44,582 nucleotides of DNA from a virus. The DNA lies in IMG/VR virus record IMGVR_UViG_3300011888_000001, positions 1 to 44,582 of that record. The stretch is one strand, 5' to 3'. How positions within the stretch are numbered: position 1 is the stretch's first letter; every line of letters starts with the position of its first letter. Under the pieces are notes generated by a model that did not search any database, was not told where the DNA came from, and was given only the letters and a program-made list of their open reading frames with translations. Below, one piece after another: positions 1 to 44,582 of this stretch. Made by a program: the position numbers and the translations under genes.

Positions 1-87
1 TTGTCGACCACCAGAAGACCCTCCCAAGGACTTTGACGTCCTGGACAAACTGCTCATGGGTCAGCGTCTCGTCCGGGTATTCCTCGG
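1..87. repeat. Terminal overlap copy 1 (identical to 44496..44582)
   Basis: Direct letter-by-letter comparison of the two window ends. Confidence 0.95.
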
Positions 88-703
88 AGTTCTCGCTGCG
101 TACTCGCACTGCTCCGCCTGGGAGCTTGTAGAGGAACTTCACTCTCAGCATGCCGGCATGGTTGAACGCGTAGACCTCGCCATCAATGATGGATGTGTCG
201 AAGCGGTCGAAACCAATCACAGCGCCGTCCGAGATCAGGCGCTCCATGCTCCTGCCTTTAATGCGCGCGCACGCTGCAGCTGACGGATCTACACCTGCAC
301 TGCGCAGTACGTCACGACCAAACCTAAGCTGACTTCCCGCAATCTCCGTGACCTCGGTCATACCGCCCCCGCCGGCAAATTCCACCTCAGCGTAAAACGG
401 AACCTCGACGTCGTCACTGTTAGCCGGCTCGCTTTCTTCCCAAAGGCCAGCATCGCCGAGCAGTACGGCGTTCGACTCTGCTTTACCAGGGTCTCTAGAT
501 CGCGGCACTTTGCCACTCGTCAGCCATTCGGGATCGCAGTCCAGAACACGCGCGAGTTGCAACAAATTTTTGCCTTTGGCGCCATTCGTCCCCGCCATCC
601 AGAACGTGATGGTGCCGCGGGACACACCGACCCGCTCCGCCACGTCAGTTGGGCGAAGGCCTAGGGCCTGCATTCGAGAGCGCATTCGGTCTTTGAATTC
701 CAT
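1..703 (-). CDS. CI-like prophage repressor, HTH + S24 (LexA-type) autopeptidase; 5' 234 codons, continues across the window junction
   Basis: Missing from the ORF track because it runs off the window start. Minus-strand ATG at 703-701. My translation gives MEFKDRMRSRMQALGLRPTDVAERVGVSRGTITFWMAG (HTH), EVEFAGGGGM (Ala-Gly cleavage-type site), and IKGRSMERLISDG plus VKFLYK (Ser/Lys dyad context of S24 peptidases). Confidence 0.88.
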   Translation of the reverse strand, partial: MEFKDRMRSRMQALGLRPTDVAERVGVSRGTITFWMAGTNGAKGKNLLQLARVLDCDPEWLTSGKVPRSRDPGKAESNAVLLGDAGLWEESEPANSDDVEVPFYAEVEFAGGGGMTEVTEIAGSQLRFGRDVLRSAGVDPSAAACARIKGRSMERLISDGAVIGFDRFDTSIIDGEVYAFNHAGMLRVKFLYKLPGGAVRVRSENSEEYPDETLTHEQFVQDVKVLGRVFWWST

Positions 704-791
704 GGCAGAAGTCTAAGCAAACATTCGTTTAGATACTTGTCTTCCTTCCTTTAGATCTCTAAAATGCAGAGACCAAAGCTGGAGAAAGACC
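704..791. promoter_or_regulatory. Divergent immunity control region (OR-like) with candidate rightward promoter and operators
   Basis: Candidate PR: TTGTCT (737-742), 17 nt, TAAAAT (760-765). The palindrome TTTAGA-tc-TCTAAA (750-763) overlaps the spacer and -10. A second inverted repeat, TCTAAgC-N8-GtTTAGA, lies at 712-733. The region sits between the divergent repressor (ATG 703, minus) and cro-like gene (GTG 792, plus). Confidence 0.6.
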
Positions 792-995
792 GTGACCTAC
801 GATCAAGCACTCGCCTTTTACAAGACCCAATCAGAGCTGGCCAAGGCGCTGCGGCTGAGCCGTGGGCGCGTGACTCAGCTCAAGGACCAGGGTGGCTTCA
901 GCTACCCGACTCAGTGCGTCCTCGAAAAGCACTCGAAGCGCAAGCTCATCGCCCGCTACGAAGACGTCCCCCAGACCAAAATCCAAGCCGCTTAA
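792..995 (+). CDS. Cro-like HTH regulator (67 aa)
   Basis: GTG start with GGAG at 781-784. HTH-like SELAKALRLSRGRVTQL. Divergent from the repressor, which is the classic cI/cro layout. Confidence 0.75.
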   Translation: MTYDQALAFYKTQSELAKALRLSRGRVTQLKDQGGFSYPTQCVLEKHSKRKLIARYEDVPQTKIQAA

Positions 996-1012
996 CCAGG
1001 AGCAGTACCAGC

Positions 1013-1198
1013 ATGTACGCCGACCCCAAGCACATCAGGGATCACATCACCAAGGTTCGCCTGGACGAAGACACCGACGATCTTCTGTCCTCGCTGGCCA
1101 AGTTTCATCGCACACAGAAAGCCGTTCTGGCTCGTGAGCTTCTGGAGGAAGGCTTGAAAAGCCTGCTGAAGGGTAACGAAGAAACCCACGTGGCCTGA
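1013..1198 (+). CDS. Ribbon-helix-helix DNA-binding protein (61 aa), cII-position
   Basis: ATG 1013 with AGGAG at 998-1002. ITKVRLDEDTDDLLSSLAKFHRTQKAVLARELLEEGL fits a strand-helix-helix (Arc/CopG-type) pattern. The 144-aa track ORF 764..1198 extends this frame upstream over cro and is not credible there. Confidence 0.6.
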   Translation: MYADPKHIRDHITKVRLDEDTDDLLSSLAKFHRTQKAVLARELLEEGLKSLLKGNEETHVA

Positions 1199-1216
1199 AG
1201 GGCCTGGGGAGGCCCT

Positions 1217-1399
1217 GTGCCAATAAGAGAAGAGATCCACCTTGATGGTGAGCTCGCCGAACTACTCAAGGAAGAGGCGGCGAGACAAGGAATAGATCCG
1301 GGAATGCTGGCGGGAATGCTGATCAGGAATCAGCTGGAGCAGCGGACTAGGCCAAGAAAGACCAGAGGGACGGTTACCCCGTTCCGACTAAAGACCTGA
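1217..1399 (+). CDS. Second ribbon-helix-helix-like protein (60 aa)
   Basis: GTG start preceded by GGGGAGG (1206-1212). EEIHLDGELAELLKEEAARQGIDPGMLAGMLIRNQL has a strand-helix-helix pattern. Confidence 0.5.
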   Translation: MPIREEIHLDGELAELLKEEAARQGIDPGMLAGMLIRNQLEQRTRPRKTRGTVTPFRLKT

Positions 1400-1440
1400 C
1401 GAGGGCCTCATTCGTAACTGGTTAGGCAAATGACAGGCAA

Positions 1441-1468
1441 GAAAAAGCCCGGGTGTGGCGCCCGGGCT
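1441..1468 (-). terminator. Minus-strand-oriented intrinsic terminator inside the rightward operon (oop-like?)
   Basis: Perfect 8-bp GC stem AGCCCGGG (1446-1453) / CCCGGGCT (1461-1468) with a 7-nt loop. The T-run (TTTTT) follows only on the minus strand (plus-strand AAAAA at 1442-1446, the last A also closing the stem). Confidence 0.5.
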
Positions 1469-1492
1469 CAGACAAATCAGACAGGACGAATC

Positions 1493-2323
1493 ATGACAAA
1501 CGTCATCCAGCTTAGCAAGTCCCAGGGGTTCACCCGCATGGACAATGAGATTTATGAGGCCCTGATCGGGGCAGACCTGTCAGGTCGTGAGCTTCGGGTT
1601 GCCCTGGCCATCCACCGTCTCACTGCCGGTTACAACGTGGCCACCTCGCGTATCGCTGCAGCTACCATCGCACAGCTGGCTAATCTGCGCCGGGAGAACG
1701 TGTCCCGCATGGTCAGCGAGCTGATCCGTCAGCGGGTCATTTATCGCGCTGGTGGCAGCAAAGGACCCTTGGGTTTGAGCCCTGTTTCCGAGTGGCGAAT
1801 CGACCCCAAGAATGACGACAAGAAGACTGAATCGAATTCGACACAGTGTGTCATTTCCGACACGTCCTTAGTGTCATTTCCGACACACATTAAAGACAGG
1901 AAAGACATAAACACTACTGACGTAGTGTTACGCACCGCTCGCGAAATCGAACAGGTCAAGCCGGCCAAAGCACCCAGGGTCAAGGCTGAAACCTTCACCC
2001 TGTCCAACCTGCTTTCGGACAACCCGCACGGCGCATCCGAGCAGGTCCTGTCCGACTGGATGACCTGCCGCCGTAAGCTGCGCGCTCCCGTAACCGTGAC
2101 CGTGTGGAAGCGCGTGAACGACGAGCTGGCCAAATGCCTGGCCGCCGGCATCAGTGCTGACGATGCCTTGGCCGAAGCCCAGGAGGCGGGATGGCGCGGG
2201 TTCAAGTTCGAATGGATCGTCAATCGCCGCTCCGGCGACGTCCGCAAGCCTGTTCGCCAATCCAGCGGTCCTGACTTCCACTCGAACGACACCAGCTGGG
2301 CTGACGACCTGGGGTACCTGTGA
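1493..2323 (+). CDS. Lambda O-like replication initiator (276 aa)
   Basis: ATG 1493 with AGGA just upstream. MTNVIQLSKSQGFTRMDNEIYEALIGADLSGRELRVALAIHRLTAGYN parallels the recalled lambda O N-terminus (…YSGADLTKRQFKVLLAILRKTYGWN…). Iterons lie in the inter-domain linker. The track start at 1430 would place the strong hairpin in coding sequence. Confidence 0.85.
   Translation: MTNVIQLSKSQGFTRMDNEIYEALIGADLSGRELRVALAIHRLTAGYNVATSRIAAATIAQLANLRRENVSRMVSELIRQRVIYRAGGSKGPLGLSPVSEWRIDPKNDDKKTESNSTQCVISDTSLVSFPTHIKDRKDINTTDVVLRTAREIEQVKPAKAPRVKAETFTLSNLLSDNPHGASEQVLSDWMTCRRKLRAPVTVTVWKRVNDELAKCLAAGISADDALAEAQEAGWRGFKFEWIVNRRSGDVRKPVRQSSGPDFHSNDTSWADDLGYL
1837..1886. repeat. Candidate replication origin iterons inside the O-like gene
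   Basis: The 16-bp repeat GTGTCATTTCCGACAC occurs at 1848-1863 and 1871-1886 (23-bp period). Each copy is internally palindromic (GTGTC...GACAC). A partial TTCGACAC lies at 1837-1844. A relatively A/T-rich stretch follows at 1887-1920. Confidence 0.65.
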
Positions 2324-2979
2324 TGCGCCAGGTCAACCAGATCGCCGCCAACATACGCCCCGGGTCAGTGCCGATGAGCGACAGCACTCCGCCGGTTGCC
2401 AAGATCGACCAGGCGACTGCCCGGGTTGTGAACGCCCTGTTCCGCGAACTGCAGGCCATCTTCCCGGCCTGGAAGCAGGCTTGGCCCGACGACGCTGCCC
2501 TGGACGCAGCCAAGAAGTCCTGGATCAAGGGTTTCATGCAGGCGGACATCCGCAGCTTTGACCAGATCCGCTACGGCCTGCAGCGCTGCCGCGCGGAAGG
2601 TTCGGACTTCGCTCCCAGCGTCGGTAAGTTCATCGAGTGGTGCCAGCCGACCCCGCAGATGCTCGGCCTGCCTGGCCTGCAGACCGCCTACCTGGAAGCC
2701 TGCCGCAACGCGCACCCGACGGCAGAGCGTGAGTGGTCCCACGCCGCGGTGATGCATGCCGCCAAGCAGACCGGTTTCTACGCCCTGAGCACGCTCAAGG
2801 AAGACGAGAGCCGGAAGCTGTTCACCCGCAACTATGAGATCGCGTGCCGCATGGTCGCCAAGGGTGAGCCGCTGCAAGAGATCCCGAAGGCCCTGCCCGA
2901 AAAGGTGGTCGTGCCTGCCAAGCCTGAAACCGTCAAATCCGAGCTGGCCAAGATGCGCGCCATGCTGAGGGGGGAGTAA
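2323..2979 (+). CDS. Lambda P-like replication protein (helicase loader)
   Basis: TGATG overlap with the O stop. The motifs ELQAIFPAW, WIKGF and FAPSVGKFIEWC...GLPG parallel recalled lambda P (ATFPASL, WVLAF, FLPSPGQFVAWC...GLP). Confidence 0.85.
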   Translation: MRQVNQIAANIRPGSVPMSDSTPPVAKIDQATARVVNALFRELQAIFPAWKQAWPDDAALDAAKKSWIKGFMQADIRSFDQIRYGLQRCRAEGSDFAPSVGKFIEWCQPTPQMLGLPGLQTAYLEACRNAHPTAEREWSHAAVMHAAKQTGFYALSTLKEDESRKLFTRNYEIACRMVAKGEPLQEIPKALPEKVVVPAKPETVKSELAKMRAMLRGE

Positions 2980-3164
2980 TGACCATCGACACCGCAACCG
3001 CCAAAGCATCCGCCTGGCAGCAGGGCTGGGAAGACTATCTGGCCGACCTGCACACCAACCCCTACGACATCAACACCCAACACCACGTCGACTGGTTGTG
3101 TGGCTACAGCCATGCCGAGCAGACCTTCGCCGAGACCCAGCACCTGGAGCCGAGCCATGCATGA
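2979..3164 (+). CDS. Hypothetical protein (61 aa)
   Basis: TAATG coupling to the P-like gene. ORF from the track. No recognisable motif. Confidence 0.5.
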   Translation: MTIDTATAKASAWQQGWEDYLADLHTNPYDINTQHHVDWLCGYSHAEQTFAETQHLEPSHA

Positions 3165-3474
3165 ATTCAAACCTGGTGATCTGGCGCTGATCGTGGCGGA
3201 TGTCCTCCCGCAGCAGATCGGCAAGTGCGTGGAGCTGGTGAAGATGGTCAAGCCTGGCCATTGGTACAAGCCTCCGGTGGACTGCATCGTCCCGATGGGC
3301 ATGATCCACAACGCTACCGACTCGGACGTATGGGTGGTGATCGGCGACGTCTCCTGCACCACCTACGGCGGCCAGCTGATCCATGGCTTCACGCAGAAGT
3401 GCCCGACCCGCCTCATGCCCCTGCGCGGCGACTTCGTCCCTGAGCGCCAGAAGGCCCAGGAGGTGCCGGCATGA
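3157..3474 (+). CDS. Hypothetical protein (105 aa)
   Basis: In-frame ATG 3157 (MHEFKPGDLALIV...) overlapping the previous stop. The upstream part of track ORF 3100..3474 overlaps the preceding gene. Confidence 0.55.
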   Translation: MHEFKPGDLALIVADVLPQQIGKCVELVKMVKPGHWYKPPVDCIVPMGMIHNATDSDVWVVIGDVSCTTYGGQLIHGFTQKCPTRLMPLRGDFVPERQKAQEVPA

Positions 3475-3827
3475 TCATGCTCACCAAGGAACAGGTGGCT
3501 GAACTGCTGCGCGAGGCTTTTGATGCTGGCGCACTCGGCCCCAACAGCCCGGAAAGCCTGTCATGGTTCAACTCTGAGCCATACATAGACGAGCGCGAGC
3601 GCGCCATCCAGCCCCTCGTCCACCGCTCCTCCGGTGGCCACGACGACCATGGGCGGGAGGTGAATCTGGCTGTCGGTGTTCAGGCCGCGGAGACATACCG
3701 CGACCGGCCAAGCCACCACGTTCTCCGCGGTCATGAATCGCAGCCGTGCTGGTGCTGGGCTGATTCTGATCACCGGATTGGTGAAGAGGTTCGCCGGAAG
3801 GGCGACCAGTCCGAGGACAAGTCATGA
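3471..3827 (+). CDS. Hypothetical protein with QPCxCWA..DHRIG.EV module (118 aa)
   Basis: ATGA coupling. Shares a 32-residue ungapped block (20/32 identical by hand) with the minus-strand gene 37585..38067. Confidence 0.6.
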   Translation: MIMLTKEQVAELLREAFDAGALGPNSPESLSWFNSEPYIDERERAIQPLVHRSSGGHDDHGREVNLAVGVQAAETYRDRPSHHVLRGHESQPCWCWADSDHRIGEEVRRKGDQSEDKS

Positions 3828-4294
3828 GTGAGCGTATCAGCGTCAACAGCGCCACCAAGCTCTCCGAGGCCATCCGCCAGCTGACCGCCATGTACCGCGA
3901 GAAGAAGTTCGTGGTGGTATCCATGCGCCCGGGTAAAGACCGCACCTTGGATCAGAACGCCCTATGGTTCAGCCTTTACCAGCGCATAGCCGAGATGACC
4001 CAGATCGGCCAGGTCGAGGACGCTCGGAGCTACTGCAAATTGCATCATGGTGTCGTGATCATGCGCCGGGACAGCGCCGACTTCCGCGACGGCTGGAACC
4101 GCCTGTTCTTGCACCTGAGCTACGAAGAGAAGCTGGGAATGATGGGAGAGGGGCCCTTGTTCGGGCCTGACGGGTTCCCTGTCACCCGCCTGTTCAACCG
4201 GGCCCAAGGCGTCGAGTACACCGATCGCGTGATCGACGACTTCCGTGCGAAGGGCGTGTTCTTCGATGACCTGCTGAGCCAGGAGGCCGCATGA
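3824..4294 (+). CDS. ninB: NinB/Orf-family recombination mediator
   Basis: RTLDQNALWFSLYQRI matches the recalled lambda NinB motif RSLDQNRKLWACLGDV. Size (156 aa) and position upstream of ninG both fit. Confidence 0.75.
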   Translation: MSERISVNSATKLSEAIRQLTAMYREKKFVVVSMRPGKDRTLDQNALWFSLYQRIAEMTQIGQVEDARSYCKLHHGVVIMRRDSADFRDGWNRLFLHLSYEEKLGMMGEGPLFGPDGFPVTRLFNRAQGVEYTDRVIDDFRAKGVFFDDLLSQEAA

Positions 4295-4869
4295 CCCTCC
4301 CAGCAGCCAAGACCCCACGCCCCAAGACCTGCTCAGTCTGCAAGGCCGTGTTCACCCCAGTCCGCAGCCTGCAGAAGGTCTGCGGGCCGAAGTGCGCATC
4401 GATCCACGTCGAGAACCAGAAGCGAAAGCAGCGCAAAGCCATCGAGAAGGTGGAGCGCCGGGAGATCCGTGTGCAGAAGCAGCGCCTGAAGACCCGCGCC
4501 GACCATCTGCGCGAGACCCAGGCCATCTTCAACCAGTGGATTCGCCTCCGCGATGCTGCCGAGCCCTGCATCAGCTGCGGCCGGTACCACGACGGCCAGT
4601 ACCACGCCGGGCACTACCGCACCGTCGCCAGCGCGCCTGAGTTGCGCTTCGAGCCGCTCAACGTGTGGAAGCAGTGCCAGCCCTGCAATAACCACAAGTC
4701 CGGCGACATCGTGAACTACCGGGCCAACCTGGTGAACAAGCTCGGCGCCGCCCAAGTGGATTGGCTGGAAGGTCCCCACGAGCCGAAGAAGTACACCATC
4801 GAAGACCTGCAGGCCATGAAGGCGCACTACCGCGCATTGATCCGGGAAATGAAGCGAGAAGTAGCATGA
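4291..4869 (+). CDS. ninG: NinG/Rap-family recombination endonuclease
   Basis: N-terminal CSVC...CGPKC, a basic coiled segment, and C-terminal CISCG...HAGHY...CQPCNNHKSG are typical of NinG. ATGA coupling to ninB. Confidence 0.8.
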   Translation: MTLPAAKTPRPKTCSVCKAVFTPVRSLQKVCGPKCASIHVENQKRKQRKAIEKVERREIRVQKQRLKTRADHLRETQAIFNQWIRLRDAAEPCISCGRYHDGQYHAGHYRTVASAPELRFEPLNVWKQCQPCNNHKSGDIVNYRANLVNKLGAAQVDWLEGPHEPKKYTIEDLQAMKAHYRALIREMKREVA

Positions 4870-5087
4870 CCCACGACGAGATCCATAACCCCGCGCACTA
4901 CGACCTGTTTCCTGGACAGCAGGCCATCGACGTGATCAAGGCCGCGCTGACGCCTGAAGAGTTCCGCGGCTACTGCAAGGGCAACGCTCTGAAGTATCGC
5001 CTGCGCGCTGGTGAAAAGGGGCCGGCAGAGAAGTGTCTGGCAAAGGCCAACTGGTACCGCGACCGCCTGGTGGAGGATCAAGCATGA
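4866..5087 (+). CDS. DUF3310-family protein (73 aa)
   Basis: In-frame ATG 4866. NPAHYDL...QAIDVIKA...FRGYCKGNALKYRLRAGEKG...KANWY matches the DUF3310 pattern as I recall it. Confidence 0.75.
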   Translation: MTHDEIHNPAHYDLFPGQQAIDVIKAALTPEEFRGYCKGNALKYRLRAGEKGPAEKCLAKANWYRDRLVEDQA

Positions 5088-5683
5088 AGATCAACAGCGC
5101 CCGTCAGGCATGGCACGACGCCTTCTACCAGCCCTGGGACAGCGTCATGAGCTATGCCATCGAGCTGGCAAAGCTCGGCGCCTCAGTGCAGACCACCGAG
5201 AAGCAGCGTCACGCCGGCCAGTGCGTCCACCAGACCCTGTCCGGCCACGTTCAGCGAGCCATCGGCACCTTGCCCGGTTACGCGCAGGCATTCGGCCACC
5301 ACTTGTACAACCCCCTGAGCGACGACGACCACCGTGAATGTGCCGAGGCTGCCGTCTACCTCATGGCCTACAAGGCAGTGACCAAGGAAGCCCGCATGAG
5401 CGCCAAGAAGCAGGAGAAGGCGCTGCATGTGGCTGCCGGGGTTCTCTACCGGTACCGCCGGATGCACCAGGGCGGCGCCAGTGCTTGCGCGGACCCGATG
5501 GCCAAGCCCGAACACTTCCGCGACTGGCTCGTGCTGGAGAAGGGGTGCATGATCTCCAAGGACAACTACGCACGTGAGTGGGAGCCCTTCATCGAGGCCT
5601 GCTTCGCGGCGTGCAACGACATTGATCGGCAGGCGCTGGCACCGGTGGCGCTGTGCATTGGTGAGATGAAGGAGGCGGCTTGA
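5084..5683 (+). CDS. Possible late-gene regulator (Q-like antiterminator), assigned by position only
   Basis: In-frame ATG 5084 (ATGA coupling), 199 aa. It is the last sizeable gene of the nin region, immediately upstream of the candidate late promoter, terminator and lysis genes. No motif securely recognised. Confidence 0.3.
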   Translation: MKINSARQAWHDAFYQPWDSVMSYAIELAKLGASVQTTEKQRHAGQCVHQTLSGHVQRAIGTLPGYAQAFGHHLYNPLSDDDHRECAEAAVYLMAYKAVTKEARMSAKKQEKALHVAAGVLYRYRRMHQGGASACADPMAKPEHFRDWLVLEKGCMISKDNYAREWEPFIEACFAACNDIDRQALAPVALCIGEMKEAA

Positions 5684-5985
5684 TGAAAGATTATGAGCTA
5701 CTAGAGATGGCAGCTAAAGCGGCTGGGCTGCGAATCAGGTGGTTCTATCGGGATGAATACGCAGTCCTTTCTGATGATGTGAGATGGAATCCCCTTACCG
5801 ATGACGGCGACGCGTTCAGGTTGGCCGTTAAGCTCCATATGTCCACAGAGCGCATAGTTGGAAGTAGAGCTGCAGGATGGCTGGCTGATCATAGGATCGA
5901 GCAGTTAGACACAGGTGACCAATGTGAAACACTTCGCCGTGCGATAGTCAGGGCTGCTGCGAAAATCGGTAAATCTATGGAATAG
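5683..5985 (+). CDS. Hypothetical protein, paralogue of 35476..35841 (100 aa)
   Basis: ATG 5683 with GGAGG at 5671-5675. 56/62 C-terminal residues are identical to the minus-strand copy (WNPLTDDGDAFRLAVKLHM...CETLRRAIVRAAAKIG). Its A/T-rich codon choice is unlike its neighbours. Confidence 0.8.
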   Translation: MKDYELLEMAAKAAGLRIRWFYRDEYAVLSDDVRWNPLTDDGDAFRLAVKLHMSTERIVGSRAAGWLADHRIEQLDTGDQCETLRRAIVRAAAKIGKSME

Positions 5986-5992
5986 ATAAGAC

Positions 5993-6021
5993 TTGACGAA
6001 ATGATCGTTTCTGGCGATGAT
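5993..6021 (+). promoter_or_regulatory. Candidate late promoter (PR-prime-like)
   Basis: TTGACG (5993-5998), 17 nt, GATGAT (6016-6021). An intrinsic terminator follows about 35-60 nt downstream, then the tRNA and lysis genes. Confidence 0.35.
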
Positions 6022-6054
6022 TTTCACATGCTGTAAATCAGCACCCAAAAAAGA

Positions 6055-6084
6055 AGCCCTGTCCCCGTGCCGGGGCTTTTCGTT
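6055..6084 (+). terminator. Intrinsic terminator (tR-prime-like)
   Basis: Stem CCCCG (6063-6067) / CGGGG (6071-6075), which can be extended by GCCC/GGGC, followed by CTTTTCGTT. An A-run lies upstream. Confidence 0.6.
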
Positions 6085-6086
6085 AT

Positions 6087-6162
6087 TGGCATGTAGCTCA
6101 GCAGGTAGAGCAGGCGGCTGTTAACCGCCCGGTCGGAGGTTCGAACCCTCCCGTGCCAGCCA
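6087..6162 (+). tRNA. tRNA-Asn (anticodon GTT), 76 nt with encoded CCA
   Basis: Hand-folded cloverleaf: acceptor TGGCATG/CGTGCCA, D arm GCTC-AGCAGGTA-GAGC, anticodon arm GGCGG-CTGTTAA-CCGCC, T arm GGAGG-TTCGAAC-CCTCC, discriminator G, CCA. Confidence 0.9.
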
Positions 6163-6301
6163 AATCATGGGAGTGCGGAGGTAGCTGATCCGCGAGGGCA
6201 AGGCAGCTTCGCTACTGCCGGTGTGGCCACATCGCCCGACCGAGGCAGCACGGTAAAGCCGGAGATCAGCGCCGGCCCCATGATCCATCCAGGAGTAACG
6301 C

Positions 6302-6565
6302 ATGAGCCGGTCCACCTGCTGGAGTCTGCTCGCGTTCTCCCTGGCGCTGGCCTCGTACGTCATGCATCGAGACATCAGCGCCAACGTCTTCCTGGCCACC
6401 ATCTTCATCATTCAGGGCCTCAAAAGGACCGCAGATGACGAGTCGCCAGAACACTGGGACCGTGTGTCCCTCCTTTGCACGTTGCTCAGCGGAGCAGTGA
6501 TCGTATTCGCCCTCTACAGCCTTGCCACCGGCATGCACTGGGCAGGACCAAAGCCGTGGAAGTGA
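6302..6565 (+). CDS. Small membrane protein (87 aa, about 3 TM), lysis-cassette associated
   Basis: AGGAG at 6292-6296. Hydrophobic segments: CWSLLAFSLALASYVM, VFLATIFIIQGL, LLCTLLSGAVIVFALYSLA. Confidence 0.6.
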   Translation: MSRSTCWSLLAFSLALASYVMHRDISANVFLATIFIIQGLKRTADDESPEHWDRVSLLCTLLSGAVIVFALYSLATGMHWAGPKPWK

Positions 6566-6579
6566 GCGAGGCAGAAAAA

Positions 6580-6963
6580 ATGGCAGACGCACTAGCAACA
6601 TCCGCAGCGTCTGCCGCTGTTGCTGCTGGAGGTATCACCGTCGCGAGCTTCATCCCCGGCCTGGATCTGCAGGCAGTGGTGGGTGCTTTCGGCGGTGCAT
6701 GCCTGTTCATCCTGTTCGCCAAGAACATCAGCGTGTTCCAGCGGGTGGGCTACCTCATCTGCGGATGGATCGGTGGCTACTTCGCTGCGGCGGAGTTGAT
6801 GTCTCTGGCCTGGACCAAGACGTCAGGAATTGCGTCTTTCATCGGTGGGTTGCTCTGCGTGACCATCGCCATCAGCCTGATCGAGGCGTTCACCACAGGG
6901 AAGTTTCCAGCCTGGATGATCTCCCTCTGGGAGTGGTTCAGGGGCAAGAGGAATCCCCAATGA
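6580..6963 (+). CDS. Holin-like membrane protein (127 aa)
   Basis: In-frame ATG 6580. Several Gly/Ala-rich TM segments (GITVASFIPGL, GAFGGACLFILFA, YLICGWIGGYFAAA, IASFIGGLLCVTIAISLI). Lies upstream of the endolysin. Confidence 0.6.
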   Translation: MADALATSAASAAVAAGGITVASFIPGLDLQAVVGAFGGACLFILFAKNISVFQRVGYLICGWIGGYFAAAELMSLAWTKTSGIASFIGGLLCVTIAISLIEAFTTGKFPAWMISLWEWFRGKRNPQ

Positions 6964-7292
6964 TCCCGGACGAAGTTGTGGCCCTGCTGCAGGCGACGTT
7001 CTGTGGCGGCATCTTTTTCATGATCGCCTTCCAGTACAACCGCGGCGACTCGCACTACCAGTTCATTCCGAGCCTGTGCGCATTCGGTCTGGCCTCGCTG
7101 TTCGGCCAGCAGTGGCTCAGCATCATCGGGCGGATCCTGTTCTACAACGAGTGGCCCACGGTTTCCGTCTACAACACCCTGATTTTCGGCATCCTCTTCG
7201 TGCTGATCGTACGCTCGAAAGGGAACGTGGCCCGGGTCTTCCGGTTCGAGTCCAACTGGGACGGCCGTGAGCGCCGCCAGGTGACGCGATGA
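6960..7292 (+). CDS. Class-I-type holin candidate (110 aa, 3 TM + charged C-terminus)
   Basis: ATGA coupling. TM segments FCGGIFFMIAF, SLCAFGLASLFG and LIFGILFVLIV, followed by a basic tail RSKGNVARVFRFESNWDGRERRQVTR. Directly precedes and overlaps the endolysin start. Confidence 0.6.
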   Translation: MIPDEVVALLQATFCGGIFFMIAFQYNRGDSHYQFIPSLCAFGLASLFGQQWLSIIGRILFYNEWPTVSVYNTLIFGILFVLIVRSKGNVARVFRFESNWDGRERRQVTR

Positions 7293-7780
7293 GCTTCGAT
7301 CTGGCCTTCACCCGCCTCATGGGCTCCGAGGGTGGTTACAGCAATCATCCGAGCGATCCCGGTGGCGAGACTATGTGGGGCATCACTGCCCGGGTCGCGC
7401 GCGCTAACGGCTATCAGGCCGAGATGCGTAGCCTGACCAAGGAGAAGGCCAAGGAGATCGCCAAGAAGGTGTACTGGGACCCGCTCAAGTGCGACCAGAT
7501 GCCCTTCGCCGTGGCGTTCCAAGTCTTCGATGGCTCGTACAACTCCGGCCCCGACCAGTCCGCCCGCTGGCTCCAGCGCGCCCTGGGTGTGGCAGATGAC
7601 GGCAAGATCGGCCCGATCACTCTCGCCAAGCTCAAGGCTGAAGACCCGGCCCGCATAGCCGCCGAGTACATCAGCCAGCGCGGCCACTTCATGACCAAGC
7701 TTTCCACCTGGTCCACCTTCGGAAAGGGCTGGGCGAATCGCCTGTTCGACAATCTCGGATACCTAGCGGCTGACCTATGA
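7289..7780 (+). CDS. Endolysin, GH108 lysozyme-like domain + PG_binding_3-like C-terminus
   Basis: LMGSEGGYSNHPSDPGGETMWGIT is the GH108 signature. The C-terminal VADDGKIGPITLAKL is peptidoglycan-binding-like. Confidence 0.88.
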   Translation: MSFDLAFTRLMGSEGGYSNHPSDPGGETMWGITARVARANGYQAEMRSLTKEKAKEIAKKVYWDPLKCDQMPFAVAFQVFDGSYNSGPDQSARWLQRALGVADDGKIGPITLAKLKAEDPARIAAEYISQRGHFMTKLSTWSTFGKGWANRLFDNLGYLAADL

Positions 7781-8313
7781 GCGCGCTGCTGCTCGCATGG
7801 CTTCGGGCTCACTGGCTTCCCATAGCCATAGCCGCCATCGCGATCATCAGCCTGATCTGGTACGGCCACGAGAAGGACCAGGCAGGCTATGACCGTGGCG
7901 TCGCTGAGTGGAAAGGCAAGTACGACCAAAAGGCCGCCGACCTGGCAGCCGCCCAGGCCCAGTTCGAGAAAGAGCAGCGCGCCGAAGAGACCCGACGCCA
8001 AGACGCGATCGACCAGGTACGCCGAGATGCCCAAAAGCAGGTACAGCAAGCAAGCGCTGATGCTCGTGACGCTGATGCTGCTGCTAAGCGGCTGCAGCAA
8101 CAAGCCGACCGACTGGCAGCCGCCTACCGTAACTCCAGCAAGAATCCCGGAACTCCCACAGGAGGCCAGGCAGCAGCCTGCCCCGCCGGAGTGCTTGCCG
8201 ACCTGCTCCGCGAATCTGATGCACGCTCGGGAATCCTGGCTGCGCAGGCTGACAGAGCAAGGGACGCCGGCAATACCTGTGAGCGTTCCTACGACTCCCT
8301 GAATAAACGATAA
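7777..8313 (+). CDS. i-spanin (Rz-like)
   Basis: N-terminal TM segment (WLPIAIAAIAIISLIW) followed by a long charged coiled region. Contains an embedded +1-frame lipoprotein gene. Confidence 0.8.
   Translation: MSALLLAWLRAHWLPIAIAAIAIISLIWYGHEKDQAGYDRGVAEWKGKYDQKAADLAAAQAQFEKEQRAEETRRQDAIDQVRRDAQKQVQQASADARDADAAAKRLQQQADRLAAAYRNSSKNPGTPTGGQAAACPAGVLADLLRESDARSGILAAQADRARDAGNTCERSYDSLNKR
8027..8302 (+). CDS. o-spanin (Rz1-like lipoprotein), fully embedded in the i-spanin gene
   Basis: MPKSRYSKQALMLVTLMLLLSGC has lipobox LSGC. The mature part is Pro-rich (PPTVTPARIPELP...PAPPEC). Lies in the internal frame of 7777..8313. Confidence 0.8.
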   Translation: MPKSRYSKQALMLVTLMLLLSGCSNKPTDWQPPTVTPARIPELPQEARQQPAPPECLPTCSANLMHARESWLRRLTEQGTPAIPVSVPTTP

Positions 8314-8361
8314 CCAGGCCCGAGCCGTGTATTCCGGTGCCACCCCTCACCGGAGATCACC

Positions 8362-9456
8362 ATGGCAGTATCTTTGAAGGACCTGCAGGCCACCCTGGAC
8401 ACTGCACAAGCGCAGCTGGCCGAACTGATGGCCGTGCAGCCCAGCAATCCGGGTCAGCCCGAATCAGGGTCTCTTGCGTTCCTTGGCTCGAACATGGGCC
8501 TGATGAACAACAACATCAGCGTGCTGCCTGGCGTGGAAGGCCAGCACTACCGGAAGTGGGTCAAGGAGTTGCTCGCCAAGCGCGTAGCCACCGGAATGCC
8601 ATTCTGCCGCGCACCTATGGGTTGGGAGCGATTCCAGTCGGGCCGCGGCATGCCCTTCGCCAGTTCGGTGAACAAGAAATACGTCGGTGAGTGGCACGAC
8701 AACTACGCCATGGCCGAAGAGGTCGGGCTCCAGGTTGTCCCGGACCTGCACAACTACATGCGCTTCAAGGGTCAGCTGATCAGCAATGACCCGAACAGCA
8801 CTCAGCCCAGCCTGCCGGACTTCTGGGTGAAGTGGTGGAGCGAGTACGGCCAGCACAAATGCTTCTGGGGCCTTGGCCTCATGAACGAGCCGCACGATCT
8901 GCCTGACCAGGTGTTGTTCGACACCATCCAGGCCACGGTCACCGCGCTGCGCAACGCCGGCTGCAAGCTGCCCCTGCTGATCCCTGCCAACAACTGGTGC
9001 TCTGGCTCCACGTACCAGAGCACTGGCGCGTTCATGCTCAAGATCCAAGACCCGCTGAACAACCTGTTCTTCGAGGTACACAACTACCTGATGGAAGGCG
9101 GCATGTACACGGCCAAGTCCGTGACCACCTCCTTCGACAAGGATGCCTTCATCCGCCTGTTCACCCCGGCCTATACCGAGATCCTCAAGGCCGGCAAGCG
9201 CATGTTGATCGGTGAGTTCGCCTGGCCCAAGGGCAACAAGTCCGCAGAGCTCGCAGGCGTCGAGCTGATCAAGTGGGGCTACAGCAAGGGCATCCCGATG
9301 TTCTGGTGGGCTGACGGCTTCGGCTGGCCTGCCAGTGACCTGATCGCGCTCTACAACGACAACGGCAAAGAGACCTACGTCGAGAGCAACAACGTGCGCA
9401 GCCTGCTCGACGTGCTCGAGCCCTGGTTCGCCAAGCGCCTGACCCAATTCATGTAG
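8362..9456 (+). CDS. GH5-like (clan GH-A) glycoside hydrolase, 364 aa, no signal peptide
   Basis: GLGLMNEPHD (NEP acid/base motif), EVHNY, MLIGEFAWP (nucleophile-Glu context). The N-terminal roughly 30 aa look helical (LKDLQATLDTAQAQLAELM). GGAGA RBS at 8351-8355. Confidence 0.7.
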   Translation: MAVSLKDLQATLDTAQAQLAELMAVQPSNPGQPESGSLAFLGSNMGLMNNNISVLPGVEGQHYRKWVKELLAKRVATGMPFCRAPMGWERFQSGRGMPFASSVNKKYVGEWHDNYAMAEEVGLQVVPDLHNYMRFKGQLISNDPNSTQPSLPDFWVKWWSEYGQHKCFWGLGLMNEPHDLPDQVLFDTIQATVTALRNAGCKLPLLIPANNWCSGSTYQSTGAFMLKIQDPLNNLFFEVHNYLMEGGMYTAKSVTTSFDKDAFIRLFTPAYTEILKAGKRMLIGEFAWPKGNKSAELAGVELIKWGYSKGIPMFWWADGFGWPASDLIALYNDNGKETYVESNNVRSLLDVLEPWFAKRLTQFM

Positions 9457-9463
9457 GTGGCCC

Positions 9464-9646
9464 ATGGCTCAGTACAAGATCGCAACCACCAGCGGCATCG
9501 TGACCCTGGAAGCTGCCAGCCATGTGCTGGATAGCTATGGCCTGAAGTTCTACGCGGACCAGAGCATCCTCCTGGCTCACTTCCCCACCTACATCTACAT
9601 GGTCAAGGTCGATGCACTGAAGACCGAAACCGAGAGCGCCGAGTGA
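9464..9646 (+). CDS. Hypothetical small protein (60 aa)
   Basis: Track ORF with ATG start. Coupled (TGATG) to the next small ORF. Confidence 0.5.
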   Translation: MAQYKIATTSGIVTLEAASHVLDSYGLKFYADQSILLAHFPTYIYMVKVDALKTETESAE

Positions 9647-9807
9647 TGGACAAGCAAACCCTCACCTTCCGCGTCACCTTCAATGATGGTGACCAGAAGC
9701 AATACCAGGCTACCGGCGCCGTATGGGACGAAGAGAGCCTGCGCTTCTACGAAGGTGCGGAGCTTGTCGACCTGGCCTTCGGTGCCGTGAAGCTGGAGCT
9801 TGTGTGA
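9646..9807 (+). CDS. Hypothetical small protein (53 aa), not in the ORF track
   Basis: Hand translation: MDKQTLTFRVTFNDGDQKQYQATGAVWDEESLRFYEGAELVDLAFGAVKLELV. TGATG overlaps at both ends (with 9464..9646 and with TerS). Confidence 0.5.
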   Translation: MDKQTLTFRVTFNDGDQKQYQATGAVWDEESLRFYEGAELVDLAFGAVKLELV

Positions 9808-10259
9808 TGGCTGGCGGAAGACCCACCAAGTACACGTCCGAGAATCTGAACATGGTTCGGATGCTGGCCAAGCTTGGTGCAACCAACCAGGAAATGGCTG
9901 AAGCGCTCAACGTCACGCTGTCCACCTTCCACCTGTGGCGTAACACGCACGAAGAGTTTTCGGATGCCATAAAGGTCGGGAAGGATGCTGCAGACGATCG
10001 CGTGGCCGAATCTCTGTATCAGAGAGCCATGGGGTATAGCCATCCTGAGCTGGATATCCGGGTGATCGATGGCGCCATTGTCGAAACCCCGGTGATCAAG
10101 CACTACGCCCCGGACACCACCGCGGCGATCTTCTGGCTGAAGAACCGCCGGCCCCAAGAGTGGCGCGACAAGCAAGAGATCGAACACACCGGAGAGGTCA
10201 GCCTGACCAACCGGATCACTGAGGCCAGAAAGCGTGCCCGTCCCGAAGCTGACAGCTGA
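9807..10259 (+). CDS. Terminase small subunit
   Basis: MAGGRPTKYTSENL...LGATNQEMAEALNVTLSTFHLWRNTHEEFSDAIKVGK...ESLYQRAMGY...PDTTAAIFWLKNRRPQEWRD is a widespread TerS pattern. Confidence 0.9.
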   Translation: MAGGRPTKYTSENLNMVRMLAKLGATNQEMAEALNVTLSTFHLWRNTHEEFSDAIKVGKDAADDRVAESLYQRAMGYSHPELDIRVIDGAIVETPVIKHYAPDTTAAIFWLKNRRPQEWRDKQEIEHTGEVSLTNRITEARKRARPEADS

Positions 10260-11703
10260 TGAGATGCTGGCCGAGGACATGGGCCGGTTCTTCTATGATC
10301 CGCTGGGCTGGGTGCTGTACGCGTTTGACTGGGGTGTAGGTGAGCTTGAGGGCTTCGATGGCCCGGATGACTGGCAGCGCGAGTTCCTAGAGGACTGGGG
10401 CCAGGCGATCAGGGCCAATGACTTCGACGGCATGAAGCCGGTTGAAGCGTACCGGGCAGCCACCAGCTCGGGCCACGGTATCGGGAAGTCTGCGCTGTCT
10501 TCGTGGATCATCCTCTACATCATGAGCACCAGGCCGCAATCCAAGGGTGTTGTGACAGCCAATACCGGCGAGCAGCTGCGCACCAAGACCTGGGGTGAGC
10601 TCGGGAAGTGGAAGAAGCGCTGCATCACCGGTCACTGGTTTGAGTACAACAACGGCAAGGGGAACATGAACCTCTGCCATCCCGACTTCGCCGAGAGCTG
10701 GCGCGTGGATGGCCAGACCTGCCGTGAAGAGAACAGCGAGTCGTTCGCCGGCCTGCACGCTGCGACATCCTCGCCCTGGTACCTGTTCGACGAAGCATCG
10801 GCGGTACCTGACAAGATTTGGGAAGTGGCCGAGGGTGGTCTGACTGACGGCGAGCCGTTCTGGTTCGTCTTCGGCAACCCCACCCGGAACACAGGCCGCT
10901 TCCGAGAGTGCTGGCGCAAGTTCCGCCATCGCTGGAAGACCCGTCAGATCGACAGCCGCCAGGCCAAGATGACGAACAAGGACCTGATCAAGCAGTGGGC
11001 TGCCGACTACGGCGAAGAGTCTGATTTTTTTAAAGTCCGCGTTCGCGGCCTGTTCCCTTCCGCATCGGACTTGCAGTTCATCGGGAGCGATCTGACTGAC
11101 GCTGCGATGGATCGCACGGTGACTGAGGCCATGGTCGCCCATGCGCCCACCATCATCGGCGTGGATCCATCCTGGTCCGGTGAGGACGAGTTCGCGATCT
11201 ACTTGCGCCAGGGCCTGCACAGCAAGCTGATAGGCACCTACCAGAAGAGCGACGACGACGTGCTCATGGCAGGTCGGATCTCGCAGCTGGAGGACCAGTA
11301 CAAGGCAGACGCCGTGTTCGTCGACTTCGGCTATGGCACCGGCATCGTTTCGGCAGGCCGGGCCATGGGGCGCCAGTGGACGCTGGTCCAGTTCGGTGGT
11401 GCATCAACCGATCCGGCGATGCTGAACAAGCGCGGCGAGATCTGGAATGCCATGAAGGAATGGCTCAAGGCCGGCGGTGAGTTGAACGACCGACAGACGG
11501 CCGACGAGATCTGCGCCCCTGAGTACAAGGTGCGCCTGGACGGCAAGATCGTGCTCGAGGCTAAGGATGAGCTGAAGCGCCGGGCAGGCATCAGCCCCAA
11601 CCGCGCCGACGCCCTGGCCCTGACGTTCTCGTTCCCCGTCGTCAAGAAGCACGGCTATGCCACCGGCGGCCATCAATCCAACTACGACCCATTCGGAGCC
11701 TGA
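10234..11703 (+). CDS. Terminase large subunit
   Basis: Walker A-like SSGHGIGKSALSSW. Size and position fit. The start is ambiguous: GTG 10234 or in-frame ATG 10264. Confidence 0.85.
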   Translation: MPVPKLTADEMLAEDMGRFFYDPLGWVLYAFDWGVGELEGFDGPDDWQREFLEDWGQAIRANDFDGMKPVEAYRAATSSGHGIGKSALSSWIILYIMSTRPQSKGVVTANTGEQLRTKTWGELGKWKKRCITGHWFEYNNGKGNMNLCHPDFAESWRVDGQTCREENSESFAGLHAATSSPWYLFDEASAVPDKIWEVAEGGLTDGEPFWFVFGNPTRNTGRFRECWRKFRHRWKTRQIDSRQAKMTNKDLIKQWAADYGEESDFFKVRVRGLFPSASDLQFIGSDLTDAAMDRTVTEAMVAHAPTIIGVDPSWSGEDEFAIYLRQGLHSKLIGTYQKSDDDVLMAGRISQLEDQYKADAVFVDFGYGTGIVSAGRAMGRQWTLVQFGGASTDPAMLNKRGEIWNAMKEWLKAGGELNDRQTADEICAPEYKVRLDGKIVLEAKDELKRRAGISPNRADALALTFSFPVVKKHGYATGGHQSNYDPFGA

Positions 11704-11705
11704 CC

Positions 11706-12020
11706 ATGTGCGCTGGCGGAAAGCTACCTGGCATTGACCTCATCAAGAAGATCGACCCGCTGCGTGGCGGCGACGTGATCCTGGACAAGTTCGGTCTGCC
11801 CAACCTGCTGGGCGACAAGAACGGCATCCTCAACGAGACCAACGACAGCGCCAACAGCACCGTCACCGGGCCGGCTGAAGCCACCAACGTGGCCAGTGAT
11901 GTGCAGGGTGCGCGGGATAGCGAGAAGCGTCGCCGGGCTGCCGCAGCTGGCCTTTCCAGCACCATCCTGGGGGGAACCACCAGCGGTACCACCTCCAGCA
12001 AAACGCTGTTGGGCCAATAG
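11706..12020 (+). CDS. Small Met-Cys-start protein (104 aa), T7 gp6.7-position
   Basis: MCAGGK... with GGAG upstream. C-terminal motif SEKRRRAAAAGLSSTILGGTTSG...LLGQ is shared with the next gene. Confidence 0.6.
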   Translation: MCAGGKLPGIDLIKKIDPLRGGDVILDKFGLPNLLGDKNGILNETNDSANSTVTGPAEATNVASDVQGARDSEKRRRAAAAGLSSTILGGTTSGTTSSKTLLGQ

Positions 12021-12021
12021 C

Positions 12022-12228
12022 ATGTGCGGCGCGCTCGCATACGCCAGCCCTGTCGGCCTGCTGGCCAAGGGATTCATGGGTGGCAGTGACAGCGGCACCA
12101 CTGCTGCGACCACCACAGTGACCAAGCCGACGCCTGTTTCCTCGGAAGCCCTGGCCCTGCGGGCTGATGAGAAGCGTCGCCGCTCCACCATCCTGGGCGG
12201 CTCGTCCGGCCCCAACCTGCTGAGCTGA
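12022..12228 (+). CDS. Small Met-Cys-start protein (68 aa), tandem paralogue of 11706..12020
   Basis: In-frame ATG 12022 (MCGALAYASP...). C-terminal DEKRRRSTILGGSSGPNLLS. Confidence 0.5.
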   Translation: MCGALAYASPVGLLAKGFMGGSDSGTTAATTTVTKPTPVSSEALALRADEKRRRSTILGGSSGPNLLS

Positions 12229-12232
12229 TCTC

Positions 12233-13933
12233 ATGACGCAAGACACGCCACGCCAACGCGCAGACAAGCGCCTCGCGATGCTCAAGAACGAGCGCTCGCA
12301 GTGGGAAGCCGGCTGGCGTGAGCTGTCGGACTACATCCTGCCGATGCGGTCCAAGTTCCTGCTGGAGAAGGGCAACGGCAACTCTGCCCGCGACCGGCGC
12401 AACAGCAAGATCATCAACAACACGGCGACCATGGCGGCGCGCACCTTGTCGTCCGGGATGATGAGTGGCATCACCTCGCCATCGCGACCCTGGTTCCAGC
12501 TGAGCACCACGTCGCAGCAGGCCATGGAGTACGGCCCGGTCAAGAACTGGCTGTACGAAGTAACCCAGCGCATGCGTGACGTCTTCACCAAGTCGAACCT
12601 GTACAACGTCCTACCCATCGCCTACATGGAAATGGGAACCTTCGGCACTGGCGCCATAAGCGTCGAGGAAGACGCTGAAGAGGTTGTTCGCTTCGATGCC
12701 TTCACCGTAGGCCAGTACTACCTGGCAAACGGCGCACGCGGCACCGTTGACACCTTCTACCGCGAGTTCCAGATGACCGTGGCGCAGGTTGTCGAGAAGT
12801 TCGGCCGCGAGAAGTGCTCCGAGTCGGTGAAGGATGCCTGGGACAACAACCGCCGCGACCAGTGGGTGGATTGCGTTCAGGCCATCGAGCCGAACAAGAA
12901 GCGCGACCCGAGCAAGCGCGACACTAGGAACCTGCCGTTCCTGTCGATCACCTACGAGAAGTCCCAGTCCGATCCGGCCAAGCTACTCGAAGAGAAGGGC
13001 TTCCACGAGATGCCGATCATGGCGCCTCGCTGGGATCTGCTGCCTGAAGACAGCTACGGCACCGGCCCGGGGCGCGTGTCCATGGGTGATGTCAAGGCCC
13101 TGCAGCTGTACGAGCGCCGGTCTGCTGAGCTGGTGGACCGAGGGTCCAATCCTCCCCTGCAAGCGCCTGGCGCGCTGCGTGGCCAGCCTTCGTCCATGAT
13201 CCCGGGTGGCATCACCTACGTGGACGCCATTGGTGGCCAGAACCAGATAGCACCGATCTACGTCCCGGACAGCAGCTGGCTGATCCCGATCAAGGACAAG
13301 ATCCAGACCCATGAGGAAAGGATCCGCCAAGCCTTCTTCGCCGACCTGTTCCTGATGATCGCGCAGCTTGAGTCCGTGCGCACCGCGACCGAGATCGCCG
13401 AGCGCAAGGAAGAGAAGATGCTGATGCTTGGCCCTGTGCTGGAGCGCATCAACGACGAGCTGCTGGACCCGCTGATCGATCGCGTCTTCAACATCATGCT
13501 GCGCCAGTCCCTGCCGATCTGGGAAGGCCGCATCGAAGGCGAGCCCATGTTGCCGCCGCCCCCGGAAGAGATCGCTGGCCTTGAGCTCAAGGTCGAGTAC
13601 GTCTCTATCTTGGCCCAGGCGCAGAAGTCCATGAACACCACCGCCATCGAGCGCTTCACCGCGTTCGCCGGCAACCTGGCTGGCGTGAGCCCCGAGGTGC
13701 TGGACAAGGTGGACATCGACCAGGTGGTGGACGAATACGCCGAGGCGCTGGGCGTCGTGCCCACTGTCATCCGCGGCGACGACCAGGTCGAGCAGATCCG
13801 CCAGTCTCGCGCCCAGCAGCAGCAGGCGCAGCAGATGGCCGACCAGATGGGTGCTGGCATCCAGGGCGCCAAGCTTCTTTCCGAAACCGAAGTCACGCCG
13901 AACAACGCGCTCGGCCAGATGCTGGGAGCGTAA
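12233..13933 (+). CDS. Portal (head-tail connector) protein, podovirus type
   Basis: 566 aa, immediately after the terminase block and before the scaffold and capsid genes. Glu/Gln-rich C-terminus. Confidence 0.8.
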   Translation: MTQDTPRQRADKRLAMLKNERSQWEAGWRELSDYILPMRSKFLLEKGNGNSARDRRNSKIINNTATMAARTLSSGMMSGITSPSRPWFQLSTTSQQAMEYGPVKNWLYEVTQRMRDVFTKSNLYNVLPIAYMEMGTFGTGAISVEEDAEEVVRFDAFTVGQYYLANGARGTVDTFYREFQMTVAQVVEKFGREKCSESVKDAWDNNRRDQWVDCVQAIEPNKKRDPSKRDTRNLPFLSITYEKSQSDPAKLLEEKGFHEMPIMAPRWDLLPEDSYGTGPGRVSMGDVKALQLYERRSAELVDRGSNPPLQAPGALRGQPSSMIPGGITYVDAIGGQNQIAPIYVPDSSWLIPIKDKIQTHEERIRQAFFADLFLMIAQLESVRTATEIAERKEEKMLMLGPVLERINDELLDPLIDRVFNIMLRQSLPIWEGRIEGEPMLPPPPEEIAGLELKVEYVSILAQAQKSMNTTAIERFTAFAGNLAGVSPEVLDKVDIDQVVDEYAEALGVVPTVIRGDDQVEQIRQSRAQQQQAQQMADQMGAGIQGAKLLSETEVTPNNALGQMLGA

Positions 13934-14242
13934 ATGTTCGACGACGACGAGATTCAGGAGCGCCTGAAGGACCGAGAGCGCCTGCTGCAAAAGCAAGCGA
14001 TTGATGACTTCCTCTGGCTGATGGGCGCGCCTCAGGGCCGACGCCTGGTGTGGGGCTGGCTCAACCAGTCCTGCGTCTACCACACCACATTCGATACCCA
14101 CGGCGGGCGCATGAACCTCATGGAGGGCAAGCGCCAGCAGGGGCTCAAGCTCCTATCCGACATCCACCGACTTTGCCCTGACCTCTATCCCGTGATGGTC
14201 AAGGAAAACCAACCCCTACCAGAGGACCAAATCGATGAGTGA
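13934..14242 (+). CDS. Portal-adjacent small protein (102 aa; possibly Bbp19-like)
   Basis: Track ORF starting directly after the portal stop. The family name comes from memory of BPP-1-type head modules and is unverified. Confidence 0.5.
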   Translation: MFDDDEIQERLKDRERLLQKQAIDDFLWLMGAPQGRRLVWGWLNQSCVYHTTFDTHGGRMNLMEGKRQQGLKLLSDIHRLCPDLYPVMVKENQPLPEDQIDE

Positions 14243-14408
14243 GCACCAGGGATGCACCCAAACGACCTGTGAAAGCTGCAAGCACACTCCTGAATGCGTC
14301 ATTGAGGCAGCCGAAACCCAAGGCTGGAGTGACGCAGAAGTAGTAACCGCAGCGAAGCGCTTTATCGAACTCAGGGACGCACCCATCACTGAGCAGGTCC
14401 AGGAGTAA
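14235..14408 (+). CDS. Cys4 mini-protein (57 aa), not in the ORF track
   Basis: GAGGA at 14222-14226. MSEHQGCTQTTCESCKHTPECVIEAAETQGW... (C-x4-C-x2-C-x5-C). Overlaps the previous gene by 8 nt and ends 3 nt before the scaffold start. Confidence 0.45.
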   Translation: MSEHQGCTQTTCESCKHTPECVIEAAETQGWSDAEVVTAAKRFIELRDAPITEQVQE

Positions 14409-14411
14409 CAG

Positions 14412-15032
14412 ATGAATACCGAATCGATGACTGAGGCACCCGAAGCCACCGCCACCGCACCCGCAAGCGAGGCAGCGAACGTCCAGTCCGACCCTGCGGC
14501 TACCCAACAGGCGCCTGCCACGCAAGCACCTGAAGCTGCAGCACAGCCCGCCGCGCAGCCCCAGGGCGCGCCCGAGAAGTACGAGTTCAGCTTGCCGGAA
14601 GGCTACCAGGCTGATTCTGCCGTCATGGACAAATTCCAGGGCATTGCCCGGGAACTGAACCTGACCCAGGAGCAGGCACAGAAACTGGTGGCACTGGACG
14701 CTGAGCGCGTCGCTGCATCGGGTGAAGCCCAAAAGGCGCAGTTCGCGCAGCAGGTTGAGGCTTGGGTAGGTGAGCTGAAGAACGACCAGACCTTCGGCGG
14801 CGCGAACTTCGACGGCAACGTCAAGGTGGCGCAGAAGGCCATGGCCGATTTCGGCACGCCAGAACTCAAGCAGATGTTGGAAACGTCAGGCCTAGGGAGC
14901 CATCCCGAAGTCGTCCGTCTCTTTCATCGTATAGGCCAGCAGCTGGGGGAGGGCGCCGTGCATCGCGAGAGCACGCAGGTCCCCGCCGCTCAGGGCTGGG
15001 CCCAACGCATGTATCCCGATATGAACTCCTAA
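14412..15032 (+). CDS. Scaffolding protein
   Basis: 206 aa, acidic and Ala/Gln/Glu-rich. Lies between the portal and major capsid genes. Confidence 0.65.
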   Translation: MNTESMTEAPEATATAPASEAANVQSDPAATQQAPATQAPEAAAQPAAQPQGAPEKYEFSLPEGYQADSAVMDKFQGIARELNLTQEQAQKLVALDAERVAASGEAQKAQFAQQVEAWVGELKNDQTFGGANFDGNVKVAQKAMADFGTPELKQMLETSGLGSHPEVVRLFHRIGQQLGEGAVHRESTQVPAAQGWAQRMYPDMNS

Positions 15033-15044
15033 GGAGCCACCACC

Positions 15045-16052
15045 ATGGCAGTAATCGGTACCAACCTGAAGACCCTGCTCGACTGGAGCCGGGAAGTGGG
15101 CGCGGATGGCAACATCTCCCCCGTCATCGAAGCCCTGAGCCAGGAGAACGAGATCCTGGACGACATGCTGTGGAAGGAGGGCAACCTGCCCACCGGCGAG
15201 CGCACCATCGTGCGTACCGGCCTGCCGCAGACCTACTGGCGGAAACTCAACATGGGTATCCCGTCCAGCAAGGCCACCAGCGTTCCCGTCGACGAAGCGG
15301 CCGGTATGCTCGAAGCCCGCAGCCACATCGACAAGGACCTGATGGAGCTGAACGGCAACAGCGCCCAGTTCCGCGCCAACGAGACCAGCGCCTTCCTGGA
15401 GTCAATGAGCCAGGAGTTCGCCCGCGCCCTGTTCTACGCGAACAGCAACGTCAACCCGGAAATGCCGATGGGGCTGGCCTCGCGCTTCCCCAACCTGGCC
15501 ACCAACGCCAACGGTCCGACCACCAAGTCGAACGTGATCAACGCTGGCGGCACCGGCACCAACAACACCTCGATCTGGCTGATCGGCTGGGGCCCGCGCT
15601 CCGTCTACGGCTTCTATCCCAAGGGTTCCCGTGCCGGCCTGGTGCGTGAAGACCTGGGTATCCAGGACGCCTTCGACGTCAGCAACAACCGCTTCCGCGC
15701 CTACATGGAACACTTCCAGTGGAAGTGCGGTGTCGCCGTGGCCGACTGGCGCTACGTGGTCCGCATCGCCAACATCGATGTGACCCAGCTCACCAAGAAC
15801 GCCGCTTCGGGCGCCGACCTCATCGACCTGATGACCCAGGGCCTGACCACCATCCACAGCCTGACCGGTGTGCGCCCGGTGTTCTACGCCAACCGCACCG
15901 TGCTCGGCGTGCTTCGCCGCCAAGCCGTCAACAAGGTGTCCGCCGGTACCCTGCGTATCGACGAGATCGCCGGCAAGCGCGTGGTGATGTTCGGCGAAGC
16001 CCCGGTTCGCCAGACCGACGCCATTCTCACCACTGAAGCCGCCCTGGTCTAA
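15045..16052 (+). CDS. Major capsid protein
   Basis: 335 aa. Position after the scaffold, strong codon bias and a size typical of HK97-fold coat proteins. Confidence 0.8.
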   Translation: MAVIGTNLKTLLDWSREVGADGNISPVIEALSQENEILDDMLWKEGNLPTGERTIVRTGLPQTYWRKLNMGIPSSKATSVPVDEAAGMLEARSHIDKDLMELNGNSAQFRANETSAFLESMSQEFARALFYANSNVNPEMPMGLASRFPNLATNANGPTTKSNVINAGGTGTNNTSIWLIGWGPRSVYGFYPKGSRAGLVREDLGIQDAFDVSNNRFRAYMEHFQWKCGVAVADWRYVVRIANIDVTQLTKNAASGADLIDLMTQGLTTIHSLTGVRPVFYANRTVLGVLRRQAVNKVSAGTLRIDEIAGKRVVMFGEAPVRQTDAILTTEAALV

Positions 16053-16062
16053 GGAGACAATC

Positions 16063-16509
16063 ATGATCCTCGACGTGCAAGCAGAGTTCTCCGACAGCCA
16101 GGTTGTCACTGGCACCGCTGTCTCCACCAACATCTACGACCAGGCGCCGCTGACTCGCAACACCGTCCGCGACCTGGGCTCGGGCATGGACTCCTTCCTG
16201 GTCCTGCAGGTCGACGCCGCGGCTGCTGCTGCCGGCGCCGCCACCGTGACCGTGACCCTGGAGTCGTCCACCACCGCCGACCTTGCCACCGCACCTACCG
16301 TGCACGCCACCTATGGCCCGTTCACCATCGCTCAGATGGCTGCTGGCCAGACGCTGATGCGCGCCGCGATCCCCTACGGTGCGTTCAAGCGCTACGTTGG
16401 CCTGCGCTACACCGTGGCCACCGGCCCGCTGACCGCTGGTTCGTTCTCTGCGTTCGTGACCAACAACCCGCAGGTCGATACCTACTACGCCCGTAACTAC
16501 ACGGTCTGA
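16063..16509 (+). CDS. Head decoration/cement protein (Bbp16-like, from memory)
   Basis: 148 aa with beta-rich composition, directly after the capsid gene. Confidence 0.55.
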   Translation: MILDVQAEFSDSQVVTGTAVSTNIYDQAPLTRNTVRDLGSGMDSFLVLQVDAAAAAAGAATVTVTLESSTTADLATAPTVHATYGPFTIAQMAAGQTLMRAAIPYGAFKRYVGLRYTVATGPLTAGSFSAFVTNNPQVDTYYARNYTV

Positions 16510-16517
16510 GGTGAGTC

Positions 16518-16997
16518 ATGGCTAAGTGGTACAAGGTCCTTGAGACCAGCTACATCAACGATGCCATCCGCGACCCTGGCGAGTTCGTTCAGGTCGACGG
16601 CCCTGTCGGCACCAACCTCGAAGAAGCATCGCTCGACGAGGTCCGGGCCGCCGGCAAGCAGGTCGATCAACCGGACGAAGACGTTCTGGAGAATCGCGAA
16701 GGCGAACTCAACCAGCGTGAATCCGAGATCAACGACCGCGAGAATCATCTGGAACAGCGCCGCCTGGAGCTGGAACAGCTGAGCGAGTCGCTCGACCAGC
16801 GCGCCCACGACCTGGACGCCCGCGAAAGGGAACTGGAAGCTCGCGAGAGCGATGAGTCGGACAAGCCGATCGAGAAGCAGAACGTGGCCGAGCTGCGTGA
16901 AACTGCTGCCGAGATGGGCGTTGAAGTCCCGGAAGGTGCCACCAAGGTGCAGATCCGCGAACTCATCAAGGCCAAGCAGGACGCCGCCGCGGAGTGA
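16518..16997 (+). CDS. Coiled-coil protein with C-terminal SAP/Rho-N-like motif (159 aa)
   Basis: Central heptad-like acidic region (NREGELNQRESEINDRENHLEQRRLELEQL...). C-terminal VAELRETAAEMGVEVPEGATKVQIRELI. The N-terminal 30 aa resemble the N-terminus of 32811..34223. Confidence 0.6.
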   Translation: MAKWYKVLETSYINDAIRDPGEFVQVDGPVGTNLEEASLDEVRAAGKQVDQPDEDVLENREGELNQRESEINDRENHLEQRRLELEQLSESLDQRAHDLDARERELEARESDESDKPIEKQNVAELRETAAEMGVEVPEGATKVQIRELIKAKQDAAAE

Positions 16998-17010
16998 TCC
17001 GCACCTGAAC

Positions 17011-17037
17011 AGGGGCCTTCGGGCCCCTTTCTTTTTG
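17011..17037 (+). terminator. Intrinsic terminator after the head module
   Basis: AGGGGCC-ttcg-GGCCCCT followed by TTCTTTTTG. Confidence 0.8.
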
Positions 17038-17071
17038 CCCCACATTCCACAAAACCACCTTGGAGGTGGAT

Positions 17072-17359
17072 ATGAACGAGCAAGCAAACACTGTTGAGGC
17101 AATCGAAGTAGAGCCTGTCAGAGCAATCCCGGCTGTCATGGCGCGCATAAAGCTGGAGTTGAATTCTTTTGGTGTTTTGCAGGCGGCGCTGGGCGTGAAG
17201 ATTTCGCCAATCTCTTCGAAGGCAGAGTTCGACACCGGAGACAAGCCTGCCTACCCAGCTCAGATTTCAACGCACGCTGACGATCTCGAACAAATTGCGT
17301 ATCGCCTTTCTGAATACAACCGGTACATGCATCACCTGCTGGACAACCTGGAAATCTGA
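17072..17359 (+). CDS. Hypothetical protein (95 aa), low-GC cassette between head and tail genes
   Basis: GGAGG at 17062-17066, ATG at 17072. Codon usage is visibly more A/T-rich than the flanking genes. Bracketed by hairpin/T-run elements. Confidence 0.6.
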   Translation: MNEQANTVEAIEVEPVRAIPAVMARIKLELNSFGVLQAALGVKISPISSKAEFDTGDKPAYPAQISTHADDLEQIAYRLSEYNRYMHHLLDNLEI

Positions 17360-17366
17360 TTGCTCG

Positions 17367-17387
17367 TGCCAGGGACGGCATTTTTTT
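17367..17387 (+). terminator. Weak terminator-like element
   Basis: TGCC-agggac-GGCA followed by TTTTTTT. The stem is only 4 bp. Confidence 0.35.
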
Positions 17388-17397
17388 GAGGTGATGT

Positions 17398-18030
17398 ATG
17401 GCTAGCGTAGTAGACATCTGCAACATGGCACTGAGCCGGATCGGCAATAGTCAGCGTATCGACTCGCTGTCCGAGCGCAGCATCCAGGCCGAGCAGTGCT
17501 CCCTGTTCTTCGAGCAGACCAGAGACACTGTGTTGCGCGACTTCAACTGGCCCTTTGCCACCAAATTCGTCCAGCTGGCCCAGGTTTCGGTGAACCCCAA
17601 TCCCGCGGGTGAGCTGAGCTACGGCTACCCGGTGGACTGCCTGCTGGCCCGCAAGATCGTGAATGCGATCTTTTCGGTCAATTACTACCCCTACGACTGC
17701 GGCTACTACGACCTGCCGCAGATCCCGGCGATTCCGTTCCGGATCATCCAGGGGGACTCAACTCGCCTCATCTCCACCAGCGTGACCCCGGCCACCCTGG
17801 AGTACACCGCCCGCATCACCGATGCCGGTCAGTTCGATCCGCTGTTCGTGTCTGCCCTGGCCTGGAAGCTGGGAGTTGAGCTGTGCCTGCCGCTCGCCAA
17901 GGAGCAGAGCATCGCCCAGTCGTGCGAGCAGCAGTACCAGATCATCCTGGCATCGGCCCGGGCTCAGGCGCTCAACGAGGGCGCGCCCAACCGCATGCCT
18001 GAATCCTCCTTCATCACTGGCCGCTACTGA
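17398..18030 (+). CDS. Tail tubular protein A-position protein (T7 gp11-like by synteny)
   Basis: 210 aa, immediately upstream of and overlapping (ATGA) a 767-aa protein, as with T7 gp11/gp12. Confidence 0.6.
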   Translation: MASVVDICNMALSRIGNSQRIDSLSERSIQAEQCSLFFEQTRDTVLRDFNWPFATKFVQLAQVSVNPNPAGELSYGYPVDCLLARKIVNAIFSVNYYPYDCGYYDLPQIPAIPFRIIQGDSTRLISTSVTPATLEYTARITDAGQFDPLFVSALAWKLGVELCLPLAKEQSIAQSCEQQYQIILASARAQALNEGAPNRMPESSFITGRY

Positions 18031-20333
18031 TGACCGAGACCATCCAGCCGTCGTTCTCCGCCGGGGAACTGGCGCCGTCGACCTTCGCCCGCGTGGACCT
18101 GGCGCGCTACTACACCGGCCTGCGCACCTGCCGCAACTTCATGGTGATGCCTGAGGGGGGCGTGCGTAATCGCGCTGGAACCCAGTTCATCGCTCAGGCC
18201 AAGTACCCGGACCGCAAGTGTCGGCTGATTCCGTTCGAGTTCAGCACCGAGCAGACCTACGTCCTGGAGTTCGGCCACCAGTACATCCGCTTTATCACCA
18301 ATGGCGGCTATCTGCTGAACATCGGCCAGATCTTCGAGATCTCCACGCCCTACGTGGAAGCCGACCTGTTCAACCTGAATTACACCCAGTCTGCCGACGT
18401 GCTGACCATCGCTCACCCTGGCTACGCGCCGCGGGAACTCAAGCGCATGGGAGCCACCAGCTGGTCCCTGAGCGAGATCAGCTTCGTGCCTTCGATCTCT
18501 GCTCCTGCCGGGCTGACCGCTACGGCGCGCACGGGCGGGGAGGGTGCGACCACCCAGTATCGCTACCGGGTCACTGCGGTCTCCACCCTGGAGTCTGCCG
18601 AAGAGTCACTGGCCTCCGAGCCTGCCTCGGTCAACAGCTTCGACAACAAAGCCGGCGCCGAGCTGTCGTGGACCGCTGTAGCGGGGTCGGACCATTACAA
18701 CGTCTACAAGGAGAACAACGGCTCGGGTATCTTCGGCTTCATCGGCCAGGCTGACGGGACCACGTTCACCGACAACAACATCAACCCCGAGAAGGACGAC
18801 ACGCCACCTACTGGTGAGAATCCTTTCGCCAATGGCAACAATCCGGGGGTGGTGGGCTACTACCAGCAGCGCCTGGTGTTCGCTGCCAGTGATGCTAATC
18901 CGCAGACCGTGTGGATGAGCCGGACCGGCGCGTTCCATAACTTCGGCTACTCCACGCCGACCAAGGACGACGACGCGATCACCTTCACCCTGGCCTCCCG
19001 CCAGGTGAACCGCATTCGCCACCTGGTGCCGCTGCGTGAGCTGCTGCTGCTGACCTCTGGCGCCGAGTGGACCATCAGCGGCGACAGCTCCGGCCTGACC
19101 GCATCCAACGTCCAGGCGCAGGTGCAGAGCTATATCGGCGCCAGCACTGTGCTGCCGGCGGTGTATGGCAATACCGCGCTGTACGTCCAGGCCCGCGGGC
19201 AGAAGCTTGCCGACCTGCAGTACTCCTACACCAGCGATGGTTTCCAGGGTCAGGACCTGACCGTGCTGTCGTCCCACCTGGTGCGCGGGTTCGAGATTAA
19301 GGACATGACCCTGGCCCAGGTGCCGAACAGCTGCCTGTGGATCATCCGGTCGGACGGCGCCATGCTGGGCTTCACCTACCTACCGTCTCAAGAGGTCTTC
19401 AGCTGGCACCGCCACGACACCGACGGCAAGTTCGAGGCCATCGCCTCTGTACCTGAGGGTGACGAGGACGCCGTGTACCTGGTGGTCAATCGCTTCGTGG
19501 ATGGGGCGTCGCGCCGCTACATCGAGCGCCTGGCCTCTCGCCAGTTGGCCGTGCCGGGCACCGAGTCGGTACTTGATCGCGCGTTCTTCGTGGACAGCGG
19601 GCTGACCTACGACGGTCGCCAGGCCGCCAAGGCAACCCTGAGCAATGGGACCGACTGGAAATACCCCAACCCCCTGATCCTGACGACCGATGCCGATAGC
19701 TTCACCCAGGCATCCGTGGGCAAGACTATGACCCTGCGCGCCAGCAACGGCGACAACATCCGGGTCGATGTGAAGGGGATCAGCAATCCCCGCAGCGCCA
19801 GCGTGATTCCCAAGAGCATCGTGCCGGAATCGCTGCGCAACGTGCCGGCCCAGTCCTGGGGGAGCGCTCAGACGGTGCTGTCCGGCCTGGACCACCTCGA
19901 GGGCAAGACCGTCAGCATCCTGGCTGATGGCAATGTGGCGCCGCAGCGGGTCGTCACCAATGGATCCGTCACCCTGCAGTCGCCTGCCATCCTGGCCTGC
20001 ATTGGCCTGCCGATCACCAGCGACTTCGAGACCCTGGACCTCAGCATCCAGAACCAACCGAACTTCCTTGGCAACAAAAAGCGCATCAACAGCGTGACCG
20101 TGCTGTGCGAGGAAAGCCGCGGCGTGTTCGCCGGCACCGACGTCGCCCACCTGTACGAGTACAAGCAGCGCGGCGACGAGTACTACAGCGAGCCGATCCC
20201 GGCTACCACGGGGCGGTTCGAGATCCCAATCAGCTCCACCTGGAACGATGCTGGACGGTTCTTCATCCGCCAGACCGATCCCCTTCCTATCACCATCCTG
20301 GGGGTCATGTTCAATGTCCAAGCAGGCGGCTGA
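18030..20333 (+). CDS. Tail tubular protein B-position protein (T7 gp12-like by synteny)
   Basis: 767 aa (T7 gp12 is about 790 aa, from memory). Synteny with gp13/14/15/16-position genes downstream. Confidence 0.6.
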   Translation: MTETIQPSFSAGELAPSTFARVDLARYYTGLRTCRNFMVMPEGGVRNRAGTQFIAQAKYPDRKCRLIPFEFSTEQTYVLEFGHQYIRFITNGGYLLNIGQIFEISTPYVEADLFNLNYTQSADVLTIAHPGYAPRELKRMGATSWSLSEISFVPSISAPAGLTATARTGGEGATTQYRYRVTAVSTLESAEESLASEPASVNSFDNKAGAELSWTAVAGSDHYNVYKENNGSGIFGFIGQADGTTFTDNNINPEKDDTPPTGENPFANGNNPGVVGYYQQRLVFAASDANPQTVWMSRTGAFHNFGYSTPTKDDDAITFTLASRQVNRIRHLVPLRELLLLTSGAEWTISGDSSGLTASNVQAQVQSYIGASTVLPAVYGNTALYVQARGQKLADLQYSYTSDGFQGQDLTVLSSHLVRGFEIKDMTLAQVPNSCLWIIRSDGAMLGFTYLPSQEVFSWHRHDTDGKFEAIASVPEGDEDAVYLVVNRFVDGASRRYIERLASRQLAVPGTESVLDRAFFVDSGLTYDGRQAAKATLSNGTDWKYPNPLILTTDADSFTQASVGKTMTLRASNGDNIRVDVKGISNPRSASVIPKSIVPESLRNVPAQSWGSAQTVLSGLDHLEGKTVSILADGNVAPQRVVTNGSVTLQSPAILACIGLPITSDFETLDLSIQNQPNFLGNKKRINSVTVLCEESRGVFAGTDVAHLYEYKQRGDEYYSEPIPATTGRFEIPISSTWNDAGRFFIRQTDPLPITILGVMFNVQAGG

Positions 20334-20790
20334 ACTGGTGCCGGTTGAACCCTGGCACATCCGATACGTGAAGCAGCACATGCGCCAGGCTGACCGTCTG
20401 GAGCTTGAGGCTGTGCGCGGCTGGAGCGCCGAGGAAGAGCTGGACCACGCGATCCACTCCACCGAGCACGCCCGGGCCTGCGTCTACTACGGCAAGGTCT
20501 TGGCGATCTTCGGCGACACCAAGTACGACCGCTTCTTCGGTCTGCCGTGGATGGTCAGCAGCGACGCCATCGTCGAGCACGCGAGACCCTTTTTGGCTGA
20601 GTGCCGCGGCGTGATAGAAGACATGCAGAGCCGGCATGCTCACCTGATTAACTTCGCTGATGCCCGAAACACCCTGGCGATCCGCTGGCTGAAGTGGCTC
20701 GGTTTCAAATTCGAAAACCCGACGCCCTATGGCGCGCAGGGTCTCCCGTTTCACGCGTTCCACATGGAGGGCACCGCATGTGTGCAGTAG
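20314..20790 (+). CDS. Internal virion protein A-position protein (T7 gp13-like by synteny)
   Basis: In-frame ATG 20314 (MSKQAAELVPVEPW...). The track start at 20248 would overlap the previous gene by 86 nt. Confidence 0.5.
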   Translation: MSKQAAELVPVEPWHIRYVKQHMRQADRLELEAVRGWSAEEELDHAIHSTEHARACVYYGKVLAIFGDTKYDRFFGLPWMVSSDAIVEHARPFLAECRGVIEDMQSRHAHLINFADARNTLAIRWLKWLGFKFENPTPYGAQGLPFHAFHMEGTACVQ

Positions 20791-21281
20791 CCGCAATCCC
20801 ATTCATCGCAATGGGTGTGTCCGCGCTGATGAGCGCGCAGCAGAACAAGCAGGCCGGTGAGGCTTCTTCGGCTGCCAACATGCAGAACGCTGCGATCTCG
20901 CGCATCCAGGCCAACGATGCCGTTGACCGTGGTGAGTTCGAAGCCGACCAGCAGCGCCTCAAGACCCGCGCCGCCATCGGTACCCAGCGCGCTGGTTTCG
21001 CCGGCAATGGCGTGGACGTGAACAGCGGCTCGGCTGCTCTGGTGCAGGACGACACCGCGGCCCTGGGCGAGCTGGATGCCCTGACCATCCGCAACAACGC
21101 AGCTCGCGAGGCCTGGGGCTACAACGTCCAGGCGGATCAGTACATCCAAGCCGCAGGAAACGCCAAGAAATCCGCCAACAACGCCATCATGGGTGGGCTG
21201 GTCAGCACCGGCGCCAAGGCCGCGTCGACCTACGCCGGCGGCTACAGCGGCAACAGCTCCCTCCTGACTTCGAGAGCCTGA
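20778..21281 (+). CDS. Internal virion protein B (T7 gp14-like)
   Basis: GGAGGG at 20766-20771, ATG at 20778. The N-terminus MCAVAAIPFIAMGVSALMSAQQN resembles the recalled T7 gp14 N-terminus MCWAAAIPIAISGAQAISGQN (needs verification). Confidence 0.6.
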   Translation: MCAVAAIPFIAMGVSALMSAQQNKQAGEASSAANMQNAAISRIQANDAVDRGEFEADQQRLKTRAAIGTQRAGFAGNGVDVNSGSAALVQDDTAALGELDALTIRNNAAREAWGYNVQADQYIQAAGNAKKSANNAIMGGLVSTGAKAASTYAGGYSGNSSLLTSRA

Positions 21282-21282
21282 C

Positions 21283-23406
21283 ATGCCCAGCGTCCCCCAG
21301 TACAACCGCCAGGTAGGCCTGCAGGGCATCCAGGCGCCGCGCATTCAGGCTGACGTGGCCGATGGGTCTGCCATCGTTCAGGCAGCCAATGACGTCGCCA
21401 ACTCAGCAAATCGGATCTACCAGCAGCAGCGCGAGCAGGCGGACACCACTGCGCTGATAAACGCCGACAACCAGCTGACCACCTGGCAGAACGATGCTCT
21501 GTTCAATCAGCAGTCTGGCGCCTTCACCCTCAAGGGCAAGAACGCGCTCAATGTCACCCAGAACACCCTGACTTCGTTCGACCAGCAGACCCAGCAGATC
21601 ACCCAGTCGCTGAGCAACGACCAGCAGCGCGCGCGCTTCAACCAGATCGCCCAGCGCCGCAAGGATTCGCTGTCCCAGGACCTAAACCGGTACGAGTACC
21701 AGCAGCACCAATCCTACATGGACGACGTGGACAATGCGTCCGTGAAGCTGTCGATCGACTCGGCTGCGCTGAACTTCAACGATCCGAAATCCGTTGGCCA
21801 GTATCGTGACAAGGCCATGGCCGTGATCGATTCCCGCGCCGAGCGCCTTGGCTGGTCGCCGGAAGAAACCCAGCTGCAGAAGCTCAACGCCAGCTCCAAG
21901 CTCCTGACCGGCGTAGTAGGTCGGATGGCTGAGGCCAACCCCAACGCTGCCCAGAAGTACCTGGACGGCGCCCGGGAAGGTATGACCGCTGATGACCAGC
22001 TTCGGGTCGGCAACGCCATTCAGCGCGAGATCAAGCAGCGGGAAATTGAAGCCCGCCAGCTGCAGGCCATCGCTCGGCAGGAGTTGTCCACCCGCGTGCA
22101 GGACGCCCAGGCCGCCTACCTGTCGGGCTTCGACTACGCCAATGCTCCGAGCCGCGGTGAGTTCGTTGCTGCAATGGGTGGTGATAAAGGGAACGAGGCT
22201 TATAACCAGTTCGCCAAAATGCAGGGTGTGGGTACCGCGATTCGTGAGCTCGCCTCGGCCAGTCCTGAAGAGCGCGCCCAGATCCTGGATCGCTACCAGC
22301 CGGCGCCGGGTGGCGTAGCCGGTGAGGGCTTCCGCCAGGACGCCCACATCTACGGCACCCTGCTGAACTCGGCCAGTCGCCTGCTCAAGCAACAGCAGCA
22401 GGACCCGGCGGCCTATGTGTCGCAGTACAGCCCCGCCGTCCAGCAGGCCTACCAGGTGGCAGCGCAAGCGAATACCCCAGAGGCCTGGAATGCCTACGCC
22501 CAGGCTAGCGTGGCCGAGCAGCGCCGGCTGGGTGTTGAGAAGCCCAAGCTGCTGAGCGACGACGCTGCTGCCCAGATCGCCAGTCAGTTCAGCGACACTA
22601 CTGACGGCGGCGACAGTGCCACCAAGCGGATCCAGTCCCTGCAGCAGCAGTGGGGCAAGAACTGGCCGACCGTCTTTTCCCAGCTGCAGGACAAGCTCCC
22701 GGGCGCCGCACTGGTGATTGGCACCGGTGTAGATGTCCAGACCTCGAACCTGCTGGCCCGTGTGGCTCCGCTCAAGACCAGTGAGCTCAAGGAAAGCCTG
22801 CCGGCCGCCGACGCCAAGGATGCCAAAGAGGCCTTGCAAGAGCAGATGGCGCCGTTCCGCACCACCCTGTACAGCCAGGTTGGCGGCGAGCGCACCTTCG
22901 GGACCATCTACGAGCAAGCTGAGCGTCTGGCCTACACTTACATGGGGCAGGGCGTGAAAGCCAAGGATGCCGTCGAGCGCGCCGTGTCATCCCTGGTCAC
23001 CGACAAGTACGAGATCAAGGACACCTACCGGGTGCCCAAGGGTGTTGACGCCGGCGCGGTCGAGCACGGCGCCAACCTAGCCAAGAGCAGCATCAACCTG
23101 GATGACGTGAACTTCGCCATCCCCAAAGGCCTGGATGCCAACTTCGCCAAGGAGCGAGTCAAGGGTGCGCTGGAGCGCGATGGTTACTGGGTCACCACGC
23201 CTGACGAGACAGGCCTGGCCCTGTACTTCGGGGGTGAAGCGGTACTGGACAAGTCTGGCAAGCCGATCACCCGCAGCTTCGACCAACTGGCCGGTGAGGC
23301 CGCGAAGACGCCCGGCATCCTGGACCGTCTGAAGTCCGGCACCTTCAATCGGCCGGCACAGCAGCCGGCTTCCGTTGAACGCTACATGCCCTGGCTGAAC
23401 CAATGA
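21283..23406 (+). CDS. Internal virion/ejection protein (gp15-position, 707 aa)
   Basis: Gln-rich and helical. Size and order match T7 gp15. Confidence 0.55.
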   Translation: MPSVPQYNRQVGLQGIQAPRIQADVADGSAIVQAANDVANSANRIYQQQREQADTTALINADNQLTTWQNDALFNQQSGAFTLKGKNALNVTQNTLTSFDQQTQQITQSLSNDQQRARFNQIAQRRKDSLSQDLNRYEYQQHQSYMDDVDNASVKLSIDSAALNFNDPKSVGQYRDKAMAVIDSRAERLGWSPEETQLQKLNASSKLLTGVVGRMAEANPNAAQKYLDGAREGMTADDQLRVGNAIQREIKQREIEARQLQAIARQELSTRVQDAQAAYLSGFDYANAPSRGEFVAAMGGDKGNEAYNQFAKMQGVGTAIRELASASPEERAQILDRYQPAPGGVAGEGFRQDAHIYGTLLNSASRLLKQQQQDPAAYVSQYSPAVQQAYQVAAQANTPEAWNAYAQASVAEQRRLGVEKPKLLSDDAAAQIASQFSDTTDGGDSATKRIQSLQQQWGKNWPTVFSQLQDKLPGAALVIGTGVDVQTSNLLARVAPLKTSELKESLPAADAKDAKEALQEQMAPFRTTLYSQVGGERTFGTIYEQAERLAYTYMGQGVKAKDAVERAVSSLVTDKYEIKDTYRVPKGVDAGAVEHGANLAKSSINLDDVNFAIPKGLDANFAKERVKGALERDGYWVTTPDETGLALYFGGEAVLDKSGKPITRSFDQLAGEAAKTPGILDRLKSGTFNRPAQQPASVERYMPWLNQ

Positions 23407-25205
23407 CGATCTTCACTGACGGCCTGGTCGAGCGCCGCGACCGCAACCTGCTGGACGATGTGGCATCTGGCCAGTGGGAGTCGGCCAAGGCTGCCTTCGA
23501 TGAAGCGTGGTTCCAGAACCCTACCACGGCCTTGCGCCGTATGGGTGAGCTGAACACCGCAGAGCAGGGCAGGGTGATCACGCCTGCGTATCCGGCCTAC
23601 AACATCCCCGAGCAGCGCGCCGAGCCAGATACTCCGCTGGTCACCGCGGAGCAGGCTCGTCAGCAGGTGGCCGACGCTGGGGTCAAGCTGAACATCGAGG
23701 ACGCCGGCATTCGCCAGGGCGCCCTGGACATCCTCATCCAGCGCAAGCAGGCCGAGCGCCAGCGGCAGATGGTGCTGGATTCCGCCCCAGGCTCATCGGT
23801 CCCGCTGCAACTGCTGGCCGGCTTCGGCGCCTCGGTGCTTGATCCGATCAACATCGCGTCGGCCTTCATTCCGGTCGTGGGTGAAGCGCGCACTGCTGCG
23901 CTGCTGGAACGTGCCGGTTCTTCGGTGGCTGCTCGTCTTGGTGCTCGGGCTCAGGTCGGAGCGATCGAAGGTGCGGTGGGTGCTGCTGCTGTCGAACCGA
24001 TCGTGTTGGCCGCCAGTGCCCAGGACCAGTCGGATTACGGCATCAAGGACTCGCTGCTGAACATCGCCTTCGGGTCGGTGCTGGGCGGTGGCCTGCACGG
24101 CGCCGGCGGTTTCGTGTCGGACCGTATCCGCGGCAACGTGCTGAATGATGTGCGGGCCGAGACCGGTGGTGAGACCGCTCGCGCGCCGGGTGAATCCGGC
24201 AGTGAGGGTCTTCGCGTGCCGGGTGAGACCACCACTGAAACCGCTATACCTGCCGATGTGTCGCGCCGCACCAGCCTGGCTGAAGCCATTTCCCGCGGCG
24301 ATGACAACCCCATGCAGGCGCTGCGCACCAGCCTGGAGCGTGGGATAGGTGCCGATCGCCAGAGCATCCTTGAGTCTGCGCGCCTGCAGGCTCGTGATGA
24401 GGTCCTTCCACAGATTCGCAGCGACATCGACGAGGCTGTCGCTGGGCGCGTGGCAAACGTTGCCGACCTGCGCGCCGAGCAGCGCCAGCTCCAGACTCGG
24501 CTGGATGGCTTGGACGATACCTATCGCACACGCGCCAAGGAGTTCCAGCAGCAGCGCATGACTCGCAAGCAGGCCGAACGCGCCGCGCGTGACGCCATTG
24601 CTGCAGAGCGTGAACAGATCAACACCCGCATGGGCGAGATCAACGACGGCCTGGACGTCAACCGCGCCTCCGAGGCCGGGCGTCGGGAGCGCGCCGCCCT
24701 GGGTCGTGGTGAACTTCCCGAGCGGTACAACGCCCAGATCGAATCTCGCGCCCAGCAGATCGCCGGCGGCTTCGAGCTGAGCAATACCGCGCGCTTCGTG
24801 GCTGAGAACTCGCCTTGGCAGATCCGCCAGGCCGCCCTGCGCTCTGCAATTGCCCAAGCCACCACGGGCCGCGACGTCGACGTTCAGGCGCTGTTCGACT
24901 TGCCGGACCCGATTAAGCGCACTGCCGCCATGGAGCAGCTGACCAAGCCGGCGGCACCCCGGGTCGATCGGGAAGGTACCCAGGTCTCCGCCCGCATGGA
25001 TGAACTGTCCACTTCGCCGGATACCACCGACCTTGCCGAGGCAGAACGCCAGCTGGCCGATGAGTTGGCCCTGACCGATGAGGCTGCGCGGAATGCCGGC
25101 CTGGATGCTGCAGAATTGCTGCGCGACGCTAACACCCTGGTCGCCGACTCCGATACCTACGCCGCCGCCTACCGCGCCGCGGCCGTGTGCCAGCTGAGGA
25201 AGTAA
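23403..25205 (+). CDS. Internal virion/ejection protein (gp16-position, part 1, 600 aa)
   Basis: ATGA coupling. A Gly/Ala-rich hydrophobic block (LLAGFGASVL...IAFGSVLGGGLHGAGG) is followed by Arg/Glu-rich helices. Confidence 0.5.
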   Translation: MTIFTDGLVERRDRNLLDDVASGQWESAKAAFDEAWFQNPTTALRRMGELNTAEQGRVITPAYPAYNIPEQRAEPDTPLVTAEQARQQVADAGVKLNIEDAGIRQGALDILIQRKQAERQRQMVLDSAPGSSVPLQLLAGFGASVLDPINIASAFIPVVGEARTAALLERAGSSVAARLGARAQVGAIEGAVGAAAVEPIVLAASAQDQSDYGIKDSLLNIAFGSVLGGGLHGAGGFVSDRIRGNVLNDVRAETGGETARAPGESGSEGLRVPGETTTETAIPADVSRRTSLAEAISRGDDNPMQALRTSLERGIGADRQSILESARLQARDEVLPQIRSDIDEAVAGRVANVADLRAEQRQLQTRLDGLDDTYRTRAKEFQQQRMTRKQAERAARDAIAAEREQINTRMGEINDGLDVNRASEAGRRERAALGRGELPERYNAQIESRAQQIAGGFELSNTARFVAENSPWQIRQAALRSAIAQATTGRDVDVQALFDLPDPIKRTAAMEQLTKPAAPRVDREGTQVSARMDELSTSPDTTDLAEAERQLADELALTDEAARNAGLDAAELLRDANTLVADSDTYAAAYRAAAVCQLRK

Positions 25206-27761
25206 ATGGCCGCTCAAGATTGCATCGACGTTGTCCAGGCCGCCGCCAAGGCCGCCGGGCGTGAGCTGAACCTGGAAGAACTGTCCGAGGTGTTCGAAGA
25301 GCTGCAGGCGCGCCAGAAGGCTCTGATGGCTCGCGACACCATGCTCAGCCTGGAAGACGCCGCCCTGCGTGCTGCCGATGAATTGGGCAACGAGGTCAAG
25401 CTGGCCGCGGTGATCGAGAAGCGCAACGCCGCGATTAACGCCCGACGCCGGGCTGAGTTGGCCGGCTACATCCAGAACACCTGGGCTGACCGCCCTGACT
25501 TGGGTCTCGAGTCCTTCCTGGTCGGGACCAACGTCACTCGTCCCGGGGCGCGCCGCTCGGTTGCAGCAGAGCAGAAGCAGTTGTCCCAGGCCTATGTGGC
25601 CGGCTTCCTCAACGACATCGAGCGCGCTGACCTGCTGCCTTTCCTGACCAGAGGGGATCTGGACGAGGACATCGCCACCTCGCTCTGGCGCCTCGGTATG
25701 GACATGCCGCAGGACGGCATCGGCAAGGAAGCCCAGGCCATCGCCAAGATCATGCAGAAATACCAGGAGGCCGCTCGGATCGACGCCAACCGCGCCGGCG
25801 CTTTCATCCGCAAACTGCCGGGCTACATCGTTCGCCAGTCGCACGATCCCTACAAACTCCAGCGCGCCGGCTATCAGCAGTGGCGCGACGAGATCATGCC
25901 GCTGCTGGACGAATCTACTTTCGACGGCGTGGCCGATCGTGACCGGTACCTGCTCAACGCCTACAACGGCCTGGTCTCCGGCGTGCACCTAAAGCCTGCC
26001 AGCGACAAGGCGGTGATCGGTTTCAAAGGGCCTCGGAACATCGCCAAGAAGGTCAGCGCCGAGCGTGTGCTGCACTTCAAGGACGGGGTTTCGTGGAATG
26101 CCTACAACCGGGTCTACGGTTCCGGATCGTTACGAGAGGCGTTCCTGGGTGGCCTGGACAGCATGGGTGAGTCCACCGGCCTCATGAAACGCCTGGGCAC
26201 CAATCCAGAAGCCAACTGGAACGCGGTGCTGGACGACCTGCAGCGCAGCTTCGCTGATGATCCGCTGGCCCTGCGCAAGTTCGAGTCAGACCGCCGCGGC
26301 ATGCTGGCCACCCGATTCGCCGAGATTGATGGCACCTCTCGCATGGCTGTCAACCACGTCGGCGCCCGGGTCGCGTCCAACCTGCGCGCCTGGCAGTCCA
26401 TGGCGAAGCTGGGCGGCGCGGTGGTGTCGGCGGTGACTGACCTCCCGGTGGCCGCCAGCGAGTTCCGCTACCAGGGCCGCGGGATGCTCTCCAGCATGGG
26501 CGATCTGATTGGTGGCCTGGTGCAGGGCCGCAAGAGCGCGGAGCAGCGTGAGATCCTTTCCAGCCTGGGCGTGTTCTTCGACAACGTCCGGGGCGAGGTG
26601 GTGAGCCGCTTCAGCGCCGATGACACCTTGGGCGGCAAGATGAGCCGGGCCCAGCACATGTTCTTCAAGCTGAATGGTCTCACCTGGTGGACCGACGCCA
26701 TGCGCTCCAGTGCGGCACTGATGATGAGCCACCACCTGGGTCTGAGCCGCGGCAAAGCCTGGGGCGCGGTAAACGAAGACCTGCGCCGGACGCTTGAGCT
26801 GTTCGACATCGACGAAGGAAAGTGGGACCTGCTGCGTGAGACCCCTGGCCGCCAGGCTGATGGCCGCGAATACATGACCGCCCAGGGCATCACCGATATT
26901 CCTGACGAGCGAATCAGCCAGTACCTGGAAAGCGTGGGCCGCCCGGTGAACCCGGCATCCATCGGCGAGATGCGCGAAGAGCTGGCCGGCAACCTGCGCT
27001 CCTACATCACCGATCGGGGGAGCTATGCGGTGATCGAGCCGGACGCTCGAACCCGCGCCATCATGCGCCGCGGCACCCGGCCCGGCACGATCGCTGGCGA
27101 ACTGCTGCGCTTTGTGGGCCAGTTCAAGGCGTTCCCTGTCGCAGTGCTTCAGAAGACTGTGGGTCGTGAGCTGTACGGGCGTGGGTACACACCCACCCAG
27201 TACGGATCGGCACCGGGCAAGGAGATTATCCAGGCCCTGCGCAGCGGGAACGGTGAGAAGCTGGGAATGGCGCAGCTGATGCTGTGGACCACCATCTTCG
27301 GCTATGGCGCTATGTCGGCCAAGGATGTGCTCAAGGGCCGCAACCCGCGCGAGCCCGACGATCCCAAGACCTGGCTGGCTGCCATGCTGCAGGGTGGCGC
27401 CCTGGGCATCTACGGCGACTTTCTGTTCGGCGAATCCAGTCGGTTCGGCGGCACCCTGAGCAGTTCGCTGGCCGGCCCGGTGATTGGCGGGATCGATTCC
27501 CTAAATGACCTCTATCAGCGCGCCAAGAACGGCGACGACCTGGCGGCCTCTTCCCTGCGCAATGCCTTGAATAACACGCCGTTCATGAACCTGTTCTACA
27601 CCCGGGCGGCGGCAGACTACCTCTTCCTCTACAGCGTGCAGGAGGCCGTAAATCCTGGGGCTCTGAGGCGCATGGAGCGGCGCACGGAGAAGGAGAACTC
27701 CCAGACGTTCCTGCTGCGACCGTCTCAGACATACCTCGATCCGCTGGGATTGACCCGCTGA
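25206..27761 (+). CDS. Internal virion/ejection protein (gp16-position, part 2, 851 aa)
   Basis: Starts 1 nt after the previous stop. It is the largest protein of the virion block. No lytic transglycosylase motif recognised. Confidence 0.5.
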   Translation: MAAQDCIDVVQAAAKAAGRELNLEELSEVFEELQARQKALMARDTMLSLEDAALRAADELGNEVKLAAVIEKRNAAINARRRAELAGYIQNTWADRPDLGLESFLVGTNVTRPGARRSVAAEQKQLSQAYVAGFLNDIERADLLPFLTRGDLDEDIATSLWRLGMDMPQDGIGKEAQAIAKIMQKYQEAARIDANRAGAFIRKLPGYIVRQSHDPYKLQRAGYQQWRDEIMPLLDESTFDGVADRDRYLLNAYNGLVSGVHLKPASDKAVIGFKGPRNIAKKVSAERVLHFKDGVSWNAYNRVYGSGSLREAFLGGLDSMGESTGLMKRLGTNPEANWNAVLDDLQRSFADDPLALRKFESDRRGMLATRFAEIDGTSRMAVNHVGARVASNLRAWQSMAKLGGAVVSAVTDLPVAASEFRYQGRGMLSSMGDLIGGLVQGRKSAEQREILSSLGVFFDNVRGEVVSRFSADDTLGGKMSRAQHMFFKLNGLTWWTDAMRSSAALMMSHHLGLSRGKAWGAVNEDLRRTLELFDIDEGKWDLLRETPGRQADGREYMTAQGITDIPDERISQYLESVGRPVNPASIGEMREELAGNLRSYITDRGSYAVIEPDARTRAIMRRGTRPGTIAGELLRFVGQFKAFPVAVLQKTVGRELYGRGYTPTQYGSAPGKEIIQALRSGNGEKLGMAQLMLWTTIFGYGAMSAKDVLKGRNPREPDDPKTWLAAMLQGGALGIYGDFLFGESSRFGGTLSSSLAGPVIGGIDSLNDLYQRAKNGDDLAASSLRNALNNTPFMNLFYTRAAADYLFLYSVQEAVNPGALRRMERRTEKENSQTFLLRPSQTYLDPLGLTR

Positions 27762-27767
27762 TTACCG

Positions 27768-27791
27768 AGCCCGCATCCCGCGGGCTTTTTT
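27768..27791 (+). terminator. Intrinsic terminator
   Basis: AGCCCGC-atccc-GCGGGCT followed by TTTTTT. Confidence 0.8.
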
Positions 27792-27809
27792 ACGCCTGGA
27801 GAACATCCC

Positions 27810-28103
27810 ATGCCCGCTCTACTGAAGTCCCCATCAGCAGCGACATCCCAGACGCTCTTCGTCAACCAGACCATCACCGCGAGTTCGCAGCTCGCCGTGG
27901 AAGGTACTGGCGCTGTATCAGCACAAGCCGTTCTTGAGGGTTCCCACGATCAGAAAGGCTGGATCAATATCGCAACAATGAATGCGTCTGGCAATGACTA
28001 CGCAACCGACGGAGGCCCGTTCCAGACGCTTTGGCCGTACATTCGTGCGCGAATCGTCAGTGTGACCGGCACCGCCACGGTGTACGTCGAGCTCGGGAGG
28101 TAG
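27810..28103 (+). CDS. Small beta-rich virion-associated protein (97 aa)
   Basis: Track ORF with GGAGA RBS. Lies between the ejection proteins and the fibres. Confidence 0.5.
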   Translation: MPALLKSPSAATSQTLFVNQTITASSQLAVEGTGAVSAQAVLEGSHDQKGWINIATMNASGNDYATDGGPFQTLWPYIRARIVSVTGTATVYVELGR

Positions 28104-28106
28104 GAC

Positions 28107-28541
28107 ATGGACCTGACGCCCAGTTCCATCCTCGGCGCGCTGCGCAACCTGGCGGCGATCCCGACCAAGCTTTCGCAGTTGGTAAACGACTCCAACTATC
28201 AGACCGCGCAGACCATCAATAGCACCGTCGTCCCGCGCTACGCCAAGCAGCACGTCACCACCAACACTAGCGGCAACAGCTTCGACACGCTGAACGTCAC
28301 CTGGCCGTCCGGCCGCTTCTCATCTGCGCCGATCATGCCAGACCCGACAGTGGTGATCAGTAGCACCACCCAGGTCTACAAGGCGGTCGTGACCTCGTGC
28401 ACCGCTACCGGCTGCACGATCAAGCTGAGCCAGCAACCCATGGTGGTGAATAACCTGCTCGGCCTGACGTCGCTCAGCCTGCAGACCCCGGTCAGCAGTG
28501 CTCTGACCGTCAACGTCTTCGCCATCCAACAAACCGACTGA
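28107..28541 (+). CDS. Small tail-fibre-like protein (144 aa)
   Basis: KLSQLVNDSNYQT resembles the short N-terminal motif common in phage fibre proteins. The remainder is Thr/Ser/Val-rich and beta-like. Confidence 0.45.
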   Translation: MDLTPSSILGALRNLAAIPTKLSQLVNDSNYQTAQTINSTVVPRYAKQHVTTNTSGNSFDTLNVTWPSGRFSSAPIMPDPTVVISSTTQVYKAVVTSCTATGCTIKLSQQPMVVNNLLGLTSLSLQTPVSSALTVNVFAIQQTD

Positions 28542-28560
28542 CCCCAAGCCAGCCAACCAG

Positions 28561-28585
28561 AACCCCGCCTAGTGCGGGGTTTTTG
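28561..28585 (+). terminator. Intrinsic terminator
   Basis: AACCCCGC-ctagt-GCGGGGTT followed by TTTT. Confidence 0.8.
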
Positions 28586-28604
28586 CATTTCAGGAGCAGT
28601 AACC

Positions 28605-30890
28605 GTGACCGTAGAAAATACGACCAGCATCGTGCAGTACGACGGGGACGGGGTCGCGACCGTGTTCCCTGTGCCTTTCCGGTTCTTCGAGAACACCGAC
28701 CTCGATGTCGTGCGCGTCACTGCGCTGGACGTAGTCGTCCCGCTCACCCTGGGGACGGACTACACGGTTTCTGGCGCGGGAGAGATCAACGGCGGCTCCA
28801 TCACAACCAGCCTGGCCGCGGCCACCGGCGAGCAGATCGTGATTGCGCGCCTACTGCCGCTGACTCAGGAAACGGACCTGCGCAACCAGGGCAACTTCTT
28901 CCCTGAGATCCATGAAGACGTCTTCGACCGGCTCACCATGCTGATCCAGCAATTGAGCGCGGTCACCGGCCGTGCCCTGACCCGCCCCCGCGACGGCGTG
29001 AACTGGGACGCTCAGAACCGCCGCATCAACAACCTCGGCAGCGCTCAGCGCCCGACCGATGCCGCCAACCTGAGTGATGTGACCGGTGCGGTGAATTCGG
29101 CCATTACTGGTGAAGCGCTGGCCCGCGCGGCTGGTGATGCCAATCTGCAGCTCCAGATCGGCGGCCAGATCCCGCTGGAGTCCTCGCGCTTCTCTCCTAT
29201 CTCCTGGCATGACCAGGACATCGGAAACTCGGTCGCCATCCCGTCCTACAAGAACGCGTGGACCTTCGGCCCCCAGATCACCATCGACGAAGGCCAGGTG
29301 ATCACCATCGGTGAGGGGTCGTTCTGGACCGTTGCTGAAGGCGACGAGCAGCAGGGCGGCATCAACCTCTCCGACTATGCCAAGAAGGCGGATCTCGCCT
29401 CGAATCAGGGCGCAGGTCAGGTTGGCTTCCAGGCTGCCGGCTCCAGCGTTCTGCGTACTGTCCAGGGAAAGCTGGCTGAGTACGTTTCGGTGGATGATTT
29501 TGGTGCTGTCCAGAGCACCGAGATCGACTCTGGCCCTGCTATTCAGGCAGCACTGGACTCTGGCGCGACCCTAATCGGTATGCCCGGCAAGGGGTATCGC
29601 TCTAATCAGAAGCTGATTTTCAAATTCAAAGGCCAGATCCTGATCGGCGCTGGTGTCTCTGGAACAACCTTCCTGCTGGCTACTGGTGCCAACGATGGTT
29701 TGCTGTGCAGCGGCCTGAGCGGGTGCGGCGTGGCGCGCATGAAAATCGCCGGCGTATCCAACACCGCCGGCGACCTGATTGCCGTAGAGGACTGCAGCGG
29801 TTTCACCGGGATCGACATCCGCATTGAGGGCGGATTCAACGGGATCCGCTTCAACCGGATTAATGCCTGCAAGCTGGAGCGCTTCGTGATCGCCGACCAT
29901 TCCGGTGAGCACGGAGTTCTGTTCAAGGGTGACACCACGTTTAAGTCGGACGTGCTGAACCTCATCAATGGTGAGATCTCGCATTTCAACAACTCCAACA
30001 TCATCGGCATCCACTGGCAGAGCTACGCCCACTCGCTGACCATGACTAACGTGCGCGTCATCCGCGGCGGCCGAGGACTCTTCACAGAGAATTCAAGCGG
30101 CGATACCACTGGTAATTCCTACCCATCTTTCCTGCAGATGGCTGGTTCCGAGTTCGACTTTTCCAACCGCGAGTGCATTCGCCTCGACTGCATGCGGGAC
30201 GCCTGGATCGTTGCCCCCTATGCTCACGGCTCGGCTACGGCCAGCAACATTTTCATCGGCGCCGATACCGTCGGTGTTCGCCTGGCGATACCCCGTTCCG
30301 CCTCGGCCAGCCTGCACGGCATCTACATGGCCGGCAAAGCGATGGAACTTCTCGGCGGCCACTTCTACAGCAATTCCCAGGCGGCAAGCGGTCAGTCGGA
30401 CGGCATCCGCGTAGGCGCTACCGCCAATGGTCTACAAGTCGTGGGAGTGATCTCTGGCAACGAGAATGATGGCTCTGCTGCCCGGCAGGCCTACGGCATC
30501 AATATTGAGGCCGGCGCCAGCAATATCGCCTATTCCGGTGAGTTCGGCGGAAACGTGACGGCCAACATCCTGTGCCAGACCGACCGTGCGTATGAGGTGG
30601 GCGGCACCTTCCGGCACGTCTTCAAGAACCAGGGTGGCAGCCACTTCGAAGTGGGGGGTAGCGCGAGCCCGGTTGCCAACCAGATCCGTGCAGTAGGTGC
30701 CACCACCAACAACCCGCCGCAGCTTCTCGCCCAGGGCTCTGACGCAAACATCGACTTCCAGCTCACACCGAAAGGGACCGGCCGCATCCGCTTCGGGACG
30801 GTCGTTACATCCGCCGACGTGCCAGTCACGGGGTACGTGGAAATCAAGGCCGCCGATGGCAGCTTGGTGCGCCTAGCGAAAGTCAACTGA
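28605..30890 (+). CDS. Tailspike 1: T7 gp17-type N-terminal tail adaptor + pectate-lyase-like beta-helix depolymerase
   Basis: GTG 28605 after AGGAG (28592-28596). The N-terminus VQYDGDGVATVFPVPFRFFENTDLDVVRV...GTDYTV parallels the recalled T7 gp17 N-terminus (YQLDGSNRDFNIPFEY...DYRF). The central VDDFGAVQSTEIDSGPAIQAALDSG is the Pectate_lyase_3-type opening motif. Confidence 0.8.
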   Translation: MTVENTTSIVQYDGDGVATVFPVPFRFFENTDLDVVRVTALDVVVPLTLGTDYTVSGAGEINGGSITTSLAAATGEQIVIARLLPLTQETDLRNQGNFFPEIHEDVFDRLTMLIQQLSAVTGRALTRPRDGVNWDAQNRRINNLGSAQRPTDAANLSDVTGAVNSAITGEALARAAGDANLQLQIGGQIPLESSRFSPISWHDQDIGNSVAIPSYKNAWTFGPQITIDEGQVITIGEGSFWTVAEGDEQQGGINLSDYAKKADLASNQGAGQVGFQAAGSSVLRTVQGKLAEYVSVDDFGAVQSTEIDSGPAIQAALDSGATLIGMPGKGYRSNQKLIFKFKGQILIGAGVSGTTFLLATGANDGLLCSGLSGCGVARMKIAGVSNTAGDLIAVEDCSGFTGIDIRIEGGFNGIRFNRINACKLERFVIADHSGEHGVLFKGDTTFKSDVLNLINGEISHFNNSNIIGIHWQSYAHSLTMTNVRVIRGGRGLFTENSSGDTTGNSYPSFLQMAGSEFDFSNRECIRLDCMRDAWIVAPYAHGSATASNIFIGADTVGVRLAIPRSASASLHGIYMAGKAMELLGGHFYSNSQAASGQSDGIRVGATANGLQVVGVISGNENDGSAARQAYGINIEAGASNIAYSGEFGGNVTANILCQTDRAYEVGGTFRHVFKNQGGSHFEVGGSASPVANQIRAVGATTNNPPQLLAQGSDANIDFQLTPKGTGRIRFGTVVTSADVPVTGYVEIKAADGSLVRLAKVN

Positions 30891-30908
30891 TCCAACCAAC
30901 CGAACAAC

Positions 30909-30936
30909 AGCCCTCCCGCCGGAGGGCTTTTTTTTG
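30909..30936 (+). terminator. Intrinsic terminator
   Basis: AGCCCTCC-cgcc-GGAGGGCT followed by eight T. Confidence 0.85.
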
Positions 30937-30952
30937 CCCAAAGGAAAACCCC

Positions 30953-32758
30953 ATGAGCACACTTCGCGCCAATCGTTTGATGTCGTTGGACGGATCTGCA
31001 GCGGTCGATATTTCGTCGCTGATCCGGCTGGACAACCTGTCCCAGCTGCGTAGCTACAGCCGATTCTTCGGCAGCCGGATCAACGTGGACGGCGCGGTCG
31101 CGGCCGGTGACGGCGGTGGCGGCCTCTACCAGTACGATGCCTCGGACAGCGTGACCCCGGATGACGGTGGCTCGGTGATCGTGGCGTCCGACGGCGGTCG
31201 CTGGAAGCTGCGTCAGAACACCCCTATCTGCGCGAACCAGTTCGAGTCTGTCGCCAAGGCCATGGCTTCGGCTGTTCGTGAGCTCTGGATCACCCAGGAT
31301 ATGACCGTCTCGGCCAACCAGACCTGGCCGGCGGGCAAGACCTACACCGTCATGAACAACGCGACGATCACGGTCAGCCCCGGTATCACCCTGACTATCC
31401 GCGGCAAGCTGAACGCTCCAGTCCGCCGGATCTTCCAGGGCAACGGTTCCGTGATCGGCCTTCGCTATGCCCGCCCCGAGTGGTGGGGCGCCGTGGGCGA
31501 CAACAACACCGACTGCGCCGCCGCCTTCAACTCCGCCAGTGCCTGCGTGGCCGGCAGTGTTGCTTCCGACTCGGTTCGCCCGACCATTGAAATTGGCCCA
31601 GGCCAGTTCCTGATGGGCGCCACCTGGCTGGTCAATGCCTCGGCCAACGTCGGCATCGAGATCTTCGGCCAAGGCTCCATCTTCTCCGGCACCCGCCTGG
31701 TGGCCGCGTCGACTTTCTCCGGCAGCCAGCTGATGTACATCCCGGGCAGCACCGATGGCACCCAAAAGATCGTGGATATCCGCATGCGCGACTTCGGCCT
31801 GGTGCCGCGCACCCCAGGCTCTGGTCCTTCGATTGGCCTGCAGATGGGCACCACCAACGCCGAGCTGATCGGACTGCGTGAATCCCCGATTCAGGATCTG
31901 TACATAGCCAACTTCGGGCGCTCGCTGTACCTGTGCAACACGCGCCTGCTGAACTTCGCTCGGATCGGCATCTGGAACGATGGCATGACCTCGGCCAGTG
32001 CTTGCCTGTTCATTGAAGCAGCAGGTCGGTTCTGCGGTGACATGAGCTTCCGCAACTGCCAGCTGACCAACCAGGCTACCGTGGTGAACAGCCGTGATAT
32101 CAGCCTGTCGGTGAACGCACCCTTCTCCGGCTCCACCGGCTACAACCAGCTGGCCGGTATCCGCTTCACCGAGTGCGTCCTGTACCCGGCCTACCAGAGC
32201 GTCTACGGCACTGCCCTGGCCGGCGGCCTGATGACTGACCTTTTCTTCCAGAACTGCCAGTGGGACGGTGATTCTTACGAGATGATGAACCTCATCGCCT
32301 CGGGCTCTGGCTCTCTGGTGCGCTGCATCAAGGTGAACGGCTGCTACATGTTCGGCGGCAACAAGTCGAACACCAACTCCCAGCTTGAGTTCAACGGCAC
32401 CGCCTCGGGCGCCGTACGCGACGTTACCGTGACCGGCACCACCATCGGCCAAGGTGCATCGCGCGCCATCAACCTGGCCGGCACCGTGGTCGGCGCCACC
32501 CTCACCAGCAACGTCATCTACGACTTCGGCAACCCGACCAACGCGGCGATTGAAGTAGGGCCTTCTTGCTCGCGCGTGACCGTCACCAGCAACCGTGCCG
32601 ATCGGTCGGGCGGTGCGTCGTTCCCGTACCTGATCCAGCTGGATAACGGTGCCGACTTCCTGATGGTCACCGGCAACACCGGCCTGGGGATCGTCAGCTC
32701 AGCCACCGTGCAAGACAACTCCACCACCACGAACAAGGTTGTGGCGAACAACCTGTGA
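30953..32758 (+). CDS. Tailspike 2: second beta-helix depolymerase-like protein (601 aa)
   Basis: PEWWGAVGDNNTDCAAAFNSA (pectate-lyase-like opening motif). Repetitive N/G/T/S/V-rich beta-helix-like sequence. Lacks the gp17-type adaptor. Confidence 0.7.
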   Translation: MSTLRANRLMSLDGSAAVDISSLIRLDNLSQLRSYSRFFGSRINVDGAVAAGDGGGGLYQYDASDSVTPDDGGSVIVASDGGRWKLRQNTPICANQFESVAKAMASAVRELWITQDMTVSANQTWPAGKTYTVMNNATITVSPGITLTIRGKLNAPVRRIFQGNGSVIGLRYARPEWWGAVGDNNTDCAAAFNSASACVAGSVASDSVRPTIEIGPGQFLMGATWLVNASANVGIEIFGQGSIFSGTRLVAASTFSGSQLMYIPGSTDGTQKIVDIRMRDFGLVPRTPGSGPSIGLQMGTTNAELIGLRESPIQDLYIANFGRSLYLCNTRLLNFARIGIWNDGMTSASACLFIEAAGRFCGDMSFRNCQLTNQATVVNSRDISLSVNAPFSGSTGYNQLAGIRFTECVLYPAYQSVYGTALAGGLMTDLFFQNCQWDGDSYEMMNLIASGSGSLVRCIKVNGCYMFGGNKSNTNSQLEFNGTASGAVRDVTVTGTTIGQGASRAINLAGTVVGATLTSNVIYDFGNPTNAAIEVGPSCSRVTVTSNRADRSGGASFPYLIQLDNGADFLMVTGNTGLGIVSSATVQDNSTTTNKVVANNL

Positions 32759-32763
32759 TCACC

Positions 32764-32785
32764 AGGCCCGCTACTCGGCGGGCCT
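32764..32785 (+). terminator. GC hairpin without U-tract (possible weak terminator/processing site)
   Basis: AGGCCCGC-tactcg-GCGGGCCT with no T-run downstream. Confidence 0.35.
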
Positions 32786-32810
32786 CACCCTCTCAAATGG
32801 AAATCAAATC

Positions 32811-34223
32811 ATGGCAGATTTACCGTGGTACGAAGTCGTGCAGCCGAGTTTCGTCAATGGCCGCTATTACCAAGTGGGCGAGGTAGTTCAGGTGGACGGC
32901 GCGGTCGGTGATGGCTTCTCGCCATTGAGCCCGGGCGATGCCGCCAAGAAGCGCAACATCCCGGTCCTGCTGCCGCACGACCTGTCGAATCAGCATCTGA
33001 ATCCGACCACTAGCGTCTTCACCAAACACCTATTCGGGCGTCTGAAGACCCAGGCCGCGCCGAACGCCATCACCTTCCACATGCAGGTGGAGCTCGAGAC
33101 CGACTTCCTGTCCTTCCGAATCGGCATCCCCAACATCCACACCGCAGCGGTGACCGGCGTTAAGGCCAGCGTCGGGGTGTGTTCATCAGTTCCGGCAGCA
33201 GACTTCCAGGTCTTCCTGGCGCCGGAGAACAACGAGTGGATCGACTGCACCTTCAACGGCGCAGCCACGGTTGACCTGCCGGCGCAGATCGCCGTCGAGC
33301 GCTACAGCATGAGCTGGTCGGACTTCGTCTTCCTACCCAGCATTCCGCGGGTTGACGCCAGCACCGGGCGCACCCTGGTCATGATCCGGATCGAGTACCC
33401 TGCCGGCTCCACCCTGAGCACCCCGTACAACGACCTGTACTTCTGGCGCGGTGCCAGTGCGGCGCGTGTGTACCGCAGCTCGAACCAGGAGGTCCAAGGC
33501 GTCACCACCAAATCGGCCTTCACCCAGAACAACGTGGTCAGCTCTGGCGGCGATACCAAGGCAGTCGTGCCGGCCATCCAGTACACCACGCTGGCCCGCG
33601 GCCATCAGCTCATGATCATGGGCGACAGCATCCAGGAAGGCCTGGGCGGCAACGTCCGCGACTTTGGCGCCATCCAGCGGGCGGCCTACGAGATTTCCAC
33701 ACCCTCGCGTCCGATGGAGTATTTCAACGCCGGCCTGCACGCTCAGGCACCGGACACCTACAGCCGGATGCTGGAAGACCACGGCCCCAATGTGCGTCCG
33801 ACCATCCTGACCTACTCGCCCTGGTCCGGGAACGATGTGACTGCCGGCAGCGGCTTGACTACCGCGGCCATGCGCCGGCTGAAGGGATCACTGGGCCGGG
33901 TGTACGCCACGCTGCGTACCGGCGGCATGAGGCCGGTGATTCTCTTCCCGGAAGCGCTGCCTGCCAACACCGCCTACCGAAATGTGGGCGCCGCCGACCA
34001 GATCCGCCGCGACTACAACGACAACGTCTTGCCCCAGTTCCAGGGCGGGTACGTCATGAAGGGCTACGCCGCGGCGCTGACCGGCACCCGCGACGCCAGC
34101 GGCCAGGACCAGATCAAGGCCGGCGCAACCGGTGATGGAGTCCACCCGAACGACGTGGGGTACGAACTGCTTAAGCCTGTCGTGAAGGCCTACCTGCAGC
34201 AGCTGATTGACCGCACTCGATAG
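32811..34223 (+). CDS. SGNH/GDSL-family esterase with about 300-aa N-terminal domain (470 aa)
   Basis: In-frame ATG 32811. LMIMGDSIQEGLGG (block I GDS), SPWSGND (block III), GDGVHPN (block V DxxH). It is the last gene before attP. Confidence 0.75.
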   Translation: MADLPWYEVVQPSFVNGRYYQVGEVVQVDGAVGDGFSPLSPGDAAKKRNIPVLLPHDLSNQHLNPTTSVFTKHLFGRLKTQAAPNAITFHMQVELETDFLSFRIGIPNIHTAAVTGVKASVGVCSSVPAADFQVFLAPENNEWIDCTFNGAATVDLPAQIAVERYSMSWSDFVFLPSIPRVDASTGRTLVMIRIEYPAGSTLSTPYNDLYFWRGASAARVYRSSNQEVQGVTTKSAFTQNNVVSSGGDTKAVVPAIQYTTLARGHQLMIMGDSIQEGLGGNVRDFGAIQRAAYEISTPSRPMEYFNAGLHAQAPDTYSRMLEDHGPNVRPTILTYSPWSGNDVTAGSGLTTAAMRRLKGSLGRVYATLRTGGMRPVILFPEALPANTAYRNVGAADQIRRDYNDNVLPQFQGGYVMKGYAAALTGTRDASGQDQIKAGATGDGVHPNDVGYELLKPVVKAYLQQLIDRTR

Positions 34224-34226
34224 CCT

Positions 34227-34254
34227 GGTGCAAATCGGGTGCACCGACTGCACC
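34227..34254. repeat. GGTGCA repeats, candidate integrase arm sites (P arm)
   Basis: GGTGCA at 34227 and 34238 (11-bp spacing). Inverted TGCACC at 34249. GGTGCACC (34238-34245) is palindromic. Confidence 0.5.
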
Positions 34255-34348
34255 AAACCATGTGGGTGCGTGTTGGGTCAGGCTTGGTTGAAATGAGGAC
34301 CTGGAGCGGGTCCCAGCAGGGGCGCCGCTCTAGATTCGTACCCGAGCG

Positions 34349-34411
34349 ACGGATTCGAAATCCGTTGAGTCAGCAATGGCTCCTAGGGTTCAAATCCCTA
34401 TCTCTCCGCCA
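34349..34411 (+). other. attP core: 3' two-thirds of a tRNA-Ser(CGA) (anticodon arm to CCA), no 5' half
   Basis: Anticodon arm ACGGA-TTCGAAA-TCCGT (anticodon CGA), long variable arm, T arm TAGGG-TTCAAAT-CCCTA, acceptor 3' strand TCTCTCC-G-CCA. The complementary GGAGAGA is absent upstream. Lies directly upstream of the integrase gene. Confidence 0.75.
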
Positions 34412-34420
34412 CAAATCAAG

Positions 34421-34457
34421 GGTCCCAGGGGTTTGCGCCTCTGGGGCCTTTTTCGTT
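34421..34457 (+). terminator. Terminator downstream of the tRNA fragment
   Basis: Imperfect stem GGTCCCAGGGG/CCTCTGGGGCC followed by TTTTTCGTTT. Confidence 0.6.
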
Positions 34458-34469
34458 TCTGGCGTATTT

Positions 34470-34509
34470 GGTGCAATTCTGGTGCAACGGGTGCGCTCGC
34501 TACACCAAA
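34470..34509. repeat. GGTGCA repeats, candidate integrase arm sites (P-prime arm)
   Basis: GGTGCA at 34470 and 34481, GGTGCG at 34490, and inverted TACACCAAA at 34501 (compare TGCACCAAA at 34249). Confidence 0.5.
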
Positions 34510-34532
34510 TTCAGCAAGCTAAACTTGTAGGC

Positions 34533-35510
34533 ATGGCTACCTACATCAAGCGCGGCGACGCATGGCGCGCCCAGATCCGGCGCAAAGGACACCCAGCACT
34601 GTCGGCCACCTTCGACACGAAGGCGGAGGCACAGCGCTGGGCGGCTGAAATCGAAGGCGACATGTCCCGAGCTCGGTTCGTCGATCTCCGGGAAGCCGAG
34701 CAGACCACCCTGGCCGAAGCACTCGAGCGGTACCGCCGCGAAGTGACCCAGGGCAAGAAGGGTCGGCGCCAGGAAGAGATCAGGATCGACCGCCTAGTCG
34801 AGTCCCGCTATGGGGCCATGTCCCTCGCTGCCATCAAGTCATCCACTATGGCCGACTACCGGGATTCCGAACTGAAGCGCGGCGTATCGACGGCAACCGT
34901 CCGTCTGAATCTGGCAATCCTGTCCCACCTTTATACGGTGGCGGTGAAGGACTGGGGTATCCAGGGCCTGGTGAACCCCTGCAAGAACATCCGGATGCCG
35001 AAGGGTAGCAAGCAGCGCGAACGTCGTCCGACGCAGGCTGAACTGGACAGGCTGTACAAGGCCGCCGGCGAGATGAACGCTCAGCTGCCAGTCATCATTG
35101 AGCTGGCTATCGAAACGGCCATGCGCCGCTCCGAGCTGGTCATGCTGCGGAAAGATCAGATACGGGGAAAGGTGGCGTTCCTCGAGGACACGAAGAACGG
35201 CGAGCGCCGGGCGGTACCCCTGTCGAAGCGGGCCCTGGAGCTCTTGGCGGGATTGCCCACGCCGATTGGCGGCGGGCGGTACTTCTCGCTGACTCTGAAT
35301 ACCGTCAGCAACTACTTCCCGAAAGCCTGCGCCGCGGCTGGAGTGGAAGGCTTGCGCCTTCACGATCTCCGGCACGAGGCGACGAGTCGGCTATTCGAGC
35401 GGGGCTTTAACATGATGGAAGTGGCCTCCATCACAGGCCACAAGACCCTTGCGGTCTTGAAAAGATATACCCATCTCAGCCCGCACGACCTTGCTGAGCG
35501 TCTTGGATAG
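34533..35510 (+). CDS. int: Tyrosine integrase (325 aa)
   Basis: ATG 34533 (MATYIKRGDAWRAQIRRKG...). Catalytic-type motifs AMRRSEL, HDLRHE, ITGHK, RYTHL. The track ORF start at 34239 reads through the tRNA fragment and is rejected. Confidence 0.92.
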   Translation: MATYIKRGDAWRAQIRRKGHPALSATFDTKAEAQRWAAEIEGDMSRARFVDLREAEQTTLAEALERYRREVTQGKKGRRQEEIRIDRLVESRYGAMSLAAIKSSTMADYRDSELKRGVSTATVRLNLAILSHLYTVAVKDWGIQGLVNPCKNIRMPKGSKQRERRPTQAELDRLYKAAGEMNAQLPVIIELAIETAMRRSELVMLRKDQIRGKVAFLEDTKNGERRAVPLSKRALELLAGLPTPIGGGRYFSLTLNTVSNYFPKACAAAGVEGLRLHDLRHEATSRLFERGFNMMEVASITGHKTLAVLKRYTHLSPHDLAERLG

Positions 35511-35841
35511 CCTCCCCGATCTTGGCGGCGGCACGAACAATGGCGCGCCGCAGAGTCTCGCAGGCGTCACCGGTGTCCAACTGCTCTGTCCTTTGGTCGG
35601 CCAGCCATCCAGCAGCTTTGCTGCCGACAACTCGCTCTGTGGCCATGTGGAGTTTCACTGCCAATCTAAAAGCATCACCGTCGTCGGTTAGCGGATTCCA
35701 GTAGAAGAGCTCAGGGCGCGTTCCGGCTATGAAGCCGGCGCCGTAGAGGTCGCCATTATCGGTTTGCCAGTCTTCGCCCCATTCTATTAGCGGAATGCCA
35801 GCAGCCTTCGCTGCCAGCTCCAGCAGTTCACGATCATTCAT
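35476..35841 (-). CDS. Hypothetical protein, paralogue of 5683..5985 (121 aa)
   Basis: ATG 35841 (TGATG overlap with the xis stop). MNDRELLELAAKAAG...WNPLTDDGDAFRLAVKLHMATERVVG...CETLRRAIVRAAAKIG. The 3' end overlaps the convergent int gene by 35 nt. Confidence 0.8.
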   Translation of the reverse strand: MNDRELLELAAKAAGIPLIEWGEDWQTDNGDLYGAGFIAGTRPELFYWNPLTDDGDAFRLAVKLHMATERVVGSKAAGWLADQRTEQLDTGDACETLRRAIVRAAAKIGEAIQDAQQGRAG

Positions 35842-36092
35842 CACGCAACCCCCCGCAACGTCGGCGGCTCTCGCCGCTTTCTCCCCGGCTTGGCCTTATG
35901 ATGCTGGCCGTCCACGTACTCGCGCAGGAACTTGCGCACATCCTCTCTCAGCCAGGCGTGCTTGCCCGCGATCTTCGTTCCCTTCGGCAGCCACTCAACG
36001 CCCCGGCGAATTCCTTCCCTGATAGACGCCTCGGTCTTGCCCAGCATCTTTGCCAGGCCGGCCAGGTAGATCACTTCGCTTTCTTCGCTCAT
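35841..36092 (-). CDS. xis: Excisionase-like HTH protein (83 aa)
   Basis: ATG 36092 after AGGAG. VIYLAGLAKMLGKTEASIREGIRRGVEWLP...KHAWLREDVRKFL resembles AlpA/Xis-type HTH proteins. Lies adjacent to int. Confidence 0.6.
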   Translation of the reverse strand: MSEESEVIYLAGLAKMLGKTEASIREGIRRGVEWLPKGTKIAGKHAWLREDVRKFLREYVDGQHHKAKPGRKRREPPTLRGVA

Positions 36093-36268
36093 GGCTGCTC
36101 CTTGGCCTGGCCGCACATGACTGGTTTATACCAGGATGGCGGGCTAGAAGTTCCTATCTCGCAATCGATCGCATCGTTTCCGCACTTGTCACATCTGCCA
36201 GTGCTGAAACTTGATCCCGATGTCATCCAGCAATTCCCGCACTTTCTGCACTTGAAATAACCCTTCAT
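36089..36268 (-). CDS. Zinc-ribbon-like mini-protein (59 aa), not in the ORF track as a separate gene
   Basis: Hand translation: MKGYFKCRKCGNCWMTSGSSFSTGRCDKCGNDAIDCEIG... (CxxC...CxxC). ATGA overlaps at both ends. A/T-rich codons. Confidence 0.55.
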   Translation of the reverse strand: MKGYFKCRKCGNCWMTSGSSFSTGRCDKCGNDAIDCEIGTSSPPSWYKPVMCGQAKEQP

Positions 36269-36537
36269 ACGCCTCCCGTGTCGCGCATAGCGGCGTCGAT
36301 GTCTGCGTCGGACCAGTCGGCGGGGTGCGCATCGTTTGCACGCAGCCACCGATACCGCCCCGTCTCCGCCTTCAGCCGCTGGATCTCCGGCACGCATGCG
36401 GTGTGCAGGTCGGAGCCAGCGCCGAGGCGTAGCGCGTTGCCGATCTGCTGCAGCACCTCGCCGTGCTTGTTGGTCATTTCGAGCTGAGCACGCAGCTGCT
36501 CTATCTCTGCCCGTAGCCGCTGTACGAGGATGGTCAT
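36265..36537 (-). CDS. Coiled-coil protein with RYRWLR motif (90 aa)
   Basis: Track ORF. LRAEIEQLRAQLE... followed by GRYRWLRAND, a motif I associate with Ea22/ead-type lambdoid early proteins (from memory). Confidence 0.55.
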   Translation of the reverse strand: MTILVQRLRAEIEQLRAQLEMTNKHGEVLQQIGNALRLGAGSDLHTACVPEIQRLKAETGRYRWLRANDAHPADWSDADIDAAMRDTGGV

Positions 36538-37001
36538 GGCTGGGCTCCTGCAAATCGCTCGATCAGTTCGGCCTCGAGCTGAGCGACTTTCCCGTCGAAA
36601 TCTTCTACGGTCGTAGTCCTTGAGCAGCGGGCCTCCTCATCAAAGCCACAAGGGACGCCGCGCTCAGTCCACCAGGCATGGGCGAAGTCGAATACTTCGC
36701 GCGTTATAGGCGTGTCGAACCAATAGGAATTTCCTGGGCGCCCATTCCATACGAGGCCAGGGGTGGCTCCTATCAATCTCTTCAGCCGCACACCAAGCCG
36801 GCCTTTGCTCAACGGCAACTGCAGATTCTCGCGGCAAATCATGTACTGGGCCTGTGAATAGAAAATCCAGGGACGGTCCTTGTTCATGAGGCCTTTCCTG
36901 TCGCCGAAATAGTTTTCGATCACCCCTCTGGCGGCGCGCTTCACCTGCTCTCGCCAGATGGCGCGCAGGATTTGTTCATCCGATACCTTTTTCGTAGACA
37001 T
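36534..37001 (-). CDS. Hypothetical protein (155 aa)
   Basis: ATG 37001 preceded by GAGGA (alternative ATG at 37013). No recognisable motif. Lower GC than its neighbours. Confidence 0.55.
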   Translation of the reverse strand: MSTKKVSDEQILRAIWREQVKRAARGVIENYFGDRKGLMNKDRPWIFYSQAQYMICRENLQLPLSKGRLGVRLKRLIGATPGLVWNGRPGNSYWFDTPITREVFDFAHAWWTERGVPCGFDEEARCSRTTTVEDFDGKVAQLEAELIERFAGAQP

Positions 37002-37055
37002 GACAGTCCTCATCCCGCGCCAGGGCGCAGGTTCAATGGGGTAGGGCTTATGGGA

Positions 37056-37229
37056 TCAGGCGGACTTGCGAGGCCGGCCGCCCTTGCTGTGTGGCGGTAG
37101 GTTCAACCAGAGTCGCAGGTCGTTGATGTTTCCGTGAGAGCAGCCGGTGACATACATAATGTCCCGGGGCGCATAGCCAGCCAGTAGCATCGCGATGATG
37201 GCGTCCTTGTGCTTGGTGGATGCGCTCAC
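37056..37229 (-). CDS. Small HTH protein (57 aa)
   Basis: GTG 37229 after GAGGAG. DAIIAMLLAGYAPRDIMYVTGCSHGNINDLRLW is HTH-like. C-terminal GGRPRK. Confidence 0.5.
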   Translation of the reverse strand: MSASTKHKDAIIAMLLAGYAPRDIMYVTGCSHGNINDLRLWLNLPPHSKGGRPRKSA

Positions 37230-37306
37230 GGTCTTCTCCTCGCCAGCGGCCAGCACTGGCAGTCGTCGTCAGCCTTGTGGCAGCGGGGGCAGGTCAGAAG
37301 GATCAT
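37226..37306 (-). CDS. Cys-rich micro-protein (26 aa), not in the ORF track
   Basis: MILLTCPRCHKADDDCQCWPLARRRP. GGAG lies 6 nt upstream of ATG 37306. GTGA overlap with the downstream HTH gene. Confidence 0.3.
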   Translation of the reverse strand: MILLTCPRCHKADDDCQCWPLARRRP

Positions 37307-37309
37307 GCG

Positions 37310-37585
37310 TCACTCCTCCGGCCACAAGTTGTACTTGTCGCAGATTGCTGTCATGTCCTGGCGGGCGCGGTACACCGAGATTTCGCCGGCATCGATCTGA
37401 ACCTGCTTGATGTATCGCATCCCAGGCTTGATGGAGCCCTCGTCAGCGTCGACTTTCTGGATGACATCCCAATCCGCCGGCTCGAATTCTTCCTGCCCGA
37501 GCCCCGCCCAGCAGTACCAGTGATATGCCCCGCACGGGTATTCCTTGCGAGCAACCGGGGTGCTTTCGCTCAGTATCGTGGCCAT
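37310..37585 (-). CDS. Hypothetical protein (91 aa)
   Basis: ATG 37585 (TGATG coupling). MATILSESTPVARKEYPCGAYHWYCWAGLG... Confidence 0.55.
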   Translation of the reverse strand: MATILSESTPVARKEYPCGAYHWYCWAGLGQEEFEPADWDVIQKVDADEGSIKPGMRYIKQVQIDAGEISVYRARQDMTAICDKYNLWPEE

Positions 37586-38067
37586 CACTCACCCCCTTCG
37601 CCGGCCTGGGCGCGCATGGCGTCGATCCGGTCGAGATCGGCGTACATATCGCGCATAGCCTGTAGTTCGTGACACCAGTATCCGTTCAGGTCTTCAGCTG
37701 TGGGGTCCAATCCGCCCGGCTCCAGATCGATCAGTCGCTCCATGGCGTTAAGCCAGGACCGGCGATGGGTTCGCAGGTTGTCGGGTAGCACCGCCTCATC
37801 CCCATGCGCGGCGGCAGGCGTGGCGGCGACCTCCTGCCCGATACGATGGTCTTCCTCTGCCCAGCAGTAGCAGGGTTGCCAGTCGCCTTGGCGCAGTACG
37901 ACATGGTTCGAACGTTCCCGGTATTTCCGGGCCGGCAGCTCACCAGCGGCGGGCTGGGCGAGCCTGAAGCCTGCCTTGAAGTACTCGAAGCCGGTGCGCG
38001 TCATCTTGGTCTGCCCGGTTACTTCGCAGTGCCGGGTATAGGCCTGCTGCAGCTCTTGCTCATTCAT
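37585..38067 (-). CDS. Hypothetical protein with QPCxCWA..DHRIG.EV module (160 aa)
   Basis: ATG 38067 (MNEQELQQ...). Shares a motif block with 3471..3827. Confidence 0.6.
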   Translation of the reverse strand: MNEQELQQAYTRHCEVTGQTKMTRTGFEYFKAGFRLAQPAAGELPARKYRERSNHVVLRQGDWQPCYCWAEEDHRIGQEVAATPAAAHGDEAVLPDNLRTHRRSWLNAMERLIDLEPGGLDPTAEDLNGYWCHELQAMRDMYADLDRIDAMRAQAGEGGE

Positions 38068-38365
38068 GCTCAGCACCTCGCACGGCGGGCTTGCTTACTG
38101 GATACCACCAACCCTCTCCGCGTCTTTCGGCGGGCTGGGTGGCGAGGGCGGCGCGGGCTTCTCGCTCCTCCCGTCCGATCACGTAGAACTGCTCCAGCCA
38201 GTGGCCGGCAGGTGGCGGGTTGGCGCCCTGGGCGCCGAACATCATCGCGCCAATGATGGCGTCGATTAGGTCCTGCTTGTAGCGGTTGTCGCCGTCGATA
38301 CTCAGACCTTTCAGGCGTAGCTGGGTGAGCTGCTCATTCATCGCAGCTTGGTCATTCTGGGTCAT
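38060..38365 (-). CDS. Hypothetical protein (101 aa)
   Basis: Track ORF. No clear SD. An alternative internal ATG (MNEQLTQL) exists. Confidence 0.45.
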   Translation of the reverse strand: MTQNDQAAMNEQLTQLRLKGLSIDGDNRYKQDLIDAIIGAMMFGAQGANPPPAGHWLEQFYVIGREEREARAALATQPAERRGEGWWYPVSKPAVRGAEHE

Positions 38366-38409
38366 GGGTCAATACTCTGTCGGCACGCCAGATGGCGTGA
38401 GGGGAGGGG

Positions 38410-39903
38410 TCAGGCGAATATTTCGAGCTGAGTGCTCGCGGGCGCCGATTTGGCAGCTCGCATTCGAGATGCCTCGTGCTCTATGCGCGCCCGGGCGATA
38501 GACAGGTAGGCCGCATCCAGCTCGCAGCCGATGAACCGCAACCCTTCCCTTATGGCCGCCTTGCCGGTAGAGCCAGAGCCCATGAACGGGTCCAGCACGA
38601 TGCCGCCTGGCGGCGTCACCAGGCGGCACAGGTAGGCCATCAGGTCGGTCGGCTTGACGGTGGGATGGGTGTTGCCGGTGGTTGCGGTGTTCTCGACCTT
38701 GCGCAGGGTGACGCCATGGGCGAACTGGGGGCCAGGGTCCTGCAGGCCCTCGTTGCGGTCTTTGCGGCTGGTCTTGGCGCAGTAGAAGAATCGGGCGGCG
38801 CTGCCAGAGTCAGCACGCGGGGTATATTGCTTGCCGCCGTGGCTCAAGGCTCCGTAGCAGTTGGCCCTGGACCGCTGGTTGTCGCTACTAACGCCCTGCT
38901 GGCCAGGTGCATCAGGAAACAGCGCTACCACCTCGTCGCTGCCATCGTGGATCAGGTTGGCGGGCCAGCGGCCGTCCTTCGTGTGCCCTTCGAAGGTCAC
39001 ACCCTCCTGATGGGTCTTTCCGGTCTTGTTCTGATCGGCACCAGGCGCCATCCGCTGCACGGCGTAGGCATACCCCTGAGAATCTCCAGAATGTACCCGG
39101 CACCCATCGATATTCAGTGCCCCAGCCCCATGCGCCAGAACGTTCGCCGCAACAGTCCCGGCGAGCGGCTTGCGGGCGACGGTGATCGGCTCCATGGCCG
39201 GCTTGAGGGCCGTGCCCCAGCCAGACCACTGCTGCGCCAGTTGAGTACAGGCATTCCCCTTATCAGCGCGCTCATAATTCGCGCCAGACATCGATCCGTT
39301 TCTACTCACCTCGGCGCCTGCTCGACCACGCCACACTCTCTCGATAAGCTCGGACCAGCGCTCATGCTCAATACCCACTACTCTACAGATAATTTCCCAT
39401 TTCTCAGGCGACGGAAGGCTGACTCCCCAGCCCTTGGGATCTTCGCTGTATGGCGTATCGAAGCGCATCGTGAAGCCACACTGCGAGTCGATATTCTTGC
39501 GCGACAGACAGCTTTCCTCAACTGATCGGCGAAGATCAGCCTTGAAGGCAGCAACATCTACGCCGCCCATTTTGTCGATCGCCTTGCTCACGTCCAGCGA
39601 TTTGGGAAAGCCCGATCCGTAGACCCAGGCAATCATGTCGCGGATCTCGAACCCGGCGTCCTCAATGCGGACCGCCATCCGGTGCTGGGTTCGGGTGCCG
39701 GCGAACGCCAGCAGGTGGCCGCCAGGCTTAAGAACGCGAAGGCACTCGGCCCAAATTTCGGTGCTCGGAACGTCATAGTCCCAGCGCTTGCCCATGAAGC
39801 TCAGGCCATAGGGCGGATCGGTCACGATGCTATCGACCGAGCACGCGGGCATGGCCCGCAAGGTCTCCAGGCAATCGCCCAGATGCAGGGTGTATCTCTC
39901 CAT
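38410..39903 (-). CDS. Orphan DNA methyltransferase, beta-class N6A/N4C family (DPPY), 497 aa
   Basis: Motif IV TDPPYG at residues 28-33. Motif I DPFMGSGSTG near the C-terminus. HPTVKP and RWPAN motifs are present. About 300 aa separate the conserved blocks. No adjacent restriction gene. Confidence 0.88.
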   Translation of the reverse strand: MERYTLHLGDCLETLRAMPACSVDSIVTDPPYGLSFMGKRWDYDVPSTEIWAECLRVLKPGGHLLAFAGTRTQHRMAVRIEDAGFEIRDMIAWVYGSGFPKSLDVSKAIDKMGGVDVAAFKADLRRSVEESCLSRKNIDSQCGFTMRFDTPYSEDPKGWGVSLPSPEKWEIICRVVGIEHERWSELIERVWRGRAGAEVSRNGSMSGANYERADKGNACTQLAQQWSGWGTALKPAMEPITVARKPLAGTVAANVLAHGAGALNIDGCRVHSGDSQGYAYAVQRMAPGADQNKTGKTHQEGVTFEGHTKDGRWPANLIHDGSDEVVALFPDAPGQQGVSSDNQRSRANCYGALSHGGKQYTPRADSGSAARFFYCAKTSRKDRNEGLQDPGPQFAHGVTLRKVENTATTGNTHPTVKPTDLMAYLCRLVTPPGGIVLDPFMGSGSTGKAAIREGLRFIGCELDAAYLSIARARIEHEASRMRAAKSAPASTQLEIFA

Positions 39904-39912
39904 GGGGATTCC

Positions 39913-40386
39913 TTACGCAGCCTGAGTGCGCTCAACGTGCGCCCAGGCGCCGGTGACGTCGTAGATATGCGCCGCCTGCTCCTCGCTGAGGGAGACGCCG
40001 CAGGGGTTGGCTATCCAGGCGCTGCCGACGATGTGGCGCCGGTTGCAGGTGTCTCGCAGGGCCTTGTAGTGGTGCTCGATGACGTCGGTGAGCGCCTCGG
40101 CCTTGTGCACGCCTGCCGTCGCGATCTCGCTCGACTTGATGTAACGGACGCCGAACTGGTCTTCGCAGAAGAACGAGAAGTACACCGTCCACTGGTGAGC
40201 AATGTCGCAGACCGCCGTGGCCACCCGATCGCCGTGGGTGACCCGCTTGCCGTTCTTCATGTTGATCGGGAACTGGCCGCCGTCTGGATCGATATTGAGT
40301 ACGGCGACGTGATTGGTCCGGAGCACTGCTTTGCTGGAGCGCTCCATGCGGGCCTTCATGTTGTTCCGCTTGCGTGGCTTGCTCAT
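39913..40386 (-). CDS. Hypothetical protein (157 aa)
   Basis: Track ORF with ATGA coupling upstream. Basic N-terminus. Confidence 0.55.
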   Translation of the reverse strand: MSKPRKRNNMKARMERSSKAVLRTNHVAVLNIDPDGGQFPINMKNGKRVTHGDRVATAVCDIAHQWTVYFSFFCEDQFGVRYIKSSEIATAGVHKAEALTDVIEHHYKALRDTCNRRHIVGSAWIANPCGVSLSEEQAAHIYDVTGAWAHVERTQAA

Positions 40387-40748
40387 TGCGCGAACCTCAG
40401 TCCGAACATCGCGGCATACTTCCGGCCAGAGTGGTAGCTGATGCCGACTATGGTGGATGCCTGGCGAAGGGTCATGTGGGTCAGGTTTTCCATCTGAGCG
40501 CGGATCTCTTCGCGCCGGATGGCCATCTTCTCGGCGAAGCGGGCGCGGCCTACACGCCAGGCGTAACCGGTGTCGCGCTCTGCGTCATCTGGCGTGTCAT
40601 CTACCGGATCGTTTGCCCGGACCACCTTCAGGCGGGCCTGAGCTTGTGCCCATCGCCGCGGATGCTTCTTGCGATCCAGCTTGGATGCGCTACCCAAGGC
40701 AGCGCGGAGTTCAGATTCGGAGTGGAAGAGGTTGGCGCAGGTGTTCAT
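40383..40748 (-). CDS. Hypothetical protein with C-terminal HTH-like segment (121 aa)
   Basis: ATG 40748 (TGATG coupling). MTLRQASTIVGISYHSGRKYA. Confidence 0.5.
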   Translation of the reverse strand: MNTCANLFHSESELRAALGSASKLDRKKHPRRWAQAQARLKVVRANDPVDDTPDDAERDTGYAWRVGRARFAEKMAIRREEIRAQMENLTHMTLRQASTIVGISYHSGRKYAAMFGLRFAQ

Positions 40749-41245
40749 CACTTGATCCTCACCGAGCTTTGCCCGCGCTCAATGTGCGCACCAGGAACGT
40801 CCTCACCGGCCTTGAGCCGGCGCAGGATCTCGCGCTTGTCGGGCTTGATGGTTGTCTGGACTGTCACGCATTCATCGGGAAGGGCCGACTCTTGGTCGAT
40901 GACGGCCACCTCAACGCCTTTGGCTAGCGTGATGCTGAAGAGCGGGCACTTGATGCTGGTGATGCCCGTCTCTTCCATGTTCTGGCGCAGCCATTCGCGC
41001 ATGCTGTCCTGGCGCGCCTTGATGGCCTTCTTGCGGTCGGTCAAGCGAGCTATCTCGCGCTCTAGGGCATCGACGTCGCTGTCCATGTTGTGGACGACGG
41101 TGATCAGTGCCTGGGCCTTCTCGTTGAATTCGCCTTCGATGGCCTGCATGGTGTCGCGGATGGCGATCTCCATGCCTTCGTCGCCTTGCTCGGCCAGCTC
41201 CTGCAGTTCGGCGTATTGCTCGGTCAGCGTCCGGAGGCTGGTCAT
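40748..41245 (-). CDS. Siphovirus Gp157-like protein
   Basis: 165 aa. N-terminal acidic coiled coil, central ALEREIARLTDRKKAIKARQDSMREWL and C-terminal ALPDECV... match my recollection of the Sipho_Gp157 pattern. Adjacent to an annealing protein. Confidence 0.55.
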   Translation of the reverse strand: MTSLRTLTEQYAELQELAEQGDEGMEIAIRDTMQAIEGEFNEKAQALITVVHNMDSDVDALEREIARLTDRKKAIKARQDSMREWLRQNMEETGITSIKCPLFSITLAKGVEVAVIDQESALPDECVTVQTTIKPDKREILRRLKAGEDVPGAHIERGQSSVRIK

Positions 41246-41961
41246 GCTGCTTCTCCCTTCAGGCGCTCGGTCTGGGTGGCGAGCTCCTTGGCGATACGCT
41301 TGACGCCGGCCTCATCGCGGCGCGTGCTGAGCTTGCGGACCGCGGTGTCGTGCATCTTCTTGAGCTCGTGCTCGTTCTTGGCGGTGCCCATGGACTCGAC
41401 GACGCTCTTGAGGTACGCCAGGCGCTCTTCCTTCTGGCGCTCGGCCTCAGCTTCCTTGTCTTCCGCCTTGGCTAGCTGCTCTTCTTCCTTCCGGAGCTGG
41501 ACGTACTCGCGGTCGTCGAACATGCCCAGGAAGATGTCAGCCGAGAAGCCGAGCATGCTCAGCGCCTTCTTGATGGCGTCGGTGAGGGACTTTTTGGGGG
41601 CCTCGGTGTCTGTCGTGATGCCCCACTTCGACTTGTAGGCGAACGGGGTGCAACCGTACTGCTCGACCTCGCCGCGCTTGCCGTTCAGCTCAAACCACAG
41701 CCGGATGCGGACCGTGTGTCCGACCTCCTGGCCGAGCACCTCACCCTTGTCATTCCGGACAGGGCCGCCCTGGTCAAAACGCTCTTCCACCACAGACCAG
41801 CCCCAGCCGATGCCGACCGGGCCGAACATCTCGGTGGCCCGTCGAATCATGTGCTGGCCGCTGATGCTGGTGATCTTCTGGCCGCTGACGGTTGCTTCTT
41901 TGGTGGCGCTGGGATCGGTCGCTTGGACCTCGTTCCACAGCTGCATTTTGTTATCGGACAT
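41242..41961 (-). CDS. Rad52/Sak-like single-strand annealing protein
   Basis: ITSISGQHMIRRATEMFGPVGIGWGW...APKKSLTDAIKKALSMLGFSADIFLG resembles Rad52-family phage SSAPs. Charged helical C-terminus. Confidence 0.6.
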   Translation of the reverse strand: MSDNKMQLWNEVQATDPSATKEATVSGQKITSISGQHMIRRATEMFGPVGIGWGWSVVEERFDQGGPVRNDKGEVLGQEVGHTVRIRLWFELNGKRGEVEQYGCTPFAYKSKWGITTDTEAPKKSLTDAIKKALSMLGFSADIFLGMFDDREYVQLRKEEEQLAKAEDKEAEAERQKEERLAYLKSVVESMGTAKNEHELKKMHDTAVRKLSTRRDEAGVKRIAKELATQTERLKGEAA

Positions 41962-42007
41962 GACAATGCGTCCCTGGCCGCGAATGCAGCCGGTGGAGGG
42001 TGGTGGG

Positions 42008-42307
42008 TTATTGGCCTAGGGCTTTGGCGATGGCGGCGCGGGCGTTGACTTCGCACTCCTCAGGCCATCCATAGTCAGGCGCATAGCGCGAATAGATGGA
42101 CAGAAGTCCTTGCAGCGCACTTAGCAAATCCGGTGCGGCAGAGATCAAGGAAGCGTTCGCTAGAGCCGTTTCTTTCTGGAATGGCTCTTTGGCGGAATGG
42201 CTGACCATGCAGACCATAAGGCCTCTATGGCCGACAGTTGGGCAGCCGTTAGGCTGTACTTGCCAGCCGAAAGTCCAAGGCCCTGGCGTGCCCTTGAATT
42301 CAGGCAT
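42008..42307 (-). CDS. Hypothetical protein (99 aa), GPW...ANASLISAAPDLL type
   Basis: Track ORF with GAGGA RBS. The motif is common in lambdoid early-region proteins (from memory). Confidence 0.55.
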   Translation of the reverse strand: MPEFKGTPGPWTFGWQVQPNGCPTVGHRGLMVCMVSHSAKEPFQKETALANASLISAAPDLLSALQGLLSIYSRYAPDYGWPEECEVNARAAIAKALGQ

Positions 42308-42352
42308 GATCTGTCCTCGCCACGCTATCGCGCAGCCTGTGATGGTGTGTGG

Positions 42353-42430
42353 TTATGCGTAGGCCAGAACGGCCGTGATGCAGAGGGTGTAGGTGATCAG
42401 GATGGCGAAGGCGCAGCGGAGAGGGGTCAT
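42353..42430 (-). CDS. Hydrophobic micro-peptide (25 aa), speculative
   Basis: MTPLRCAFAILITYTLCITAVLAYA. ATGA overlap with the upstream 57-aa ORF. Confidence 0.25.
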   Translation of the reverse strand: MTPLRCAFAILITYTLCITAVLAYA

Positions 42431-42600
42431 GCTTTGTTCCGCTCCAGGAGCTTGTCCGCCAGGCGCCGGCAGAACCGAGGATCTTCCACCAGCTCGATCC
42501 GATGGCCGTCGATGCGAGCCATGCGCATGGTCTGGGCCTGGATGACCTTGAAGTGCTTGGGGGTGGCGCAGGCGGGGTGGAGAAGGACTTGGGCGCTCAT
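42427..42600 (-). CDS. Hypothetical small protein (57 aa), not in the ORF track
   Basis: Hand translation: MSAQVLLHPACATPKHFKVIQAQTMRMARIDGHRIELVEDPRFCRRLADKLLERNKA. ATGA overlaps at both ends. Confidence 0.45.
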   Translation of the reverse strand: MSAQVLLHPACATPKHFKVIQAQTMRMARIDGHRIELVEDPRFCRRLADKLLERNKA

Positions 42601-42950
42601 TGAAAGATCCTCCCATCTTCCTCAATGCTCACGATCTGCAAGCCGATGACCATTTGACGGAACCAATCCAGCCCTTTCTCTTCGTCGTCATCACACTCAA
42701 GCGTGTCTTCGCCATCCCCATCTTCAGCAGGCTTTGTCAGCACAACACGGCCATATTCGCAGTCGTAGCCGGTGACGAACTCCAGCGCGTCGTAGGCGCT
42801 TTCGATGGCAGCATCGAGCACGTCAAATCCGAGCATATTCGTGCTGACGTCAACTTCAATGACCTTGCGGTAATCCCAGCAGCCCAGGGTGATCACTACC
42901 TTCTGCTTGGCTCGCCGCCCGCAGAAGCACATGTTCTGGTCGTAGTTCAT
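42597..42950 (-). CDS. Acidic hypothetical protein (117 aa)
   Basis: Track ORF. Asp/Glu-rich, including EDGDGEDTLECDDDEEKG. A/T-rich codons. Confidence 0.6.
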   Translation of the reverse strand: MNYDQNMCFCGRRAKQKVVITLGCWDYRKVIEVDVSTNMLGFDVLDAAIESAYDALEFVTGYDCEYGRVVLTKPAEDGDGEDTLECDDDEEKGLDWFRQMVIGLQIVSIEEDGRIFQ

Positions 42951-43192
42951 GCTGCTCTCCCGATGTACTTATGCTGACTCTCGGCCCGCAGGAATTGGCG
43001 GCGGAACTGGGCGGCGAGCTTGGCGCTGCGCTCCCAGTAGGCGAAGTCGCCGGCGTCGATCAGCATCAGCTCACGGAAGCCTTCAGCCTTTACCACTAGG
43101 TCGTGGGCGTCGGAGTCAGGCATGCGGGACCGGCTCAACCGGTCGAACTCGCGCTGCAGGATGTCGTTGGCGGGGCAGGGGGTGGTGATCAT
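42947..43192 (-). CDS. Hypothetical protein (81 aa)
   Basis: Track ORF with ATGA coupling at both ends. Confidence 0.55.
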   Translation of the reverse strand: MITTPCPANDILQREFDRLSRSRMPDSDAHDLVVKAEGFRELMLIDAGDFAYWERSAKLAAQFRRQFLRAESQHKYIGRAA

Positions 43193-43563
43193 TCTTCGGC
43201 CTCCTTGGCATCGCGTTCAGCCAGGGCGGCGAACGGCTTGACGATCTCGAGCACGACCTTCTCCTTGAGCCCGTCGTACCGGTGGCAGACGGTGCCCATA
43301 ATCAGGTGCTCATCCAGGGTGTATTCGATGTCCTCGGCGTCGATCTCAGCGCGTTGCTCGCTGAAGCGCCGCAGGAATTCCATGTAGGGGAGCTTGATGT
43401 GGCCGACGACGACGTCTTGGCCCTTCTCGAAGCGCTCGGTGCAGCAGCTGAGCCAGTGCTCGCCGGCGTTGGTGTCGATCCAGGCTTCAGATTCAGCCGG
43501 GCAGGCGTTGTCGTACTGCCGCTGGGCGCCTTCGAGCGCCGCGATCTGTGCGTATGCGTTCAT
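43189..43563 (-). CDS. Hypothetical protein (124 aa), first gene of the leftward operon
   Basis: In-frame ATG 43563 (MNAYAQIAALEGAQ...). The upstream extension in the track ORF is Pro/Ser-rich low complexity starting at GTG. Confidence 0.55.
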   Translation of the reverse strand: MNAYAQIAALEGAQRQYDNACPAESEAWIDTNAGEHWLSCCTERFEKGQDVVVGHIKLPYMEFLRRFSEQRAEIDAEDIEYTLDEHLIMGTVCHRYDGLKEKVVLEIVKPFAALAERDAKEAEE

Positions 43564-44123
43564 GGTTTGGGTCTCGATGGGCGCCGTAGCGCGGGGATAA
43601 AAGCTCCAGCACGCACCGCTGGGGGATTGCGGTGATGTGCGTACTGGCGAAAAGGGTGGAGACGGCCGGTGCTGATCTCCGGCTTCCGAGGTGTAGCGTT
43701 CTACAACGGTCACGCTGTCAGCCCATCAGCCTGGGCGCTCGTTTCCGTGATGCAGTGCCAGCCCCTGTTGATTGCTAGCTGGCGCGACTCCGTCTTCCTG
43801 CATCGGGGAGCGTCATAGTCTTCCGACGGCTACGTACTGAGGCTGAGCTACCGGCTTCTGTAGTAGGGCGTTGATTCGCCACCATGACGCTCTCCGATAC
43901 AGCCTCTTTCGAGGTGATCGGTACAACTCGCCGCCCGCAGCTACTGGCCTCTTGGGCGGCGCATTCAATGTCAAAGAACTCCCTCCGTTCTGAGGGCCTG
44001 TCGGTCCCGCTGGACTAGCCATTGCGGGGCAGGGGGATCACTTCGCTGGTCCCGTGCTATCCGGTGTGTCCGGAAGGTAGGCCCTGTTGAGGGCCTCGCA
44101 GTGTTCGCTGCGTCGATGGGTGT

Positions 44124-44180
44124 ACTTTAGAAACCTGAACAAAATCCGTCAACCCCAAAATTTAGAAATCTATAAATTTT
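44124..44180 (-). promoter_or_regulatory. Candidate leftward early promoter (PL-like) with operator motifs (OL-like)
   Basis: On the minus strand: TTGACG (44152-44147), 17 nt, TAAAGT (44129-44124). TTTAGAAAC (44126-44134) overlaps the -10. The near-palindrome TTTAGAaaTCTAtAAA (44161-44176) resembles the OR palindrome at 750-763. Confidence 0.6.
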
Positions 44181-44193
44181 TTGCGAGCGCACT

Positions 44194-44216
44194 AAAAAGC
44201 CCGCACGCGGCGGGCT
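44194..44216 (-). terminator. Intrinsic terminator ending the repressor operon
   Basis: GCCCGC (44199-44204) / GCGGGC (44210-44215). On the minus strand the stem is followed by TTTTTAGT. Confidence 0.75.
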
Positions 44217-44236
44217 TCTTCAATAGGTCAGGGGTA

Positions 44237-44476
44237 CTAGAAGAACTGCTTCAGCAGCAGCCATGCGAAGAAGGCCGCCCCAATCCCGACGAACACCAGG
44301 TCTTCGGTCTTAGCCTTCTCGCTCCTGATAGAGCTGTAGAGCGCGCTCCCCAGGCATAGCAGCATGCCGGTCGCAAAGAGGAGGCCAGCGTGGCGCCATG
44401 AAAACAGATAGGCGATGGAGTCCACGGCGATAAATGCCAGGCCGGCGCCAAACGCATAAGCTGGCGCGTCCTTCAT
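44237..44476 (-). CDS. Small three-TM membrane protein (79 aa) coupled to the repressor
   Basis: ATG 44476-44474 overlaps the repressor stop TGA 44475-44473 (ATGA). MKDAPAYAFGAGLAFIAVDSIAYLF...AGLLFATGMLLCLGSALY...LVFVGIGAAFFAWLLL. The track start (GTG 44506) would lie inside the repressor gene. Confidence 0.7.
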   Translation of the reverse strand: MKDAPAYAFGAGLAFIAVDSIAYLFSWRHAGLLFATGMLLCLGSALYSSIRSEKAKTEDLVFVGIGAAFFAWLLLKQFF

Positions 44477-44582
44477 CGCCTGGGCGACCTGCGGATTGTC
44501 GACCACCAGAAGACCCTCCCAAGGACTTTGACGTCCTGGACAAACTGCTCATGGGTCAGCGTCTCGTCCGGGTATTCCTCGG
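44473..44582 (-). CDS. 3' end of the same repressor gene (stop TGA 44475-44473)
   Basis: Reading through the 87-nt overlap gives ...FWWSTIRRSPRR followed by a stop. The total is 241 codons when the circle is closed. Confidence 0.85.
   Translation of the reverse strand, partial: EEYPDETLTHEQFVQDVKVLGRVFWWSTIRRSPRR
44496..44582. repeat. Terminal overlap copy 2 (identical to 1..87)
   Basis: Direct letter-by-letter comparison. Implies a circle of 44,495 bp. Confidence 0.95.

Follow-up and report, generated by a model that had tools for sequence, protein, structure and literature searches.

The window analysed here (positions 1 to 44,582 of IMG/VR virus record IMGVR_UViG_3300011888_000001) comes from a temperate phage with Pseudomonas-type relatives and a G+C content of about 61%. 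It carries a GH5 glycoside hydrolase gene with an intact catalytic set and no export signals, inserted between the spanin gene Rz and the terminase small subunit gene (TerS). This placement recurs in unrelated phages, a leader and N-terminal helix are shared, and an esterase gene co-occurs with GH5. We suggest, at a probability of roughly 0.5, that the enzyme is a late-made, Sec-independent glucanase that is freed at lysis and degrades an (acetylated) cellulose-like matrix. A soluble matrix depolymerase released at lysis was one of the options of an earlier, sequence-only reading of this DNA, and it is also the best explanation that we infer here.

The product of the gene is a member of GH5, within clan GH-A. 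A Pfam profile search, a kind of check by which the sequence-only reading could have been refuted, placed it there: PF00150 matched with an E-value of 8.2e-24 and 85 bits against a cut-off of 23.5, aligning residues 56-317 to profile positions 11-267 of 272. The hallmarks listed by that reading were found in the order given, with LMNEPH at residues 173-178 including the catalytic acid/base E176 (nt 8887-8889), HNY at residues 240-242, and IGEFA at residues 283-287 including the nucleophile E285 (nt 9214-9216). A second HNY, at residues 130-132, contains the conserved GH5 histidine. Eight GH5 signature residues (R83, H130, N175, E176, H240, Y242, E285, and W316) are invariant in the alignment of the six-member phage clade. 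The predicted fold agrees with the profile and the conserved residues, since the AF2 model (pLDDT 73, pTM 0.77) alternates strands and helices in a (beta/alpha)8 barrel. The catalytic set is intact, and a retaining endo-beta-glycanase activity is predicted.

Regarding specificity, the sequence matches in the PDB were GH5 endoglucanases (E 3e-25), and so were all of the top 50 Foldseek matches of the model (E down to 2.7e-20; TM 0.66-0.80, normalised to the target). The best of these, with E about 3e-20, were RBcel1 (PDB 4EE9, 7P6J) and P. stutzeri Cel5A (Ps_Cel5A; 4LX4, 6R2J). Both belong to GH5_5, and Ps_Cel5A was proposed as a BcsZ stand-in in a cellulose-biofilm former (PMC8900817). They share the (beta/alpha)8 fold with the phage enzyme, and E135, E245, and Y201 of RBcel1 correspond to E176, E285, and Y242. 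Apart from being the best matches in sequence and structure, they come with a Pseudomonas background, and a link to bacterial cellulose has been proposed. Unlike them, the phage GH5 lacks a signal peptide, has a coiled-coil-like helix and then a Pro-rich linker at its N-terminus, and is located in a phage lysis cassette. Judged from these nearest solved structures, the protein appears most similar to GH5_5 endo-beta-1,4-glucanases; because it shares no more than 23-29% identity with the characterised members of GH5_5, we infer the substrate rather than assign it. NCBIfam, PHROGs, and a cluster look-up gave no name for the protein.

The codon usage of the gene is like that of the phage late genes (GC3 0.86), and its 96% orthologue differs by 46 synonymous and 13 non-synonymous codons. 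By these comparisons, the gene is under purifying selection and codon-adapted. A recent foreign acquisition was considered and rejected, as the gene equals the capsid and portal genes in how well its codons are adapted.

The GH5 gene comes on top of a full set of canonical lysis genes (two holins, GH108 endolysin, Rz, and Rz1), which occupies 6556..8313 directly 5' of the GH5 cassette (Table 1; L004 gene calls served as a further basis). The GH5 protein matched no lysis PHROG and no peptidoglycan-hydrolase Pfam family, and it has position alone in common with the lysis genes. The earlier view that it stands outside the holin-endolysin-spanin set is thus borne out.

Table 1. Features of the GH5 locus and of the candidate esterase in the window
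Feature	Position	Strand	Basis or remark
Holin	6556-6963	+	Pfam Phage_holin_8 in cassette; PHROG holin
Second holin	6960-7292	+	PHROG holin
GH108 endolysin	7289-7780	+	Pfam Glyco_hydro_108 and PG_binding_3; PHROG endolysin
i-spanin Rz	7777-8313	+	Pfam DUF2514; PHROG Rz-like spanin
Embedded o-spanin Rz1	8027-8302	+	phrog_11621, E 4.5e-24; lipobox LLSGC
Conserved 45-nt leader of the GH5 cassette (GGCCCGAGCCGTGTATTCCGGTG-loop-CACCGGAGATCACC)	8317..8361	+	Homology across phages begins here
Hairpin, TCCGGTG / 8-nt loop / CACCGGA	8333..8354	+	Folding; candidate translational brake
GH5 glycoside hydrolase, 364 aa	8362..9456	+	ATG start; Pfam PF00150
N-terminal amphipathic helix (aa 1-24), heptad a/d pattern	8362..8433	+	AF2; heptad analysis of all clade members
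Short Pro-rich linker (aa 25-41)	8434-8484	+	AF2, low confidence
60-aa ORF	9464..9646	+	phrog_14106, E 2e-9; precedes TerS in Ab31-like Pseudomonas podoviruses
53-aa ORF (ATG)	9646..9807	+	54 aa if GTG at 9643
Terminase small subunit TerS	9807-10259	+	phrog_309, E 5.5e-57
Terminase large subunit	10234-11703	+	phrog_2 / phrog_5902
Candidate SGNH/GDSL-type esterase, end of tail module	32739..34223, start codon uncertain	+	Pfam Lipase_GDSL_2; homology

Two related, Ab31-like phages that lack the GH5 gene display the uninterrupted order: Rz, a 76-aa ORF, and TerS in HB2107-3I, and lysis-region genes, the 76-aa ORF, and packaging genes in FBPa19. Based on this comparison, the GH5 cassette is an insertion between Rz/Rz1 and the small backbone ORF upstream of TerS. 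It resembles a moron in being inserted between otherwise adjacent genes, but not in having its own promoter and terminator. A consensus scan of 5500-10500, limited to sigma-70-like promoters, found none in 6021-10500, and it found no plus-strand terminator 3' of the GH5 gene.

The limits of the cassette can be read from its homology with other phages. The leader is common to L001 and to L002, the latter having another phage backbone; homology with the L002 cassette starts sharply at 8317 and extends to the GH5 stop codon. Present once in the window, the leader pattern was also found 5' of other helix-GH5 genes, at four IMG/VR and eight metagenome loci, whereas eight of the 16 metagenome matches were set aside as chance, with no Shine-Dalgarno sequence (SD) or ATG. 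The pattern had zero matches in 185,579 species genomes, and no Rfam family matched the leader. On sequence comparison, leader and N-terminal helix travel together, also ahead of a second, L019-type GH5 lineage.

Within the leader, the 5' arm of the hairpin (8333-8339) pairs with a 3' arm (8348-8354) that overlaps the SD of the GH5 gene, GGAGA at 8352-8356. A hairpin adjoining the ribosome-binding site had been noticed before; it is present there and belongs to the conserved leader moving with the gene, although the coordinates given for it were off by 1-2 bases. Shuffled sequences fold only slightly less well (z = -1.8). When 14 leaders were aligned, 92.9% of the cells paired, the loop was 7 to 9 nt long, and one pair was broken in half of the leaders (7/14). 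Since the 14 leaders presented zero compensatory changes, an RNA hairpin is compatible with the data and we do not claim it as proven. Three other roles were discarded: no T-run follows the hairpin, as a terminator would need, and, judged by eye, the consensus of neither an RsmA/CsrA-type GGA site nor a sigma-54 promoter fits the leader.

At the N-terminus, the AF2 model displays a helix at residues 5-24 and a low-pLDDT linker at residues 22-39. The first 30 residues are 53% identical to those of the L019 GH5, compared to only 25% for the catalytic domains, and heptads were analysed in every member of the clade. On these grounds, the short helical start that the sequence-only reading had described is a conserved module rather than an incidental one, and probably serves for coiled-coil formation or oligomerisation. 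That reading was also right about export: there is no signal peptide, the N-terminus has no hydrophobic core, and the highest 19-residue Kyte-Doolittle mean is 0.92, with no TM segment.

Close relatives of the protein are few, with six 50%-identity cluster representatives at E<=1e-30 among 1.84 billion, and a protein-pattern search with the window GH5 in IMG/VR and 185,579 species genomes found no relative. All the relatives whose gene context was obtained are in phage-like contigs, from at least five backbones; as far as this context goes, the family appears small and restricted to phages. The position between holin/spanin-like genes and the terminase recurs in several unrelated backbones. 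The order is holins, gp49_66, GH5, and TerS in L002/L003; holin-like and TM proteins, GH5, small ORFs, HNH, and TerS in L018/L019; and phrog_2658 hol-like, phrog_6065, and GH5 in L031. The gene is dispensable, because the copy in L017 is frameshifted and that in L029 has an internal deletion.

The second enzyme of interest is encoded at the end of the tail module. Its Lipase_GDSL_2 match is sub-threshold yet full-length (E 0.0048), and the product is 40% identical (E 2e-94) to the protein directly 5' of GH5 in an 87-kb myovirus (L009), with GDSIQEG, SGNDV, and DGVHPN aligned in both. It is also 45% identical to Orf77 of phage POR1. Given the sub-threshold score and the motifs, we regard it as a candidate SGNH esterase. 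Homologues co-occur with GH5 in POR1, ZRG1, ZQG1, and the 87-kb myovirus; in the phage collection, three of the four records bearing SGNH genes (close homologues) also carry GH5 (hypergeometric p = 7e-13). The esterase is probably a functional partner of GH5.

In the reading we prefer, leader, N-terminal helix, and catalytic barrel would form an accessory cassette, inserted behind the last lysis gene and co-transcribed with the late lysis and packaging genes. The hairpin over the SD would probably dampen GH5 translation. Because an export signal is absent, the protein would build up in the cytoplasm and would meet its substrate only once holin, endolysin, and spanins open the cell. The released enzyme would then cut a host beta-1,4-glucan-type exopolysaccharide, most plausibly (acetylated) bacterial cellulose, with the SGNH-type esterase stripping acetyl groups beside it, and this cleavage of the matrix would free the progeny and expose neighbouring cells. 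The heptad helix would most likely make GH5 oligomeric, for multivalent binding, rather than dock it on the virion. Cellulose is made by environmental pseudomonads (PMC7926942), and Pseudomonas syringae pv. tomato DC3000 produces it in acetylated form (PMC10083355).

A precedent for the logic proposed here is Bacillus phage phiNIT1, whose PghP and levanase LevP are non-structural matrix-degrading enzymes, PghP being late-made and burst-released (PMC6966330). The phiNIT1 enzymes differ in that their folds and substrates are unrelated, their host is Gram-positive, and they are not associated with a holin-endolysin-spanin cluster. Their role is backed by experiment, whereas that of the window GH5 is a proposal.

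An alternative that we consider unlikely, but worth weighing, is a virion-attached depolymerase, whose N-terminal coiled coil would dock or trimerise GH5 on the capsid or tail and which would digest the matrix on entry, in the manner of N4-like phages with their GH5 tail appendages. The GH5 gene adjoins the packaging and structural operon. Moreover, some relatives look virion-associated from their sequences and neighbours. In L009/L015 and POR1, GH5 is clustered with a tail-fibre-repeat or collagen-like protein, a beta-propeller protein, and an SGNH esterase, and the GH5 proteins P0155, ZRG1, and ZQG1 have long N-terminal coiled coils. Within the 87-kb myovirus lineage, P0006 and P0154 are about 95% identical over the N-terminal 190 aa and their catalytic domains have diverged to 31%, much like the conserved N-terminus and swapped catalytic domain of receptor-binding proteins. 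For P0004, a long form, the AF2 model (pLDDT 62, pTM 0.48) was too poor to name the two beta domains.

Cultured phages also provide support for carriage on the virion. In Erwinia phage S6, the GH5 protein gp095 degrades carboxymethylcellulose, its gene lies in the region of N4's proposed tail-spike gene, and cellulose is the first receptor of the phage (PMC9544554). This protein and those of other N4-like or lytic phages (phiEaP8, Skulduggery, SopranoGao, and POR1 Orf70) match the window GH5 at the fold level, and POR1 has an SGNH partner as the window phage does. Unlike the window GH5, however, they are multi-domain proteins of 700-930 aa and none is in a lysis cassette; identity in structural alignments is 13-16%, and tblastn with the window protein did not detect them at 1e-5. 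The Stutzerimonas stutzeri phages ZRG1 and ZQG1, which were cultured on a cellulose-forming host, encode a coiled coil followed by GH5 plus an SGNH homologue. Their coiled coils are about 180 aa long compared to the 24-aa helix of the window, and their GH5 genes are positioned differently, that of ZQG1 being directly 5' of the portal gene. A search with the window protein at 1e-5 missed their catalytic domains, which share 24-27% identity with the second, L019-type lineage. The genome papers of ZRG1 and ZQG1 mention neither a cellulase nor a depolymerase.

Several observations in the window itself argue against virion attachment. The window GH5 has the 24-aa helix only, and PHROGs and Pfam gave zero tail or adaptor matches, in agreement with the previous remark that it has no fibre-like adaptor. 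No N-terminal similarity or shared motif was found between it and the structural proteins of the window phage. For its tail, the phage encodes a fibre of its own that has a T7-type adaptor, plus a second spike in the tail module; the tail-fibre genes are at 28572-32758, and the GH5 gene lies about 19 kb upstream, outside that module. Similar helices, seen in a BPP-1-like podovirus, a phage with E217/Pa193-type structural genes, and one with Terminase_2/HNH packaging genes, and the same leader are thus spread over phages whose structural or packaging genes are unrelated, which argues against a virion-specific anchor. An attachment through the 24-aa helix could have gone undetected.

A second alternative, to which we also give a low probability, keeps the release at lysis but changes the target: a mannose/glucose exopolysaccharide (Psl-like), another beta-glucan, or an O-acetylated surface polysaccharide. 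GH5 spans many specificities, and endomannanase activity was demonstrated for one GH5 of a soil virus (cited in 10.1101/2024.12.20.629349; see also PMC6786970). The low identity to GH5_5 enzymes leaves room for this reading, the relative P0153 has a weak Pfam GH5_mannosidase match, and the esterase partner implies merely a probably acylated polymer. On the other side, all the top sequence and structure neighbours are endo-beta-1,4-glucanases. Besides, Stutzerimonas stutzeri and Pseudomonas oryzihabitans are the hosts of the cultured phages in which related GH5 and SGNH genes occur; one of these hosts is a reported cellulose-biofilm former and the group of the other has cellulose gene clusters.

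In soil metagenomics, cellulase-family genes of viruses are usually classed as carbon-cycling auxiliary genes. An auxiliary metabolic or lysogenic-conversion gene, either for plant cellulose degradation to the benefit of the host or its kin or for BcsZ-like remodelling of host cellulose, is very unlikely in our case. Viral and prophage glycoside hydrolase genes are commonly interpreted in this way (PMC13507307; 10.1101/2024.12.20.629349), and in one soil-virome survey all 123 viral cellulase-associated annotations fell in CAZy families without a documented lysis or virion role (10.1101/2024.12.20.629349). As in the window, these genes include GH5 on environmental viral contigs, and for one of them, the permafrost viral endomannanase, activity has been demonstrated. 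In L014, L038, and L039, GH5 is at the prophage end adjoining the integrase, a typical cargo position, and Ps_Cel5A, for which a part in cellulose biosynthesis was proposed, is among the closest enzymes that have been characterised. However, soil-virome genes are read as host carbon metabolism, whereas the family described here is one gene from a spanin and has no export signal. With neither a signal peptide nor a TM segment, it has no extracellular route, and because the signal peptide is absent cellulose is out of its reach as long as the lysogen lives. The gene lies within a late operon beside the spanins, and the clade members with known context are all in phage-like contigs. The co-occurring esterase also suggests the host surface: in POR1, an esterase of this type is joined to a collagen-like N-terminus as found in tail fibres. 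The lysogenic-conversion option of the sequence-only reading is thus unlikely because of the missing signal peptide and the lack of a flanking sigma-70-type promoter or terminator in the scan.

Least credible of all is a lysis effector acting from within, required for efficient lysis and cutting a glycan that crosses or strengthens the envelope or even the beta-1,4 backbone of peptidoglycan: GH5 directly adjoins holins or spanins in several backbones, and the visible parts of L002, L018/L019, and L031 have no canonical endolysin between the holin-like genes and GH5, but these loci are short and the endolysin may lie elsewhere, the window phage already has its full holin, GH108 endolysin, and Rz/Rz1 set, frameshifted and deleted GH5 copies exist, and we know of no GH5 that acts on peptidoglycan.

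The GH5 gene at the lysis cassette is not a new kind of system. It represents a third arrangement next to tail spikes, as which phage depolymerases are usually pictured, and carbon-cycling genes, namely a small GH5 without export signal in the lysis cassette, recurring across backbones and paired with an SGNH esterase. If release at lysis is correct, it would be a concrete case in which phages take apart biofilms of bacterial (acetylated) cellulose from inside at burst, and it would offer compact enzymes of about 36 kDa to disperse Pseudomonas-type cellulose matrices. It would also call for caution when viral GH5 genes are named host-metabolism genes without a check of their neighbours. More tentatively, and with less confidence than in the release itself, matrix clearance might be a built-in fifth lysis step in many phages of environmental pseudomonads, with a portable leader-helix module onto which differing GH5 domains are grafted, a virion-borne SGNH deacetylase as partner, and acetylated cellulose as the target. 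In that case, part of the soil viral 'cellulase AMGs' would be a core phage function of escape and entry.

Finally, the sequence-only reading had described two tiny, translationally chained ORFs between GH5 and TerS. Both exist, and the junctions of the 60-aa with the 53-aa ORF and of the latter with TerS are TGATG overlaps, but by homology the 60-aa ORF is a small backbone gene of Ab31-like phages, outside the GH5 insertion. It starts 7 nt past the GH5 stop codon, after the SD AGGTGG. Its homologue in HB2107-3I is the 76-aa ORF directly 5' of TerS (E 2e-10), and tblastn matches were found in FBPa19, where it lies upstream of the packaging genes, FBPa42, and YA3. The terminase region presents 78-79% nucleotide identity to Ab31-like phages. 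Tandem paralogy of the two ORFs was rejected, since their similarity was marginal in Smith-Waterman comparisons with shuffles (p ~0.05) and BLASTP found nothing. The 53-aa ORF had no match in phage records, PHROGs, Pfam, or NCBIfam, and its homologues are confined to its own phage lineage. It is also present in L001, L004, and L005, and it differs from the L001 copy by four synonymous and one non-synonymous changes.

The GH5-like gene that a sequence-only reading had proposed between the lysis and packaging genes is present, and a profile search assigned its product to Pfam PF00150 (Cellulase, GH5; E 8.2e-24, 85 bits; cut-off 23.5). The three clan GH-A motifs claimed for it were located (LMNEPH, residues 173-178; HNY, 240-242; IGEFA, 283-287), with an additional HNY at residues 130-132, and GH5 endoglucanases in the PDB match the protein with E-values down to 3e-25. 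The expected absence of a signal peptide and transmembrane segment also held (top 19-residue hydropathy 0.92). In an AlphaFold2 model (pLDDT 73, pTM 0.77), the short N-terminal helix that had been predicted covers residues 5-24 and leads through a low-confidence linker into a (beta/alpha)8 barrel. In codon usage the gene ranks with the phage's best-adapted ones (GC3 0.86), and codon differences from a 96% identical orthologue are 46 synonymous and 13 non-synonymous. Because of this adaptation and the excess of synonymous differences, we regard GH5 as a working gene.

The closest characterised enzymes in sequence and structure were RBcel1 and Pseudomonas stutzeri Cel5A (Foldseek E ~3e-20, TM 0.7-0.8), followed by fungal endo-1,4-beta-glucanases and Xanthomonas cellulases. 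RBcel1 and Ps_Cel5A are GH5_5 endo-1,4-beta-glucanases, the latter being a proposed BcsZ replacement in a cellulose-biofilm-forming bacterium (PMC8900817). In contrast, known phage GH5 proteins, which are of the S6 gp095 type, resemble our protein at the fold level only (13-16% identity); S6 gp095 is an experimentally verified CMCase of a phage that uses cellulose as its first receptor (PMC9544554).

The window spans the complete genome of a temperate podovirus of Pseudomonas type, with portal, capsid and nozzle genes of BPP-1/Ab31 type and a terminase with 78-79% nucleotide identity to Ab31-like phages. GH5 had been described as extra to the canonical lysis set, and indeed two holins, an endolysin, Rz and Rz1 all lie upstream. 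On its 3' side follow two small ORFs, chained as claimed by a TGATG overlap at the downstream junction of each, and then TerS and TerL. The related phage HB2107-3I has the order Rz, 76-aa ORF, TerS; our 60-aa ORF is homologous to that 76-aa ORF (E 2e-10) and has further homologues in FBPa19, FBPa42 and YA3. Thus, the 60-aa ORF belongs to the backbone, outside the GH5 unit, and GH5 is an insertion in the lysis/packaging junction. The 53-aa ORF is conserved, with mostly synonymous changes, and its relatives were detectable only within its own phage lineage. Both small ORFs share a faint pattern, …A..V.D…L.FY, that could mean tandem duplication; about 5% of shuffles reach the alignment score.

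A consensus scan found no sigma-70-like promoter or terminator flanking the GH5 gene, so the simplest reading is that it belongs to the late transcript; the sole promoter-like site lies before tRNA-Asn and the lysis genes. Between that site and tRNA-Asn there is a terminator-like hairpin, a layout that resembles a late promoter/terminator pair of the antitermination-controlled kind. Phage FBPa19 carries tRNA-Asn and tRNA-Thr at the equivalent place.

Coordinates and properties of the features in the window and in related loci
Feature	Position or loci	Size, strand, domains	Setting
Promoter-like site	5993-6021		before tRNA-Asn
Terminator-like hairpin	6063-6075		upstream of lysis genes
tRNA-Asn	6087-6162
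Endolysin		GH108 and PG_binding_3 domain	upstream of GH5
Rz		DUF2514	upstream of GH5
Rz1		phrog_11621, E 4.5e-24; lipobox LLSGC	embedded; upstream of GH5
Leader	8317-8361	45 nt, +	directly 5' of GH5
Hairpin arms	8333-8339, 8348-8354		within leader
GH5 gene	8362-9456	364 aa, +
Small ORFs	9464-9646; 9646-9807	60 aa; 53 aa	before TerS
Large protein	21283-23406	707 aa
Protein after T7-type tail fibre	30953-32758	601 aa
Probable esterase	32739-34223	494 aa, +	end of tail module
Integrase	34239-35510
Window-type GH5	L004, L005, L001 (HNH gene upstream)	364 aa	BPP-1/Ab31-like podovirus
GH5, 65% identity	L002, L003	376 aa	phage with Terminase_3, Mu_F, E217/Pa193-type structural genes; order hol-like, phrog_6065, holin, gp49_66, GH5, two small ORFs, TerS
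GH5	L007, L008	633-651 aa	T4-like phage
GH5	L009-L012	635 aa	87-kb myovirus, immediately 5' of TerL
GH5, more distant (E 1.1e-45)	L015	717 aa	87-kb myovirus lineage, likewise before TerL
GH5	L014, L038, L039	384-399 aa	adjoining prophage integrase
HNH_3 insertion	L001 654-1187	minus strand	between Rz and GH5 leader
phrog_2658 and phrog_6065	L002 334-1034; L031 2374-3049	L031 minus strand	before GH5
Decayed cassette	L017, leader 2364-2386	minus strand	frameshift after 55 codons
Decayed cassette	L029 572-880	87-aa remnant	internal deletion
T4-like GH5 unit	L007 8100-10190; L008 9900-12050
Four-gene cluster	L009 6865-11908; L015 4862-10154		87-kb myovirus lineage
POR1 counterparts	L040 1-8206		Pseudomonas oryzihabitans phage
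Coiled-coil-GH5 genes	ZRG1, L036 4422-6173; ZQG1, L037 4410-6167	583-585 aa	cultured Stutzerimonas stutzeri phages

The hairpin noticed before GH5 exists, although its coordinates had been off by 1-2 bases, and the Shine-Dalgarno GGAGA falls partly within its 3' arm. The window and the L002 cassette become homologous abruptly at the first base of the leader and remain so up to the GH5 stop codon; therefore, the leader travels with the gene. Scanning for the leader gave matches in 4 IMG/VR and 8 metagenome loci, where it sits 5' of a second GH5 lineage (495-550 aa in complete copies, PF00150 E ~1e-21) with catalytic domains 25% identical to ours and first 30 residues 53% identical. One such locus (L019) runs holin-like and transmembrane proteins, leader and GH5, two small ORFs, HNH, TerS; another (L031) runs the phrog_2658 hol-like gene, phrog_6065, leader and GH5. 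The same phrog pair precedes GH5 in L002, in an otherwise different context, and no canonical endolysin was visible between the pair and GH5 in the available stretches of either. Two cassettes are decaying, one of them keeping ~39 N-terminal and 38 C-terminal residues, and GH5 is thus an accessory gene. The leader of L001, a 96% identical relative, is intact despite the adjoining HNH_3 insertion. The hairpin is compatible with 14 of 14 leaders (92.9% of cells paired, loops variable); no compensatory changes were found among them, so it is a candidate structure, and the leader matched no Rfam family.

The GH5 protein had a single weak match (27% identity) among 50,697 phage records. When 1.84 billion representatives of 50%-identity clusters, one for each cluster, were searched exhaustively with phmmer, they yielded 1,782 GH5 relatives, only six of them at E<=1e-30. 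Every member of the tight clade with retrievable gene context lies on a phage-like contig, and none is named in the sources looked up. The eight GH5 signature residues do not vary across the clade, and each member opens with a helix of heptad pattern and then a linker rich in Pro, Thr and Glu; longer forms have one or two beta domains in addition. In the T4-like contigs, GH5 looks like a self-contained unit, with a conserved CTAAATA ~75 nt upstream that looks like a late promoter of T4, a strong hairpin and T-run just 3', and SegE-like, acetyltransferase and denV-like neighbours. In the 87-kb myovirus lineage, it clusters with a tail-fibre-repeat/collagen-like protein, a beta-propeller protein and an SGNH-like esterase; POR1 has counterparts of all four, with a few small ORFs separating GH5 from the others. 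Two GH5 proteins of this lineage (P0006 and P0154) share ~95% identity over their first 190 residues and 31% in their catalytic domains.

The product encoded at the end of our tail module is probably an SGNH/GDSL esterase, judging from its GDS, GND and DxxH-type stretches. Its Lipase_GDSL_2 match is full-length but sub-threshold, and it shares 40% identity (E 2e-94) with the protein whose gene lies immediately 5' of GH5 in the 87-kb myovirus L009. The two align at GDSIQEG, SGNDV and DGVHPN, which fit the usual SGNH blocks. POR1 Orf77, a protein that begins with a collagen-like region, matches it in its C-terminal part at 45% identity. Its start codon is uncertain, since the TTG at 32739 lies inside the gene before it. 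With L009 included, its close homologues are 40-45% identical to it. Among the 50,697 phage records they occur in 4 (POR1, the Providencia phage PSTNGR1, ZRG1 and ZQG1) and broad-group GH5 genes in four (POR1, ZRG1, ZQG1 and one uncultured phage). The three shared records are phages of different types (hypergeometric p 7e-13, uncorrected for relatedness). A GDSL-like gene also lies directly 5' of GH5 in L038 and L039. The ZRG1 and ZQG1 proteins consist of an Ala-rich coiled coil of ~180 aa and then GH5, the ZQG1 gene being immediately 5' of the portal gene; their genome papers mention no cellulase or depolymerase. The cultured phages with both genes infect Stutzerimonas stutzeri, described as a cellulose-biofilm former (PMC8900817), and Pseudomonas oryzihabitans, which falls within a group carrying cellulose clusters (PMC7926942). 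Acetylated cellulose is a product of Pseudomonas syringae pv. tomato DC3000 (PMC10083355), and other plant-associated pseudomonads produce cellulose (PMC7926942). An acetylated beta-glucan as substrate would presumably call for both an esterase and a glucanase.

With a probability of roughly 50%, we infer function, substrate, timing and location as follows. GH5 would be an endo-beta-glucanase made late and, having no export signal, confined to the cytoplasm until the cell is breached by holin, endolysin and spanins. Once released, it would degrade a cellulose-like host matrix, helping progeny to escape and reach neighbouring cells; the N-terminal helix may provide oligomerisation, and the leader hairpin may lower translation. 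The closest functional precedent is phage phiNIT1, in which the non-structural enzymes PghP and LevP degrade matrix, PghP being burst-released (PMC6966330). The main rival, which we consider unlikely, attaches GH5 to the virion through its coiled coil, as its tail-fibre surroundings in L009 and POR1 and the swapped catalytic domains behind a kept N-terminus in P0006 and P0154 would suggest; for the window protein, however, similar helices and the same leader recur in phages with unrelated structural or packaging genes, GH5 shares no N-terminal motif with the structural proteins, and the phage has separate tail-fibre genes. Lysis release with a substrate other than cellulose is likewise improbable and weaker than the cellulose reading. 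An auxiliary metabolic or lysogenic-conversion gene is very unlikely, and a true envelope-active lysis effector most improbable of all.

Since GH5 enzymes encoded by phages are known, as are soluble phage depolymerases, a lysis-cassette GH5 does not amount to a new type of system. What appears undescribed is a compact GH5 built into the lysis cassette, the recurrence of this arrangement in several unrelated backbones, a common leader-plus-helix module on divergent catalytic domains, and the pairing of GH5 with an SGNH-type esterase. In a recent soil-virome survey, all 123 viral cellulase-associated annotations fell in CAZy families without a documented lysis or virion role (10.1101/2024.12.20.629349).

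The 707-aa protein of the window is probably an internal virion protein carrying a domain that lyses cell walls, since its first ~230 residues match an endolysin PHROG. The N-terminus of the 601-aa protein weakly resembles tail-fibre and EPS-depolymerase PHROGs, suggesting that this is a second receptor-binding protein.

Follow-up and report, generated by a model that had tools for sequence, protein, structure and literature searches.

The late genes of the phage genome analysed here end with two beta-helix spike genes and a gene for an SGNH esterase, and only the first spike has a recognized tail anchor. How the other two proteins might reach the virion, and whether they belong on it, is the question raised by this locus. 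The window, by which we mean the whole stretch of 44,582 nucleotides, assembles as a circle, with an 87-nt overlap between its ends, and is a complete genome of 44.5 kb. The phage is a temperate podovirus whose backbone is Ab31-like, and the host is probably Pseudomonas.

Organization of the locus

Five genes, designated A to E, all lie on the plus strand (Table 1), and the public contig gives identical ORF calls. The initial annotation described a four-gene cluster; its genes exist at the coordinates given, but five ORFs are present. Its domain calls (a fibre, two beta-helix spikes and an SGNH protein) are borne out by Pfam, PHROG, AF2 and Foldseek. No membrane segment or signal peptide was found in any of the five products, and no sigma-70-like promoter was found on the plus strand. 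The explanation that best accounts for the whole, including docking of D and a role for E, is that the region is a receptor-recognition module closing the late operon, and we regard this as fairly probable.

Table 1. Features of the receptor-recognition locus and its flanks.
Feature	Coordinates	Strand	Description
Hairpin with U-tract	27767..27793	+	GC-rich, -15.1 kcal/mol, z -2.3; marks the left edge of the A-B cassette, after the gene for the 851-aa internal virion protein
A	27810..28103	+	97 aa, soluble, beta-rich; phrog_16217
B	28107..28541	+	144 aa, minimal fibre-like; one fibre-type repeat and a ~100-aa C-terminal tip domain
Hairpin, B/C gap	28559..28583	+	GC-rich, -15.9 kcal/mol, z -3.7
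C	28605-30890	+	761 aa, GTG start
C aa 1-150, tail anchor	28605..29054	+	T7 gp17 N-terminal type, beta-sandwich and helices
C aa ~165-250, ~85-aa mid-domain	29097..29354	+	Proposed D socket; phrog_18671 E 3e-32
C aa ~290-761	29472..30890	+	Beta-helix (pectate-lyase-like, right-handed) and C-terminal domain; AF2 and Foldseek
Hairpin with U8, C/D gap	30909..30936	+	Intrinsic-terminator-like
D	30953-32758	+	601 aa
D aa 1-26	30953..31030	+	Proposed docking peptide, MSTLRANRLMSLDGSAAVDISSLIRL
D aa 27-601	31031..32758	+	PF27114-type small domain ~27-100, beta-helix from ~aa 170
Hairpin without U-tract, D/E gap	32764..32785	+	Stable, -18.1 kcal/mol, z -4.6
E	32811-34223	+	470 aa
E aa 1-63, N-terminal extension	32811..32999	+	Candidate attachment segment; lineage-specific, predicted disordered, pLDDT <50
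E aa 64-470	33000..34223	+	Beta-sandwich ~67-250 and SGNH ~255-468; catalytic S273, N341, D442, H445
attP region	34350..34451	+	tRNA-like 3' segment ~34350-34411, then 15-bp terminator hairpin 34418-34451
Tyrosine integrase	34533..35510	+	325 aa; PF00589 (precomputed); 69% identity to Ab31 integrase

D and E are probably co-transcribed, because the hairpin between them lacks a U-tract; the terminator-like hairpin before D is uninformative, as such hairpins also precede A and C. Both genes have codon usage of the late-gene type, and we infer that they would be expressed only late. As initially annotated, E is the final gene ahead of attP. The attP segment is tRNA-like, and the integrase gene comes after it. 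When read by eye this segment has an anticodon arm, a long variable arm, a T arm and a terminal …CCA; ARAGORN found no complete tRNA at attP, and an Rfam match at 34357-34408 is below threshold.

A and B are core proteins of the lineage and are not adaptors for D or E; they would be small virion accessory proteins, with B a minimal fibre. The A gene has atypical codon usage (GC3 0.66, CAI 0.39), and its product is 96% identical to the copy in the sister phage L023 and ∼59% identical to those of L027 and L028, which are single-spike phages yet carry A. Homologues of A stand first in accessory fibre/enzyme cassettes of T4-like and Orisa phages. B, which is also carried by single-spike relatives, has at residues ∼6-50 a single copy of a repeat present 4-21 times in long phage fibre and tail proteins. 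Of its 404 representative matches, most are confined to this segment and lie in proteins of 300-3500 aa; partner proteins hit PHROG tail or tail-fibre families. The tip, its last 100 residues, resembles the C-terminal ends of a small number of these proteins, including P0311 and P0362.

The anchor protein and probable docking of the second spike

C is the primary receptor-binding protein. The T7 gp17-type adaptor proposed for it at the outset is well supported, with PF03906 (T7 tail fibre N-terminal domain) at E 9e-7 and 29.1 bits against a cut-off of 25.2, phrog_1640 at E 3e-62, and PDB Dpo31/8CK1 at E 2e-27. Foldseek also pairs the N-terminal model with 8CK1_B, the N-domain of the Carin-1 tail fibre, at 45% identity, and in cryo-EM work (PMC13317679) domain D1 of Dpo31 is joined to the virion base. 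The AF2 model has a beta-sandwich at the N-terminus and a long beta-helix that matches those of CBA120 TSP3, Sf6 and AlgE4 in Foldseek searches, and there is a weak PF12708 match (E 0.011). C would thus be anchored to the tail through its N-terminal beta-sandwich, followed by a coiled coil, the mid-domain and a beta-helix predicted to degrade polysaccharide. The mid-domain carries the conserved pattern …SxFSxISWHxQxIxNS…NAWSFGP…GQxxTxGxGSxWTI and is unmodelled in the AF2 monomer (pLDDT ∼40).

Comparison with sister phages shows that the distal beta-helix of C is an exchangeable specificity module. L022 shares 94% identity with the window up to nt 29348 (C residue ∼248), has no similarity over distal C, and is again 92.6% identical from nt 30910 through E; the distal part of its C protein has been swapped whole for a PF26986 module. 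The mid-domain thus lies within the constant block that ends at the recombination breakpoint at nt 29348. L023 retains A, B and C residues 1-250, but then has an SGNH distal domain, different from that of E, directly on the anchor protein, and its D' shares only the first ∼100 residues of D. Downstream of nt 29344 the sole remaining similarity in L023 is a 67-nt patch at 30907-30973, and the C–D junction is a conserved mosaic junction.

The initial annotation had D as a second beta-helix protein without a tail adaptor, and PF03906 is indeed absent from it. D has no match in the local Pfam copy, although PF27114 is precomputed for exactly this sequence, and its homologues, which include some with other N-termini, bear PF12708, PF18668 or PF09008. 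Residues 16-100 match PHROG tail-fibre and EPS-depolymerase families, residues 172-243 align to the start of the C beta-helix by profile-profile comparison (hhalign), and there is a profile match to the Sf6 tailspike at E ∼1e-3. Glycanase activity of both C and D is predicted from fold, and at this level the earlier description of the set as two glycanases plus a deacetylase appears reasonable.

The clue to the attachment of D is the company kept by the C mid-domain. In O4, PP21, GP100, CW02, phiB1_1 and Ep4 this domain closes separate adaptor proteins of 191-291 aa at their C-terminus, and in LIMEzero it lies inside ORF46; in all seven, the gene that follows encodes an anchor-less beta-helix or pectate-lyase protein. 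Six of these seven followers begin, as D does, with MS(T/E)L(R/S)x(D/N)xL…D…DL, and that of LIMEzero with a shifted variant. A D-like peptide opens anchor-less spikes after mid-domain adaptors in eight isolated phages. Among viral contigs with the mid-domain (n=48), the strict motif opens a downstream ORF of 250 aa or more in 23, compared with none of 1934 background starts; a looser variant, judged by eye, is present in ∼42 of the 48. Four genomes (L038, L045, L047 and L084) are both fused and branched, as in the window. C residues 151-250 are conserved only in D-carrying phages, although these are closely related to each other, which confounds the comparison.

Because the mid-domain partners a D-type N-terminal peptide across podophage families, D very probably docks on C, in an anchor–branch design like that of KP32, KP34 and G7C. 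The first ∼25 residues of D (MSTLRANRL…D…) would plug non-covalently into the C mid-domain, so that each tail position would bear a branched spike with two enzymatic heads. The initial proposal that the anchor-less proteins piggy-back on C is therefore well supported for D, which has both a docking-type peptide and the co-occurring domain in C, but is conjectural for B and E, from which a D-type peptide is absent.

The SGNH esterase

The Pfam match of E to SGNH hydrolases (PF13472) is below threshold, with 18.1 bits against a gathering score of 32.9, and taken alone would not pass curation. However, the complete SGNH domain that had been claimed withstands closer inspection: 31 homologues all retain D272, S273, N341, D442 and H445, and the AF2 model (pTM 0.81) has a beta-sandwich followed by an SGNH fold. 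The best PDB match in Foldseek is the carbohydrate esterase 7TOJ (E 5e-11, 435 columns). Judged from sequence and model, E is a carbohydrate esterase in which a beta-sandwich precedes the SGNH domain, and its catalytic set is intact.

E probably acts as an enzyme of the virion or of the late lytic phase, since its homologues are encoded at tail-fibre positions, within tail modules of myo- and siphophages, or are joined to the N-terminal parts of fibres. Its best BFVD match is the POR1 tail fibre, and neighbours in that database bear the names tail fibre or minor tail protein. POR1 has the module joined to a collagen-like fibre and P0037 has it joined to PF08400, while in the P2-like phage ZRG1 a homologue takes the place of the gpH tail-fibre gene. 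In the lytic siphophage ZQG1 a homologue lies between tape-measure/gpM-like genes and gpL. The N-terminal extension of E is swapped for other N-termini in homologues; a search with residues 1-63 gave no significant phage matches and no partner. In the favoured explanation E is a two-domain carbohydrate O-acyl esterase, produced alongside D late in infection and most likely carried by the virion, where it would remove acyl groups, probably acetyl, from host O-antigen, capsule or exopolysaccharide and so let the glycanases or the phage proceed.

The strongest competing explanation, albeit one we consider unlikely, is that E, perhaps together with D, is a soluble enzyme of the late phase that stays outside the virion, is released at lysis and acts in trans. 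Such enzymes could deacylate or degrade polysaccharide on neighbouring cells or debris and aid spread, destroy receptors, or help lysis. Consistent with this, E has no identified docking element, and the peptidoglycan O-acetylesterase Ape1 and PatB are among its Foldseek matches. In P. oryzihabitans prophages, homologues with a short N-terminus (∼25 aa) have an endolysin gene on one side and a spanin-like gene on the other, and another homologue is near the lysis genes of Providencia phage PSTNGR1. In PhiPLPE, gp34 and gp35 are annotated as mass-spectrometry-confirmed in virions whereas their E-like neighbour gp33 is not. However, the fusions to fibre N-termini and the locations within tail morphogenesis clusters (ZRG1, ZQG1) argue against this explanation, as does the lysis cassette of the window, which is at ∼6975-8313, ∼25 kb from E. 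The 63-residue lineage-specific extension of E is moreover conserved with the backbone in L022, and the docking peptide of D is a strong argument that this protein is built into the virion.

The initial annotation also offered E as a lysogenic-conversion enzyme that modifies surface polysaccharide. Such a moron enzyme would be expressed from the prophage, remodel the polysaccharide and block superinfection; this we regard as improbable. There is positional precedent in its place before attP and the integrase, since Ab31 and L028 have AT3 O-acyltransferase genes in the same slot between tailspike gene and integrase, and Ab31 ORF18 combines AT3 with an SGNH domain (PF19040). The predicted target of E, O-acyl groups on surface polysaccharide, is also that of the AT3 enzymes. 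However, those conversion genes encode integral membrane proteins on the opposite strand that are expressed from the prophage and catalyse the opposite reaction, whereas E is a soluble, esterase-type protein encoded on the late strand 52 nt past D. No sigma-70-like promoter precedes E, the hairpin before it lacks a U-tract, and its codon usage is that of core late genes. Without a signal peptide or membrane segment, E could not reach the periplasmic face, the site of O-antigen modification. Homologues are also found in strictly lytic phages, namely PSTNGR1 (Autographiviridae) and ZQG1 (Bradleyvirinae).

Least credible is the idea that D does not assemble and is a relic, or that it competes with C for the tail as an alternative spike, for although D lacks an anchor and single-spike relatives function without a D-type gene, its frame is intact across 601 aa with a CAI of 0.70 typical of late genes, its DNA is 92.6% identical in L022, and its N-terminal peptide is retained with a partner domain present in C.

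Relationship to known branched spikes

[quoted passage not shown] In KP34 group A there is a short first RBP ending in the docking fragment, a split form like that in O4, CW02 and phiB1_1. The differences are that the peptide in the window is ∼25 aa (MSTLRxD/NxL…D…DL) rather than MALxxLV, that the phage is temperate and Ab31-like rather than a lytic member of the Autographiviridae, and that it has a third enzyme gene, E.

In K1-5/SP6 the tail anchor is separable from the enzymatic spikes, which bind by short N-terminal peptides (PMC13352976). The same split is seen in the relatives O4, CW02 and phiB1_1, whereas C retains a beta-helix of its own. The branched podovirus spike of Escherichia phage G7C (gp66/gp63.1) includes an SGNH esterase that de-O-acetylates O-antigen (PMC13352976, PMC13123978). 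The G7C esterase is itself the secondary RBP, docked on T4gp10-like domains of gp66; in the window the proposed docked partner is the beta-helix protein D, and the esterase is a third protein without a recognized docking element, with a beta-sandwich plus SGNH module of carbohydrate-esterase type closest to 7TOJ. Homology of the C mid-domain to T4 gp10 XD2/XD3 could not be shown. The tailspike gp20 of Salmonella phage epsilon15 joins a beta-helix endorhamnosidase to an O-antigen-deacetylating SGNH esterase (bioRxiv 10.64898/2026.07.31.742079), and the virion and tail spikes of Ab31 have been likened to those of epsilon15 (PMC3974807). Both activities are in one polypeptide in epsilon15, with the esterase as a 'petal' domain, whereas the window has separate genes for the glycanase-like C and D and for E, and in L023 the anchor carries an SGNH domain in place of the beta-helix.

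The cluster is thus a good example of the known anchor–branch design and not a new type of system. The main new result is the mode by which D would be attached, through the mid-domain of C.

Genome context and exchangeable modules

The first 87 nt of the window are identical to the last 87 (44496-44582), and an NCBI contig of 44.5 kb (GCA_032069425.1) and a Logan contig both carry the same gene set; the window is therefore regarded as a complete, circularly assembled phage genome and not as a host-flanked prophage. Its gene order is lambdoid, with NinB and NinG, a holin/endolysin/spanin cassette at ~6.5-8.3 kb, terminase and structural genes, all on the + strand, and the cluster of genes A to E forms the end of this late block. 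All five open reading frames proposed in the initial annotation are present, both in the ORF calls of the window and on the public contig. The placement of E as the last gene before attP was also correct, as E is followed by a tRNA-like 3' segment (read by eye; ARAGORN finds no complete tRNA in it), a 15-bp hairpin and a tyrosine integrase gene. Upstream of the cluster lies the gene for an 851-aa internal virion protein, which shares 57% identity with ORF16 of the temperate Pseudomonas podovirus vB_PaeP_Tr60_Ab31 (Ab31) and 68-82% with prophage genes of Pseudomonas luteola, P. segetis, Geopseudomonas sagittaria, Halomonas and a Sphingopyxis MAG. The virion and tail spikes of Ab31 have been likened to those of P. 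putida phage AF, epsilon15 and phiV10 (PMC3974807). Megablast of the cluster region against isolated phages gave no match. Two very long antisense ORFs overlap the ejection-protein genes and C/D; their translations are rich in Gly, Ala and Arg, no gene is called at either site on the public contig, and they are probably high-GC artefacts.

Positions of features in the window and in related genomes (L-numbers denote loci in other genomes)
Feature	Genome	Position	Strand	Remark
tRNA-Asn (GTT)	window	6087-6162		just upstream of holin-endolysin-spanin cassette (about 6975-8313)
Antisense ORF	window	23793-25988	-	731 aa
Hairpin	window	27767-27787
A	window	27810-28103	+	97 aa
B	window	28107-28541	+	144 aa
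Hairpin	window	28559-28583
C	window	28605-30890	+	761 aa
Antisense ORF	window	30530-32452	-	640 aa
Hairpin	window	30909-30928		with U8
D	window	30953-32758	+	601 aa
Hairpin	window	32764-32785		without U-tract
E	window	32811-34223	+	470 aa
Hairpin	window	34418-34451
Cassette headed by A homologue	L020	4001-7136
Cassette headed by A homologue	L024	3995-5159
Cassette headed by A homologue	L021	8992-13982
A homologue with GDSL lipase	L025 (Orisa03)	5959-7743		annotated as one 594-aa protein
Small ORFs in place of A and B	L012	12562-13223
Small ORFs in place of A and B	L013	12544-13017
Region with E homologue	L003 (P. oryzihabitans prophage)	9317-11709
Region with E homologue	L017 (Providencia phage PSTNGR1)	6959-9554
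ORF18, AT3 + SGNH	L001 (Ab31)	16960-18888	-
AT3 gene	L028	12688-13869	-

Comparison with two metagenomic sister phages, L022 and L023, separates the constant from the exchangeable parts of the cluster. Up to nt 29348 (C residue ~248) L022 and the window share 94% identity, and from there L022 has an unrelated distal domain of capsule-depolymerase type (PF26986); identity of 92.6% resumes at nt 30910, in the hairpin after C, and continues through D and E. In L023 the identities are 96% for A, 94% for B and 64% for C 1-250, the distal domain of its C counterpart is an SGNH esterase, and the product of the next gene, D', has only its first ~100 aa in common with D. The constant parts are thus A, B, C 1-250, the intergenic hairpin and the D N-terminus, while distal C and D are exchangeable. 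Receptor-binding proteins (RBPs) with N-termini that serve assembly would be expected to show such a pattern.

A stable GC-rich hairpin is found at every junction of the cluster, most with a U-tract, so that the genes fall into the units A-B, C and D-E, in agreement with the recombination borders in L022 and L023. Downstream of the breakpoint in C, nothing but the hairpin after C is kept with L023, which suggests that the hairpins double as recombination borders. The terminator after C could be taken to mark D and E as a separate moron; we rejected this reading, since hairpins just as good stand before A and before C. Two of them precede C itself, and the terminator is therefore no evidence that D and E stand outside the late operon. 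By analogy with the lambdoid layout, we infer that the hairpins would be read through, for example with a Q-type antiterminator.

The small proteins A and B are core to the lineage. A belongs to phrog_16217, a family with no assigned function, and its codon usage is atypical in the window (GC3 0.66, CAI 0.39). Residues ~6-50 of B are a single unit of a repeat of which long phage tail/fibre proteins have 4-21 copies, and the last 100 aa of B resemble the C-terminal ends of a few proteins of this sort. Neither gave a meaningful phmmer match among PDB sequences; a viral-contig scan with A alone gave none, exact peptide words reaching close relatives only. A possible role as adaptors for D and E was rejected, since both are kept, at ~58% identity, in the distant relatives L027, L028 and L029, which have one spike only.

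Homologues of A also head accessory cassettes in unrelated phages. In the T4-like Krischvirus G2248 and Aeromonas phage 31, such a cassette is found between gp23 and gp24, and one of its products is a knob-bearing or coiled-coil protein. In the P. syringae phages Orisa01-03 the lysis genes are followed by A and then, in this order, by genes for a GDSL lipase, a protein of 134 aa, a collagen-like tail protein and a protein of pectate-lyase type. The A homologue and lipase of Orisa03 are annotated as a single protein, the 'linker' of which translates like intergenic DNA; we discarded this fusion as Rosetta-stone evidence, as it probably reflects read-through of intergenic DNA, caused either by the loss of a stop codon or by an error in the sequence. 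In the relatives L012 and L013, unrelated small ORFs of lipoprotein-like or membrane-protein type replace A and B between the 851-aa gene and the spike, and this gap may be a second cargo slot.

Proposed attachment of the two spikes

The N-terminus of C is a T7 gp17-type anchor (PF03906, E 9e-7, above the Pfam cut-off). Over its first 153 aa it resembles the N-domain of Dpo31, the Carin-1 tailspike (PDB 8CK1, E 2e-27; Foldseek also returns 8CK1_B); by the cryo-EM work that PMC13317679 describes, this domain is the one linked to the virion base. The AF2 model of C has a confident beta-sandwich at aa 9-82, a helix at 156-185 and a beta-helix at about 320-650, and Foldseek matches include CBA120 TSP3, the Sf6 tailspike and alginate epimerases (AlgE4); the strands at 323-650 together with these matches identify a central right-handed parallel beta-helix. 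C is a primary RBP with an anchor homologous to the T7 gp17 N-terminus, as in anchor–branch systems.

D has no anchor and, in keeping with a secondary RBP of such systems, carries a conserved N-terminal peptide. PF27114 is precomputed for the exact protein, and in its relatives the N-termini joined to the same catalytic body are PF12708, PF18668 or head-binding ones of P22 type. A phmmer search of PDB sequences with D gave no meaningful match. Profile-profile alignment (hhalign) places D 172-243 on the first turns of the helix of C, a profile match to the Sf6 tailspike was also obtained, and the central domain of D is accordingly predicted to be a right-handed parallel beta-helix.

The candidate socket for D is a mid-domain of C (aa ~165-250). 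In most relatives the conserved part of C is aa 1-150 only, residues 151-250 being kept only in both sister phages. This segment matches phrog_18671 (E 3e-32), on the C-terminal half of a 197-residue family, and by tblastn the mid-domain is present in 27 isolated podophages. It forms the very end of a short adaptor in Zobellviridae (O4 gp02, 197 aa; PP21; GP100; CW02 gp55, 191 aa) and in Autographiviridae (phiB1_1 gp41, Ep4_044), and is internal to ORF46 of LIMEzero. In every such isolated phage an anchor-less beta-helix or pectate-lyase protein is encoded downstream. A peptide covering the first ~25 aa is common to D, L023 D', O4 gp03, PP21, GP100, CW02 gp54, phiB1_1 gp43 and Ep4_046, and LIMEzero ORF48 has a shifted variant of it.

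N-terminal sequences of spikes encoded downstream of a mid-domain
Spike	N-terminus
O4	MSTLRVDTLQKPDNSVTVNLEDII
phiB1_1	MSTLRTDNLETTDSKYSISVRDLL
CW02	MSELRLNRIEDKDTNKGVNVDALH
Window D	MSTLRANRLMSLDGSAAVDISSLI
L023 D'	MSTLRVNTLETTDGLRSVNIADLA

A viral-contig scan with the mid-domain alignment (A7) yielded 48 loci. In 23 of the 48 a strict peptide motif opens an ORF that encodes 250 aa or more and lies no farther than 3.5 kb downstream of the mid-domain, whereas the motif is present at none of 1934 candidate starts elsewhere in these loci; by eye, a variant can be recognised in about 42. The mid-domain is in the stand-alone adaptor form in about 40 loci; in L038, L045, L047 and LIMEzero (L084) it is fused to an extra distal domain, with a peptide-bearing spike downstream, which is how the window is arranged. 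Attachment of D to C by way of peptide and mid-domain is well supported by these sequence comparisons. It had been proposed that proteins lacking a tail-attachment domain piggy-back on C, and the co-occurrence of mid-domain and peptide supports this well for D; for E, in which no docking element was found, it is plausible only.

[quoted passage not shown] In systems of the KP32/KP34/G7C type the branching domain that follows the anchor is homologous to T4 gp10 XD2/XD3, and C has its strongly conserved mid-domain at this place. As a single sequence in phmmer searches, the mid-domain matched no PDB chain, T4 gp10 and the CBA120 TSPs included, and no Pfam family; the A7 profile returned only coiled-coil noise from PDB and Pfam, and the AF2 monomer of C leaves aa 191-265 unfolded. 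We therefore class the system as working like anchor–branch systems and assign the socket to no family. Comparison of A, B, D and E with C 150-300 showed no similarity, and no motif common to the N-termini of B, D and E was detected (all z-scores <1). The searchable literature does not, as far as we could find, mention the peptide, and the pair has no Pfam family and, by sequence search, no solved structure.

The esterase E

E has the residues of an SGNH esterase: G271-D272-S273 (block I), N341 (block III) and D442-x-x-H445 (block V) are invariant in 31 sequences, and some homologues have Ala in place of the block II glycine (G308). Its PF13472 score of 18.1 bits is below the gathering cut-off of 32.9; many homologues carry this family precomputed. 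The AF2 model (pTM 0.81) consists of a beta-sandwich followed by an SGNH (alpha/beta/alpha) fold. Foldseek matches it to many SGNH esterases; among PDB neighbours 7TOJ, a carbohydrate esterase of two domains, ranks first (E 5e-11 over 435 columns), ahead of acetyl-xylan, sialate and peptidoglycan O-acetyl esterases. With phmmer, PDB sequences gave only weak matches to antibody light chains (best E 0.0034), which we take as chance.

The conserved module starts at residue ~64, and the segment before it varies with virion type. In the window and in L022 it comprises 63 residues with predicted disorder; in POR1 (UniRef name tail fibre) it has about 280 residues and contains collagen-like repeats, in P0037 it is a prophage tail-fibre N-terminus (PF08400), in ZRG1 it has about 80 residues and in P. 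oryzihabitans prophages about 25. Residues 1-63 of E resemble neither the peptide of D nor any phage protein, and tblastn with the first 70 aa gave no significant match. The prophages of P. oryzihabitans carry the E homologue between a GH19 endolysin and a spanin-like gene, beside the prophage end at ssrA/smpB, and Providencia phage PSTNGR1 carries it between large terminase and lysis genes.

We favour E as a virion-associated esterase that would act on surface polysaccharide, on account of homologues in tail-gene slots, fusions to fibre segments, the names of its BFVD structural neighbours (tail fibre or minor tail protein) and the different SGNH domain that L023 carries directly on its anchor. 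In the P2-like phage ZRG1 the homologue directly follows baseplate J and tail protein I, in the slot of the gpH fibre, with a tail-collar fibre gene next, and in the lytic siphophage ZQG1 it lies between tape-measure/gpM-like genes and gpL. Such a role is like that of G7C gp63.1, the petal domain of the epsilon15 tailspike and SGNH RBPs of Klebsiella prophages. In proteins of the gp63.1 type an N-terminal domain binds the docking domain of the primary RBP; the N-terminal segment of E (1-63) is lineage-specific and predicted to be disordered. Because no docking element or partner was found for E, because homologues stand among lysis genes in some genomes, and because the E-like PhiPLPE gp33 is absent from the proteins annotated as virion-confirmed by mass spectrometry, a soluble enzyme released at lysis is a real rival, albeit an unlikely one when set against the tail-slot homologues and fibre fusions.

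The initial annotation had offered lysogenic conversion as an alternative for E, and AT3 genes do occupy the corresponding slot of Ab31 and L028; E differs from genes of that type, whose products are membrane-embedded or exported enzymes at work on the periplasmic face, on every feature tested, lying on the late strand 52 nt behind D, with no sigma-70-like + strand promoter in 27000-36500 and no U-tract in the D/E hairpin, lacking a signal peptide or membrane segment (no 19-residue window >KD 1.6, no N-terminal hydrophobic segment), sharing the codon usage of core structural genes and having homologues in lytic phages, and we consider conversion very improbable.

The cargo slot and the spread of the proposed socket-and-peptide pair

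In this phage family the slot between spike and integrase is a cargo site. ORF18 of Ab31, an O-antigen acetylase with AT3 and SGNH (PF19040) domains, stands there on the strand opposite the late genes, and L028 has an AT3 gene, likewise on the opposite strand, in the slot that contains D and E in the window, so that the same locus alternates between acyl-adding and acyl-removing enzymes. It is conceivable, although we think it rather doubtful, that virion-borne (or lysis-released) E is a de-O-acetylase that specifically undoes the O-acetylation installed by the AT3 enzymes of sibling prophages such as Ab31 and L028. If so, the tailspike/attP locus would alternate 'write' and 'erase' enzymes for one surface mark, and E would be a counter-measure to acetylation-based superinfection exclusion, preparing the substrate for the co-transcribed putative glycanase D.

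The cluster is a probable new member of the known anchor–branch class, with an extra, separately encoded carbohydrate esterase. It is a clean natural example of this class in a temperate Pseudomonas-type podovirus, and its separate esterase gene adds to mounting evidence for de-acetylation as a frequent step of infection by temperate phages (PMC13123978). Branched RBP systems decide host range and are at present employed in plug-and-play engineering of phages (PMC13352976). Of the side results, the most useful is the proposed pair of socket and peptide, which is widely conserved: the SWHxQ…NAWSFGP domain and the MSTLR… peptide are very widespread, in Zobellviridae, several lineages of Autographiviridae and Ab31-like phages, and, should the pair be confirmed, a spike could be transferred from one of these families to another as long as its first ~25 residues are kept.

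Follow-up and report, generated by a model that had tools for sequence, protein, structure and literature searches.

A conserved three-helix protein gene in the repressor operon of a Pseudomonas-type lambdoid phage, a candidate for prophage-encoded exclusion

A lambdoid-type temperate phage of the Pseudomonas type carries, within the operon of its CI-like repressor and beside the repressor gene itself, a real and conserved gene for a hydrophobic three-helix protein. The conserved repressor-linked position, the status of the ORF as a real gene, and the three-helix product together make a role in lysogens well supported. By analogy with known prophage systems, the small protein is a good candidate for a prophage protein that excludes other phages. 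The evidence comes from the window, that is, the whole stretch of viral DNA that was analysed (44,582 nucleotides), and from its relatives in sequence databases.

Genome organization and the immunity region

Positions 1-87 of the window are repeated at 44496-44582, and this 87-bp terminal overlap indicates that the genome is complete and circular as assembled, with 44,495 unique bases and a G+C content of 62%. The terminase region shares approximately 79% identity with its counterpart in Pseudomonas phage vB_PaeP_Tr60_Ab31. Two tailspike- or tail-fibre-like proteins are encoded, and the phage appears to be tailspike-bearing and podovirus-like. The features on which the following analysis draws are located as follows.

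1..703, minus strand: CI-like repressor, 5' part, with its ATG at 703-701
737..765, plus strand: PR-like promoter TTGTCT-17-TAAAAT, for the cro-like gene
750..763: operator-like site, near-palindromic (12/14), reference copy of TTTAGATCTCTAAA, in the repressor-cro intergenic region and overlapping the PR-like promoter
792..995, plus strand: divergent gene for a Cro-like regulator of 67 aa (PHROG 409 'transcriptional regulator', E 8.5e-10)
34239-35510: tyrosine-type integrase
44124..44152, minus strand: PL-like sigma-70 promoter TTGACG-17-TAAAGT, pointing away from the operon and into the early-left genes
44126..44139: operator-like site, overlapping the -10 element of the PL-like promoter
44161..44174: operator-like site, directly upstream of the -35 element of the PL-like promoter
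44194..44220, minus strand: intrinsic-terminator-like hairpin AAGAAGCCCGC-cgcgt-GCGGGCTTTTT, closing the repressor/small-gene operon
44237..44476, minus strand: 79-codon ORF of the three-helix protein, from ATG 44476-44474 to the stop TAG 44239-44237
44473..44582, minus strand: CI-like repressor, 3' end, comprising the last 36 codons and TGA 44475-44473

The repressor gene runs across the ends of the window, and the joined product has 241 aa. Its assignment as a repressor, already made in a preliminary description of this DNA, is borne out by the Pfam domains HTH_3 (E 2.7e-10) and Peptidase_S24 (E 1.4e-19), as well as by a match to PHROG 4 'transcriptional repressor' (E 2.5e-44). The N-terminal HTH domain, the C-terminal S24 domain, the divergent cro-like gene, and the operator-like sites at two promoters place the protein among the repressors of the CI/LexA type. 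Comparison with LexA and lambda CI further points to candidate self-cleavage features, namely an Ala110-Gly111 site, Ser152, and Lys189. The PR side of the genome contains the cro-like gene and an O-like replication gene, while an exonuclease, a Mu Gam-like protein, and a 497-aa DNA methyltransferase are encoded on the PL side, downstream of the PL-like promoter.

Over the whole genome, and allowing up to 3 mismatches, the 14-bp motif TTTAGATCTCTAAA matched 5 times (each strand counted on its own) at three places; all of these fall inside the two control regions, namely the cI-cro intergenic region and the surroundings of the PL-like promoter. The chance expectation is 0.47 matches, and none of 100 shuffled sequences reached 5. 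Gene order and operator-like sites thus yield the layout OR/PR - cI - small gene - terminator - OL/PL. The parallel with the lambda rex slot that the preliminary description had drawn therefore extends to the sequence beyond the operon, where the terminator is followed by an operator-flanked PL-like promoter, as in the lambda order cI-rex-tIMM-OL/PL.

Coding evidence and start codon of the small gene

The ATG of the small gene (44476-44474) overlaps the TGA of the repressor (44475-44473) in the sequence ATGA, exactly at the coordinates first reported. The product of the 79-codon ORF is MKDAPAYAFGAGLAFIAVDSIAYLFSWRHAGLLFATGMLLCLGSALYSSIRSEKAKTEDLVFVGIGAAFFAWLLLKQFF. No further ORF separates the small gene from the repressor or from the terminator, which leaves it as the sole gene between these two.

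The ORF was compared with that of L001, a 1.9-kb metagenomic contig that carries the repressor, the small ORF, and the terminator at 87% DNA identity. The two small ORFs are 84% identical, and the 39 differences among 240 bases are distributed 5/1/33 over the first, second, and third codon positions, corresponding to 33 synonymous and 3 non-synonymous codon changes. The resulting dN/dS is 0.019 at a dS of 1.2, against 0.139 for the repressor in the same pair. This bias toward synonymous substitution shows that the small ORF is a genuine gene on which purifying selection acts. Selective constraint on the gene is uneven between pairs: in two other pairs its dN/dS is 0.21 and 0.45, above that of the neighbouring repressor. 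A spurious ORF, in which a hydrophobic-looking translation arises from GC-rich non-coding DNA, might be suspected from the shortness of the frame and from database annotations that read only 'hypothetical protein', but it is refuted by the substitution pattern and by homologues that retain length, helices, and motifs at identities down to about 32%, and its probability is negligible.

An alternative GTG start at 44506, 30 nt upstream, would produce an 89-aa form, and gene callers chose this start for the protein P0001. Within the 30-nt extension, all three differences from L001 are non-synonymous in the frame of the ORF and synonymous in that of the repressor, and the GTG start was rejected on this pattern. 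Since the substitutions in the extension follow the repressor frame, the ATGA-coupled ATG is the likely start.

The terminator

The hairpin downstream of the small gene consists of two arms of 11 nt each (44194-44204 and 44210-44220) and a 5-nt loop, followed by T's, as determined by folding and by a repeat search. The preliminary description was correct in placing a terminator here, and its conservation in L001 adds to the evidence that the hairpin is real; the distance from the stop codon of the small gene to the hairpin is 16 nt, not the 20 nt given previously. A consensus terminator scanner did not report the hairpin because its T-run lies partly within the stem, and the fold by itself is not unusual (z -1.5). 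In L001, the stem is identical and only the loop is altered. Hairpins with T-runs are also found 3' of the homologous gene in seven of eight related loci.

Predicted structure and membrane topology

The three hydrophobic helices noted at the outset were recovered consistently from the translation, from an AlphaFold2 model, and from hydropathy. The model, computed from a 17-sequence alignment, contains helices at residues 4-24, 30-51, and 57-78, with a mean pLDDT of 85.7 and a pTM of 0.68. Over 27 family members, the mean number of Lys and Arg residues is 2.1 in the N-terminal tail, 0.5 in loop 1, 2.3 in loop 2, and 0.6 in the C-terminal tail. By the positive-inside rule, this distribution predicts that the N-terminus and loop 2 are cytoplasmic, that is, an N-in/C-out topology. 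In this topology, only a loop of about 5 residues and a tail of about 3 would be exposed to the periplasm, and each cytoplasmic segment would comprise about 10-13 residues. The small protein is accordingly predicted to lie almost wholly inside the inner membrane. Such near-complete burial would hardly suit an enzyme or a ligand sensor, and it makes the membrane-sensor role, offered in the preliminary description as an alternative, less likely. If the model is correct, the protein must act via intramembrane contacts, oligomerisation, or its short cytoplasmic segments.

A small protein family found in Pseudomonas

A word-indexed search of 5.8 billion proteins returned the L001 protein as the sole match. 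Exhaustive phmmer comparison with 1.84 billion (1.84e9) representatives retrieved 16 proteins at E<1e-3, with lengths of 77-91 aa, and profile searches widened the family to 33 clusters of 78-90 aa. Overall, the family comprises approximately 40 sequence clusters, every member of which has 77-92 aa. All named members are from Pseudomonas (P. putida, P. fluorescens, and Pseudomonas spp. 7-41, UMAB-40, A-RE-23, and MT3), and all are annotated as 'hypothetical protein'. Judging from these sequences, the small protein founds a small, unnamed family restricted to Pseudomonas. Gly31, Phe34, and Gly37, at the start of helix 2, are invariant in the family, and Phe9 and Trp72 are nearly so. Many members also share an Asp in helix 1 (Asp19), the loop motif KxKxED, and the helix 3 motif GAAFFxWL.

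The family is sparse in collections of phages and genomes. Three family members used as tblastn queries found no match in 50,697 phage records, a result for which the BLAST low-complexity filter may blunt sensitivity to transmembrane proteins, and megablast of the immunity region against deposited phages gave no match. Two scans of the GTDB species-representative genomes detected no relatives, and a look-up of the context of P0047 by exact sequence returned no record. IMG/VR contributes just two prophage contigs with the family, and both conform to the synteny described below.

Linkage to S24-type repressors

In relatives, an HTH+S24 repressor on the same strand immediately precedes the small gene in 15 of 15 distinct contexts representing 19 loci (L001, L002, L003/4, L005-7, L008, L009, L010, L011, L013, L015, L016, L017/18, L019, and L020 are those listed; L010 is a short contig, and its truncated upstream ORF received no Pfam assignment). 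These contexts are lambdoid immunity regions, with genes of the cro/cII/O/P type on the opposite side. The adjoining repressors have 210-290 aa and fall into at least five types, and the identity of the S24 domain from one type to another is only about 20-30%. In the window, L001, L005-7, L011, and L017/18, start and stop codons overlap by 4 nt at the junction; elsewhere the junction is an 11-nt overlap (L009), a gap of 12-14 nt (the L002 group), or a gap of 43 nt (L008). By eye, a TTGAC-type promoter sequence is present beyond the hairpin in all five loci with enough downstream sequence, and in the L002 group palindromes flank this promoter sequence.

Similarity between family members correlates with that of the adjacent S24 domains (Spearman 0.60) and not with that of the N-terminal HTH domains (0.11), in comparisons whose pairs are not independent. 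Because physical linkage alone predicts such tracking of the S24 domain, this co-variation was not counted as evidence of an interaction. Between the window and L005, the S24 domains are 69% identical and the small proteins 32%.

Comparison with known exclusion and defence systems

The absence of a recognisable motif, remarked on in the preliminary description, was upheld by every library consulted. Pfam, PHROGs, and PADLOC scans of the window protein and 17 family members gave only sub-threshold hydrophobic noise, without any RexB or holin family in the Pfam and PHROG scans. In PADLOC-DB 2.0, no family matched the window protein, and the best value among the 17 members was E 0.076. A profile search of the PDB sequences gave no match at E<=1, while Foldseek comparison of the AlphaFold2 model with the PDB and BFVD retrieved generic helical bundles, with best E values of 2.2 and 0.86, respectively. 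When the family profile was aligned by hhalign with individual exclusion proteins, the probabilities were 0.5% for lambda RexB, 0.5% for T4 Imm, and 0.1% for P22 SieA. On these comparisons, the small protein appears to fall outside every named exclusion family considered, and it could still work like one of their members.

The small gene shares the slot that rexA-rexB hold in lambda, being located 3' of cI, on the same strand, and ahead of a terminator and then OL/PL. Like RexB, its product is predicted to be an integral inner-membrane protein that is presumably produced in each lysogen. RexB has 144 aa and four transmembrane segments, in contrast to 79 aa and three helices here. No gene for a RexA-like partner is present in the operon of the window or in the contexts of 15 relatives.

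Pseudomonas putida prophage P1 provides a second precedent, being a lambdoid-type prophage of Pseudomonas with defence genes in its repressor operon. It encodes a verified RexAB-type defence, PP_5643/PP_5644, downstream of the CI-like repressor PP_3896 (PMC12894663). The uncharacterised genes PP_3897 and PP_3898 directly follow this repressor, and deletion of either left sensitivity to phages 7B and 9A unaltered (PMC12894663). These two genes are likened to the window gene by their position. The P1 system needs a RexA-like DNA-binding protein together with a RexB-like protein of four transmembrane segments, whereas the window encodes a single three-helix protein.

T4 Imm is close in size (83 aa against 79 aa), is likewise a small and mostly hydrophobic inner-membrane protein, and blocks the entry of superinfecting DNA according to its record annotation. 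It differs in belonging to a virulent phage, in being expressed early in infection instead of from the repressor operon of a prophage, and in possessing a charged C-terminal tail. P22 SieA, with 164 aa, is an inner-membrane protein expressed from the prophage; the window protein, to judge from its three predicted transmembrane helices and its location in the repressor operon, may share this localisation and expression. The sieA gene lies in the immI region under its own promoter and not behind the repressor, and the slot between c2 and OL is empty in P22. The window phage, like P22, is apparently tailspike-bearing and podovirus-like.

Membrane proteins of the mycobacteriophages Butters and Sbash are encoded near the immunity repressor. 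Butters gp30/gp31 and Sbash gp30/gp31 are reported to be prophage defence pairs in which lysogenically expressed membrane proteins take part in heterotypic phage defence. These systems consist of two genes, with a cytoplasmic partner, and come from a different phylum; none of the searches run detected homology of the small protein to the Butters or Sbash proteins.

Discussion

A coherent account of the small gene can be proposed from its position, its size, and the precedents. Placed second and last in the operon that maintains the prophage, it would be co-transcribed with the CI-like repressor in lysogens and while lysogeny is being established, and it would be translated by termination-reinitiation at the ATGA overlap, with the intrinsic terminator closing the operon just ahead of OL/PL. 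The product would form a 79-residue bundle of three transmembrane helices, with the N-terminus and the Lys-rich KxKxED loop in the cytoplasm, and would most likely function by helix-helix contact within the membrane. Its likely target would be either the conduit through which a superinfecting phage delivers its DNA or a host factor of the inner membrane on which that phage depends. Such an action would make lysogens resistant to superinfection and leave repressor immunity unchanged.

We tentatively rank such an inner-membrane role in superinfection exclusion or defence first, by positional analogy and at a probability somewhat short of even. The ranking follows from three considerations: lambda and P. 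putida prophage P1 hold exclusion genes in this slot, the small inner-membrane proteins SieA and Imm are established blockers of injection, and a three-helix architecture suits interference through helix-helix contacts. Several observations count against it. Strict linkage to the repressor over deep divergence is unlike the behaviour of typical defence morons, which come and go, and a dN/dS of 0.019 in the window/L001 pair, below that of the repressor, is unusual for a gene engaged in an arms race. The lack of similarity to the exclusion and defence proteins compared also weighs against exclusion, as would the lack of effect of PP_3897 and PP_3898 on two phages if either gene belongs to the family. 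The strict linkage and the strong purifying selection in one pair keep alive two alternatives, in which the protein serves the lysogenic switch or the host envelope.

In the first of these, a possibility that we regard as unlikely but worth keeping in view, the protein is a switch or maintenance factor whose partner or target is the repressor or the lysogenic state, and not other phages; its effect might be to adjust induction, to make lysogeny more stable, or to connect the switch with the state of the envelope. The invariant adjacency and the frequent ATGA-type coupling to S24 repressors of at least five types agree with this reading, as do the very low dN/dS in the window/L001 pair and the tracking of the S24 domain in preference to the HTH domain. 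Precedent comes from lambda RexA/RexB, which are reported to help the switch from lysogeny to lytic growth (bioRxiv 10.1101/2021.04.19.439022). The S24 correlation is, however, expected from adjacency alone in pairs that are not independent, and the small protein of L005 has diverged far from that of the window although the S24 domains of the two remain similar. The repressor moreover has, by analogy, the candidate Ala-Gly, Ser, and Lys for RecA-dependent self-cleavage, and with these usual features no additional factor would obviously be required; the cytoplasmic segments offer few residues for contact with a soluble repressor. A more specific form, which we consider quite unlikely, is that the protein is a dedicated membrane partner of Pseudomonas S24 prophage repressors and not a defence moron, through which the switch would respond to the state of the envelope or membrane; it might, for instance, recruit or protect the repressor or gate induction that does not depend on RecA. 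Such a partnership would explain the constant adjacency to the repressor and the frequent translational coupling.

Lysogenic conversion is an unlikely alternative on balance, although the almost wholly intramembrane architecture would be in keeping with it. Here the protein would bind, inhibit, or modify a machine of the host inner membrane, such as O-antigen polymerase or its chain-length control, the platform of the type IV pilus, or a transporter, and thereby alter fitness or the properties of the cell surface; resistance to phages would then be a side effect of receptor loss at most. A family confined to Pseudomonas fits a genus-specific host target, the strong conservation in one pair is compatible with it, and the tailspike-like proteins of the phage suggest a surface-polysaccharide receptor. 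A precedent exists in small proteins of Pseudomonas phages that are reported to inhibit type IV pili (PMC8764522; bioRxiv 2024.03.05.583538). Yet Pfam, PADLOC, and PHROGs revealed no similarity to such proteins, the operon contains no glycosyltransferase or polymerase genes, and the argument is purely analogical.

Occupation of the lambda rexB slot raises the further, improbable idea of a RexB-like abortive-infection pore, oligomeric and opened by an unlinked or host sensor, that would depolarise the cell. The helices are rich in small residues, and the invariant Gly31, Phe34, and Gly37 together with the frequent Asp in helix 1 could serve an oligomeric channel. The Rex-like systems of mycobacteriophages and P. 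putida pair a membrane protein with a cytoplasmic sensor, but neither a RexA-like gene nor any other partner gene is found in the operon of the window or of any relative. The negligible hhalign probability against RexB and the disparity in size and helix number also speak against a pore.

A holin- or antiholin-like lysis protein or a toxic small membrane peptide, suggested superficially by a size and three hydrophobic helices like those of class I holins, is effectively excluded: neither Pfam nor PHROGs yields a holin family, a charged C-terminal tail is lacking, the tail being only about 3 residues long, an N-in/C-out topology is predicted, the gene lies outside the lysis cassette and in the repressor operon, related prophages have holin and endolysin genes elsewhere, and a lethal holin could not be expressed constitutively in lysogens. 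More generally, homology to a lysis or structural protein, which the preliminary description had set as an argument against an exclusion role, was looked for and none was found.

Genes of repressor operons, which are made in every lysogen, have repeatedly proved to be exclusion or defence genes, as in lambda Rex and the RexAB-type system of P. putida. The slot is held here by a Pseudomonas-restricted family that has no relative in the curated libraries searched and that always stands beside a CI-type repressor. If the small protein modulates the lysogenic switch, a textbook regulatory circuit would gain a membrane component. If, as in the reading ranked first, it blocks superinfection, few known single-protein exclusion factors of Gram-negative prophages would be as small, and it would be relevant to phage therapy against Pseudomonas and to biocontrol.

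Repressor–small gene junction and selective constraint

The C-terminus of the repressor differs between two types of junction with the downstream small membrane-protein gene. Where the two genes have a 4-nt overlap, the repressors carry a basic tail extending past the S24 fold, which reads WWSTIRRSPRR or WSTVRRAPRR. Where a gap of 12–14 nt separates the genes, the repressors terminate in ...VIDTKMTGL. The tail of the window repressor is located as follows.

44473-44505, minus strand: basic C-terminal tail of the repressor (residues 231–241)

The small gene is under uneven selective constraint across the pairs compared, with dN/dS values of 0.019 between the window and L001 (a 1.9 kb metagenomic contig), 0.21 between the relatives' loci L002 and L003, and 0.45 between L005 and L011. 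In the latter two pairs the repressor values are lower than those of the small gene, at 0.10 for L002/L003 and 0.04 for L005/L011.

Genome and contig ends

The window is a complete genome assembled as a circle. An 87-bp direct repeat occupies its termini (1-87 = 44496-44582), and the repressor gene crosses its ends. In L001, the sole close relative, the contig end is a library artefact rather than a genome end, since the Nextera adapter sequence CTGTCTCTTATACACATCT is located there (L001:1856-1879), directly after the terminator.

Other ORFs and genes of the window and of related loci

Further ORFs of the window are listed below.

32739-34223, plus strand: ORF of 494 aa that separates the tailspike-like genes from the integrase
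35898-36260, 37220-37672 and 37804-38256, plus strand: three ORFs of 120–150 aa within the early-left region, which is elsewhere minus-strand
38410-39903, minus strand: early-left operon gene for a large DNA methyltransferase of 497 aa, matching PHROG 67 at E 4.7e-78

The 494-aa ORF could be a conversion gene or could encode an esterase associated with the tail; its sole match is a sub-threshold one to GDSL/SGNH hydrolases (E 0.0048), and a PHROG search returned no match. None of the three plus-strand ORFs matches Pfam or PHROGs, and they may be morons or spurious predictions. The methyltransferase may play an anti-restriction role.

In prophage P1 of P. putida KT2440, the CI-like repressor is separated from the RexAB-type genes by two uncharacterised genes, PP_3897 and PP_3898, and phages 7B and 9A were unaffected by the deletion of either gene (PMC12894663).

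In some relatives, a gene of 89–187 aa on the opposite strand is positioned just past the small gene's terminator.

L002:6569-6838, opposite strand: inserted gene
L009:2388-2951, opposite strand: inserted gene

These insertions suggest that a hot-spot for moron acquisition adjoins the conserved pair of repressor and small gene.
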